Source of the DNA: an uncultured Rhodospirillaceae bacterium
Lineage (GTDB): Bacteria; Pseudomonadota; Alphaproteobacteria; MPNO01; UBA830
Assembly: GCA_964579285.1 (NCBI GenBank)
Contig: CAZOHS010000006.1
Location: 1 to 43,874, forward strand
DNA: 43,874 nt
Direction of reading: 5' to 3'
Within the stretch, counting starts at the first letter, position 1. The number at the start of each line of letters is the position of its first letter. This document shows, piece by piece, positions 1 to 43,874 of this stretch. The notes under the pieces were generated by a model. That model was not told the DNA's origin and searched no databases. It saw only the letters and a list, made by a program, of their open reading frames with translations. Both the position numbers and the translations under genes were made by a program.

Positions 1-106
1 CTTTATTTTGAGCCAGGGCGATTTCGCCGACAGAAACAAGTGAAAACGTAATCGCAAGAGCAAACAAAGCCGAGCGCATGAAAGCGAAGGTCAAAGTATG
101 TAACAT
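1..106 (-). CDS. N-terminal fragment of a secreted/periplasmic protein (runs off window start)
   Basis: Manual translation from ATG at 106 gives MLHTLTFAFMRSALFALAITFSLVSVGEIALAQNK. The frame is open to the edge, with a hydrophobic core, an ALA-Q signal peptidase I-like site and GGGAG upstream. An alternative in-frame ATG is at 79. Confidence 0.55.
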   Translation of the reverse strand, partial: MLHTLTFAFMRSALFALAITFSLVSVGEIALAQNK

Positions 107-238
107 AACCGCAAGCCGCTCCCATATCGGATTTAAGTTATTATTTACAGTCAGTGGGAAGAACATTATCGCACGCAAAATGCAAGTCTAATTGGTACGG
201 GTCAAAATAAATTTTAGATCATTTTAAAATGTACAGTT

Positions 239-580
239 TTAAGCCGACAATTGGTCAAATGCCTCGAGCGCCTGAGCACCATACACTGTTGCCGGCCCTC
301 CCCCCATTTCTATCGCTACAGATGCCGTTTCGACTACCTCTGAGCGCGTAGCACCTTTTTTAATTGCCTCGCGGATATGGTAATTAATGCAGCCCTCACA
401 GCGGCTCGCAATGCCAATCGCTAGTGCCATCAACTCTTTAATCTTTGAATCAATAGCTCCCGACTTTTCGACGCTATCCATTAGACCTTGAAAAGCTCTC
501 ATTGTTTCAGGCGCTGCTTTGAAAAGTTTCGCTGCTCGACCGTCTACTTGTTTGGAAAATTCCCTGTGATCACTAACCAT
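239..580 (-). CDS. Carboxymuconolactone decarboxylase / AhpD-family protein
   Basis: 113 aa; KELMALAIGIASRCEGCINYH is the CMD/AhpD ExxxxxxxxxxCxxCxxxH pattern; C-terminal MGGGP is typical of this family. Confidence 0.88.
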   Translation of the reverse strand: MVSDHREFSKQVDGRAAKLFKAAPETMRAFQGLMDSVEKSGAIDSKIKELMALAIGIASRCEGCINYHIREAIKKGATRSEVVETASVAIEMGGGPATVYGAQALEAFDQLSA

Positions 581-613
581 TCTTTTTCTCCTATGAACGT
601 TTTAGCCCCTTCA

Positions 614-1447
614 CTAGCCCTCAATGTTATTTTGTCGGACATATCTCGTGTTAGTTCTGCGCTGCCTCATTACCTTGGAGAGTAATTTTGGGGACCATCG
701 CTTCAACCAAACATTTCGTCGAGCTATTCCCTCTGCAATCAATATCTCACGTTTTCCACTGTGAACCGCATCGATAATTCGGCTTGCACACTCTCCGGTA
801 GACATACCATTTTCGAGAAATGGGTCCATTTTGTCGTAAGGCGATCCGTCTCCCCTCAATGCGTTTAAAGAAATATTGGTTTGGACTGCGCCAGGTACCG
901 CTAACGTGACGTCAATCCCATCCGCATAGACTTCTTCACGCAGAGAATCAAAAAACCCATGTAAAGCATGTTTTGCCGCGTTGTAGCCCGAACGCATCGG
1001 AGATCCATATTTTCCTGCAACGCTTGTTACACAAACAATTTTACCAGCTTTACGTCGTATCATTGACGGAAGAAGAGCCTTAGTCATCATAAGAGGGCCA
1101 AAAAAGTTTACATCCATAATATTTCGGTAAACGGATAATTCCGCATCTATTACCCGCGCTCGTTGGGTTAAGCCCGCGTTATTTACCAGTACGTCGACAC
1201 GTCCAAATTTGTGGAGCACCGCTTCCGCTGCCTGGTCAATCTCTGCCAAATCGCATATATCGAGAGGCCGGACAAGAATTTCGCCAGGACCGTTGCAAGT
1301 CTTTGCAACCCGTTGCAATTCTTCAACCCGGCGGGCAGACAGTACGATATGAGCGCCTTCATTACAAAATTTTTGACATAAAGCTTCCCCAATACCTGAA
1401 GATGCACCGGTTATCCATATTACTGAATCGCGAAAACGCATCGACAC
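614..1447 (-). CDS. Short-chain dehydrogenase/reductase (DHRS7-like)
   Basis: WITGASSGIG Rossmann motif, NNAG, catalytic S...YNAAK. Confidence 0.9.
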   Translation of the reverse strand: MSMRFRDSVIWITGASSGIGEALCQKFCNEGAHIVLSARRVEELQRVAKTCNGPGEILVRPLDICDLAEIDQAAEAVLHKFGRVDVLVNNAGLTQRARVIDAELSVYRNIMDVNFFGPLMMTKALLPSMIRRKAGKIVCVTSVAGKYGSPMRSGYNAAKHALHGFFDSLREEVYADGIDVTLAVPGAVQTNISLNALRGDGSPYDKMDPFLENGMSTGECASRIIDAVHSGKREILIAEGIARRNVWLKRWSPKLLSKVMRQRRTNTRYVRQNNIEG

Positions 1448-1484
1448 CCCTCCCTAATGTGCGGTACTCCCTGCATACACGCCC

Positions 1485-2384
1485 ATGGTAAACAATCTTA
1501 AAACCTATTTCGCCCGCTTCCCGCCATCTGTGCAAGGCGCAATATGGATGACAACCAGCGCCGTATTTTTCTCGTTGCAAGCGGGAATTGTGCGTTACCT
1601 GGCAAAAGAAATTCATTTTATTGAAATTTCGTTCTTTCGCGCAATCTTTGGTGTAGCGATTATGTTGCCGTGGCTTGCGCGCGCCGGTTTGTCGGGTCTA
1701 CGAACGTCAAACACAAAGCTTTATTTGTGGCGTGGGTTCCTGGGTACGTTTGCCATGTTTGGTTACTTTGGTGGGCTGGCACTTATTCCACTTGCCGACG
1801 CAACCGCAATATCCTTTACTTTTCCCCTTTTTATCGCGCTTTTCGGCGTTCTTATCCTGAAAGAGCCCGCGCATCTTACTCGCTGGATTGCCCTTTTTAT
1901 CGGGTTCGCAGGAACGTTGATTGTAATTCGGCCAGGCTTTCAGGAATTCAATATAGGTACAGTTATGGTAGTCGGCGCCGGCGTCCTAGTCGCAACTTCA
2001 GCAATCATTTTAAAAATTACTTTGCGGAAAGACAGACCGGACCAAGCAGCGCTTTATCAGGCGCTGTATATGCTCCCTTTTTCATTTATCGCAGTGCTGT
2101 TTGTTTGGGAGTGGCCAACATGGGAACAATGGTTTTGGGGTTTTATGCTCGGAGCTTTATCGACGACAGCCCAAAGACTTTATTCGAGAGCGTTTACCAC
2201 CGGAGATGTGGGTTCAGTCGCACCGTTTGATTTTACAAGACTTCCGTTCGTGATAGCGATCGGTTTTGTCATCTTTTCGGAACTCCCAGACCTTTGGACG
2301 ATCGTGGGTGCCACTATAATTTTTAGTGCCTCGATATATGCAGGACGCACAGAAACAACACGCCGCCAACCATCAAAATTATGA
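1485..2384 (+). CDS. EamA/DMT family transporter (paralog 1)
   Basis: 299 aa with about 10 hydrophobic segments; PLADATAISFTFPLF...LKE...RW and GTLIVIRPGF patterns. Confidence 0.9.
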   Translation: MVNNLKTYFARFPPSVQGAIWMTTSAVFFSLQAGIVRYLAKEIHFIEISFFRAIFGVAIMLPWLARAGLSGLRTSNTKLYLWRGFLGTFAMFGYFGGLALIPLADATAISFTFPLFIALFGVLILKEPAHLTRWIALFIGFAGTLIVIRPGFQEFNIGTVMVVGAGVLVATSAIILKITLRKDRPDQAALYQALYMLPFSFIAVLFVWEWPTWEQWFWGFMLGALSTTAQRLYSRAFTTGDVGSVAPFDFTRLPFVIAIGFVIFSELPDLWTIVGATIIFSASIYAGRTETTRRQPSKL

Positions 2385-3301
2385 CCCCTACTGACGTTAG
2401 ACAATGGTTCAGTGCGTTGCCGGGTCCAATGAGGGGTGCAGTCTGGTTGATAGCCAGCGCCTTTTGTCTAACGGCCATGGCTGCCGCTATTCGGCATCTT
2501 TCGTCGGACGTCCATACGTTTGTTATCGCGTTTTTCCGTACGGGGCTTGGTTTTATTTTTATGTTACCCTGGTTAATTAGTACAAGAGGTGCCGGCCTTA
2601 AGACCCGTAAACTTCCTTATTTTGCGGGTCGCGCAATAGTCACGAGCATCGCTACGGTCGGCTATTTCTATGCCTTGTCTCAAATTCCACTCGCTGATGC
2701 TGTTGCTATCATGTTTACCCGCCCGCTTTATGGTTCAATTTTCGCAATCGTTTTTTTGGGTGAATTTGTCGGCCTGCGCCGATGGACAGCAATAGCTATC
2801 GGGTTTATCGGCGTACTTGTGATGGTACGCCCAGGTTTCGAGGTTTTCAATGTCGGGTTGGCATCGGTTTTCATTGCTTCAATAGCGGGCGCTGCATCTG
2901 CTATTTTTATTCGCTATCTCTCGCGCACAGAAGCTCCCGATACCATCACAATGTACTACGTAATCTTCACGACCCCGGTGATGATGCTCTTAGCGTTATT
3001 CGTCTGGGAAACACCAACATGGTTGGAACTTTGTTGGCTGAGTTTTATGGGTCTGACCGGAACCTTGGGGCAGAGGGCAATGAGCCGCGGCTTTGCGGCG
3101 GCCGATGCCTCTATCATGCTTCCGATGGACTTTACCCGCTTGCTCGTTGCGGCACTATTCGGTTTTGTGCTGTTTTCAGAAATACCATCGGTCTATACCG
3201 CCGTAGGTGGTTTCCTAATTTTTGCGTCGACCGTCTACATTGCACGCAGAGAAGCCAGATTGTCCAGACAAGCTATTAGTGCATCTTCAGTGCAGGATTA
3301 A
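2381..3301 (+). CDS. EamA/DMT family transporter (paralog 2)
   Basis: 306 aa; PLADAVAIMFTRPL...LGE.VG.RRW; ATGA overlap with the upstream stop. Confidence 0.9.
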   Translation: MTPTDVRQWFSALPGPMRGAVWLIASAFCLTAMAAAIRHLSSDVHTFVIAFFRTGLGFIFMLPWLISTRGAGLKTRKLPYFAGRAIVTSIATVGYFYALSQIPLADAVAIMFTRPLYGSIFAIVFLGEFVGLRRWTAIAIGFIGVLVMVRPGFEVFNVGLASVFIASIAGAASAIFIRYLSRTEAPDTITMYYVIFTTPVMMLLALFVWETPTWLELCWLSFMGLTGTLGQRAMSRGFAAADASIMLPMDFTRLLVAALFGFVLFSEIPSVYTAVGGFLIFASTVYIARREARLSRQAISASSVQD

Positions 3302-3311
3302 ATCGACAAGA

Positions 3312-4190
3312 ATGCAGAAAAATTGGTCGATCGAGGCACTTCCGGGACCGCTTAAATCAGGGATCTGGATGTGTATTTCCGCCGTCACGTACGTTGTATC
3401 GATTGCAATCGGGCGATACCTTGCGCCGGATATCGACGTCTTTCAGATAGCATTTTTGCGAAATGCGTTCGCGATGTTGTTCATGTTGCCGTGGCTAATA
3501 AAGATGGGTATGGGAGCGCTACGAACCAGACAATTTCCGCGACATCTACTTCGCGGATTTTTGTCTTCAGCAAACGTTACCCTCTTGTTCGCAGCAGTCG
3601 CCCTTATTCCTATAGCAGACATGTCTGCAATCAACTTTCTTCAACCCGTCCTCGGTGCTGCGATAGCGGGCCTGGTCCTTGGTGAAGTTATCGGGCGAAA
3701 CCGTTGGTTGGCTATAGGTATGGGTTTTATTGGTGCTCTCATCGTCATTCGGCCGGGCTTTGCCGAATTTAATTTAGGGACCGCGTTTGCACTTGGTTCG
3801 GCCCTCACTGGGGCCTTAGTATCCATCCTCATAAAAACCCTGGTCCGCAGAGACTCACCAGACACGATCGCCGCATGGTTATTTATCACGCAGACTGGCA
3901 TCCTTCTGATACCCACAATTTATGTATGGCAAACTCCAAACGCGCAGGAGTGGGGTCTTTTTATTTTAATTGGATTTATGAGCTTAATTCTGCAACGAAC
4001 CTATAACAGGGGTATACAAGCAGCTGACATCTCGATTGCGATGCCTTTTAATTTCACCCGTTTGATTTGGGCAGCGCTGCTCGGATGGATCGTGTTTGCC
4101 GAATTCCCCGATATTTGGACCTGGGTTGGAGGAATGATAATCTTTGCGGCTTCAATATGGCTAACGCGTCAAGGACAAAAGCGGCCATGA
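3312..4190 (+). CDS. EamA/DMT family transporter (paralog 3)
   Basis: Start moved to ATG 3312 (MQKNW), 10 nt after the previous stop and matching paralog length; PIADMSAINFLQP...LGE..GRNRW. Confidence 0.88.
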   Translation: MQKNWSIEALPGPLKSGIWMCISAVTYVVSIAIGRYLAPDIDVFQIAFLRNAFAMLFMLPWLIKMGMGALRTRQFPRHLLRGFLSSANVTLLFAAVALIPIADMSAINFLQPVLGAAIAGLVLGEVIGRNRWLAIGMGFIGALIVIRPGFAEFNLGTAFALGSALTGALVSILIKTLVRRDSPDTIAAWLFITQTGILLIPTIYVWQTPNAQEWGLFILIGFMSLILQRTYNRGIQAADISIAMPFNFTRLIWAALLGWIVFAEFPDIWTWVGGMIIFAASIWLTRQGQKRP

Positions 4191-5077
4191 ACAAGATTCT
4201 AGTGTGGTTTCGGTCGTTGCCGCCCAATCTGCGGGGCGCAATCTTTATTGTCCTGGGGACCGTGTTCTTCGTATTGACCGATATTACGGTAAAGTTTGCA
4301 GGTCAGAATATTCACCCAGCGCAAATGGCGATTTTTCGCTACGTCGTCGGATTTATTTTATTGGCCCCATTATTTATCCGGACAGGGCCCGTAAAACTCA
4401 AAACGAAAAGGCTCAAGCTACATCTGTTTCGTGCCATTATAGCGTCAATCGGCCAGGCAGGGATTTTCTACGCGGTAATACACCTAAACCTTGCCGATGC
4501 CACAGCGATGACATTTACGCGACCACTTTTTCTAACAATTCTCGCTATCTTTGTACTAAAGGAATTCGTGGAATTGCAGAGATGGGGTGCCACTATTGTC
4601 GGATTTTTAGGCGTCATAATTATGATGCGCCCGTTCGGGGGCGAAATTGATATTGCCTGGTTTGTCGCGTTGTTTACCGCGTTTCTATTTGCCTGGGGCT
4701 TGATTATTATACGTGTTCTTGGACGAGATGATCCGCCCGGGACGATCCTTTTTTGGTATCATATTTTTGGTGCAATAATTTTTGCTGGTCCTGCCGCTTA
4801 TGTCTGGGTGCACCCAACACCAGAAGAATGGCTGCAACTTTTCTTAATTGCGGCATTTACCGCAATCGGCATGAACTTTTTTGTTCGTGGTTTTTCAGTG
4901 GGAGAATCGAGTTTGATGGGGACGATGGAATATATCCGCCTCGTCTTCGCTGCGGCCGCCGGATATTTGATTTTTACCGAAATTCCTGACATTTGGACGG
5001 GAATAGGCGCAATAGTCATTGTTTCAGCGACGCTTTACATAACACGCCACGAGGCCCGAAAAAAAACGGCTAGCTAA
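4187..5077 (+). CDS. EamA/DMT family transporter (paralog 4)
   Basis: Start moved to ATG 4187 (MNKIL), an ATGA overlap with the upstream stop; [14 protein letters not shown]...LKE.V..QRW. Confidence 0.88.
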
Positions 5078-5375
5078 GCGCCCTTCGACCAGCAATAGAG
5101 TCTATAAATTTAGCGAGCAATACATCTTTCTCCGTTATGCCCCCAGCGTCATGTGTCGTCAGCAAAATATCCACCCGGCTATATACGTTTGACCACTCAG
5201 GATGATGATCAATCTGATCCGCCTTCAAAGCAACGCGGGTCATGAAGCCAAAAGCTTCATTAAAATTACGGAAACCATATGCCTTTCGAATAGCATCCCG
5301 GTCCCGCACTTTTTTCCAGTTTTTTAAGGAGGCCAAGGCCTTAGTCCGAGCCCGACCTCGCAATTTCTCAGTCAT
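5070..5375 (-). CDS. phhB: Pterin-4-alpha-carbinolamine dehydratase (PCD/PhhB family)
   Basis: [13 protein letters not shown]...DHHPEW.NVY..V...LTTHD.GG is the PCD signature. Confidence 0.92.
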
Positions 5376-5509
5376 TAAATGTCTCCTATAACAACAAAAG
5401 ACTCTACAGGGGGAGTGAACAGGTCAAGAAGCATTTATACCAACCGTTGACTTTAAAAATCGGCGACAAGTTACCCCGCCACGTCCCTCGCAAACCTATG
5501 ATATTTTTT

Positions 5510-6382
5510 TTAATCCCTATTTTGGCGGCCCTCCCGAGCGACCGTATAATAGGCACTCGCCGCAATGATTAAAGCTCCGGGCCAAACCCACACAGATGGC
5601 ACCTGTGATAAAACAAGAAATGCAAGCCCCGCAGCAAATGGCATTTGCAGATAATGCGCGGGCAAAACAACGCTGGTATCGGCGATTCGAAACGATCGGC
5701 CCATACAATATTGGGACAGCATTGTCAGTAACCCCAGAAAAATTAAAAGAGGAAGTGTGTCTAATGCAGGGGTTGTCCAGTGGTAAATAGCGGGAACCGC
5801 AGACAACGGGACGACTAAAGCGTACAGCCAGAACGCTACCGCATCAGGATGGTCAGTGTCGGTCAAAGCTTTAGTACCCACATTTGCAATTCCGTAACCA
5901 AATGCCGCCAATAGGCCCGCAAAACTAGCAAGTGTAAGTTCAGTGTAACCCGGCCGAATAATCAATAAGGCCCCAGCGCCTGCGACCAAGAGTGCTGCCC
6001 AACGGTGGATACCCACGCGTTCCCTTAAAAAAACAGCAGCAAAAAGTACAGTGAAAAGAGGAGAGGCCATTATGAGCGCTGTAATATCTGCTACGGCCAC
6101 ATTGGCAACTCCATAAATTGTGAATAGCATCGCAGCGTAGGCCGCCAATGAACGCACAAAATAAATGTTCCAACGTGTTACAAAAATCGTACGTGGCCGC
6201 GTCATAAGTATCCACGGCCCAAGAAAAGCGCACCCGATTACACACCGCAGGAACGTAACCACGTATATGTTCATATCATGGGTAAGGAGGCCCATGACCA
6301 CATAGCTGGTTGCATAGCAAAATGCGGTTCCGGTCATCCACAAAAGACCGATGAATTGGGGGGAAATTTTTTGCCTGCTCAT
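5510..6382 (-). CDS. EamA/DMT family transporter (paralog 5)
   Basis: 290 aa hydrophobic; ADITAL...SPLF...LRERVG.HRW; IIRPG; ATGA overlap with the upstream gene. Confidence 0.88.
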   Translation of the reverse strand: MSRQKISPQFIGLLWMTGTAFCYATSYVVMGLLTHDMNIYVVTFLRCVIGCAFLGPWILMTRPRTIFVTRWNIYFVRSLAAYAAMLFTIYGVANVAVADITALIMASPLFTVLFAAVFLRERVGIHRWAALLVAGAGALLIIRPGYTELTLASFAGLLAAFGYGIANVGTKALTDTDHPDAVAFWLYALVVPLSAVPAIYHWTTPALDTLPLLIFLGLLTMLSQYCMGRSFRIADTSVVLPAHYLQMPFAAGLAFLVLSQVPSVWVWPGALIIAASAYYTVAREGRQNRD

Positions 6383-7290
6383 TGATCAACCAGAGTGGTG
6401 TTCTCACGCATTTTCCGTTTACGCGTCTCAATCCACAGCGAATAGTAGCTACCGCTGATTATTAGTACGGCACCTGGCAGTATCCAAATTTCTGGGATTT
6501 GGTCGAATAATAGAAACCCCAGCCCAGCGGCGACGGGCAATTGTAAATAGAAACTAGGCATCACGACTATGGCCTCTGCTAGAGCAAGCGCTCGGGTCAT
6601 GAAGATCTGCGAGTAGAGAGAAAGCAGAGCGAAGACAGCAATGAGAGCCCACTCTGAAAACGAGGGGGATTTCCAATGGTAAATTCCTGGTCCAAGCGAT
6701 AGTGGCAAGTTCAAAGCAAAAAGAAAAAATACAACAAGCGTCGGGTCGTCCCTATAGGTAAGCACGCGAGTAATAGCTGTCACTGCACCGTATGCAACTG
6801 CAGTATACAACATACATATTGTCGCTAAACCAACCTCGGTGAAACCTGGGCGTATTATAACAAATGCCCCAGCCATCCCCAATAGTAATGCGAGCAAGCG
6901 GGGTCCAGACAGTTGCTCTCGCATCCAAAAGGCAAGTATCAAAGCTGCAAATAAGGGCATAAGAAATGACAATGCGGTAGCATCCGCGAGCGCCATTTTT
7001 GCCAAAGCATAAAACCAGCACAGGTTTCCGCTATAAACAGTAACGGCTCTCAAGCCATAAAGTTTCCATTGTCCGGTGCGCAATACGAAAAGCCCTGACC
7101 GAAATAGCCAGGGCATCATAACGGCAGTGCCAATGGCAGCACGAAACATCACAAGCTGATATACGGAAAAGGTCTCGGACAGTTCGCGCACACTCGCAAA
7201 GGTCATAGCATAAGAGAGCGCAGACATGGTCATTAGCAGCATAGCCCGCGATGGGGCCGGTAACGCTAAATACGCAGAGATTAACTTCAT
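6379..7290 (-). CDS. EamA/DMT family transporter (paralog 6)
   Basis: 303 aa hydrophobic; LADATALSFLMPLF...MRE; IIRPGF; ATGA overlap with the UDG gene. Confidence 0.88.
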   Translation of the reverse strand: MKLISAYLALPAPSRAMLLMTMSALSYAMTFASVRELSETFSVYQLVMFRAAIGTAVMMPWLFRSGLFVLRTGQWKLYGLRAVTVYSGNLCWFYALAKMALADATALSFLMPLFAALILAFWMREQLSGPRLLALLLGMAGAFVIIRPGFTEVGLATICMLYTAVAYGAVTAITRVLTYRDDPTLVVFFLFALNLPLSLGPGIYHWKSPSFSEWALIAVFALLSLYSQIFMTRALALAEAIVVMPSFYLQLPVAAGLGFLLFDQIPEIWILPGAVLIISGSYYSLWIETRKRKMRENTTLVDQ

Positions 7291-7874
7291 CGCAATAAAT
7301 CGTGCACTCGGGTTCGAAGGTCAGGCAAGACTTCCTCGTCAAACCACATGTTGTTTTTCTGCCAACTTCTAGTGCGCCAACTTGGATGAGGGATTGGACA
7401 GAATTTTGGAAGATATTCCTGCCAAGCACGAACAGTTTCTGTCAGTGATTTTTTCCGTTTATCCCTAAGATAATAGGCTTGGGCATATGATCCAACGAGC
7501 AACGTGAATTCAATTTTGTTTAATACATCAAAAATAGTGGCGTGCCAGAGCGGTGCACATTCCTCTGGAGGCGGGTAATCTGCGCCGTTTTCCATCGTGC
7601 CCGGATAACAAAAGCCCATTGGAATAATCGCTATAAGGTTTTCGTTATAAAATGTTTCTTCGTCCACCTGCAGCCATTTGCGCAACCGCTTTCCGCTTTG
7701 ATCAGACCAAGGCACTCCACTCTTATGCACTTTGATACCGGGTGCTTGTCCAATGATACATATCCGAGCACCTGTTCCTCCCCGGACAATCGGTCGTGGA
7801 CCCATGGGTAAGGTGCTATCACAATAAGTACAATCCCGTACTTCTTTAAACAGTTCCTGGATCGCCTGAGACAT
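7287..7874 (-). CDS. Uracil-DNA glycosylase superfamily protein
   Basis: N-terminal CxxC, IIGQAPG motif A, GFCYPG, and HPS motif B. Confidence 0.85.
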   Translation of the reverse strand: MSQAIQELFKEVRDCTYCDSTLPMGPRPIVRGGTGARICIIGQAPGIKVHKSGVPWSDQSGKRLRKWLQVDEETFYNENLIAIIPMGFCYPGTMENGADYPPPEECAPLWHATIFDVLNKIEFTLLVGSYAQAYYLRDKRKKSLTETVRAWQEYLPKFCPIPHPSWRTRSWQKNNMWFDEEVLPDLRTRVHDLLR

Positions 7875-7932
7875 GACACCTTCTAGGTAAACTATAAGTA
7901 CTATACGCTAGAGAAAAACAGCGAGGCCATGC

Positions 7933-8409
7933 ATGTTCTGTGTATTATTTGTTTGTACAGGCAATATCTGCCGGTCACCGACTGCCGAAGGTGTTTTGCG
8001 AAAGCTCGCTAATGAACGTGGCTTAACTGAACACATTAAAATAGACTCTGCGGGTATTGGTACTTGGCACGTCGGTGACCCACCGGATCTACGCTCCACT
8101 GAAACCGCGAAACAGCATGGCGTAGACATCAGTGGACAAAGGGCGCGCGCAATAGAACTAATTGATTTTGAAGCTTTTGATTTAATACTTGCGATGGATA
8201 ATAGTCATTTCCAAGACTTGAAACAGCGCTGTCCTGAACCCCTGCTCGAACGCCTTGGTATGTTTATGAGCTACGCGACAGGGACTAAAATAACGGAAGT
8301 TCCAGATCCCTATTATGGTCAACAGGATGGTTTTGAGCGTGTGTTTAATATGATAGAAGATGCCGGCAAAGGACTATTGACCAAACTCCAAGATAAGCTC
8401 GCACAATAA
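7933..8409 (+). CDS. Low molecular weight protein-tyrosine phosphatase
   Basis: FVCTGNICRSPTAE P-loop, DSAG, LILAMD, and VPDPYY general-acid loop. Confidence 0.95.
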   Translation: MFCVLFVCTGNICRSPTAEGVLRKLANERGLTEHIKIDSAGIGTWHVGDPPDLRSTETAKQHGVDISGQRARAIELIDFEAFDLILAMDNSHFQDLKQRCPEPLLERLGMFMSYATGTKITEVPDPYYGQQDGFERVFNMIEDAGKGLLTKLQDKLAQ

Positions 8410-8419
8410 CAGCCCAATT

Positions 8420-9799
8420 TTATGTATAACGCCTCTCTAGCATTTCAAAAACGGCACGGAGCGATTGAGCCTCGCCGCCGATAGGACGTCCGGGCCTTGC
8501 TCTTGTGTTCCATGCCATAATATCAAAATGAGCCCAAGGTGTTCCATCGGACACGAACTCTTGAAGATAAAGGGCGGCGGTTATTGCTCCCCCAAAACCC
8601 CCTTCAGAAACGTTATTGATGTCAGCCACCTCACTTTTCAGCAATCCACGGTATGGGTTCCATAGAGGTAGACGCCAAACCGCATCGTCGACATCCGCCC
8701 CAGCAGTCTCAAGTTCTACCGCAAGTTCGTCCGTATTAGTGAACATGGCGGGAAGATCGGTCCCCAACGCTACCCGCGCCGCTCCCGTGAGTGTCGCAAA
8801 GTCAATTATCAGGTCAGGTTTTTCGAAATCGGCCGCTGCTATTGCATCACACATCACCAGGCGGCCCTCTGCATCAGTATTTCCGACCTCTACTGTAATC
8901 CCCTTTCGCGTTTTGATGACATCCGACGGACGGTATGCGTTCCCCGAAACATTATTTTCAACTGCGGGCACTAACACACGTAAACGCACCGGAAGTCGGA
9001 GTTCCATAATAAGGCTCGCAAGTGCCAAGGCGTGGGCAGCACCCCCCATATCTTTCTTCATCCGCAACATGCCGGCCGCAGGTTTTAGGTCAAGACCTCC
9101 TGTATCAAAACAAACACCTTTTCCAACAATCGACACTTTTGGGTGATGATCTTTACCCCAGCGTAGATCTATTAGTCTGGGTGGGTCGTCACTTGCCCGA
9201 CCCACCGCGTGAATAGTTGGATAGTTTTGTTTTAAGAGATTGTTTCCTGTAATTACACGAACATCAGCTTTAAATTTTTTACCGAGCCTTCGAGTGGCCG
9301 CCGCTAATTCGGCAGGCCCCATATCGTCTGCGGGCGTATTGATGAGATCGCGAACCAAAGTGACCGCATCATACATTGCTTTAACACGGCCTTTCTCTGC
9401 ATTTTCCGGCCACACTAAAGTGGGCACCTTTTGAGGTTTTGCTGATTTATATTTTGCAAACTGATAACACCCGAGCGCCCAACCAATAGCCATATTTGTG
9501 GCCTTTTCGCCCGCCATACGTGCGTCTATACTAAAAGACCCAATTGGTAAGGCTTTAGGTAACCCGGCGTAATCCCATAGCCCGTCATGGTTTTTAACCC
9601 CAAAAATAACACGCGTTAACGTTCCAGACGCATCAGGGATAAGGCTAATTTCGCCCGGTTTGGCCGAAAAACCCGAAGATTTTAACCAATTTTTTATTTC
9701 TTTGGGTTCGTTTTTTAACCACGCTGCAAAAACCGCTTTTTCAACCGGTGTAATCGGTATTGTTTTAGCGTCCGCCTTATTTCGAAACTTAAATGTCAC
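8420..9799 (-). CDS. M17 leucyl aminopeptidase (PepB-like)
   Basis: GKGVCFDTGGL, MKKDMGGAA, NTDAEGRL and ATLTGA motifs. Confidence 0.95.
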   Translation of the reverse strand: MTFKFRNKADAKTIPITPVEKAVFAAWLKNEPKEIKNWLKSSGFSAKPGEISLIPDASGTLTRVIFGVKNHDGLWDYAGLPKALPIGSFSIDARMAGEKATNMAIGWALGCYQFAKYKSAKPQKVPTLVWPENAEKGRVKAMYDAVTLVRDLINTPADDMGPAELAAATRRLGKKFKADVRVITGNNLLKQNYPTIHAVGRASDDPPRLIDLRWGKDHHPKVSIVGKGVCFDTGGLDLKPAAGMLRMKKDMGGAAHALALASLIMELRLPVRLRVLVPAVENNVSGNAYRPSDVIKTRKGITVEVGNTDAEGRLVMCDAIAAADFEKPDLIIDFATLTGAARVALGTDLPAMFTNTDELAVELETAGADVDDAVWRLPLWNPYRGLLKSEVADINNVSEGGFGGAITAALYLQEFVSDGTPWAHFDIMAWNTRARPGRPIGGEAQSLRAVFEMLERRYT

Positions 9800-9974
9800 T
9801 TAATATTCTCCCTCACACGTCACTATAGCGCACATATGACAAGGCGTCAGTCCTTGGAGGATAGGATTTTAAGACTGAAGAGCCACGTTCAAAGGTTTTG
9901 TGTACGGTGCAAACTAATGATAATGACTAAAAACCGCAGTCCCTAAGTCTATTATGAAATAAAGGAAAAATTGC

Positions 9975-10853
9975 ATGGCGGCGATGAAACCAAATGAACG
10001 TACGCCATTCTCGGCAATAGACGATCGACCACCGCTACGCCTCCCTTCCGGGGATCGATTAATTATTTGGCCGCTTATGTCTCTCGAGGTATGGAATATT
10101 GATCGCGCGATGGCGCGCACTATCCTGCCACCGCCACAACACCAAACGCTAATTCCCGACATACCCAACTGGTCGTGGCATGAATACGGCATGCGCGTCG
10201 GTTTCTGGAGACTACGGAAACTATTCGCAGAACTAAATCTAACGGGCACGGTCACAATGAATGGCCGAGTTTGCGCAGAGTACCCACGGGTAGTCGAGGC
10301 CTGTCTAGAATTGGGATGGGAATGCAATGCGCACGCGTTTGAACAAATACCCATGCACAACGTTGAAAACCAGGAAGAAAATATCCGTAAAACAGTAAAC
10401 GCAATCGAAGAGTTCACAGGATACCGGCCACGAGGCTGGTTTGGGCCAGGGTTAACCGAAACTTTCGAAACATTAGATTATTTGAAAAAAGCCGGCTTTG
10501 AGTACATCGGTGACTGGGCGTTTGATGACCAGCCAGTACCTCTCAAAACCGAGCATGGCGAAATTATCTCACTGCCATACAACTTTGAGATACACGATAT
10601 CGTGGTGTCATTAATCCAAAATCAAAGATCCCATGTTTACAAGGAGCGTGCGATTGACTATTTCGACACACTTTATGAAGAAGCGTCTGGTAGCGTCAGG
10701 ATCATGTCGTTTGCAGTACATCCATATATTTCTGGCTCCCCACATCGCATCCGCTACGTAAGGGAACTTCTTGAATATATGCTTGAAAAGCCTGGTGTCG
10801 TGGTAATGACTGGAGAACAAATTCTTGACTGGTATATGTCCGAAAAAACCTAG
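9975..10853 (+). CDS. Polysaccharide deacetylase (CE4) family, PuuE/allantoinase-like hydrolase
   Basis: EYG.RVGFWR, H-x3 metal region (NAHAFEQ), RPRGWFGPG, LPY and HPYISG patterns; no signal peptide. Substrate unknown. Confidence 0.8.
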   Translation: MAAMKPNERTPFSAIDDRPPLRLPSGDRLIIWPLMSLEVWNIDRAMARTILPPPQHQTLIPDIPNWSWHEYGMRVGFWRLRKLFAELNLTGTVTMNGRVCAEYPRVVEACLELGWECNAHAFEQIPMHNVENQEENIRKTVNAIEEFTGYRPRGWFGPGLTETFETLDYLKKAGFEYIGDWAFDDQPVPLKTEHGEIISLPYNFEIHDIVVSLIQNQRSHVYKERAIDYFDTLYEEASGSVRIMSFAVHPYISGSPHRIRYVRELLEYMLEKPGVVVMTGEQILDWYMSEKT

Positions 10854-10875
10854 TAGAAAGTTTGACGATTAAAGC

Positions 10876-11790
10876 CTACCACAAATCCTTAAACTGCGTC
10901 GCGACGACGTTATCAAAGGCTGGATCTCCAGATAAAAGTCCCATATCGCGAGAGAATACATTCATGCCGGCAACAAATTCCTCACTGATTGAAGGGTCGT
11001 AAAACGGAAGATCTCGTTCAACAACCTGAGCAATTAAAGCCGTTTCAGCTTCCGGAAAGCTCTTACGAGCAACTTCAGTCGTCAAGCTAAGATCCTTTTT
11101 TATTGCCTTTTGTACATTGATAATTGCCCGCACGGCCTGCGATACCGTTTCGGGATCATCCTTAATCAACCGTTCCGTGGTCACAAGCGCTGGTTGAGTA
11201 TAATTGAACGACGCGCTCGGACCGACACCGCGTCTTGGATCAAGAACGACGCTCCCGAAGCCACCGGTTACAGCAACTTCAGCTCCCATCCCGTTGGCCC
11301 AAAATGCATCAATCTTTTTGTTTTCAAGCGCTGCGGCGGCAGTGACGCCGAAAGATACGCCGGGCACAACAGTCCCCGGAATCGGCGCTATATTAACGTC
11401 ATTTTCAGCATCGATACCTTCTTCCGTTAGCAACCGCTTTAGCCCGATATCCACCCAAGGCGCCGCACCAATATTTAGGCCTTTTAGGGCTTCCGTATCG
11501 CCAAGCTCGATGTTTAAGTCTTTATTAGCAACAAGAAGCCAATACATTCCCTGAGACAGGGCACATACCAATCGGGCCCCCTCCCATTCCGGGAAAGCCG
11601 CTTGCGTAGCGTGAGCGGACCCCGCGACGAAGTCGACGGTACCATCCCGAAGAGCCTTGTAGGCATCGTCGACCGGGAAGATTAGTTCGTAGGTCATATC
11701 GAGTCCTTCCTGCTCGAAAAACCCAAGTTCCACAGCTGCGGGTGCTGGAAAGTAAGAATTTGAGATCAGATCAGGAACAGCAATTTTCAT
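10876..11790 (-). CDS. NMT1/THI5/SsuA-like type 2 periplasmic-binding-fold protein, lacking a signal peptide
   Basis: GFFEQEGLD, ALRDGTVDF, LKGLNIG and AALENKKIDAF patterns. The protein starts directly at the fold, 28 nt after the GST stop, with an AAGGA RBS. Confidence 0.75.
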   Translation of the reverse strand: MKIAVPDLISNSYFPAPAAVELGFFEQEGLDMTYELIFPVDDAYKALRDGTVDFVAGSAHATQAAFPEWEGARLVCALSQGMYWLLVANKDLNIELGDTEALKGLNIGAAPWVDIGLKRLLTEEGIDAENDVNIAPIPGTVVPGVSFGVTAAAALENKKIDAFWANGMGAEVAVTGGFGSVVLDPRRGVGPSASFNYTQPALVTTERLIKDDPETVSQAVRAIINVQKAIKKDLSLTTEVARKSFPEAETALIAQVVERDLPFYDPSISEEFVAGMNVFSRDMGLLSGDPAFDNVVATQFKDLW

Positions 11791-11818
11791 TTTATAGTTT
11801 CCTTAATATCGGTTGAAT

Positions 11819-12436
11819 TCATGCGAAATCGACACCTTTTTGCACGCCGGGCCGAGAGTGAATTTCGGCGTACCAGCGATCAACGTTACCGCACCCTTGC
11901 GTATATTCTGGCGTAACCGTCTTGGCCCTATAAACAACTGGATAAAATGCGAAATCTGCGATCGTCACTTCACCACCAGCGGCGAATTTCCGGTCTGCCA
12001 TCAAACCATCCCAATACTCGAGATAGCGGTTAAACCTCTTGCCAAATTCATCCATTGTTGGCTCGTGGGGTTCTTTCATACGGGTAATCGCCATCATTGA
12101 CGCCAGAACACCCGTCATATCAGTTGCGATACTATAAATATCGCGCCAGAAAATAGCATCCTTCGCGAGATGGGGAGGCATAAATTTTCCAGATTTTTCA
12201 GCCAAATAAGTCAAAATAGCGATGGATTGGCTCAACGTTAACGGCTTCCCGTCGGGCCCCTCATGATCGACTATAGTTGGTATAAGACCCATTGGATTAA
12301 TTTCAAGATAATCGGCCTTGAGTTGCGCTTGGACTGCAAGATCGACAGAGCGGAGGGTATAGGGGAGACCACATTCGTCAAGCATGATCTTAGCCCGTAA
12401 TCCGTTAGAAGTGGGCGCTGCATATAAATCGATCAT
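11819..12436 (-). CDS. Glutathione S-transferase (YfcG/Nu-class-like)
   Basis: MIDLYAAPTSNG, INPMGLIPTIVD, QSIAILTYLAEKSGK and TIAD motifs. Confidence 0.88.
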   Translation of the reverse strand: MIDLYAAPTSNGLRAKIMLDECGLPYTLRSVDLAVQAQLKADYLEINPMGLIPTIVDHEGPDGKPLTLSQSIAILTYLAEKSGKFMPPHLAKDAIFWRDIYSIATDMTGVLASMMAITRMKEPHEPTMDEFGKRFNRYLEYWDGLMADRKFAAGGEVTIADFAFYPVVYRAKTVTPEYTQGCGNVDRWYAEIHSRPGVQKGVDFA

Positions 12437-12481
12437 TTGACCTCACCTGAAAAATTAAAATCTAACTGTGATTAACACGTT

Positions 12482-14389
12482 TTACGGTTCCTCGTCACCG
12501 GTAGTCGTTGCTAGGATAGCGGACTCAAGTTGTTGCTGTATCGAAAGCCACGCCTCTTCCGACTCTAATAGTTTCTGGGATACCCACCCTATATCTTTTT
12601 GTAATTCAATAAGTAGTTTGGGATCCCCTTCATACAACTCGGGTTTTGCTAATTCTGCCTCAATTTCATCCTTTTGTTCCTCAAGTTTTTTCATGTTTTT
12701 TTCAATTCGTGCAATCTGTTTTCTCAAAGGCGCCTCCTGGCGTCTCTGGGCCGCTCCCTGCCGGCGCCCCTCTTGCTTATTATTTTTTCGGCTTTTAGAC
12801 CTTTCTGTATTTCGGGGCCGGACTTTGCCGCTTTCTAACAGCTGGATCCGATAATCTTCTAGATCGCCATCAAATATTGAGACACTTTCGTCGGCCACCT
12901 GCCAAAACCGGTCAGTTGTAAGATCGAGAACGAGCGGATCGTGGCTCACTATTACGACTGCACCAGAAAACCCGTTGATTGCTTGGATCAGCGCTTGCCG
13001 GGAATCCAAATCGAGGTGGTTCGTGGGCTCATCTAATAATAATATGTGTGGTTTATCACACGTCATTAACGCAAATAACAAACGGGCCTTTTCTCCACCC
13101 GAAAGGTTTCCAACTAATGTATCGGCGCGCTGTTTATCAAAGCCGAAACGGCCAAGATGAGCCCGTAATGTCTCTTCCGAGTCTGCCTCTCTTTTTCGTG
13201 AAAGCTCAACTAATGGCGTCGCAGTGCTATCAAGCTCTTCCGATTGGTGTTGTGCAAAATACCCAACCCTCAATTTTGGTGCTGTTACGAGTCGCCCAGT
13301 AAGTAATTCGAGCCGCCCTGCAAGTAACCTCAAAAGCGTTGATTTTCCGTTACCGTTAGCGCCGATTAATGCAATACGATCATCATCGTCAATGCGAAGG
13401 TTTAATTTTTCAAGTACCGCACAACCATTATAACCAGCAGACCCTTCACTGATACTATACAATGGAGGCGCAAGCGGTGGATCAAGATTGGGAAAATCGA
13501 ACGTAACCGAACGGCCACTGGCTTGCTCCGGTATCGGCTCCATCCGCGCTAGCATCTTCAGTCGTGACTGCGCTTGCCGAGCCTTCGTCGCTTTATATCG
13601 GAACTTATCGACAAATTTTTGAATATGGGCCCGCTGCGCATCTTGTTTTTCTCGCATGCGCTTGTTCTGTTCCAGGTGGGCGCGGCGGGTAGATTCAAAT
13701 TTATCATAGTTTCCGCGATACAACGTAAGCTTTTCATCATCCAGATGCAGTATTTCGTCGACCACTCTGTTCAAGAGGCTACGGTCATGACTTACAATCA
13801 AAACCGTTCCGTTATATTTCCGCAGATAATCTTCGAGCCAAATACCTGCCTCTAAATCTAAATGATTTGTTGGCTCGTCAAGCAGTAACAGCTCAGGTTC
13901 AGTGAACAAGAGGGAGGCGAGCATTACACGCATCCGCCAGCCCCCGGAAAACTCGTCGAGCTGACGCTGTTGCGCATTTTCCTGAAAACCCAAGCCAGCC
14001 AAGATCCGGGCGGCACGCGCAGGCGCACTACTGGCTTGTTTTTCGGCAAGTCGCTCGTGTACCCTTACGATGCGCTCTGGATCCGTTGAATAGTCCACCT
14101 CTCGTTGAAGACTTTGTAGCTCTTTATCCGCGGCGAGAACACAATTTAGGACCGTTTGCGCCCCTTCCGGCGCTTCCTGTTGTGTGACACCTATTCGCCA
14201 ACGTTCGGGTACTGACACCGAACCTGAATCCGGTTCTAATTGACCCACTATAAGTCGAAGAAGTGTGGTTTTACCGCTACCGTTAATGCCCACTAGTCCT
14301 ACGCGATGACCACGTGCAACAGCTGCTGTGGTATCGCTAAGTAAAAGGCGCGATCCGATGCGATAGCTAAGATTATTAATTTGGAGCAT
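12482..14389 (-). CDS. ABC-F family ATPase (YheS/Uup-like)
   Basis: Two ABC domains (GINGSGKTT, FSGGWRMR, LDEPTNHLD; GANGNGKST, LSGGEKAR), no TM segments, C-terminal coiled coil. Start set to ATG 14389 (MLQINNL). Confidence 0.93.
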   Translation of the reverse strand: MLQINNLSYRIGSRLLLSDTTAAVARGHRVGLVGINGSGKTTLLRLIVGQLEPDSGSVSVPERWRIGVTQQEAPEGAQTVLNCVLAADKELQSLQREVDYSTDPERIVRVHERLAEKQASSAPARAARILAGLGFQENAQQRQLDEFSGGWRMRVMLASLLFTEPELLLLDEPTNHLDLEAGIWLEDYLRKYNGTVLIVSHDRSLLNRVVDEILHLDDEKLTLYRGNYDKFESTRRAHLEQNKRMREKQDAQRAHIQKFVDKFRYKATKARQAQSRLKMLARMEPIPEQASGRSVTFDFPNLDPPLAPPLYSISEGSAGYNGCAVLEKLNLRIDDDDRIALIGANGNGKSTLLRLLAGRLELLTGRLVTAPKLRVGYFAQHQSEELDSTATPLVELSRKREADSEETLRAHLGRFGFDKQRADTLVGNLSGGEKARLLFALMTCDKPHILLLDEPTNHLDLDSRQALIQAINGFSGAVVIVSHDPLVLDLTTDRFWQVADESVSIFDGDLEDYRIQLLESGKVRPRNTERSKSRKNNKQEGRRQGAAQRRQEAPLRKQIARIEKNMKKLEEQKDEIEAELAKPELYEGDPKLLIELQKDIGWVSQKLLESEEAWLSIQQQLESAILATTTGDEEP

Positions 14390-14494
14390 GTTTGGTTTTT
14401 GACATTGCACACGCAAAAGGTACTGCGTCTCAGGTTACTCGATCTTTTTAGTCCCAGTGTAGGAAAAGTTAATATAGCAGAAACGGGTCTGTAC

Positions 14495-16189
14495 TCAGGC
14501 AGTTTTTGTTATCTCTAGTCCCAGGTCTTTAATCATCTGTTCCCGCATCATAAATTTTTGGATTTTTCCTGTTACAGTCATCGGGTATTCGCCAACAAAA
14601 CGTATGTATTTGGGGATTTTTTGATGCGCAATTTGACCGGAGCAGAAAGAAATTATCTCGTCCTCTTGTGCAGTTTCTCCTTCCTTAAGCTTGATCCATG
14701 CGCATAACTCTTCGCCATATTTCTGGTCCGGTACTCCGAATACTTGAACGTCAGCTATCTTAGGGAATTGAAACAGAAATTCTTCAATTTCGCGTGGATA
14801 TAAGTTTTCTCCGCCACGAATTACCATATCCTTGATACGACCCACAATATTGAAATATCCACTTTCATCCATCGTCGCGAGATCCCCAGTGTGCATCCAA
14901 CCACTGATATCAATGGCGTCGGAAGTGCGTTTCTCATCATTCCAGTAACCTCGCATTACCGAATAACCCCGCGTACATAATTCACCAGTTACGCCCGCTG
15001 GCACAATGAACCCTTCCGCATCAATAATTTTCACCTCGATGTGCGGTTGGACACGACCCACAGTAGATACTCGTCTAATGACGGGATCGTCTGTAGAGGT
15101 CTGGGTCGATACTGGGCTCGTCTCCGTCATTCCATAGGCTATGGTGACCTCCTCCATGTTCATTGTTTCTATTACTTCCCGCATCACCTGCATCGGACAC
15201 GGAGAACCCGCCATGATCCCGGTACGCAGAGTGGAAAGATCAAAGTTCGCGAAATCAGGATGCTGGAGTTGAGCAATAAACATAGTAGGAACGCCGTATA
15301 GGGCCGTACATTTTTCCCCTTCAACTGCCGCTAACGTAGCCAGCGGCTCGAAGCCTTCTCCAGGATAGATCGCAGCGGCGCCGTGAGTAACGGCTGCTAA
15401 GTTACCCATAACCATGCCAAAGCAATGATAAAGGGGAACAGGTATACATATCCGATCCACTTCACTCAGGCCTTGTGCTGCGCCAACAAAATAGCCGTTA
15501 TTAAGAATATTGTGATGCGTTAGGGTTGCACCTTTGGGGGCGCCGGTGGTGCCGCTGGTAAACTGGATATTGATAGGATCATCAAATTGAAGCGTTTTTG
15601 CAATTGCCTCGATAGCTTCATACCCCGCTCTTCTACCTCTTTCCAAAACCTCCTTGAAGGCAAACGTTCCCTGCGTTTCTTCGCCTCCAATTTTAATGAT
15701 GTAGCGCAGGTGGGGGAGCCGGGCTGATTGTAGCGGATCAGTATTTGGCCGATCAATCTCTGGTGCGAGTTCGCGGATCATTCCGATATAATCGCTATTT
15801 TTAAATGCAGATGCGGTCACCAAAGCCTCGCACTCGACCTTATTTAACGAATATTCGAGCTCCGCGCGCCGGAAGGCTGGATTAATAGTGACAAGGATTA
15901 ACCCTGCCTTAGCGGCGGCAAACTGCGTTATTACCCATTCCGCGCAGTTAGGGGCCCAGATACCAATTCGGCTGCGCGGTTTTAACCCGAGCTCTAGTAA
16001 TCCCGCCGCAAAGTTATCAACCCTGGCCTTCAGTTGCTCCCACGACCAGCGTACACCTTGATCGCACACAACTAACGCTTCGCGCGAACCCCAACGCGCC
16101 GCCGCAAAGTCGAATTGTTGACCAATTGTCACCCCTATGAGGGGCACCGCAGATGTACCGCTTGAGTAGCTTTTTTTAATGTTGGTCAT
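14495..16189 (-). CDS. Acyl-CoA synthetase (AMP-binding, ACSF2-like)
   Basis: [36 protein letters not shown] and TGKIQK motifs. Start is 16189 or 16207. Confidence 0.92.
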
Positions 16190-16310
16190 ATACACACCCT
16201 TATACAATCCCGTTGCCCGAAGAATATCGTCCGCGAAGCTATCGAATAACGTATTCTACGTTAGGCTCTTGCATCTGCATTGCCTTTACCTCAAAACCAG
16301 CATTCTCCAT

Positions 16311-17279
16311 TTATAAATTCAATAATCGACGCGCGTTACCATTCAATATTTTTACGCGATCATGGCGGCAAAACGTCATGCGTTCAGCCCATTCTGTGCC
16401 GGGCTGATTTTCCACAAACGGGTAATCAACAGAAAACATGATGCGGTCTACCCCCATCTCTTGTACAGCACACAGTAACGCTGGATTTGAAAAATTACCG
16501 CTCGTCGTAATATGAAAATGGCTCTCGAAAATCTCTCTAAATGAGCGCGCCTGAGAATTTTCGACCCTCGACAGGGCTTGGTTTACCCGCCACAACAAGT
16601 ACGGAAGTGTCTCGCCCATGTGTCCAAGGATCATTTGAAGGCCCGGGTAGGCATCAAACACCCCAGACAACACCATGCGTATAGCTTGTGTCGCCGTTTC
16701 AACAGTATACCCCCAACCCGCTGTGGCAAGAGCCGGAAAATCCTCGAGATAATCCTGATAATATGCTTCGACGACCTGCGGGTGGGGGTAAGCGGGATGC
16801 AAATATACCGGCACCTCTAATTTTTCCGCCCGCGCGTAAATCGGCCAATACTTTTGCTTATCGCAGAATTCGTTATTGGTTAGTCCGTGAATCATAGCGC
16901 CAACAAAACCTAATTCGCCAACACATCGCTCAAGTTCATCAGCGGACGCAACTGGGTCTGCGGTCGCGAGGGCTGCGAACGCAGCGAAACGGTCAGAGTG
17001 TGTTTGAACTGTCGCATGCAGATTATCGTTTACTTGACGCACAATCTCGGGACCGATTTGGGGATCGAGGCGTTGGGCGGACGGTGCACCGTGGCTTAAC
17101 ACCTGGATGTCTATGCCTGCCGCATCCATTTCACGCAACCGCAATTCATGAACGTCATAAAGGCGTTTAAGGAGCCCATCCCTTCTAGAGGCATTCCGAC
17201 CAACATAGGTGTCTGTTAAGACCGGATCCCAATAGTGCTCCTCCAAAGCAATAATTTCGATCCCCGTTTCTGTCGCCAT
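16311..17279 (-). CDS. Amidohydro_2 family, hydroxybenzoate (2,3-DHB/gamma-resorcylate-type) decarboxylase-like
   Basis: IIALEEH metal motif, VYLHP, GHMGETLP, ITTSGNFS and FSVDYPF are characteristic of the EEH decarboxylase subgroup. Confidence 0.82.
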   Translation of the reverse strand: MATETGIEIIALEEHYWDPVLTDTYVGRNASRRDGLLKRLYDVHELRLREMDAAGIDIQVLSHGAPSAQRLDPQIGPEIVRQVNDNLHATVQTHSDRFAAFAALATADPVASADELERCVGELGFVGAMIHGLTNNEFCDKQKYWPIYARAEKLEVPVYLHPAYPHPQVVEAYYQDYLEDFPALATAGWGYTVETATQAIRMVLSGVFDAYPGLQMILGHMGETLPYLLWRVNQALSRVENSQARSFREIFESHFHITTSGNFSNPALLCAVQEMGVDRIMFSVDYPFVENQPGTEWAERMTFCRHDRVKILNGNARRLLNL

Positions 17280-17379
17280 GATACTCTTCCTGTTTTCCCC
17301 ATATTAACAGATCCTATATCTCGACGGCATAGTGATATTAACGGTAGAGTTATCGCCAAAATTTTTTGCGGAGAAAAAA

Positions 17380-18330
17380 ATGGCTAAGACCGGGCGTATT
17401 GATGTTCACCACCACGTCCTACCGGAATTTTACATCGAAGCGCAGAAGGCGGCTGGGATCACTGGAACAGCATATCGCGGATTTCCAGACTGGACACCGC
17501 AGCATAGTCTATCGGTTATGGAGACCGAAGATATCGCAACCACCATACTGTCCTTTACTTCGCCGGGTATTTGGTTTGGGGAAATAGAGCAAACAAAGGC
17601 CTTGGCATCTCGATGCAATGATTACCTCGCTGACCTGGCTAGAGACCATCCTGGACAGTTTGGTGGTTTTGCTTTTTTGCCACTACCAGACATCGACGCC
17701 GCCCTCAACGAAACGGCGAGGGTCTTTGATGATCTCAACCTAGACGGCATCACACTTCTTACGAGTATCGACGACAAGTACATCGGTCATCCAGCTTTCG
17801 ATCCACTTTACGCAGAACTAAACCAGCGCAAAGCTATTGTATTTGTTCACCCCTGTTATCCACCTGGCACCGAGGCCGATGGGTGGGATATTCCGCGAAT
17901 GCTCATTGACTATCCTTTTGAAACTACGCGGGTCGCGGTGAATCTAATATTTAAGGGCGTAATGGAGAAATACCCTGATATACAATTTATTCTGTCTCAT
18001 TCTGGCGGCACACTGCCATTTTTAGCGCACCGCGTATCAATTTTTGACGACGCTACATCGTTTAAAGAAAATTATCCGGAGGGCGCACTCTCATATATCA
18101 AGCGGTTTTGGTTCGATACAGCTTTGTCCGGTAATGCCACGCCATTAGCCGGGTTATCATCTATTGCCGATCCCAACCGTATACTATTCGGGACAGATTT
18201 TCCCTATATTTCGGCTGAAAAGGTGACCACAGAAACTCAAGGCTTTGATGCCTGGGACGGATTATCAGGAGACACGCGGACGGCGATAAACCGAGGAAAT
18301 GCGGAACAATTATTTCCGCGATATGTATGA
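17380..18330 (+). CDS. Amidohydro_2 family decarboxylase-like protein (6-methylsalicylate decarboxylase-like subgroup)
   Basis: RIDVHHH, VFVHP, DYPFETTR, LSHSGGTLP and FGTDFP. Start set to ATG 17380 after a GGAG RBS. Confidence 0.82.
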   Translation: MAKTGRIDVHHHVLPEFYIEAQKAAGITGTAYRGFPDWTPQHSLSVMETEDIATTILSFTSPGIWFGEIEQTKALASRCNDYLADLARDHPGQFGGFAFLPLPDIDAALNETARVFDDLNLDGITLLTSIDDKYIGHPAFDPLYAELNQRKAIVFVHPCYPPGTEADGWDIPRMLIDYPFETTRVAVNLIFKGVMEKYPDIQFILSHSGGTLPFLAHRVSIFDDATSFKENYPEGALSYIKRFWFDTALSGNATPLAGLSSIADPNRILFGTDFPYISAEKVTTETQGFDAWDGLSGDTRTAINRGNAEQLFPRYV

Positions 18331-19060
18331 AGATGTTGAACATATGACCAAGCTGATAACATCCAAAACGCAGGACCGTGTGACGACCCTTAGCATAGAT
18401 CGCCCGGACAAAGGTAATCGCATAACCAATGAAATGGCTACGGCACTCGGAGAAGCTATCGATGAAGCTGGCAGGACAGGGTCAAAATTAATCGTTTTAC
18501 GAGGAACCGGTGACGTATTTTGTCTCGGACGCGATATGCAACCAGATGGAGAACAGGGTGTCGCCACCGATATCCGCGCCAATAATACGGAACCCGCGTT
18601 AAGGCTTTTCGCAAAATTCCAGGCGTGTCCTGCTACTATTGTCGGCGTGGTGCAGGGTAAAGCTATCGGCATGGGGTGCGCAATTGCCGCCCTTAGCGAC
18701 ATCACGGTCTCTGCGGAAAACGCAAAATATCAGATACCAGAAATGGGCCGCGATCTTCCGCCAACCATCGTAATGTGGGCGTTGGCCGATCGAATGCCGC
18801 GTAAAGCTATTGCTTACATGGTCTATTCGCGAGATCCAATCGATGCGGCGACAGCTCTGTCTTTTGGACTAATCAGTCGCATCGTTCCAGAGAAGGACCT
18901 AGAAACAGAGGTTCATCTATTAATCTCTAAACTATCGAAGAATTCTTTAGTCGCGCTTAACGCTGTTAAAACCTACATGCGATCAGCGCCACAAATGGAT
19001 CGGCAAGGTGCATCGGACTATTCGAGCAATCTACTTTCTAACGTATTGGCGTCGCGGTAA
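18323..19060 (+). CDS. Enoyl-CoA hydratase/isomerase (crotonase) family protein
   Basis: IDRPDKGNRI, FCLGRD, G.AIGMG, QIPE and A.SFGLIS crotonase patterns. Start is 18323 or 18344. Confidence 0.82.
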   Translation: MYEDVEHMTKLITSKTQDRVTTLSIDRPDKGNRITNEMATALGEAIDEAGRTGSKLIVLRGTGDVFCLGRDMQPDGEQGVATDIRANNTEPALRLFAKFQACPATIVGVVQGKAIGMGCAIAALSDITVSAENAKYQIPEMGRDLPPTIVMWALADRMPRKAIAYMVYSRDPIDAATALSFGLISRIVPEKDLETEVHLLISKLSKNSLVALNAVKTYMRSAPQMDRQGASDYSSNLLSNVLASR

Positions 19061-19070
19061 CGCTTCTGCG

Positions 19071-20720
19071 CTATGGCGTCTTTTCCGCGTCAAGCTTTGC
19101 CGCGATATCCTCAACCAAAATTTTCTTCGAAACCTTGCCAAACGGCGAAAGTGGAAAATCTTCCATCAGTTCGAGACGCTCCGGCAACTTGAAGCGAGCC
19201 AGTTCAAATGACTCAAGATGCTTTATTAATTCTTCTAGATCCAAGGTTTCCCCAACTGCTGGAATAATACAAGCACACATCTTTTCACCCAGTACTGGGT
19301 CCGGCATAGCCACGATGGCAACATTTTTAACTGCCGAATGCGTAAGTACGAGGTTTTCTATTTCCTCGGCTGAAATTTTTTCCCCGCCACGATTTATCAA
19401 ATCCTTTTTACGACCTTCCACCAGAAACGCACCTGACGGATGTTGTCGCATCAGGTCACCCGTCCGGTAGAAGCCATCAACTGTAAATGCTCGGGCGTTG
19501 TGTTCTGGCGTCCCAAAGTAACCTCGAAGGGTATAGGGTCCACGGCAACACATTTCGCCGACCTCCCCGAAAGGAACGACCCTGTCTTCCTCGTCAACAA
19601 TCCGCACTTCGTCGTCTTCACAAACGGGAAAACCGACAGTCTCCATACGAACCGATTCTTCGTGATGTTTTTCAGCAAAGAAAAGCATACCTTCCGCCAT
19701 GCCAAAATTTTCTTGTACAAATACATTTGGAACCAAATCGTACGTACGACGGCGAACTTCCGGCTGTAATCTTTGACCACCGGACTGAAAATATTCGAGC
19801 GAAGAAAGGTCATACTCTTCGATTTTTGGATCGTGAATCCATCGTATTAATAACGCCGGAACACAGTGAATATGCGTTACGCGGTGCTTTTCAATAAGTG
19901 GAAATAGTGCCTCACCTCGTGTGGTTTGACTGAAAACCACAGTGCCGCCCTTCATGAGAAAACCCTGCATGCCTGGGCACGCAAGGGGCAGGTTGTGGCC
20001 AATTGGCAGTATGTCCAGCAACACCTTATTCGGGCCCGTTTCGGTAGCCGCACATGCAAACTTGGTATTACAAATATAGTCGTTATGAGTTCTGGGAATG
20101 AGCTTGGGGATACCCGTGGTGCCTCCCGATAGCTGAAATACCGCTGGATCCTCAGGATCGATCTCTATTGCATCTATATCCGCTTGGGTTGCTTCTGGCT
20201 CACGTTCAAGTAGCTCAGAAAAAGTCACAAAGCCCTCTTGAGCCTGACCAAGAACGATGCCAACCTTCAAGCATTCATGCTCCTTAAGCAGTCTCTCCAC
20301 GAGTTCCGTAAAGGAGTAATCACGAGCCTTGGCAGGCACAATGCAGGCCTTGGCCTGGGCGATCTCAACAAATTGCGTCACCTCTAGATATCGATGAGTT
20401 GGCAAGGCCATGATTGGTATCACGCCAATCTTCTGCAATGCAAAATAAAGATACGAAAATTCAACTACGTTGGGCAAACAGACAACCACGCGATCAAGCG
20501 GCATAAAACCAAAATCAAGAAGGTTAAGCGCTACCCTTGTGGAACGTTCATCGAGTTCTTTGTAAGTGACGACACGTTCGCCATCTATAATCGCCGTCCT
20601 ATCAGCATATTCGGAAAACCATTCTCCGAAATGCGACGCAATACTGCGGTCTTCCCAATAACCTTTCTCGCGATACTTTTGCGCAAATTCAGGAGGATAT
20701 TTTACAACACCATCGAGCAT
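19071..20720 (-). CDS. Aryl-acid adenylating enzyme (DhbE/EntE 2,3-dihydroxybenzoate-AMP ligase-like)
   Basis: QLSGGTTGIPKLIPRTHNDY, LPIGHNLPLACPG, FGMAEG, GPYTLRGY and INRGGEKISAEE closely follow the DhbE/EntE signatures. Confidence 0.88.
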   Translation of the reverse strand: MLDGVVKYPPEFAQKYREKGYWEDRSIASHFGEWFSEYADRTAIIDGERVVTYKELDERSTRVALNLLDFGFMPLDRVVVCLPNVVEFSYLYFALQKIGVIPIMALPTHRYLEVTQFVEIAQAKACIVPAKARDYSFTELVERLLKEHECLKVGIVLGQAQEGFVTFSELLEREPEATQADIDAIEIDPEDPAVFQLSGGTTGIPKLIPRTHNDYICNTKFACAATETGPNKVLLDILPIGHNLPLACPGMQGFLMKGGTVVFSQTTRGEALFPLIEKHRVTHIHCVPALLIRWIHDPKIEEYDLSSLEYFQSGGQRLQPEVRRRTYDLVPNVFVQENFGMAEGMLFFAEKHHEESVRMETVGFPVCEDDEVRIVDEEDRVVPFGEVGEMCCRGPYTLRGYFGTPEHNARAFTVDGFYRTGDLMRQHPSGAFLVEGRKKDLINRGGEKISAEEIENLVLTHSAVKNVAIVAMPDPVLGEKMCACIIPAVGETLDLEELIKHLESFELARFKLPERLELMEDFPLSPFGKVSKKILVEDIAAKLDAEKTP

Positions 20721-20742
20721 CAGTTTTCCCTAGTCCAAGGAG

Positions 20743-21513
20743 TTAGGTGACGGATGAAAAACCACCGTCCACAACCAAAATTTGACCACTTACAGATTTA
20801 TTACCATCAATCAAGCTCATCGCGGCCTGCGCGACGTCCTGCGCATTCACCACGCGCTGTAATGGCGTCTGTTTAGCGCGGGCACCCATCAATTTATCAT
20901 AATTCTCACCAAGCATTCGCTGCATCCAATCACCTTCCATCCAACCCGGAGCCACTCCGTTTACTCGCACACCTGAGCGACCGAGGGCACCAGCCAACGC
21001 TTTCGTCATCGTCCACAGCGCGCCCTTACTTACAGAGTATGGCAGAGCCTGAGGACCCGGTCGCGCGCCAACTATGCTATTAGTATTCACAATGCACGCG
21101 TCATCTGACGCTTTTAAGAGGGGAGCTGCGTGTTTTGTGACCAAGAATACCCCGCGCACATTCACGTTAAACACTCGATCCCAATCCTCGACTGCGATTT
21201 GTTCAAACTGCCATGCCAATCCGGTCGTGGTTGTTCCGGCGTTATTACATAGGACGTCCAGGCGCTGAAACCTCGCTTTAACTTCATCTATCATTCGGAC
21301 TACTTCAGCTTCTTCGGCGACGTCAGCTTGGATCAGGAGAGTATCAACCCCGACGTCCGAGCATAGAGAAGCTGTTTTCTCCGCTTCCAGCGTACTTCGC
21401 GCATAATTTATAGCGACGTTATAGTCCGCTTTTGCGAGTGCGATAGCCTCCGCGCGCCCAATCCCGGTCGAAGCCCCGGTCACCAGAGCGACCCTTTTTT
21501 CTGTTAATGTCAT
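20743..21513 (-). CDS. Short-chain dehydrogenase/reductase
   Basis: TGASTGIG, NNAG, S...YSVSK and VRVNGVAPG motifs. Confidence 0.9.
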   Translation of the reverse strand: MTLTEKRVALVTGASTGIGRAEAIALAKADYNVAINYARSTLEAEKTASLCSDVGVDTLLIQADVAEEAEVVRMIDEVKARFQRLDVLCNNAGTTTTGLAWQFEQIAVEDWDRVFNVNVRGVFLVTKHAAPLLKASDDACIVNTNSIVGARPGPQALPYSVSKGALWTMTKALAGALGRSGVRVNGVAPGWMEGDWMQRMLGENYDKLMGARAKQTPLQRVVNAQDVAQAAMSLIDGNKSVSGQILVVDGGFSSVT

Positions 21514-21555
21514 GTATCTTAAACGGGAAACCGTCCCTTTCTCGATAAATCCTAT

Positions 21556-21591
21556 AAACTAAACTTGTCAACGTCTTTAGTTTCTTGTCAA
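21556..21591. promoter_or_regulatory. Candidate operator/promoter elements in a divergent intergenic region
   Basis: AAACTAAA-N12-TTTAGTTT inverted repeat (21556-21583) overlapping two CTTGTCAA direct repeats 20 nt apart (21564, 21584). Each repeat reads TTGACAAG on the minus strand. Confidence 0.35.
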
Positions 21592-21801
21592 TAGCGCGGC
21601 TAGTTCTATAGCAAACACTAATTCGCAAGCTTTCGCTCAAAAGATGTTTTGCACGCTGTTAACAATAACTAGAAACCAAGGATAACCAACTTGCGGTCAC
21701 TGAGTTGATCAACAGAGTTTTACTCAGAATGGTAGCTTGTTTTACATTGTTGATCGTGTTCCCTTTACAGGGTCTCATCACCTTAACGTCGAGCAATCCT
21801 A

Positions 21802-22644
21802 ATGCGCATTATTGACTTACATTGTTATACAAATACCCAGCCTTGGATCGACTGTCAGGGTCCCTACGTCAAGGCTCTCGCAGAGTACTGGGATCGAGAG
21901 TGGAAGGCCAAAGAAGAGGCCGAAGTTATTGCTGATTTCACGGCCGCGGGAGTGGACGCGGTTCTTGTCGCATTAGACTTGGAAACAACCATTAACACGC
22001 CTCCTTGCTCCAATGGTTATGTAACAGCTATGCGAAATCGGCACCCGGAGCGGATAATTCAAGCATGGGGAGCTGTCGACCCGTTTAAGGGAGAAGGTGC
22101 TATCAACGAAGCAATCGAAGCGATCGAAGTTCATGGAATGCTTGGCTTTCATTTTCACCCAATTATGGGTCATTATGCCGTCAACGACCCCGAACTTTAT
22201 CCGCTTTTTGAAACGATAAATCGACTAAAATGTCCCGTTATGATTGACGTAGGAACTACCGGCATGGGAGCCGGCATTCCCGGGGGAATGGGTGCCAAGA
22301 TAAGGCACGCTCACCCTTCCGCAATTGATGATCTTGCCGCCGACTTCCCCGACTTAACTATAATAGCGGCTCACCCCGGTTGGCCCTGGGTCGACGAAAT
22401 GACCGCCGTCGCGCTTCACAAAGGTAATGTTTTTTGGGAAATGTCCGGTTGGGCGCCAAAATATTTTCCCCCTCAACTTAAGGTCGATATGCGAGCCCGT
22501 CTTCAGGACAAAATCATGTTTGGCAGTGATTATCCCAGCCTGCCTTACGAAAGAATATTTAGAGAATGGGATGAACTGGGTTACAAGCCTGCAGTCATGG
22601 AAAAAATCTTTCATGGAAACGCCGAGCGAGTGCTCGGCCTTTAG
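21802..22644 (+). CDS. Amidohydro_2 family protein, CouO-like (aryl beta-ketoacyl-CoA hydrolase-like)
   Basis: IDLHCY, FHFHPIMG, GTTGMGAG.PGGMG and AHPGWPW.DE..AVALHK.NV..EMSGWAPKYFPP...FGSDYP resemble the CouO subgroup as I recall it. Confidence 0.72.
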   Translation: MRIIDLHCYTNTQPWIDCQGPYVKALAEYWDREWKAKEEAEVIADFTAAGVDAVLVALDLETTINTPPCSNGYVTAMRNRHPERIIQAWGAVDPFKGEGAINEAIEAIEVHGMLGFHFHPIMGHYAVNDPELYPLFETINRLKCPVMIDVGTTGMGAGIPGGMGAKIRHAHPSAIDDLAADFPDLTIIAAHPGWPWVDEMTAVALHKGNVFWEMSGWAPKYFPPQLKVDMRARLQDKIMFGSDYPSLPYERIFREWDELGYKPAVMEKIFHGNAERVLGL

Positions 22645-22779
22645 GCAAACGTAAATTCCAGTGTCTTAGTGAGAGACGCGGGGAAGGTATCTACGTTTTT
22701 TTTGGTCTGTATGTGAAAGTGCGTTTTATCACGCGGATCACTCCAGAAATCAGGGTTTCTCAGGGTCAAGGAAAAGATA

Positions 22780-23991
22780 CTAGTCAGAATTAAATAGATC
22801 CGCTTTGGAAACATCATAGTTATAAAATGCCGCCGCCTGACCGGCGGAACTATCGGCCCCGAAACGGCTATTCCAAGCCATTCTGATGTCACGCTTAAAA
22901 CGCGCCAAGGGTGATACGAGATGATTTTGTTTTGCGCGAACCCGCGAACCCAGCTGAGCTCGTGTCGCGCGTGGCTTCCTCACTTCCTCGTATGTTTCTA
23001 ACGCTAACTGAGGGTCATTGGGTGTGCGCGCGATGGCCTCGGCAAGGATACATCCATCTTCTATAGCCATACAGGCCCCCTGCCCCAAATAAGGCAACAT
23101 AGGATGCGCGGAGTCCCCCAGCAAAGTTATACGACCAACCGTCCACCTCTCGAGAGGATCGCGATCATAGAGTGCCCACTTATAATATTTTTCGCTCGAG
23201 TCTATTAAATTGAGAAGATTTTGGTTCCACTTACCATAGGTTTCCATTAGTTCAAATTTGTCACATTCGTAGGTCCAGGACTCTTCGGTCCACCCGTCGC
23301 TGTCATAATGAGCAACAAAATTTACTAACTCTCCCTGACGTCGAACAGGATAATGAACAATATGACCGTGCGGGCCCCACCAAGCGACCATTTGCCGAGC
23401 AAAACTTGGATCAGGTAGCGCTGCTCCGGGCACGAGCCCCCGCCAACAAATACAGCCTGTAAATCGAGGGTCAATTCTACCAAACAGGCTATCGCGCACA
23501 GCAGAGTGAATGCCGTCAGCACCAACAATTATATCTGCTTCAATCGATTGGCCACCCGCAAACGTCGCGATCGCGCGGTCTTCGTGCGGTTCAACCCCTA
23601 TGCACTCAGCATCGGTATGAAAAATAGTACTGGGTAACGCGTCTATTAATATGTTGAGCAGATCTGCACGGTGCATGGTTAAAAATGGCGCTCCATATCG
23701 TTCGGCAATATCACCCGATCTGCGCGGGCGCGCTATAATACGGCCACTTCTATAACTTCTAATAAGCTGTTCGCGGGCCTGAAACCCAACCTCCACCGCT
23801 CTCTCTTCAACCCCAAGATAGCGGAATGCCTTCAGAGCGTTGGGGCTTAAATTAAGTCCCGCCCCTATCTCACCAAGTTCTGGAGATTTCTCGTAAATTT
23901 CAACTTCGAGACCACGTCTGTGAAGAGCTAGAGCAGCGGCAGCGCCGCCAAGGCCCCCGCCAATTATAACAACTTTTGGTTTACGCGACAT
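22780..23991 (-). CDS. Group A FAD-dependent aromatic monooxygenase (salicylate hydroxylase / NicC / 3-hydroxybenzoate 6-hydroxylase family)
   Basis: GGGLGG, EIGAGLNLSPNA, GADGIHS and GDSAHPMLPYLGQGACMAIED motifs. Confidence 0.9.
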   Translation of the reverse strand: MSRKPKVVIIGGGLGGAAAALALHRRGLEVEIYEKSPELGEIGAGLNLSPNALKAFRYLGVEERAVEVGFQAREQLIRSYRSGRIIARPRRSGDIAERYGAPFLTMHRADLLNILIDALPSTIFHTDAECIGVEPHEDRAIATFAGGQSIEADIIVGADGIHSAVRDSLFGRIDPRFTGCICWRGLVPGAALPDPSFARQMVAWWGPHGHIVHYPVRRQGELVNFVAHYDSDGWTEESWTYECDKFELMETYGKWNQNLLNLIDSSEKYYKWALYDRDPLERWTVGRITLLGDSAHPMLPYLGQGACMAIEDGCILAEAIARTPNDPQLALETYEEVRKPRATRAQLGSRVRAKQNHLVSPLARFKRDIRMAWNSRFGADSSAGQAAAFYNYDVSKADLFNSD

Positions 23992-24005
23992 TTGGAGAAC
24001 GGATC

Positions 24006-24533
24006 CTAGGACATAGGTGTCAAATTATTTTCGCGAATAAACCTCTCATAAACAGGAAGATCGATGATAGGCGGCACACTTCCCGCTTGTCCAAACATGT
24101 CGGCAATCCAACCACGATGATAGCTGCCATGGGTAACTAAGTGAAAGAAACAGTTTGCCCGTGACAAGGATCCCGTATTTCCGCCTATAAGTTCATAATT
24201 TACTATTTCTTCAAGTTCTTCGATCTCAAGAGATTCAAAATACTCCAACATTTCACTGTCCATCCTCTGGCGAGATTGCCACAAGTCCCCTAACTCAGTG
24301 TGAATTGTGCCGCGAAGTTCAGAAATTCCGTGACTGCGTTCCTGCATGTGCGCAAGCCAAATCATGTCGACTGAAAGGAGGTGATTAAGGCTTACAAAAA
24401 TCGATTTGAGTACGGTTTTGCGCTCCTTGGTGACCTCAACGGGCGGCAGCTCACTAACTTTGGCGTACAGTTGATCATTAGCCCATCCGTTATATTCGAG
24501 TAAATTACGTATATGACCGCGTCCATCCTTCAT
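24006..24533 (-). CDS. DinB/YfiT family protein
   Basis: YN.WAN, SI...LNHL..VD.IWL and HLVTHGSYHRG His triad. Confidence 0.85.
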   Translation of the reverse strand: MKDGRGHIRNLLEYNGWANDQLYAKVSELPPVEVTKERKTVLKSIFVSLNHLLSVDMIWLAHMQERSHGISELRGTIHTELGDLWQSRQRMDSEMLEYFESLEIEELEEIVNYELIGGNTGSLSRANCFFHLVTHGSYHRGWIADMFGQAGSVPPIIDLPVYERFIRENNLTPMS

Positions 24534-24676
24534 AATGTTTTCCTTGCTAGACCGTCAGGATAATACCGACTGTATCCCCGTTCATCCACGCCAAACCGGA
24601 TTAACCGCTCCTGCGCCTGAAGAGGCTGTATTAACGTATTTTATAGTTTTTTTTATTTGAGCTATGAAAGTTGGGT

Positions 24677-25372
24677 TCAACTCGGTTCTTTTCGGCGCGG
24701 TATTAATAACCACCCAAAAATAAGAGCCGCTAAAGCCGCGCCGGCAAATTCAGCAATGATAAAAGCTGGAACATCGACGGGACGAATTCCAGAAAATGTA
24801 TCCGTAAAGGCCCTGGCTATAGCGACTGCGGGATTTGCGAAAGACGTGGAGGACGTAAACCAGTACCCGGCAGAAATGAAAAGGCCCACTGCATACGGGA
24901 CAGTGTGGGGACAAAAACGTATGCAACCGAGGATCGTAGCCACAAGCCCAAACGCCGCAATAACTTCCGCTGCCCATTGGGAAATCCCGGTACGTACGTG
25001 GGTTGACCACGTAAACACGTCAAGTTCAAACATGAAGTGTGCAATTACCGTTCCGGAAATCCCACCAACTACCTGGACTACCAGATACAATGGCACCTCT
25101 CGCGCAGGAAACATACGTCTCATCCAAAATGCGACGGTTACCGCGGGATTAAAGTGGGCACCGGAAACAGGACCAAATATTGAGATTAATACAACGAGTA
25201 TCGCGCCGGTCGCGACGGTGTTGCCGAGCAAGGCGATTGCATCATTTCCATTGGCCAAGCGCTCGGCCATAATCCCCGACCCAACCACGGTTGCGACCAG
25301 GAAAGCCGTACCAATTGCTTCCGCAAGCAGGCGGCGCTTTAAATCAAATTGGTCCATTTTCTTGTCCGGCAT
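24677..25372 (-). CDS. MIP/aquaporin channel, AqpS-like
   Basis: AEAIGT, SGAHFNPAVT and YWFTSSTSFANPAV; two NPA boxes; VVGSGIMA and GNTVATGAIL are typical of the AqpS clade. Confidence 0.88.
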   Translation of the reverse strand: MPDKKMDQFDLKRRLLAEAIGTAFLVATVVGSGIMAERLANGNDAIALLGNTVATGAILVVLISIFGPVSGAHFNPAVTVAFWMRRMFPAREVPLYLVVQVVGGISGTVIAHFMFELDVFTWSTHVRTGISQWAAEVIAAFGLVATILGCIRFCPHTVPYAVGLFISAGYWFTSSTSFANPAVAIARAFTDTFSGIRPVDVPAFIIAEFAGAALAALIFGWLLIPRRKEPS

Positions 25373-25432
25373 ATCATGTTGGGCAAACTTTTATTATTGA
25401 GTCATTGGAAAGAACGCACGTTACACAAAACG

Positions 25433-26968
25433 TCAGTCACTATCCTTTTCGAAGTGCCTAACAACAGGTGGTTGGCCGGGAAGGCCAAGTCTTTCCCAAT
25501 CACCCGTTACTTTGTCGTAAACTTTTTTACTCAGCATTGTTCTCTTAGAAAAGTTCTTGATATTCTTGTGATCCTTGCAGGCATTTATTAAGGCCTTAGA
25601 TCCGTAGGGCCGATTTTCAGCCGGGTATTGGCTGGGATCAAGTTGAGTACTCCAAGTGTCGCGCAAAATATCAATATCATCGACGGGGTGACTGCGGCTA
25701 GCCATAGCCCACAATACCTGGTCCATATCACAGGGATCGATATCTTCATCGACAGCAATAACCCATTTAGTGTAGTAGGCTCCGCCTGGAACTTGAGCCG
25801 CAAGCGCCAACACTTGCGCGGCATGGCCCGCGTAACGCTGCTCTACACTGACCACCGTCATACCCCACCCACCAGCTGCAGCAGGGTGACAATAGACCCC
25901 TTGGATTCCGGGGATTCCCAGTTTATCAAAATCATTCCACACTCGGGCAGAACGAATAATTGCAAAAAAACCACTTTGTTCACACGATGGGTAATCAGCC
26001 ATTAAGGCATTGGTCATAATCGGTTGAGTGCGATGATGTAACGCCGTGATTTCTACGAGCGGCGCCTCTCCCTCGGGTCTCCCATAATACCCTGTGAATT
26101 CACCGAATGGCCCTTCGGACTTCATTGCCCCAGGTTTTAAGACACCCTCAATAACCAATTCAGCATTGGCTGGTATCAATAAATCGGTTGTCTTTCCTTT
26201 AACCACCGACACCGCTTGATCCCTGATACCGCCAATAAACTCATACTCAGAAATATTTTTGGGAAAACCCTGTGAGCCAACCAGCATAAAAATGGGATCC
26301 ACGCCCCAGGCGGCTGCTACCTCGATCGCCTCACCCCTTTCCCATGATCTTTCGATATGAAGACGAGCGTCTTTGCCTGGAGAGAGATAAAGCCCAGCGG
26401 CGCGTTTACCCTGTTGCATCATGCGATAGGTGCCGACGTTTAGATATCCGCTGTCAGGATCCCGAGTGATGACGCAATCTGCGGTTCCGGGGTACCGCCC
26501 ACCGTCAAGCGGCCAGTGGATTGGTATAGGCAGTTCATCAAGGTCAATATCGTCACCAAGCAAAGTATTTTCGAATACCGGCGCTTCCTCAGGTGCAACC
26601 TCACGCGGGGGAATACGTTGCATAAGCTTAGTTTTAACTTTCGTGATTAGTTCAAGTGTCGGTGTATCCACATCTTCGCCCAGCGTAAGTGCAATACGCT
26701 TGAGGCTTGGTCCCGCGAGGTTCCAAAGAAGTCGAGCATTTATACCCCCCGCCTCAAAGCCCTCAGTTTTCTCAAACATAACGGTAGGGGATGGGTTTTG
26801 TTTAGCCAAAAGATACCCTATCGCACTCATTTCCTGGTCGCGACTAACGGGTTCCGAAACCCGAACCAATTCACCTATGTTTTCAACCTCTTGCAGCCAT
26901 TGGCGAAGGTCTTGAATAGGTTCATTTTGCGTCCGTTGGCTAACCGCGTCGGTGGTTTCTTTATTCAT
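25433..26968 (-). CDS. UbiD family (prFMN-dependent) decarboxylase 1
   Basis: DLRQWL, DGGRYPGT, NVGTYRM, EGPFGEFTGYY, VDEDIDP and LDPS; catalytic R/E/E pattern present. Confidence 0.92.
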   Translation of the reverse strand: MNKETTDAVSQRTQNEPIQDLRQWLQEVENIGELVRVSEPVSRDQEMSAIGYLLAKQNPSPTVMFEKTEGFEAGGINARLLWNLAGPSLKRIALTLGEDVDTPTLELITKVKTKLMQRIPPREVAPEEAPVFENTLLGDDIDLDELPIPIHWPLDGGRYPGTADCVITRDPDSGYLNVGTYRMMQQGKRAAGLYLSPGKDARLHIERSWERGEAIEVAAAWGVDPIFMLVGSQGFPKNISEYEFIGGIRDQAVSVVKGKTTDLLIPANAELVIEGVLKPGAMKSEGPFGEFTGYYGRPEGEAPLVEITALHHRTQPIMTNALMADYPSCEQSGFFAIIRSARVWNDFDKLGIPGIQGVYCHPAAAGGWGMTVVSVEQRYAGHAAQVLALAAQVPGGAYYTKWVIAVDEDIDPCDMDQVLWAMASRSHPVDDIDILRDTWSTQLDPSQYPAENRPYGSKALINACKDHKNIKNFSKRTMLSKKVYDKVTGDWERLGLPGQPPVVRHFEKDSD

Positions 26969-27019
26969 GCTATTATCTTTCTGCTTACTGGGTCCAACTT
27001 AAGCGTGCAAAGATTGTTC

Positions 27020-28024
27020 CTAAACACCCACAGGACCGGTCTGCGTCAACACAAGTCGTCCCTGTATCAAACGTGACTCAACTTTTCGTAGACCATTCTT
27101 ACATTGGTCAAGGGGCATCACCTCTGTAGGCGAGGGTTTTATCTTGCCCGCCTCATATAACTCAAAAATATGATCAAAGCATTTCTTAGTAAGATCCGGA
27201 CGTCGGCGGCGGTAATCACTGATCTGCAACCCTCCCACGTCAATATTTTTAACGAGTAAATAATTTGTTTTCAAAGAGGGAATCTGCCCCGCTGCAAATC
27301 CAATCACCACGACGCGGCCACGCCACGCGACCGCCCGAAGCGCGGCTTCAAATACATCTCCACCAAGCGGATCAATTACGATATCAACACCACGGCCATT
27401 GGTAACCGCAAACACCTGTTCACGGAGTGAATCCCGGATATTATCTCTACTAAGATCCACCGAATAATCCGCCCCGGCGTCTTGAACGAGGCTAACTTTT
27501 TCCGGGCTTGAAATACCGGCGATCGCCGTCCCCCCAAGAGCTTTAATTAATTGGATACAGGCGAGACCAACGCCACCTGTTGCACCAAGCACAAGAACCG
27601 TATCTCCTTTTAGAAAGCGGGCGCGTTCAATTAGAGCAAACCAAGCGGTATCGAAGACGAGGGCCATCGACGCACCGTCAACAAAAGATAATGTATCAGG
27701 AAGGTGATAGCAGTTATCTCGATGGATAGGTGTTAATTCGGCAAAACCGCCTTGTTCTGCCATCGCAACCACCCGATCGCCAAGGTTGAAACCGCGTACC
27801 TTCTCCCCGATAGATTGGACGACGCCTGTTGGCCCTTTTCCAGGAACAAAAGGCAAATGAGGTCGAAATTGGTAGGTGCCGCTCACCATAACAAGATCGA
27901 CGTAATTTACGGCTGTAGCACGGACCCCTATAATAAGGTCCTCTGGACCAGCGACCGGATCGTCAAACTCGGTTAGCGAAAGATTATCGATAGAACCATA
28001 TTCTGATAGAACCGCAGCACGCAT
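27020..28024 (-). CDS. NADPH:quinone oxidoreductase (MDR, zeta-crystallin-like)
   Basis: VNYVD...G.YQ.RP.LPFVPG, LGATGGVG and IGFAAGQIP; no Zn ligands. Confidence 0.9.
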   Translation of the reverse strand: MRAAVLSEYGSIDNLSLTEFDDPVAGPEDLIIGVRATAVNYVDLVMVSGTYQFRPHLPFVPGKGPTGVVQSIGEKVRGFNLGDRVVAMAEQGGFAELTPIHRDNCYHLPDTLSFVDGASMALVFDTAWFALIERARFLKGDTVLVLGATGGVGLACIQLIKALGGTAIAGISSPEKVSLVQDAGADYSVDLSRDNIRDSLREQVFAVTNGRGVDIVIDPLGGDVFEAALRAVAWRGRVVVIGFAAGQIPSLKTNYLLVKNIDVGGLQISDYRRRRPDLTKKCFDHIFELYEAGKIKPSPTEVMPLDQCKNGLRKVESRLIQGRLVLTQTGPVGV

Positions 28025-28033
28025 TAAACTTCC

Positions 28034-29674
28034 TTAGTCGAGGAACTCGGGCACCAAATTGCCCTCCGTAAGCCTCTTTATGATTTCTTGTTTTTCCATC
28101 TTTCCATTAGGCATTAGCGGGATAGAAGTAAGGGACAACCAAAACTCCGGCATATCGTAGCGCGACAAACCTTCGGCGGCGAGATGGGATAACATTTCAT
28201 GTGGTTCGACCGTAGTTTCCTCTTCAAACATCACCGCAAGGCATACGCGTTCACCTAAACGATCGTCGGCGACTGGAACGGCGGCCGCTAAACGCACCGC
28301 TGCATGTCGAAGAGCAAGATCTTCTATGAAATTGGGGTTTATATTATGTCCACCTCGCACAATTAGCTCTTTTTTCCTTCCCGTGAGGCAAAGATAGCCT
28401 TTTGCGTCAATCATTCCGAGATCCCCCGTCAAAAACCAGCCGTCGCTATTTAGGGACGCCTCGCTCGCCGCTACATCATCAAAGTACCCGAGCATTAGTG
28501 ACGCACCTTTGCCGCCAACGACGCCCAATTCGCCGGGTTGCAACCTCTTATCGACGTTACCTTCATCGAAGACAGCCAAATTGTAACCGGGACAGCATAC
28601 ACCGCTGCTGCGCAATATCTGTTCTCTTTCGTCTCCAGGTAAACCATGCTGATGGCCATTTGTTTCGGTCATGCCATAACCTTTCTGAACTGGAATACCC
28701 TTGTCGAACAGCGCTGCAGCCACGTGTTCAGGACATGCTGCGGCGGAAACACGAAAGCATTTAAGACGCTCATATTTATTTATTCCGCGGGAAGACAGTT
28801 CACCAACAAGGTCCATCGCGTGAGTTGGAACGCCAACTAAGTAGTTTACCCGGGCGGCTTCTATACGCTCTAGGAGGCTCTGGCGACGGGGCCAGTCGTG
28901 TATCACAAATTCGCCGCCAGCCACGAACGACGTCCACAGCGTTCCGCACCCCAAGTTATGACTAAAGGGGCTCAAGGAACAGGTAATTGTATTTTTATCA
29001 AAAGCCCAGGCTTCTGCAATTCCCCGAGCCGCAACGAGTTGAGTGTTGTCACTATGCATGACGCCCTTCGGATCACCTGTAGACCCAGAGGTGAAGGCAA
29101 GATAGGTGACCGTGTCAGGATCTTCAATTGGAAGAGGTAATTCTCCTGCATCGCTCTCAATTAAACCCTCAAATGGCGCACCACTCTCACCCTTCTTTAA
29201 ACGATACACCACTCGAAGTTGCGGCAGATCGGAAATAATATCGAGTATTTCATCGCCCTGGGCATCCGCGCCGTGGCCGGGCTCATGGATGTAAGCCGCG
29301 CAGGCGCCCCGCACACAAAGCGCCGCAATTTCGCGGACCGTATGGTTACGATGGGGAGACGGACAACAGACTAGGCCACACCGTGACGCTGCGAGCAGTG
29401 CAACTACTGTTTCTATCCGATTTGGCGCGCCAACAAAAATCGTATCGCCTGGTAAAAGGCCATTACGCAATAGATCGGCGGAAAACAAATCTATTACGAC
29501 TATAAGTTCTTTCCAGGATAGAGCTCGCAAACTATCCCGTACAGCAACACTATTCGGTGTTTTCGCAGCGTGAGCGTGTGCGATAGAGTATAGAGTGTGT
29601 TTTTTCCAAAAACCTGCTGCGTAATATTCGTCCACCGTTGCACTTGTCGGTAGCAACGTGGGTTCAATGGTCAT
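28034..29674 (-). CDS. Acyl/aryl-CoA ligase (class I adenylate-forming; cyclohexanecarboxylate-CoA ligase-like)
   Basis: FTSGSTGDPKGVMHSDNT, YGMTE, TGDLG, GRKKELIVRGG and NGK. The subfamily assignment is tentative. Confidence 0.85.
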   Translation of the reverse strand: MTIEPTLLPTSATVDEYYAAGFWKKHTLYSIAHAHAAKTPNSVAVRDSLRALSWKELIVVIDLFSADLLRNGLLPGDTIFVGAPNRIETVVALLAASRCGLVCCPSPHRNHTVREIAALCVRGACAAYIHEPGHGADAQGDEILDIISDLPQLRVVYRLKKGESGAPFEGLIESDAGELPLPIEDPDTVTYLAFTSGSTGDPKGVMHSDNTQLVAARGIAEAWAFDKNTITCSLSPFSHNLGCGTLWTSFVAGGEFVIHDWPRRQSLLERIEAARVNYLVGVPTHAMDLVGELSSRGINKYERLKCFRVSAAACPEHVAAALFDKGIPVQKGYGMTETNGHQHGLPGDEREQILRSSGVCCPGYNLAVFDEGNVDKRLQPGELGVVGGKGASLMLGYFDDVAASEASLNSDGWFLTGDLGMIDAKGYLCLTGRKKELIVRGGHNINPNFIEDLALRHAAVRLAAAVPVADDRLGERVCLAVMFEEETTVEPHEMLSHLAAEGLSRYDMPEFWLSLTSIPLMPNGKMEKQEIIKRLTEGNLVPEFLD

Positions 29675-29680
29675 TTAAAA

Positions 29681-30628
29681 TTAAACGCCTTGTGACGCAG
29701 CAACCAAGGTGTCCATCTCCATGTCATCGTCTTTTACTGCGCCGATAAGTTGAGTGACTTTTTCAATGCCGCGCTCATCGCACCAAGCTTCTAAATCATC
29801 AATGATCGTTGTTAACGCGGTCGGGTTTCGAAAGCCGGCATAACCGATGCCAACGGCGTGCGCACCGGCAAGCATATATTCCACGACATCTTCCGCCTTC
29901 GTGACCCCACCCACACCAATTACAGGGATATTTACCTCTTTCGCCACCTGGTAGACCATGCGCAACACGATCGGCTTTAAAGCGGGCGACACCATTCCAC
30001 CAAACTTATTACCGAGCGCGGGCCTGAAATTATCTGTACGTATTTTGAGGGAAAGAAATGTATTCGCAATCACGAGTGCGTCGGCACCCGCCTCTTCCGC
30101 AGCGACTGCGATGGAAACAATATCACCGGCATTGGGCGATAGTTTTGCCCAAACCGGCTTATCAGTGGCTGCACGGATACCCTCCATCACCATCTTCGTG
30201 TGATCTTCCTGCAAAGCGAAATTGCCTCCCGTTGTGTTTCGCGTAGGACAGGATATGTTGCATTCAATAACGTCTACATCCGGCACACTAAGCTCGCGTG
30301 CGAGCTCCGCAAAATCTTCAGCTGATTCTGACGAAACGCTTACAACAAGTGGGGGTTTAAACTTCGCGTATTCTGGGACAATATTATCTAAAAAATAATT
30401 AATCCCCTTACCCGGTAAACCAATAGACTGAATAATGCCGGCTTCCGTTTCCGCCATTCGCGGTGTTGGATTACCTACACGGGGTTCCCGGCAAATTGTC
30501 TTAGCCACCAGAGCGCCCAATCTATTAAGATCTATGACCTCATTGTATTCCCAGGAAAAGGCCCCCGAAGCGGGCTGTATTGGGTTTTGAAACATGAGAT
30601 CGCCGATTTTTACAGAAAGGTCTACCAT
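29681..30628 (-). CDS. Dihydroorotate dehydrogenase family 1B catalytic-subunit-like protein (divergent)
   Basis: NPIQPASG, GNPTPRMAET, NISCP, KLSPN and IPVIGVGG; several substrate-binding positions are non-canonical (see findings). Confidence 0.85.
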   Translation of the reverse strand: MVDLSVKIGDLMFQNPIQPASGAFSWEYNEVIDLNRLGALVAKTICREPRVGNPTPRMAETEAGIIQSIGLPGKGINYFLDNIVPEYAKFKPPLVVSVSSESAEDFAELARELSVPDVDVIECNISCPTRNTTGGNFALQEDHTKMVMEGIRAATDKPVWAKLSPNAGDIVSIAVAAEEAGADALVIANTFLSLKIRTDNFRPALGNKFGGMVSPALKPIVLRMVYQVAKEVNIPVIGVGGVTKAEDVVEYMLAGAHAVGIGYAGFRNPTALTTIIDDLEAWCDERGIEKVTQLIGAVKDDDMEMDTLVAASQGV

Positions 30629-31494
30629 CCAACTGCCTCCTGTATCTTAAATACGGGCCCCTCTCGGCAAACACGCCGAAGCACACGTTCACCATCTACC
30701 TGGAACGTTCTCATGCACACGTAGCAAGCGCCAAAACCGCAAACCATAATCTGCTCCATTGCCACCTGTCCAGGTACATTGTGTTTTTTTCCTAGCGTTT
30801 GCATGAGGTTAAGCAAGCGGCTTGATCCACAGGTAAAAAAAGCATCTGCCTTGCCAGAGGAGATCAGTCGCTCGAGTATTTTTTCGACGTTGTCCACATC
30901 ACTACTGCCGTCTTCATCAACAACCGAAAACGTCTCGGCGCCCAACTCACGAAACAAGTCTTGGGACATCAATAGCTCCGACTTACGTGCGCTTAAAATA
31001 GCGGTGACACCCACACCTTTTTCCGCTGCAAGTTGAGACAATGGTGCGAGAGTTGCCAATCCCACTCCCCGACCGAGCACAACAATATTCTTCCACGCCG
31101 GATCCAGCGCAAATCCGATGCCCAAGGGCCCGGAGATATTGAACGTGTCTCCGGACTCCAACATACCCATTCCTCTCGTACCCCGGCCTTCACATTTATA
31201 GAGAAATTCAATTTGTCCGGCTGGACTATTTACGCGGTAGACGCTCATGGGACGGCGCATCCAAACCTCGGCGCCGTCGGGTGAAGGGCACAGAAGGTGA
31301 AAAAATTGTCCTGCGTAAGCGGACAACGCCTTCTCGGGAACGCTGAGACACAGCAGCTTATATTCGTCATTTACCCATTCATTGGACACAACATCCGTTA
31401 AGTATTCCCCGACCGGTTTTTCGGGATAGTGATCAAACTCCCCGGGCCGTATCGCTGAAGTTGTATAGTTTTCATTGGGACGGAGATCATTCAT
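30622..31494 (-). CDS. PyrK-like FAD/[2Fe-2S] electron transfer subunit
   Basis: AGQFF, RRPMSV, G.GT, GPLGIGF, GRGVGLA and EQIMVCGFGACYVC...CREGPVF. Start set to ATG 31494; overlaps the PyrD-like start by 7 nt. Confidence 0.88.
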   Translation of the reverse strand: MNDLRPNENYTTSAIRPGEFDHYPEKPVGEYLTDVVSNEWVNDEYKLLCLSVPEKALSAYAGQFFHLLCPSPDGAEVWMRRPMSVYRVNSPAGQIEFLYKCEGRGTRGMGMLESGDTFNISGPLGIGFALDPAWKNIVVLGRGVGLATLAPLSQLAAEKGVGVTAILSARKSELLMSQDLFRELGAETFSVVDEDGSSDVDNVEKILERLISSGKADAFFTCGSSRLLNLMQTLGKKHNVPGQVAMEQIMVCGFGACYVCMRTFQVDGERVLRRVCREGPVFKIQEAVGW

Positions 31495-31534
31495 TTTTCT
31501 ATATTTATCGTTTAAAGGGTTAAAAACACTTAGC

Positions 31535-31577
31535 ACAATATTGTAATAAATTAAAGATAAATTCCATTTTTATTACA
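31535..31577. promoter_or_regulatory. AT-rich palindromic sites upstream of the PyrK-like gene
   Basis: ACAATATTGT palindrome (31535-31544) and TGTAATAAA-N18-TTTATTACA inverted repeat (31542-31577). Confidence 0.35.
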
Positions 31578-32897
31578 CGTAGCACCCTCGCCAAACAACA
31601 TCGTAATGTTAATACGGTGATTTTGATATCCGGGGGCAAAATCAGGTTTATCCGTTTCGTGAAAGAGCCGAGAATCAAATAACACCGCCCGATTTGTCCG
31701 GTAGGGAACCGAAACCGCAGACGCACCATTAAGGCTTAAAAATTGGTTAATTTCAGATTGATTTTCCTCGTAACCGATAGGTTCCCAGTCCGGTGGTGGC
31801 AGTTCGCGATAGATCGTTAGCCCACCGTTAGGCGGGTTTTGATTTGCCTCATCAGGCGTGATCCAGAAGTTAAGGCTTACAGCTCCGTCGTCAGCGTGCA
31901 CCTTAATAGGTCGTGTACCCACTAAACTCTTAAATGCCCATGCTTGAGAAAGAGGATGGTCACTCAAAATCTCCGGTAAAGCCGTCCGGAATTCGTGCGC
32001 AATTTGAAGAATTAATGGGCAGGCCAAACCATCTTCAAGGTAGGAAGCCACAAAACCTGGTATGTGCTGAAAGTCGTGCCAAATTGTGCTTTGTTGTAAA
32101 AAACGCTGCAGCCTTTCTAATGCTTGAGGGCTGAGAAAATCGTCAAAATATGAAATGAGCGGCGTATGGGACCCGTACTCATCGCCAACGTTGTTATAGT
32201 TTAGATTCGCATTTACCGCCCCTCCGGATACTGCGGGTGCATCCACCGAGTGTATCGACCCATTATAATCCCAACCAAGACGGTCTAGCTGATCCGGTAA
32301 TAATACCGACACGCCGTCTGCTAGCTCCTGAGCAACCCCCTCATATAGCCGGGCAAGAATTTCAAATCTTTCCCCATCACGTGCACGACGTGGCAGGTTT
32401 CGAAACAGATCTGCATCGTGTTTCAACTTCATGGATGTTGCGGTTTTAAGAGATCTCGCCGCAATGCCCGTTCGGTCTTCACCTCTGCGCAACTCATAGG
32501 TGCGTGCAAAATGATCGAGCGACCGGCCAAGATTACCGAATTCCAGCCAAAAATATCCTAATGCGAGGTGTGCGTCGTAGTGTTCCGGTTCCAGGCTAAC
32601 CGTCGATTGAAATGCTTCGACCGCCTCTTTGCCGCGACCAAGCGCTTTCAACGCATTGCCCCGATTGAAGTGAGCAGAAAAATATTCCGGGTGCGAAAAA
32701 ATTAAACGGTCAAAAAGTTCTATCGCTTGTTCAAGTGCGCCCCGACGCGCTGATAAAACCGCCAGATTATGAAGGGCTCCGGAGTGACTTGGTTCTAGTT
32801 GAAGTGCTTCGCGGTAAGTGGCCTCAGCATCATGAAACTTTTTGGCGTCCTGATATGCGGCCGCCTTGGATAGCAGAGACTCCAGATCTGGAACCAT
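31551..32897 (-). CDS. TPR-repeat protein with a putative C-terminal Fe(II)/2-oxoglutarate oxygenase-like domain
   Basis: N-terminal TPRs (AEATYREALQLEP, ALHNLA, AHFNRGNALKALG); C-terminal VHAD...NRAVLFDSRLFHET...HRINITMLF fits HxD...H...R. Confidence 0.7.
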   Translation of the reverse strand: MVPDLESLLSKAAAYQDAKKFHDAEATYREALQLEPSHSGALHNLAVLSARRGALEQAIELFDRLIFSHPEYFSAHFNRGNALKALGRGKEAVEAFQSTVSLEPEHYDAHLALGYFWLEFGNLGRSLDHFARTYELRRGEDRTGIAARSLKTATSMKLKHDADLFRNLPRRARDGERFEILARLYEGVAQELADGVSVLLPDQLDRLGWDYNGSIHSVDAPAVSGGAVNANLNYNNVGDEYGSHTPLISYFDDFLSPQALERLQRFLQQSTIWHDFQHIPGFVASYLEDGLACPLILQIAHEFRTALPEILSDHPLSQAWAFKSLVGTRPIKVHADDGAVSLNFWITPDEANQNPPNGGLTIYRELPPPDWEPIGYEENQSEINQFLSLNGASAVSVPYRTNRAVLFDSRLFHETDKPDFAPGYQNHRINITMLFGEGATCNKNGIYL

Positions 32898-32898
32898 G

Positions 32899-33783
32899 TT
32901 AGTTCGATAGTTTCTTCATAAGTTCGCGCATAAACTTCGCCGCATTCTTTCCTTTATGAGCCCTGCGCCACATGTTGTTGACAGTCTTTTCATGAAGCTC
33001 CACGGCTTCCGGCGCGGAGGTGATCATGGCGATACCCCCTTGGATATTTGGCTGTTCGCCAAGTCGAAATGGACTCAACGATAGAATTTTGCGATCCGCC
33101 TGTTTAAAGATCTGAAAACTATTGTGAGGTAATGAACCCGGGACTATTCCAATTTGGACACCAATCGGCTCCTCTTCCATCAATTGGATTAGATGTTCTG
33201 CCTCAAGTCGTGCCCGAGAACGCCGTTGGGCTTTAACGTTTTCAGGTAAATCGAGAGATCCAACCAATCCATTACGCAGAAACCGATCAATCTCCGCCCC
33301 TGAAATAAGATTCAGTATACCCGGTTTGCGCGATTTCCATGTTTCTTTTCGTCGACGCAGAATAGAAATTAGTTCTCCGACAATATCACGCTCAGCACTT
33401 TGTTCCGCCACACCCTCTGCAATACTCTCGGCGAGAACTTCTTCCAACATGTCACTGAAGGAGTCTGAAGAAAGCAAAAACGAAACCGGACCCGCAAGTA
33501 CGATAATATGTTCAGCACTTTCTTCGATTTGACGTAAACGCTCGAAAAACGTGACGGCTGATGAAATGTATTCTACGCCAACGCCTAGTAAAGTAGGAAC
33601 CGACACCTCTAACAAAACCGACAGCTTCTCAAGCGTTTCGATCTTGGCTACGTCCCCCTTTTCAAACCGATATAAGGCCGTCCGGGAAATACCAAGACGA
33701 CGTGCAATCTCATCAGCACTGAGACCGGTAGCCAAACGAAACGCTTTTAATCGATCCCCTATATCATCGAAGCGTATAGTCAT
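32899..33783 (-). CDS. XRE/Cro-C1 HTH transcriptional regulator with a large C-terminal domain
   Basis: IGDRLKAFR...GLS..EIARRLGISRTALYRFEKG HTH followed by about 225 aa that I cannot assign. Confidence 0.87.
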   Translation of the reverse strand: MTIRFDDIGDRLKAFRLATGLSADEIARRLGISRTALYRFEKGDVAKIETLEKLSVLLEVSVPTLLGVGVEYISSAVTFFERLRQIEESAEHIIVLAGPVSFLLSSDSFSDMLEEVLAESIAEGVAEQSAERDIVGELISILRRRKETWKSRKPGILNLISGAEIDRFLRNGLVGSLDLPENVKAQRRSRARLEAEHLIQLMEEEPIGVQIGIVPGSLPHNSFQIFKQADRKILSLSPFRLGEQPNIQGGIAMITSAPEAVELHEKTVNNMWRRAHKGKNAAKFMRELMKKLSN

Positions 33784-33818
33784 TCAGGCACCTGCCGCGC
33801 TGCGTTTTGCGAGTCACT

Positions 33819-33836
33819 TTCCGTCACGTGACGGAA
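33819..33836. promoter_or_regulatory. Perfect 18-bp palindrome TTCCGTCACGTGACGGAA, candidate operator
   Basis: Exact self-complementary 18-mer in the roughly 90-bp gap between the divergent XRE regulator and MBL gene. Confidence 0.55.
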
Positions 33837-33873
33837 GAGGTACAAGGTTTATGTGTCGGGGGTCAACGGACAG

Positions 33874-34866
33874 ATGACAAATTGGCGTTATACAAAAGGC
33901 TTGCACGACCTTGGAAACGGAAGCTGGGCATGGCTGCTTCCGGACGGCGGTTGGGGTTGGAGTAATGCTGGATTGATTGTGGATGCCGACCAGTCTCTAT
34001 TGGTTGATACGCTTTTTGACCTTCCGTTAACGGCAGAAATGCTGGCAGCTATGCGCAACACTGCACCGGCCGCTCAGGAAATTAATACACTCATCAACAC
34101 CCACGCCAATGGGGATCATACGTTTGGTAACCAACTTGTTTCGGGTGCTAAAATAATTTCCTCTACTGCATGCAAACAAGAAATGGACGGACGACCACCC
34201 GAGGTATTTGTTGACCGAGTAAAGAATTGGGAAAGTCTGGGCGATGCGGGCGCTATTATCTGGGAACTCATGGGTCGTAAATTTAACTACGACGGCATAA
34301 TTTATACCCCACCAACACACACCTTTGAAAAATCTCTCTCGTTCACGGTAGGACAAAAACGAGTAGAGCTGACAAATGTAGGGCCGGCACACACTGGAGG
34401 AGATGTGCTAGTGTATGTACCGGAAGACAGGACCATTTTTACGGGCGATATCATTTTTGTCGGTGGTCATCCGGTGATGTGGGCGGGTCCAGTGGACAAT
34501 TGGATTAAGGCCTGTGACTACATTCTCGGTTTGGACGTTGAAACGGTTGTCCCGGGACACGGTCCAATCAGTGGCAAAGATGAAGTCCGTGCTTTGCGTA
34601 ATTATCTGTCGGAAATACGAGACGAAGCACGGAAAAGGTATGACGCGGGTTTGAATTGGGTGGAGGCATCAGAGGAAATCGTCACTGATTTTTATAATAA
34701 TTGGATAGACCGCGAAAGGGTTTTCATAAATGTTAACTCCCTCTACAGAGAATTTAACCATGATAGAAAACCGCCAGCCGCAATGAAGGTGTTTTCCGAG
34801 ATGGCGAAATGGTATTGGTCGGAATATCCTGACCGATATCCACATAGTAGTTGCAGAGGACACTGA
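33874..34866 (+). CDS. Metallo-beta-lactamase-fold hydrolase (cyclase-like)
   Basis: WGWSNAG, VDT, THANGDHTFGN, AHTGGD, FTGD and VPGHG. Start is 33874 (ATG) or 33853 (GTG). Confidence 0.87.
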   Translation: MTNWRYTKGLHDLGNGSWAWLLPDGGWGWSNAGLIVDADQSLLVDTLFDLPLTAEMLAAMRNTAPAAQEINTLINTHANGDHTFGNQLVSGAKIISSTACKQEMDGRPPEVFVDRVKNWESLGDAGAIIWELMGRKFNYDGIIYTPPTHTFEKSLSFTVGQKRVELTNVGPAHTGGDVLVYVPEDRTIFTGDIIFVGGHPVMWAGPVDNWIKACDYILGLDVETVVPGHGPISGKDEVRALRNYLSEIRDEARKRYDAGLNWVEASEEIVTDFYNNWIDRERVFINVNSLYREFNHDRKPPAAMKVFSEMAKWYWSEYPDRYPHSSCRGH

Positions 34867-34871
34867 CACAA

Positions 34872-35288
34872 ATGACACTGAACATTAAACACTCTGTAAA
34901 ACAAATGGTTGCCGATGCTAATAAGGAAGTTGAAGAAATCAGTATCACCGATGCACGACTACTTATCGGGCAAGAAAACGTGCTGTTCATCGATATCCGA
35001 GATATCCGAGAGGTGGCCAAAACTGGCCGTATTGTCGGCGCCCGGCATGTACCGAGAGGCATGCTAGAAATGTGGATTGACCCGGACACCCCTTACCACC
35101 GTTCATTTTTTGCTGATGAAAAGAAGTTTATTTTTTATTGCGCCGGCGCCTGGCGCTCTGCTCTTGCCGCAAAAACAGCGCAGGATATGGGTCTCACGCC
35201 AGTTGCCCACTTAGAGGGTGGAATGACGGCCTGGATCGAGGCCGGCGCACCGATTGAACCGCCCAAGGACCGAAAAATAAGAGACTAA
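34872..35288 (+). CDS. Single-domain rhodanese
   Basis: IDIRD.RE...G.I.GA.HVPRGMLE, YCAGAWRSA active-site loop and L.GG..AW. Confidence 0.9.
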   Translation: MTLNIKHSVKQMVADANKEVEEISITDARLLIGQENVLFIDIRDIREVAKTGRIVGARHVPRGMLEMWIDPDTPYHRSFFADEKKFIFYCAGAWRSALAAKTAQDMGLTPVAHLEGGMTAWIEAGAPIEPPKDRKIRD

Positions 35289-36703
35289 TGATAATGGATA
35301 ATCGCTCAAACCAGCCCTACACCCCGGACCTGCGGGGTTTCATCGAGTATCTAGACACAGTACATCCGGATCAAATCATCCGCATATCCAAGGAGGTTGA
35401 CCCAAAGTTCGGGGTAACCGGCATACTCGATCAGCTAGAAAAAGATGGTCATTTCGAAGCCGTAATCTTCGAAAACGTGAAGGGATCAAATATACCCCTA
35501 GTCGCGAACATGCATGGCCATTTTGCGCGCCTGCGGTACGCCATTGGGATGGAAGAAGGCGACGAGAAAGCCTTTCTAAAAGAATACGCTTCCTTGGAAG
35601 CCAATCCGATCGAACCGGTAATGGTGGAGGACGCGCCAGTACAGGAAATTGTGAAAACCGGAGACAAAATTAACGTGGATGAGCTGCCAATCTGCACGTA
35701 CCACGAACTCGACGCCGGCCGCTTTATCACCGCCGGATTAGGATTAATGCGGGATCCCGACACGGGTATCGATAATATTGGCATTTATCGCCATCAAGTA
35801 CATAGCCGCAATGAACTTGGTGTCCAGTTGTCGGAAACAGCGGACGGTAACGTAATTTGGAAGAAATATGAGGCCCGCGGAGAGGCATGCCCAATCGCAA
35901 TAGTCATTGGCCACCACCCCGCGTTTTTCTTAGGCTCGCTAAGTTACACGCCAATTGACTCCAACGAACTACACGTTGCCGGGGGAATTTTGCAACGCCC
36001 GGTGCCTCTGGTGCCGTGCAAGACTATCCCGCTTGCCGTCCCCGGCGATGCAGAAATAGTGATCGAATGCGTAATTCGTCCAAATGAACGCCGTGCGGAG
36101 GCCCCCTTTGGTGAATTTCCGGGAACGTACGGACCCGAACGAATGAACCCAGTGCTCGAGATCAAGGCCATTACGCACCGCAAAAATCCACTCTACCAAA
36201 ACGCCTTTGTGGGACACCCAGACAACCTATTGCTTTCAGGGGTAATTAGATCGACCGCGATAGAGGAAACAGTCAAGATGGCGTGTGGTACCGTCACCGG
36301 TGTCCACATGCCACGGTCCGGTCGTTTCCGCTTCAGCTGTTACATTGCCATTGACCGTAAAATCGAAGGGGAAGCAAAGGCCGCGGCAATGGCCGCATTC
36401 GTTACGGATCCTTTTCTCAAGTTCGCTATTGTTGTCGATCACGATGTCGACATAACAAGCGATACGGAAGTGATGCACGCGATCGCCACCCGTGTGAGGG
36501 CGGATCGAGATATTTTTATGGTCCCCTACGCGAAGGGCTCTCCACTTGACCCCGCGTCTTACGATCCAGCCGCGGGCTCACACTTAGTTACTAAGATGGG
36601 TATAGATGCAACCCGAAAGGATAATTACCCACAGGAAATCTCCATACCCGGGGTAGAAAACATAGACTTGTCAGACTTCATTGATGGTTATACCAAAAAA
36701 TAA
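35288..36703 (+). CDS. UbiD family (prFMN-dependent) decarboxylase 2
   Basis: DLRGFI, DAGRFITAG, NIGIYRHQ, EAPFGEFPGTY, VVDHDVD, LDPA and KMGIDAT; TAATG overlap with the rhodanese stop. Confidence 0.92.
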   Translation: MIMDNRSNQPYTPDLRGFIEYLDTVHPDQIIRISKEVDPKFGVTGILDQLEKDGHFEAVIFENVKGSNIPLVANMHGHFARLRYAIGMEEGDEKAFLKEYASLEANPIEPVMVEDAPVQEIVKTGDKINVDELPICTYHELDAGRFITAGLGLMRDPDTGIDNIGIYRHQVHSRNELGVQLSETADGNVIWKKYEARGEACPIAIVIGHHPAFFLGSLSYTPIDSNELHVAGGILQRPVPLVPCKTIPLAVPGDAEIVIECVIRPNERRAEAPFGEFPGTYGPERMNPVLEIKAITHRKNPLYQNAFVGHPDNLLLSGVIRSTAIEETVKMACGTVTGVHMPRSGRFRFSCYIAIDRKIEGEAKAAAMAAFVTDPFLKFAIVVDHDVDITSDTEVMHAIATRVRADRDIFMVPYAKGSPLDPASYDPAAGSHLVTKMGIDATRKDNYPQEISIPGVENIDLSDFIDGYTKK

Positions 36704-36716
36704 GGGGCCGTGACTT

Positions 36717-37667
36717 ATGACTGACTGCCATCGCATCGATGTCCACCACCATATTCTGCCACCCAACTATGTAGATATAGTAGGCGACGATCGGATAGGA
36801 CCGTTAATCCTTGCCGGGAAAACTCCAGATTGGACCCCCGCCATGTCCATCGAGGCTATGGACCGCAACGGAATTGAGAGGGCCATCACGTCGATCTCCG
36901 CACCCGGCTTATGGTTTGGTAATCGTCAAGAAACCACCGATCTTTGCCGGCATTGCAATGAATATGCAGCCGAAATCGTCAGAGATTACCCAAACAGATT
37001 CGGTATTTTTGCGGGGCTTCCTCTTCCCGACGTAGATGCGAGTTTAAAAGAGATCTCCTTCTCCTTAGACGAGCTAAAGGCAGATGGTATTGGTTTACTT
37101 ACCAGCTACGGTGATCGATATCCCGGCGATCCCGAATTTGCCCCTGTATTTGATGAACTCAACCGGCGTCACGCGACTGTTTACTTTCACCCCACGAACG
37201 CCCCGTGCAATCAGTGCCAACCGGAAATACCGGCAGCCACCTTAGACTTTCCATTTGATACAACTCGTGCGGTTGTCAGTTTGCTTTTCAGCGGGACATT
37301 TGCGCGCTGCCACGACATTAAATTTATCTTTTCTCATGCCGGTGGGACAATACCATTTCTTGCGGAACGAATTGGACGTTTGCAGGGCCGTCCGGGCTTT
37401 AAAGAACATGTCCCCAATGGCGTCATTCCCGAGTTGGCGCGCCTTTATTACGATACCGCATTATCGACTAATTGGCTGGCATTCAAGAGCCTGTTTGAAT
37501 TGGTTTCAACAGAACACGTTCTCTTTGGCAGTGACTATCCCTTCGCACCGGAAGCCACAATGACGGGATCAATAAAGGCACTTCAAGAGATGGGGTTAGA
37601 GCCGAATGTGTTAAAAGGAATAGAGCGGAACAATGCGCTCGCGCTTTTTCCCCACTTCAAAGGCTAA
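36717..37667 (+). CDS. Amidohydro_2 family decarboxylase-like protein (paralog of 17380-18330)
   Basis: RIDVHHH, YFHP, DFPFDTTR, FSHAGGTIP and FGSDYPF motifs. Confidence 0.85.
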   Translation: MTDCHRIDVHHHILPPNYVDIVGDDRIGPLILAGKTPDWTPAMSIEAMDRNGIERAITSISAPGLWFGNRQETTDLCRHCNEYAAEIVRDYPNRFGIFAGLPLPDVDASLKEISFSLDELKADGIGLLTSYGDRYPGDPEFAPVFDELNRRHATVYFHPTNAPCNQCQPEIPAATLDFPFDTTRAVVSLLFSGTFARCHDIKFIFSHAGGTIPFLAERIGRLQGRPGFKEHVPNGVIPELARLYYDTALSTNWLAFKSLFELVSTEHVLFGSDYPFAPEATMTGSIKALQEMGLEPNVLKGIERNNALALFPHFKG

Positions 37668-37759
37668 AGACGGGCCCTTGCCTGTTCAAAGAAAATTGTC
37701 GTGAGATGTATTGTCATAGAGGGTTCTCCAGACGAGAGGGACCAAGGTAACATAAAGAT

Positions 37760-38590
37760 ATGACAAAATTTTCAGTGGCGCGGTTATCACCTGAAGTTGG
37801 AGCAGAAATTCGGGGGCTAGATCTTTCCAGGCCTTTGGAGACGGATACGATTGTCGACATTAATAACGCGTGGCTTGAACATCTTGTGCTTGTCTTTCGA
37901 TGCGGGCCCATCACGGAAAAAGAACAAGCTCGCTTCGCGGCATACTTTGGTAAAACAGTTGGAGCGCATGTGACGCAGCGCAAAGACGGCGGCGATCGAA
38001 GACTAATGCTGATAAGCAATATACGCGAGAACGGCAAACCTATTGGTGCGCTACCGGACGGCGAACTTATGTTTCATTCGGATTCGGCTTTTATAGAAAA
38101 ACCCCTAAAAGGTACGATCCTCTACGCAGAAGAAGTGACTTCTGCGGGTGGGCATACGCTCTTTGCAAATATGTACCAGGTCTATGACGTCCTACCAAAA
38201 CCGCTCCGAACAAAACTCACGGGGCTCCAGGCGGTAAATATTTTCGACTACAAAACGCTGGTTAAATCTGTCCGTTTTGATCGCAACACGTCACCCCACG
38301 CAGTCCATCCCGCAGTCCGAACACACCCCGAAACCGGACGAAAAGCGCTTTATGTGAACCGACTGATGACCGAAGAACTCGTAGGTATCGCTCCCAAGGA
38401 AAGTGATGCAATGCTCGAGGAATTGTTCAAATATGTAGAAAACTCGGACCACATATATGAACATGTTTGGGAAGTTAACGATCTCGTAATGTGGGATAAT
38501 CGCTGTACGCAACACGCACGAACCGACTTTCCAGCGAACGAGCGGCGGCTACTGCGCCGCGTCGGAATAGAAGGAGACCGACCCTTTTAG
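37760..38590 (+). CDS. TauD/TfdA family Fe(II)/2-oxoglutarate dioxygenase
   Basis: GAEIRGLDL, FHSD, GGHTLFAN, HP.VRTHPETGRKALYVN and WDNRCTQHAR motifs. Confidence 0.93.
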   Translation: MTKFSVARLSPEVGAEIRGLDLSRPLETDTIVDINNAWLEHLVLVFRCGPITEKEQARFAAYFGKTVGAHVTQRKDGGDRRLMLISNIRENGKPIGALPDGELMFHSDSAFIEKPLKGTILYAEEVTSAGGHTLFANMYQVYDVLPKPLRTKLTGLQAVNIFDYKTLVKSVRFDRNTSPHAVHPAVRTHPETGRKALYVNRLMTEELVGIAPKESDAMLEELFKYVENSDHIYEHVWEVNDLVMWDNRCTQHARTDFPANERRLLRRVGIEGDRPF

Positions 38591-38784
38591 AAAACGGGCT
38601 TGCTATTATCCAAGGGAATGCTCAGGGACATCCCACTACCCCCACAACAGGGGCAATTCATTGCTACGAGGATCTGTTGCTTTTGGGCTTCCGTCATGTC
38701 GGAATCCTCAAGCACCTTTATGACCTGAGCCCGGATCGCTTCGTGCATCGACGCGTCCGTGATGACACCCGTCTCTTCGATCAT
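38587..38784 (-). CDS. Small hypothetical protein with a CPCC motif
   Basis: 65 aa from ATG 38784 with an AGGA RBS; fills the gap directly downstream of the co-oriented amidohydrolase; contains AMNCPCCGGSG. Confidence 0.62.
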   Translation of the reverse strand: MIEETGVITDASMHEAIRAQVIKVLEDSDMTEAQKQQILVAMNCPCCGGSGMSLSIPLDNSKPVF

Positions 38785-38795
38785 GGTCAATGTTC

Positions 38796-39824
38796 CTATT
38801 CAGCGGCTTCCGCTATTGTTTCAAATGATGCAAGGTGCCCAAGCATCGCTATCGCGTTTTCGGACCGTATTTTATCTCGTTCATCTTCTGTCAAATTTGT
38901 CTCTTCTAGCGCTTTATTGGTCCAATCGCAGCCAAATGCGGTGCCATCTGTCGCATAGAGTAGGCGATCCACACCGTAAAGGGAGGCGGCTAAGTCAATC
39001 GATCGAGCACCGAAAGAGTTACAGTCATACCACAGGTTGGGTTTTTTAAATCGCGTCGACGGCAGGGGTTCGTCTGGTGTGTCCAGCAAGCTGCGATGAT
39101 CCAGTCGTTCAACCTCGAAAGCGATATTTCCACCTAGATTGTGGATGTGAAAATGAACGTTAGGATACTGGTCGAGTAAGTCCGTCATAGTTAAGGTTAC
39201 CGTGCAGGCAGATAAGCTTGCCTGCATATCAAGCGTCCCCATACGACGAACGAAGTTGTCGGTTTTGGGGCTCGTACGCGGCCAGTCATCGCCGGCACGG
39301 GGACCCCAATGTATAAATAATGCCGCATTTTGGTGGTTTGCCTCGGCAAGCAGGGGTTGATAGGCCTCTGTATCCTTTAGGCTCATGAACGCATTTCCGG
39401 GCACGATTGCCCCGATAACTCCTGGGAGTTCCATGGCTCTCCGCAGTTCAGTGGCCGCGGCGTTAATGTCCGCCAACGGAAGGGAAGCATACGCAAGAAA
39501 ACGGCCAGGATTAGCCTTACAGATCGCGGATACACTATCATTAAAAATTTGTACGGCCGGAAGCGATTCATTTATGGGAAGGCGCTCAATCCATTGATGT
39601 GGCCCCCATAACGAAAGCACCCCCATTGCCACACCATGTTCATCCATCTCGTTAAGCCGCACTTCGAGATCGTCAAACATATTTTGAAAAGGCTCTTCGC
39701 CGCGCCGTGTCTTAACGACTTCCTCGCCAACATCATTAACATAAATCATCGGGGGCTCTGTCCGTGCACGATAGATATCGACAAGCTCCGGGGGGCTCCA
39801 GTGAGCGTGCATATCAATTGTCAT
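38796..39824 (-). CDS. Amidohydro_2 family protein (ACMSD-like, divergent)
   Basis: IDMHAHW, RLNEMD..GV...VLS, FND, ASLP, FIH, HNLGG and YATDG motifs. Confidence 0.78.
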   Translation of the reverse strand: MTIDMHAHWSPPELVDIYRARTEPPMIYVNDVGEEVVKTRRGEEPFQNMFDDLEVRLNEMDEHGVAMGVLSLWGPHQWIERLPINESLPAVQIFNDSVSAICKANPGRFLAYASLPLADINAAATELRRAMELPGVIGAIVPGNAFMSLKDTEAYQPLLAEANHQNAALFIHWGPRAGDDWPRTSPKTDNFVRRMGTLDMQASLSACTVTLTMTDLLDQYPNVHFHIHNLGGNIAFEVERLDHRSLLDTPDEPLPSTRFKKPNLWYDCNSFGARSIDLAASLYGVDRLLYATDGTAFGCDWTNKALEETNLTEDERDKIRSENAIAMLGHLASFETIAEAAE

Positions 39825-39973
39825 CGGCTTATTCCTTTGAAAAACTCTCTTGGATCAATTTTGATGCATTCTTCTCACGGATACAATCTACCTTTAACTG
39901 ATTACAGGTCATGGTCTATTACAATCGCGCCAGGTAAACTGAAACATAAGAAACAATAGTCAGGTAGGGAATA

Positions 39974-40897
39974 ATGAAAGCAGTTTTCTTCAATGAACAC
40001 GGCGGCCCCGAAGTGCTGCAATACGGAGATTTTGCCGAACCTGAGGCAACGGAAGGGGAAGTTGTCGCGGAAATTAAGGCGGCTAGTGTAAACGGCGCTG
40101 ACTGGAAGGTACGCCAAGGTAACTACGCGCCCGTTGCGTATTTCCCATACATCTGCGGTCGGGATTTTTCTGGTACTGTTGTCTCAGTAGGTGCAAGCGT
40201 AACCGATTTTGTTATCGGCGACGATGTGTTTGGCGTACTACCGCCGGGCCAGGAGGGTACCTATTGTGAACGCGTGGCCACCAAAGCATCCGTCCTCGCC
40301 AAGAAGCCCGAAGATGTCTCCCATATTGATATTAATGCCCTGGCCCTTATTGGCTTAACGGCCGTTATTTCCATCCAAGACACATTAAAACTCCAGCCAA
40401 GCGAAAAGATATTGATTCAAGGCGGTGCCGGTGGCGTGGCCGGTTTTGCAATTCAATTAGCCAAACACATTGGAGCGCATGTGGTTACGACTGCGAGCAA
40501 AAACAATCACGATTATGTGCGCGAACTGGGTGCAGACGAAATCGTGGACTACAATGCGGTTGATTTCAGCGAAGTAATTAGTGATTGCGACGCGGTATTC
40601 GAAACGGTGGGCGGTGAGGCCGGATTAAAATCTTTCAACGTGTTGAAGCCGGGTGGCCGGGCCGCATTTATCGCATCGGGAACGACAGCCCCAGCGCCAC
40701 CGCGGGATGATGTGCAGTCTTTGCGCCCAAAGGTTGGCCGTGATCGGGTTTATATGGAGCGGGTACTTACCCTATTTCAACAGAGGGCTGTTACCGTTCC
40801 CGAAATCAAATTATTTGACCTTAAAGACGCCGCAGAAGCGCAACGGATTAGCGAAGGACGGCATCTCCGCGGAAAACTTGTCTTCAACATGAGTTAG
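39974..40897 (+). CDS. NADP-dependent MDR oxidoreductase (quinone reductase-like)
   Basis: GGPEVL, ASVN.ADWK.R.G, GRDFSG, GGAGGVAG and GKLV motifs. Confidence 0.9.
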   Translation: MKAVFFNEHGGPEVLQYGDFAEPEATEGEVVAEIKAASVNGADWKVRQGNYAPVAYFPYICGRDFSGTVVSVGASVTDFVIGDDVFGVLPPGQEGTYCERVATKASVLAKKPEDVSHIDINALALIGLTAVISIQDTLKLQPSEKILIQGGAGGVAGFAIQLAKHIGAHVVTTASKNNHDYVRELGADEIVDYNAVDFSEVISDCDAVFETVGGEAGLKSFNVLKPGGRAAFIASGTTAPAPPRDDVQSLRPKVGRDRVYMERVLTLFQQRAVTVPEIKLFDLKDAAEAQRISEGRHLRGKLVFNMS

Positions 40898-40941
40898 AGC
40901 GACCGGCGATCCGTTATGCCGTTGACTGCCCGCCCAAGCAG

Positions 40942-41775
40942 CTAATGCTGATGCATGAACTCCGTCAGTACAGTAGAAATTTCTGCCTCATAGGGGCTCC
41001 AATCGGGATAAGGAATTAAATCTACGTCTTCATCCTTTAGCCCCAAGTCATGAAGTTTGCTTCCAGGAATGAGTTCATGAGCCTTGCGGCCGCTCGCCGA
41101 GGAATGAGTATTGTCATTCCCGGGGATGACAATCGTTGGCATCGTCAGGCTTTTTAACTGTTCATCGGTGATGCCCATAACCGAATAATGGGCGCCCTTT
41201 TCAAATAATTCTTTCCAACGGCTCAATGTCGCGATGAATTCGGCTGCGTCCATCGTTATAAGCTTCTCATAATTTTCGGGGTTTTCTTTTATCCTCTCCC
41301 GCCAATCATCCGTTTCACAGACAGCGGCCATTCCACCCTTTTTGGCCACCTCAATAAATTGGCCGTAATACATTTCGGGCAGTCTCTGAGCCGGCAGTTC
41401 CCCGCCGGTCACCCGAAGCAGCAACAATGCTCGCGTTATATCAGGGTGCCGCAGACCGAAATTTATTGCGGTCCTGGCACCAGAGGACGATCCACCAATG
41501 AACGTGGGGCCGGCACCGAGTTGATCAAGTAGTTGGTGGAGGTCGTCGGCCCAAGTAACCTCTTCAACCTCGCGCGCCTCTAATAAAATATCTGACGCGC
41601 CAGTATTGCGTCTATCATGGAGAAGCACCCGAAAACCGTCGGCCGCCATCCGATCAGCGAGGGGAATAAACTCGTGATAACCGCGACGCCCCCCTGTTAT
41701 CAGCGCCACCCAAGGGCCCTTACTTCCAACTATTTCATAATTAATATTTAAGCCCCGAACAGACTGTGTGGGCAT
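40942..41775 (-). CDS. Alpha/beta hydrolase-fold protein (atypical)
   Basis: INYEIVG, HDRRNTGAS, WADDL, GSSSG nucleophile elbow and PTIVIPGND. Confidence 0.8.
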   Translation of the reverse strand: MPTQSVRGLNINYEIVGSKGPWVALITGGRRGYHEFIPLADRMAADGFRVLLHDRRNTGASDILLEAREVEEVTWADDLHQLLDQLGAGPTFIGGSSSGARTAINFGLRHPDITRALLLLRVTGGELPAQRLPEMYYGQFIEVAKKGGMAAVCETDDWRERIKENPENYEKLITMDAAEFIATLSRWKELFEKGAHYSVMGITDEQLKSLTMPTIVIPGNDNTHSSASGRKAHELIPGSKLHDLGLKDEDVDLIPYPDWSPYEAEISTVLTEFMHQH

Positions 41776-41960
41776 AGTCTTGATCCTCTTAAGCCAAATT
41801 TATTAATTCAAACCCTTTCAAAGGATAATCAGCATAGAAGGTTGTGATCACGATAGTAAAATAAAGTTGTTTTCCCCTTAAAGAACGATCCCCAAGATGC
41901 TGAGAACTTTATTCCGCGACGCAATAATTTGGGTAAATAGTGCGCCTCTTTACGTCGGCC

Positions 41961-41992
41961 AAAACTGAAGGGCCGCCGTTAGGCAGCCCTTC
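41961..41992 (-). terminator. Intrinsic terminator
   Basis: Minus strand GAAGGGCTGCC-TAAC-GGCGGCCCTTC-AGTTTT: an 11-bp stem with one G-U pair that forms only on this strand, followed by a short U tract. Confidence 0.7.
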
Positions 41993-42036
41993 CATTGTCA
42001 AACACAGTCCTTTACGCGGACCATATATATGTCACG

Positions 42037-42114
42037 TCAGGCGAAGCGAACCTCGTCAGAGGCGACAATCCAGATCTGCGCAACATGAGGCTGCGGCAAA
42101 AGACAATGAGACAC
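42037..42114 (-). CDS. Putative 25-aa small ORF MSHCLLPQPHVAQIWIVASDEVRFA (or coding part of an sRNA)
   Basis: GTG start directly after GAAAGGAGGTGATCCA; lies between a sigma70-like promoter and a terminator; below the ORF-track size cutoff. Confidence 0.55.
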   Translation of the reverse strand: MSHCLLPQPHVAQIWIVASDEVRFA

Positions 42115-42130
42115 TGGATCACCTCCTTTC
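42114..42130 (-). promoter_or_regulatory. Extended Shine-Dalgarno GAAAGGAGGTGATCCAG (17-nt complement of the 16S rRNA 3' end)
   Basis: Plus strand CTGGATCACCTCCTTTC equals the conserved end of the 16S rRNA gene. Confidence 0.75.
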
Positions 42131-42151
42131 GATTGTTAAAATAAGATAGTG

Positions 42152-42180
42152 AGTATGGAGTTGGATCCGAATTCAGACAA
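42152..42180 (-). promoter_or_regulatory. Sigma70-like promoter TTGTCT-N17-CATACT
   Basis: -35 at 42180-42175 and -10 at 42157-42152 with an exact 17-nt spacer; predicted start about 42145, roughly 15 nt above the extended SD. Confidence 0.55.
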
Positions 42181-42249
42181 GGGTATTTGAAGAATCAAAA
42201 TAAAATAAGCTTCGAAAATAATATTCAGAGCCAAACTGTAGAGGAAAAT

Positions 42250-42999
42250 ATGTTTGAGAATAAATCGATAATCGTAACTGGCGCAGCAAGTGGAATTGGA
42301 CGCGCTTGCGCAGTGCAACTACTAAAAAATGGTAACCGGGTGGTCGCATCAGACTTAAACGCATCCGATCTCGAGAAGGCATTGGGTGCTCAAACGGATC
42401 ACCTCAAATTCCTGGCTGGTGACGTTTCGAAAACAGCAATCGCTGAGGCTGCCGCAGAACTGGCGCAAGAATCTTTTGGGCGCGTCGACGGCCTTGCCCA
42501 TTTTGCAGCAATTCACTCAAAAATTGACTGGATGGAGACGGATGAGGAAGAGTTTAATCATGTGCTTGCGGTTAATCTGACGGGATCCTTTTTGGTAGCA
42601 AAGGCCGCAGCAAAAGCGATGATAGCTCACGACGTAAAAGGTTCCATAGTGCTCACAGCGTCGGGTAGCACCCTGATAGGAAGTTCCGGTGGACAGGGAA
42701 CGGGTGGCCCCGCCTACGTATCATCCAAAGGTGGCGTACTCGTTCTCATACGAAGCATGGCGCGTGCTTTAGGCCCGCACGGCATACGGATAAACAGTAT
42801 TAGCCCGGGTGTAGTTGAAACGGCAATGACCGCCGAATATACCGCAGAAGCAATGTCTATTGCGGCAGAGCGGGCAGTTCTGAGCCGGATTTCAACTCCG
42901 GAGGAACAGGCTGATGCGGCGATATGGTTGCTTTCTGATAGTTCAGCGTTTGTTACTGGGGAAACAATTAACACAAATGGCGGGCTGGCTTTCGGTTGA
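42250..42999 (+). CDS. Short-chain dehydrogenase/reductase
   Basis: TGAASGIG, S...YVSSK and IRINSISPG. Start set to ATG 42250 after a GAGG RBS. Confidence 0.9.
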   Translation: MFENKSIIVTGAASGIGRACAVQLLKNGNRVVASDLNASDLEKALGAQTDHLKFLAGDVSKTAIAEAAAELAQESFGRVDGLAHFAAIHSKIDWMETDEEEFNHVLAVNLTGSFLVAKAAAKAMIAHDVKGSIVLTASGSTLIGSSGGQGTGGPAYVSSKGGVLVLIRSMARALGPHGIRINSISPGVVETAMTAEYTAEAMSIAAERAVLSRISTPEEQADAAIWLLSDSSAFVTGETINTNGGLAFG

Positions 43000-43098
43000 C
43001 GTTATCAGCTTATCGGACACTCAACCTAGCGATCGGGATAACACTTCGTTTATCCGCTATTTGGGCATTTCTATTATCCAGTTGCTTTCGTAGTACGG

Positions 43099-43874
43099 CT
43101 AATGAGCCTCCATCCATTTGAGAGCTCTTGACACCCAAGGACCATCCTCTTCGCCAGTCGCATAGGAAGCGGAAAAGTGATCTCGACCTGTCATTATTAT
43201 TCGGGTGGCGTCACCGCCTACTTTACATAACGCTTCTTCCATTGCCTCCGCCTGGGTAATGAGATGGGGGAAATCTTCACTGCCGTGGGCCATAAAAAAA
43301 GGAGGTGTTTGAGCGATGTTGTGGATGGGGCTTGCGGCAAATTCAGTCTCACCGTCACCCAAGAACTTCGGCCGCATCGCCATGCCGTTTCCTTCGGTAA
43401 AATCGTAAACCCCCGATACTGGCAAACAACCCCGAATGATGGAATCCGGAATATCTCTTTTAGCCTGCCAATCATTACGAACTGCCAGCAGCGAAGAATA
43501 ATGCCCACCAGCTGAATGGCCACCCACAAAAATTCGATCCGGATTGCCGTTAAATTTATCAACGCGTTGATAAATTGACGACAAAGCGTCGGCAACATCG
43601 TCGACACCTACCGGAAAAATATGCTGCGGGGCCAGACGATAGCCGATGGAAATGAATATGATATTGGCAGCCATAAGAGGCGGCGCCATGAAATTCATAT
43701 GTTCCTTATACCCACTGGTCCAGCCACCACCATGAATAAATGCGAAGACCGTACCATTCGGGTTTTTAGGCACATGTAGGGTCAGCGATTGGTAAGGGTC
43801 GTCGCCATAACTGTGATCCTCACCAGACACACCTTCGCCTCGCATCATGACTTCGGCAGCATATTTTTTGCCTA
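43099..43874 (-). CDS. Alpha/beta hydrolase, HSL/arylformamidase (kynurenine formamidase-like); probably 5'-truncated by the window edge
   Basis: HGGGW, YRLAP, GHSAG, HGSED and DHF. The frame stays open from ATG 43848 to the window end. Confidence 0.85.
   Translation of the reverse strand, partial: GKKYAAEVMMRGEGVSGEDHSYGDDPYQSLTLHVPKNPNGTVFAFIHGGGWTSGYKEHMNFMAPPLMAANIIFISIGYRLAPQHIFPVGVDDVADALSSIYQRVDKFNGNPDRIFVGGHSAGGHYSSLLAVRNDWQAKRDIPDSIIRGCLPVSGVYDFTEGNGMAMRPKFLGDGETEFAASPIHNIAQTPPFFMAHGSEDFPHLITQAEAMEEALCKVGGDATRIIMTGRDHFSASYATGEEDGPWVSRALKWMEAH

What the first reader, a model, noticed from the sequence alone, without database searches (positions are those of the whole stretch)
29681..31494. 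PyrK-PyrD pair with altered orotate-binding motifs inside a catabolic gene run
Seen: canonical family-1B motifs N(A/S)IGLxNPG, NISCPN, GGLSG and GTA read QSIGLPGKG, NISCPT, GGMVS and GYA here. The catalytic Cys, FMN-contacting Lys (AKT, KLSPN) and NT are retained, and PyrK keeps four [2Fe-2S] Cys. No pyr biosynthetic genes are adjacent; the next genes are a CoA ligase, an MDR reductase and a UbiD. Established: these Asn residues hydrogen-bond the pyrimidine ring, and alphaproteobacteria normally use family-2 quinone-linked DHOD. Inference: a repurposed NAD(H)-linked flavo-iron-sulfur enzyme that reduces or oxidises a C=C bond in a different cyclic acid.
Basis: partly seen in the sequence, partly recalled or inferred. 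Interest (0 to 1): 0.72.

Follow-up and report, generated by a model that had tools for sequence, protein, structure and literature searches.

The report
Repurposed dihydroorotate-dehydrogenase-like reductase operon
A two-subunit enzyme that databases call dihydroorotate dehydrogenase is more likely a very conserved offshoot that works on a look-alike ring acid in a breakdown pathway, always beside an unannotated oxygenase.

Summary
At 29681-31494 (minus strand) a PyrK-like and a PyrD-like gene overlap by 7 bases. Compared with a solved DHOD-B, PyrD has N->Q, NISCPN->NISCPT, GGLSG->GGMVS and GTA->GYA; the catalytic Cys, both Lys and the four PyrK Cys are kept.

These changes define a clade. 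They occur in 121 of 121 members, whereas 107 of 112 nearest outside representatives keep both Asn. The clade is one tight cluster (82-96% identity), and the next full-length relative is at most 45% identical.

The genome has a separate family-2 pyrD. The conserved partners are not the CoA ligase, MDR or UbiD. They are PyrK (72 of 80 loci), a TPR protein whose C-terminal half models as a prolyl-hydroxylase-like 2OG oxygenase (66 of 80), and an HTH regulator (38 of 80).

Variable neighbours are Mo-hydroxylases (34), TcuA-like dehydrogenase (23), amidase (21) and dihydroorotase-type hydrolase (18). A sister clade keeps the canonical Asn and sits with dihydroorotase plus an M20 carbamoylase, which suggests orotate breakdown.

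Best reading: an NADH-linked reductase for an orotate analogue. The leading but unproven candidate is citrazinate (1-deaza-orotate), leading to tricarballylate. The oxygenase's role is unexplained. No biochemistry exists.

The parts
29681..30628 (-). PyrD-like FMN subunit (315 aa). Family-1B DHOD fold with catalytic Cys127 and Lys43/Lys162, but Q67, T129, V213-S214 and Y263 at positions that are N, N, S-G and T in DHODs.
30622..31494 (-). PyrK-like FAD/[2Fe-2S] electron-transfer subunit (290 aa from Met15 of the ORF). It has four invariant Cys and a conserved N-terminal extension of about 30 residues (Y10, D21, P24, E30). Its stop overlaps the PyrD start by 7 nt.
   Evidence: NCBIfam PyrK models are far below cut-off (126 against 314)
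31551..32897 (-). TPR protein (residues 1-140) with a C-terminal double-stranded beta-helix domain like prolyl hydroxylases. H334-x-D336...H413 and R428 are invariant. The C-terminal half matches no Pfam family.
32899..33783 (-). XRE-type HTH regulator with a C-terminal domain of about 200 aa. It is the first gene of the operon, 1 nt before the TPR gene. Homologues (47-65% identity) also head the sister-clade operons.
28034..29674 (-). Acyl/aryl-CoA ligase, 6 nt after PyrD. Lineage-specific: 16 of 80 related loci.
27020..28024 (-). MDR (quinone-oxidoreductase/enoyl-reductase-like) NAD(P)H reductase. Lineage-specific: 20 of 80 loci.
25433..26968 (-). UbiD-family (prenyl-FMN) decarboxylase. Lineage-specific: 27 of 80 loci at the chosen cover, and many of those matches are only 26-36% identical.
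22780..25372 (-). Tail of the same-strand gene run: MIP channel (24677-25372), DinB-family protein (24006-24533) and a class-A FAD monooxygenase like 3-hydroxybenzoate 6-hydroxylase (22780-23991).
   Evidence: each found in at most 4 of 80 related loci
33853..37667 (+). Divergent gene run: metallo-beta-lactamase-fold protein, a second UbiD decarboxylase (35288-36703) and an Amidohydro_2 protein (36717-37667). These recur beside the module in the marine relatives only.

Best explanation
The pair is not the cell's dihydroorotate dehydrogenase. It is a catabolic, NADH-linked flavin/iron-sulfur reductase descended from family-1B DHOD.

Proposed mechanism (inferred by homology, not shown). PyrK-like takes electrons from NADH through FAD and a [2Fe-2S] cluster. 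PyrD-like passes them through FMN, with Cys127 as the acid, to the C=C bond of a ring acid that resembles orotate but is not orotate. Two of the four Asn that hold the orotate nucleus are replaced.

Proposed pathway (inferred from gene neighbours in relatives). The substrate is an oxo-substituted N-heterocyclic carboxylate made by molybdenum hydroxylases. Reduction turns it into a cyclic imide. A dihydroorotase-type (or PuuE-type) hydrolase opens the ring, an amidase removes the nitrogen, and a TcuA-like flavoprotein oxidises the resulting tricarboxylate.

Leading candidate substrate. Citrazinate (2,6-dihydroxyisonicotinate, that is orotate with N1 replaced by CH) fits best. It would give 2,6-dioxopiperidine-4-carboxylate and then tricarballylate. 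I put about 0.3 on this substrate, against about 0.6 on the general claim.

Unexplained partner. The TPR/2OG-oxygenase encoded just upstream belongs to the module, but its step is unknown.

This window. In the marine lineage of the window the feeder and follow-up genes differ: a CoA ligase, an MDR reductase and UbiD decarboxylases.
For: 1. Active site. Residues equivalent to Asn67 and Asn132 are listed among those that hydrogen-bond orotate-type nuclei in a family-1A DHOD (PMC12060061, passages). Here they are Q67 and T129 in 121 of 121 clade members. They are N in 107 of 112 nearest outside representatives and in the solved DHOD-B chain. The mapping between the two numbering schemes is by shared motif, not by an alignment made here.

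2. Redundancy. The window's genome has a family-2 pyrD on another contig. In G001, G002, G003, G005 and G174 a second, stronger PF01180 hit lies well away from the PyrD-like gene; it was not typed as family-2. G004 showed none. G002 is flagged unpublished.

3. Isolation and constraint. The clade is one 50%-identity cluster, and the next full-length hit is at most 45% identical. Between the same genome pairs, PyrD-like is 82-88% identical and PyrK-like 69-76%. The second PF01180 gene (taken as housekeeping PyrD) is only 44-49% and the TPR-oxygenase 36-49%.

4. Module. In 80 related loci, PyrK-like is present in 72, the TPR-oxygenase in 66 and the HTH regulator in 38.

5. Neighbours, by tblastn over the 80 loci:
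- any Mo-hydroxylase subunit: 34
- TcuA-like: 23 (582 bits against the NF006130 cut-off of 369)
- amidase-signature amidase: 21
- pyrC_dimer-type hydrolase: 18
- M20 carbamoylase: 0
These occur in several different gene orders. One is the same-order genome G174, where two Mo large subunits precede HTH-TPR-PyrK-PyrD and a PuuE-like hydrolase, TcuA-like and an amidase follow.

6. Contrast. Three of the four homologues at 47-54% identity (sister clade; L089, L090, L091) keep N67, N129, GGLSG and GT. All 3 are followed by an M20 carbamoylase, once with pyrC_dimer and pyrE, which is the logic of reductive orotate breakdown. The fourth (L093) has M67 and other neighbours. Focal and sister rows group together in the tree (96*).

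7. Own genome. A TcuA-like gene (583 bits) lies beside a gene that looks PrpF-like to me (not scanned). An extra pyrC_dimer-type gene (430 bits; a pyrC_multi gene at 361 bits exists elsewhere) lies 1.6 kb from an amidase that is 43-47% identical to the module-linked amidases.

8. Chemistry. Isonicotinate breakdown through Mo-dependent 2,6-dihydroxylation is on record for Mycobacterium sp. INA1 (PMC4548258, passage and reference). The later steps (CoA ester, reduction, tricarballylate) are recalled, not seen in any call. Citrazinic acid is used as an inhibitor of 5-FU phosphorylation (PMC5472421, abstract start in a search listing). That its target is orotate phosphoribosyltransferase is recalled.
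Against: - Nothing has been assayed. The NADH donor, the direction of the reaction and the substrate are all inferred.
- The window itself has no Mo-hydroxylase, TcuA, amidase or dihydroorotase-type gene within 22 kb upstream or 12 kb downstream of the pair. The pathway is read from relatives and from other, short contigs of an 87%-complete MAG.
- In G001 and G003 the adjacent pyrC and pyrE are the only copies found in the genome. That adjacency may therefore reflect ordinary pyrimidine genes, or a link to pyrimidine metabolism.
- The citrazinate scheme needs no oxygenase, so it leaves the most constant partner unexplained.
- The TcuA-like protein misses the TIGR02485 cut-off (263 against 373).
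- The 80 loci are relatives of one another, many of them Xanthobacteraceae MAGs, so the counts are not independent.
- Isonicotinate and citrazinate are not known to me as abundant natural compounds, yet the module is common in seawater and soil.
- PyrD-like still passes NCBIfam's DHOD equivalog cut-off (323 against 269).
Confidence: 0.6

Rival explanations
1. It is a genuine DHOD-B. It would be either a second biosynthetic dihydroorotate dehydrogenase (for example for low-oxygen conditions) or a catabolic orotate reductase, and the altered residues would still accommodate orotate.
For: PyrD-like passes the NCBIfam DHOD cut-offs (PRK07259 323 against 269; TIGR01037 291 against 270). The catalytic Cys, both Lys, two of the four Asn and the carboxylate-binding I-G-L loop are kept. 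pyrC_dimer-type genes lie nearby in 18 of 80 loci and pyrE in 19, and in G001 and G003 these are the only copies found. An oxygen-using partner (the 2OG oxygenase) could fit oxygen-dependent control.
Against: Two orotate-contacting Asn are replaced in 121 of 121 members, against 107 of 112 conserved outside the clade. A second PF01180 gene away from the module co-occurs in 6 of the 7 carrier genomes examined, the window's own genome included (typed as family-2 in the own genome only). G174 carries a sister pair with canonical residues in addition to this one. M20 carbamoylase, the enzyme an orotate route needs, is found in 0 of 80 focal loci but in 3 of 3 sister loci that keep N67/N129. The PyrK-like subunit is far below every PyrK cut-off.
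Confidence: 0.12
2. The general reading is right, but the substrate is a different ring. Candidates are a maleimide- or glutarimide-type cyclic imide with an acid side chain (such as tetrapyrrole breakdown products), a 2-pyrone carboxylate from lignin-type aromatics, or a CoA thioester such as citrazyl-CoA.
For: The Asn-to-Gln lengthening and the Asn-to-Thr change would suit a smaller ring or one substituted differently (inference). A ring-opening hydrolase, an amidase and a TcuA-like dehydrogenase fit any imide that yields a tricarboxylate. The window is rich in Amidohydro_2 genes; that family includes aromatic-acid decarboxylases and pyrone hydrolases (recalled). A CoA ligase follows PyrD by 6 nt in the window and is present in 16 of 80 loci.
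Against: Mo-hydroxylases, the most frequent variable neighbour (34 of 80), act typically on N-heteroaromatic rings (recalled). No neighbour is specific for tetrapyrrole or lignin products. The CoA ligase is absent from most loci.
Confidence: 0.2
3. It is a dihydropyrimidine-dehydrogenase-like enzyme (the PreA/PreT role) that reduces uracil, thymine or a 5-substituted uracil.
For: The second Asn of the NxSCPN motif is also not conserved in dihydropyrimidine dehydrogenases, whose substrate lacks the 6-carboxylate (recalled). PreA is among the weaker NCBIfam hits.
Against: PreA scores 127 against a cut-off of 335, only model positions 1-328 of 422 are matched, and there is no C-terminal ferredoxin domain in a 315-aa protein. 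The partner is PyrK-like, not PreT-like. No M20 carbamoylase lies in any of the 80 loci. The carboxylate-binding loop and Lys43 are kept.
Confidence: 0.05
4. It is the 6-hydroxynicotinate reductase of the aerobic reductive nicotinate pathway known from Azorhizobium.
For: Many carriers are Xanthobacteraceae-type MAGs with Mo-hydroxylases and an amidohydrolase beside the module. The chemistry, reduction of a 2-pyridone carboxylate, is similar.
Against: In Bradyrhizobiaceae SG-6C and A. caulinodans that step is assigned to a homologue (42% identity) of the Eubacterium barkeri 6-hydroxynicotinate reductase, in its own conserved cluster (PMC3511419, passage). That this enzyme belongs to a family other than DHOD is recalled. 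A TcuA-like tricarboxylate dehydrogenase and a separate amidase are not part of that route (recalled).
Confidence: 0.03

Closest known systems
Family-1B dihydroorotate dehydrogenase (PyrD/PyrK heterotetramer; solved chains 1ep1_A and 5ue9_A)
   Same: Same two-gene architecture with overlapping genes. PF01180 TIM barrel aligned over residues 4-300 (E about 1e-64). Catalytic Cys, both FMN-contacting Lys, N124, N189-T190 and the I-G-L carboxylate loop are kept. The PyrK-type partner has an FAD domain and four Cys.
   Different: Two of the four orotate-binding Asn are replaced (Q67, T129). GGLSG reads GGMVS and GTA reads GYA. PyrK carries an N-terminal extension of about 30 residues and scores far below the PyrK cut-offs. 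The pair co-occurs with a family-2 pyrD, has no pyr context in the window, and is always beside a TPR/2OG-oxygenase gene.
Sister clade of alphaproteobacterial PyrK/PyrD-like pairs (L091, L089, L090)
   Same: 47-54% identical. Groups with the focal clade in the tree (96*). Shares the homologous HTH regulator and the P-x-K-G loop. It is also an extra copy, beside a second, stronger PF01180 hit elsewhere in the genome.
   Different: Keeps N67, N129, GGLSG and GT. Has no TPR-oxygenase. Is followed by an M20 carbamoylase (3 of 3), once with dihydroorotase and pyrE, which fits orotate itself as substrate. It is uncharacterised too.
Isonicotinate pathway of Mycobacterium sp. INA1 (Kretzer, Frunzke and Andreesen 1993)
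   Same: Mo-hydroxylases make a 2,6-dihydroxypyridine-4-carboxylate (PMC4548258 passage). The later steps, recalled only, are CoA activation, NADPH-dependent ring reduction to a dioxopiperidine, hydrolysis and tricarballylate. The enzyme types match the neighbours seen here.
   Different: As far as I recall, no genes are known for that pathway. My searches of the held library found no paper that describes such genes. The reductase there acts on the CoA ester and uses NADPH (recalled). The 1993 paper itself was not seen.
NAD-dependent dihydropyrimidine dehydrogenase PreA/PreT
   Same: An FMN TIM barrel of the same superfamily that reduces a pyrimidine C5=C6 bond, with an Fe-S/FAD partner.
   Different: The PreA model is not met (127 against 335). 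There is no ferredoxin domain, and the partner is of PyrK type.
TPR-bearing 2OG protein hydroxylases (AspH; prolyl 4-hydroxylases such as P. putida PPHD and PHD2), for the partner gene
   Same: N-terminal TPR plus a C-terminal double-stranded beta-helix. Foldseek's best whole-chain hits are AspH (E 3e-9). The domain-level matches are 4iw3_A (Z 16.8, rmsd 2.6, 174 aligned) and 2y33_A (Z 16.0). The H-x-D...H triad and an Arg are invariant.
   Different: 7-17% identity. No Pfam family matches the catalytic half. All 120 listed homologues are named only as TPR or hypothetical proteins. It lies in catabolic operons: here, and as a paralogue beside a Mo-hydroxylase and a CoA ligase. The substrate is unknown.

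Membership tests
Family-1B dihydroorotate dehydrogenase, catalytic subunit (PyrD) | PF01180 TIM-barrel fold and a family score above the curated cut-offs | tested here: met
   PF01180 at 206.7 bits (cut-off 27); NF005574 at 323.4 (269); TIGR01037 at 290.9 (270)
Family-1B dihydroorotate dehydrogenase, catalytic subunit (PyrD) | Catalytic Cys in N-x-S-C-P and the two FMN-contacting Lys | tested here: met
   C127, K43 and K162 are present and invariant in the clade
Family-1B dihydroorotate dehydrogenase, catalytic subunit (PyrD) | Four Asn that hydrogen-bond the orotate ring (equivalents of Asn67, 127, 132 and 193/194) | tested here: not met
   N124 and N189 are kept. Positions 67 and 129 are Q and T in 121 of 121 members, but N in 107 of 112 outside representatives. 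The residue list comes from PMC12060061 passages, and the mapping is by motif.
Family-1B dihydroorotate dehydrogenase, catalytic subunit (PyrD) | Serves pyrimidine synthesis: it is the genome's DHOD, in a pyr context | tested here: not met
   A separate family-2 pyrD lies on contig C37. No pyr gene lies in the window. The pyrC and pyrE neighbours seen in some relatives remain ambiguous.
Family-1B dihydroorotate dehydrogenase, catalytic subunit (PyrD) | Dihydroorotate:NAD+ activity | not testable with these tools
   This needs an enzyme assay.
DHOD-B electron-transfer subunit (PyrK) | FAD-binding domain plus a C-terminal [2Fe-2S] domain with four Cys | tested here: met
   PF10418 at 45.8 bits and PF00970. 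C252, C257, C260 and C276 are invariant in 24 sequences.
DHOD-B electron-transfer subunit (PyrK) | Score above a curated PyrK equivalog cut-off | tested here: not met
   The best hit is NF000799 at 126.3 against 314. All four PyrK models are below cut-off.
NAD-dependent dihydropyrimidine dehydrogenase PreA | PreA model score, and a C-terminal 2x[4Fe-4S] ferredoxin domain | tested here: not met
   NF006183 at 127.4 against 335. Model positions 1-328 of 422 are matched by a 315-aa protein.
Fe(II)/2-oxoglutarate oxygenase (partner gene 31551-32897) | Double-stranded beta-helix fold | tested here: met
   AF2 model with pLDDT 88.7. Residues 231-446 match 4iw3_A (Z 16.8, rmsd 2.6, 174 aligned), 2y33_A (Z 16.0) and 6f0w_A (Z 15.9).
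Fe(II)/2-oxoglutarate oxygenase (partner gene 31551-32897) | H-x-D/E...H iron triad and a basic residue for the 2OG C5 carboxylate | tested here: inconclusive
   H334, D336, H413 and R428 are invariant in 34 sequences. Their placement on the fold was not checked residue by residue, and no Pfam oxygenase family matches.
Tricarballylate dehydrogenase TcuA (neighbour in relatives and on own contig C66) | Score above the curated equivalog cut-off | tested here: inconclusive
   NF006130 at 582 (369) is met; TIGR02485 at 263.5 (372.55) is not met. The own-genome copy scores 583 bits.

The most novel reading that the evidence does not exclude
Alphaproteobacteria in seawater and soil run an undescribed 'pyrimidine synthesis in reverse' route for a deaza-orotate. 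Mo-hydroxylases make citrazinate. A neo-functionalised PyrK/PyrD pair de-aromatises it to a glutarimide carboxylate. A dihydroorotase-type hydrolase and an amidase open and deamidate the ring. The carbon enters the TCA cycle as tricarballylate or aconitate.

The always-present TPR/2OG oxygenase, a family with no database annotation, would be a new kind of partner for a DHOD-type enzyme. It would act in one of two ways. It could hydroxylate the reduced imide, so that ring opening yields isocitrate directly in the many loci that lack TcuA. Or it could hydroxylate the conserved Pro-rich N-terminal tail of PyrK as an oxygen-dependent switch.
Probability: 0.25. Interest if true: 0.8.

Novelty: new variant of a known kind. 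Interest (0 to 1): 0.68.

Why it matters
1. Annotation. Every source name seen for this clade is 'dihydroorotate dehydrogenase (NAD+) catalytic subunit', and it passes NCBI's equivalog cut-off. If the reading is right, more than 120 sequence clusters (the search lists no more) are misnamed, and metabolic models credit these bacteria with a second DHOD.

2. Enzyme evolution. A focal clade with Q/T and a sister clade with N/N, in one lineage and even in one genome (G174), form a natural experiment on how two residue changes retune a textbook active site. The focal PyrD is far more conserved (82-88%) than the second PF01180 gene, taken as housekeeping PyrD, in the same genome pairs (44-49%).

3. 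Pathway discovery. As far as I recall, no genes are known for isonicotinate or citrazinate breakdown. The module is common in marine plankton metagenomes (20 runs, 12 studies) and in soil MAGs, which implies a widespread natural substrate that has not been identified.

4. The partner. The oxygenase family has 1378 homologues, none with an annotated catalytic domain among the 120 listed. It is found in 22 of 301 sampled class genomes and is unstudied.

Tried and rejected
- Complex prediction of the TPR-oxygenase (A1) with PyrK-like (A2) returned 'no answer' (score 0.00, controls not run). This says nothing either way.
- The look-up of sequencing runs listed no RNA holder. This says nothing on expression.
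- Pfam on the C-terminal 300 residues of the TPR protein, at E up to 10, gave 0 families. The protein atlas gave only weak leads: OGFOD2-like and 2OG-FeII_Oxy_3 at 0.84.
- A profile search of the PDB with A1 returned only TPR matches among the 60 shown.
- Homarine catabolism was considered and rejected. The published hom operon uses a TgnAB-like flavin pair, a peptidase and an aldehyde dehydrogenase, with no DHOD-like enzyme (PMC13236597, abstract and section 6 read).
- 6-Hydroxynicotinate reductase was rejected; see the rivals.
- Literature. Searches for DHOD-like catabolic reductases, citrazinate or isonicotinate genes, orotate reductase, ureidosuccinase or half-amidase and orotate catabolism found no paper describing this clade or genes for citrazinate breakdown. 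Only titles and abstract starts were seen for most listed papers. The 1996 review I tried by a recalled PMC id is not held, and the 1993 Mycobacterium paper was not seen.
- My crude ORF clustering undercounted genes in GC-rich loci, where antisense ORFs displaced real ones. The counts were therefore redone by tblastn.
- The first tree run (124 rows) did not finish. The reported tree uses 73 rows: all 13 focal and sister rows and the first 60 of 111 outside representatives. It was built with FastTree and carries SH-like support only.


Full report
WHAT IS THERE

The finding lies inside a tightly packed minus-strand gene run. In order, the genes are:
- an XRE-type HTH regulator (32899-33783);
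- a TPR protein (31551-32897), 1 nt after the regulator;
- a PyrK-like gene (30622-31494, counted from Met15 of the ORF, the start that relatives use);
- a PyrD-like gene (29681-30628), whose start overlaps the PyrK stop by 7 nt;
- a CoA ligase (28034-29674), 6 nt later;
- an MDR reductase (27020-28024);
- a UbiD decarboxylase (25433-26968);
- then a MIP channel, a DinB-family protein and a class-A FAD monooxygenase.

Pfam and NCBIfam confirm these families. The rest of the window is a catabolic island. It holds a second UbiD, five Amidohydro_2 genes, two more CoA ligases, SDRs, a TauD-type oxygenase and six EamA transporters, and no pyrimidine gene.

PyrD-like aligns over residues 4-300 with solved DHOD chains: 5ue9_A at E 3e-65, and 1ep1_A, named 'DHOD B (PyrD subunit)', at 7e-64.

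I placed the residues on the query numbering: K43, Q67, P72-G73-K74, N124, C127, T129, K162, N189-T190, G210-G211-M212-V213-S214 and G262-Y263-A264. In 121 of 121 sequences of the clade, Q67, PGK, T129, S214 and Y263 are invariant.

I took the 150 best representatives of 50%-identity clusters from a library of 1.84 billion proteins and kept the 112 that are 280-345 aa long. Among those 112, 107 have N at 67 and 107 have N at 129. S213 occurs in 104, G214 in 110 and T263 in 90.

The residues that hydrogen-bond orotate-type nuclei in a family-1A DHOD are Lys43, Asn67, Met69-Gly70-Leu71, Asn127, Asn132 and Asn194 (PMC12060061, passages). By motif, the two replaced here are the equivalents of Asn67 and Asn132. 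I did not make an explicit alignment for this mapping.

The P-x-K-G loop is not specific to the clade, because the sister clade has it too. PyrK-like keeps the four Cys, but it scores 126 against the 314 needed for the best PyrK model.

IT IS AN EXTRA, ISOLATED AND UNUSUALLY CONSTRAINED COPY

The window's genome is a MAG of 3.05 Mb in 328 contigs, 87% complete. It has a family-2 DHOD on contig C37, with NISSPNTPGLR and GGLSG.

Six other genomes carry the clade. Five of them (G001, G002, G003, G005, G174) show a second, stronger PF01180 hit well away from the PyrD-like gene (247-267 bits; 250). I did not type those hits as family-2. G004, a fragmented MAG, showed none. G002 is flagged unpublished; without it the count is 4 of 5.

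The clade collapses into one 50%-identity cluster (representative 85% identical). Every other full-length hit is at most 45% identical.

In a FastTree of 73 rows, the 9 focal rows form one group (97*). Their stem is long (0.24 plus 0.30) and their internal branches short. With four sister rows and one fragment they form a group at 96*. Support is SH-like only, and the root is at the midpoint.

Between the window's genome and four carrier genomes, PyrD-like is 82-88% identical, PyrK-like 69-76% and the TPR protein 36-49%. The second PF01180 gene, taken as the housekeeping PyrD, was compared with those four genomes and G103 and is 44-49% identical. Because the TPR gene has diverged as much as the housekeeping gene, a recent transfer of the whole operon is unlikely. 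The catalytic subunit is therefore under exceptional constraint.

Near-identical DNA occurs in 20 marine metagenome runs from 12 studies. The 80 related loci come from marine and soil alphaproteobacterial MAGs. In an even sample of 301 genomes of the class, only 2 have a copy at 82% identity or more.

WHAT TRAVELS WITH IT

I searched the 80 best related loci (±8 kb where the contig allowed) by tblastn at 60% query cover or more. The counts were:
- PyrK-like: 72
- TPR protein: 66
- HTH regulator: 38
- UbiD: 27 (many of these only 26-36% identical)
- MDR reductase: 20
- CoA ligase: 16

The constant partner is the TPR protein.

Its AF2 model is confident (pLDDT 88.7, pTM 0.87). Foldseek's best whole-chain hits are AspH, a TPR plus 2OG-oxygenase protein (E 3e-9). 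VIA-align matches residues 231-446 to prolyl hydroxylases: 4iw3_A at Z 16.8, rmsd 2.6 and 174 aligned; PHD2 2y33_A at Z 16.0; 6f0w_A at Z 15.9. Other 2OG oxygenases also match.

H334-x-D336, H413 and R428 are invariant in 34 sequences. No Pfam family covers this half. The 120 listed of 1378 homologues are named only 'TPR repeat protein' or hypothetical.

The domain occurs in 22 of 301 sampled genomes, so it is a wider family than the PyrKD module. A 48%-identical paralogue in the same genome sits after a three-subunit Mo-hydroxylase, a CoA ligase and an enoyl-CoA hydratase (these roles are read by eye from sizes and first residues, with no family scan).

VARIABLE NEIGHBOURS POINT TO RING OPENING AND A TRICARBOXYLATE

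By tblastn over the 80 loci, at 50% cover and 30% identity or more, the counts were:
- any Mo-hydroxylase subunit: 34
- TcuA-like flavoprotein: 23
- amidase-signature amidase: 21
- pyrE: 19
- pyrC_dimer-type hydrolase: 18
- CoxG: 15
- M20 carbamoylase: 0

The TcuA-like protein passes NF006130 (582 against 369) but not TIGR02485 (263 against 373). The hydrolase passes TIGR00856 (405 against 293).

The gene orders differ between lineages. Examples are:
- CoxG< amidase< TcuA< pyrE< pyrC< | TPR> PyrK> PyrD>
- PyrD> pyrC> TcuA> ... amidase> (L055)
- PyrD> amidase< pyrC< MoL< UbiD< (L024)

In G174, a 99%-complete genome of the window's own order, two Mo large subunits come first. HTH, TPR, PyrK and PyrD follow, and then a PuuE-like hydrolase, a TcuA-like gene and an amidase.

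In the window's own genome these genes exist, but on other short contigs. A TcuA-like gene (583 bits) lies beside an ORF that looks PrpF-like to me (not scanned). An extra pyrC_dimer-type gene (430 bits) lies 1.6 kb from an amidase that is 43-47% identical to the module-linked ones. A pyrC_multi gene (361 bits) is present elsewhere.

A TELLING CONTRAST

The class sample also turned up homologues at 47-54% identity. These are G174 (a second pair), G103, G276 and G055.

Three of them keep N67, N129, GGLSG and GT. All 3 are followed directly by an M20 hydantoinase/carbamoylase-family hydrolase. In G174 the order is HTH, PyrK, PyrD, carbamoylase, pyrC_dimer and pyrE. This is the logic of reductive orotate breakdown: orotate to dihydroorotate, to carbamoyl-aspartate, to aspartate. 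That route is known from Clostridium oroticum (recalled).

All four genomes also have a stronger PF01180 hit elsewhere, which I take as the housekeeping DHOD although it was not typed. One genome, G174, thus holds a housekeeping DHOD, a canonical-pocket pair with a ureido-cleaving enzyme, and the altered-pocket pair with an amide-cleaving enzyme and a tricarboxylate dehydrogenase.

MECHANISM PROPOSED

Shown:
- fold, cofactor-binding motifs and catalytic Cys;
- the altered pocket;
- redundancy with pyrD;
- the conserved module and the neighbour statistics.

Inferred:
- electrons flow from NADH through FAD and [2Fe-2S] to FMN, as in DHOD-B;
- the enzyme reduces the C=C bond next to a ring carbonyl in an orotate analogue.

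The analogue that fits best is citrazinate, which is orotate with N1 replaced by CH. One two-electron reduction gives 2,6-dioxopiperidine-4-carboxylate. A dihydroorotase-type hydrolase would open it to an amide rather than a ureide, so an amidase rather than a carbamoylase is needed. The product is tricarballylate, the TcuA substrate.

Mo-dependent 2,6-dihydroxylation of isonicotinate is documented for Mycobacterium sp. INA1 (PMC4548258, passage citing Kretzer et al. 1993). The rest of that pathway is recalled. Loss of the Asn at 129 would fit loss of the N1-H partner, but which atom that Asn contacts is also recalled, not tested.

WHAT DOES NOT FIT

- The scheme gives the oxygenase nothing to do.
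- The window has none of the ring-opening genes nearby.
- In G001 and G003 the adjacent pyrC and pyrE are the only copies found. Part of that adjacency may therefore be ordinary pyrimidine synteny, or a real link to pyrimidine metabolism.
- The loci are kin, so the counts overstate independence.
- No natural source of citrazinate is known to me.

For these reasons I hold the general claim at about 0.6 and the citrazinate assignment at about 0.3.

COMPARISON WITH WHAT IS KNOWN, AND NOVELTY

The pair works like a DHOD-B, but it fails two defining tests of membership: the orotate-binding Asn set, and being the cell's DHOD. It is not a PreA.

The nicotinate-pathway reductase of Bradyrhizobiaceae and Azorhizobium is assigned to a homologue of the Eubacterium barkeri enzyme (PMC3511419, passage). 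That this is a different protein family is recalled. The homarine operon is unrelated (PMC13236597).

Searches of the held library found no description of this clade, of its oxygenase partner, or of genes for citrazinate breakdown. Subscription journals are largely outside that library.

I rate it a new variant of a known kind. It is a neo-functionalised DHOD-B with a new obligatory partner, probably marking an undescribed catabolic route.

VERDICT

Interest is 0.68.

Noticed in passing
L091:7899-13763 (G174), L089:9234-11461 (G103), L090:7815-11625 (G276): Sister operons with the order HTH, PyrK-like, PyrD-like (canonical N67/N129), M20 carbamoylase, and in G174 also pyrC_dimer and pyrE. The genomes also have a stronger PF01180 hit elsewhere. 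This looks like an aerobic alphaproteobacterial route for reductive orotate breakdown, for which my searches found no description.
   Followed up: partly
L093:615-6289 (G055): A third variant of the PyrK/PyrD-like pair (47% identical; M at 67, N at 129, N-G instead of N-T). It lies next to caprolactamase/hydantoinase-like alpha and beta subunits, which suggests yet another ring substrate.
   Followed up: no
own genome G000 contig C4:38785-47175: A 48%-identical paralogue of the oxygenase domain, in a 555-aa TPR protein. It follows ORFs that look like a three-subunit Mo-hydroxylase (960, 292 and 162 aa), a CoA ligase and an enoyl-CoA hydratase (read by eye, no family scan). These oxygenases seem to be regular members of heterocycle or aromatic catabolic clusters.
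   Followed up: partly
window 29681-30628 compared with L024, L065, L075, L092: PyrD-like is 82-88% identical between genomes whose second PF01180 gene (taken as housekeeping PyrD; compared with these genomes and G103) is only 44-49% identical, and whose TPR partner is 36-49% identical. This degree of constraint is unexplained.
   Followed up: partly
window 1485-7290: Six consecutive EamA-family (DMT) transporter genes, four on the plus strand and two on the minus strand. This is an unusual tandem expansion.
   Followed up: no
window 16311-22644 and 36717-39824: Five Amidohydro_2 genes (16311-17279, 17332-18330, 21802-22644, 36717-37667, 38796-39824) lie with three CoA ligases, two UbiD genes and a TauD-type oxygenase. 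The window is a dense island of paralogous aromatic or heterocyclic acid catabolism genes.
   Followed up: no
window 24657-25400 (+): A 247-aa ORF lies antisense to the MIP channel gene (24677-25372, -). Only the minus-strand frame was scanned, and it matches the MIP family, so the plus-strand ORF is most likely spurious.
   Followed up: partly
G001:C2:556247-561574 and G003:C3:30730-35899: In these soil MAGs the only pyrC (dimer type) and pyrE found in the genome lie directly beside the TPR-PyrK-PyrD module, on the same strand as TcuA-like and amidase genes. It is unclear whether housekeeping pyrimidine genes are shared with the catabolic route.
   Followed up: partly
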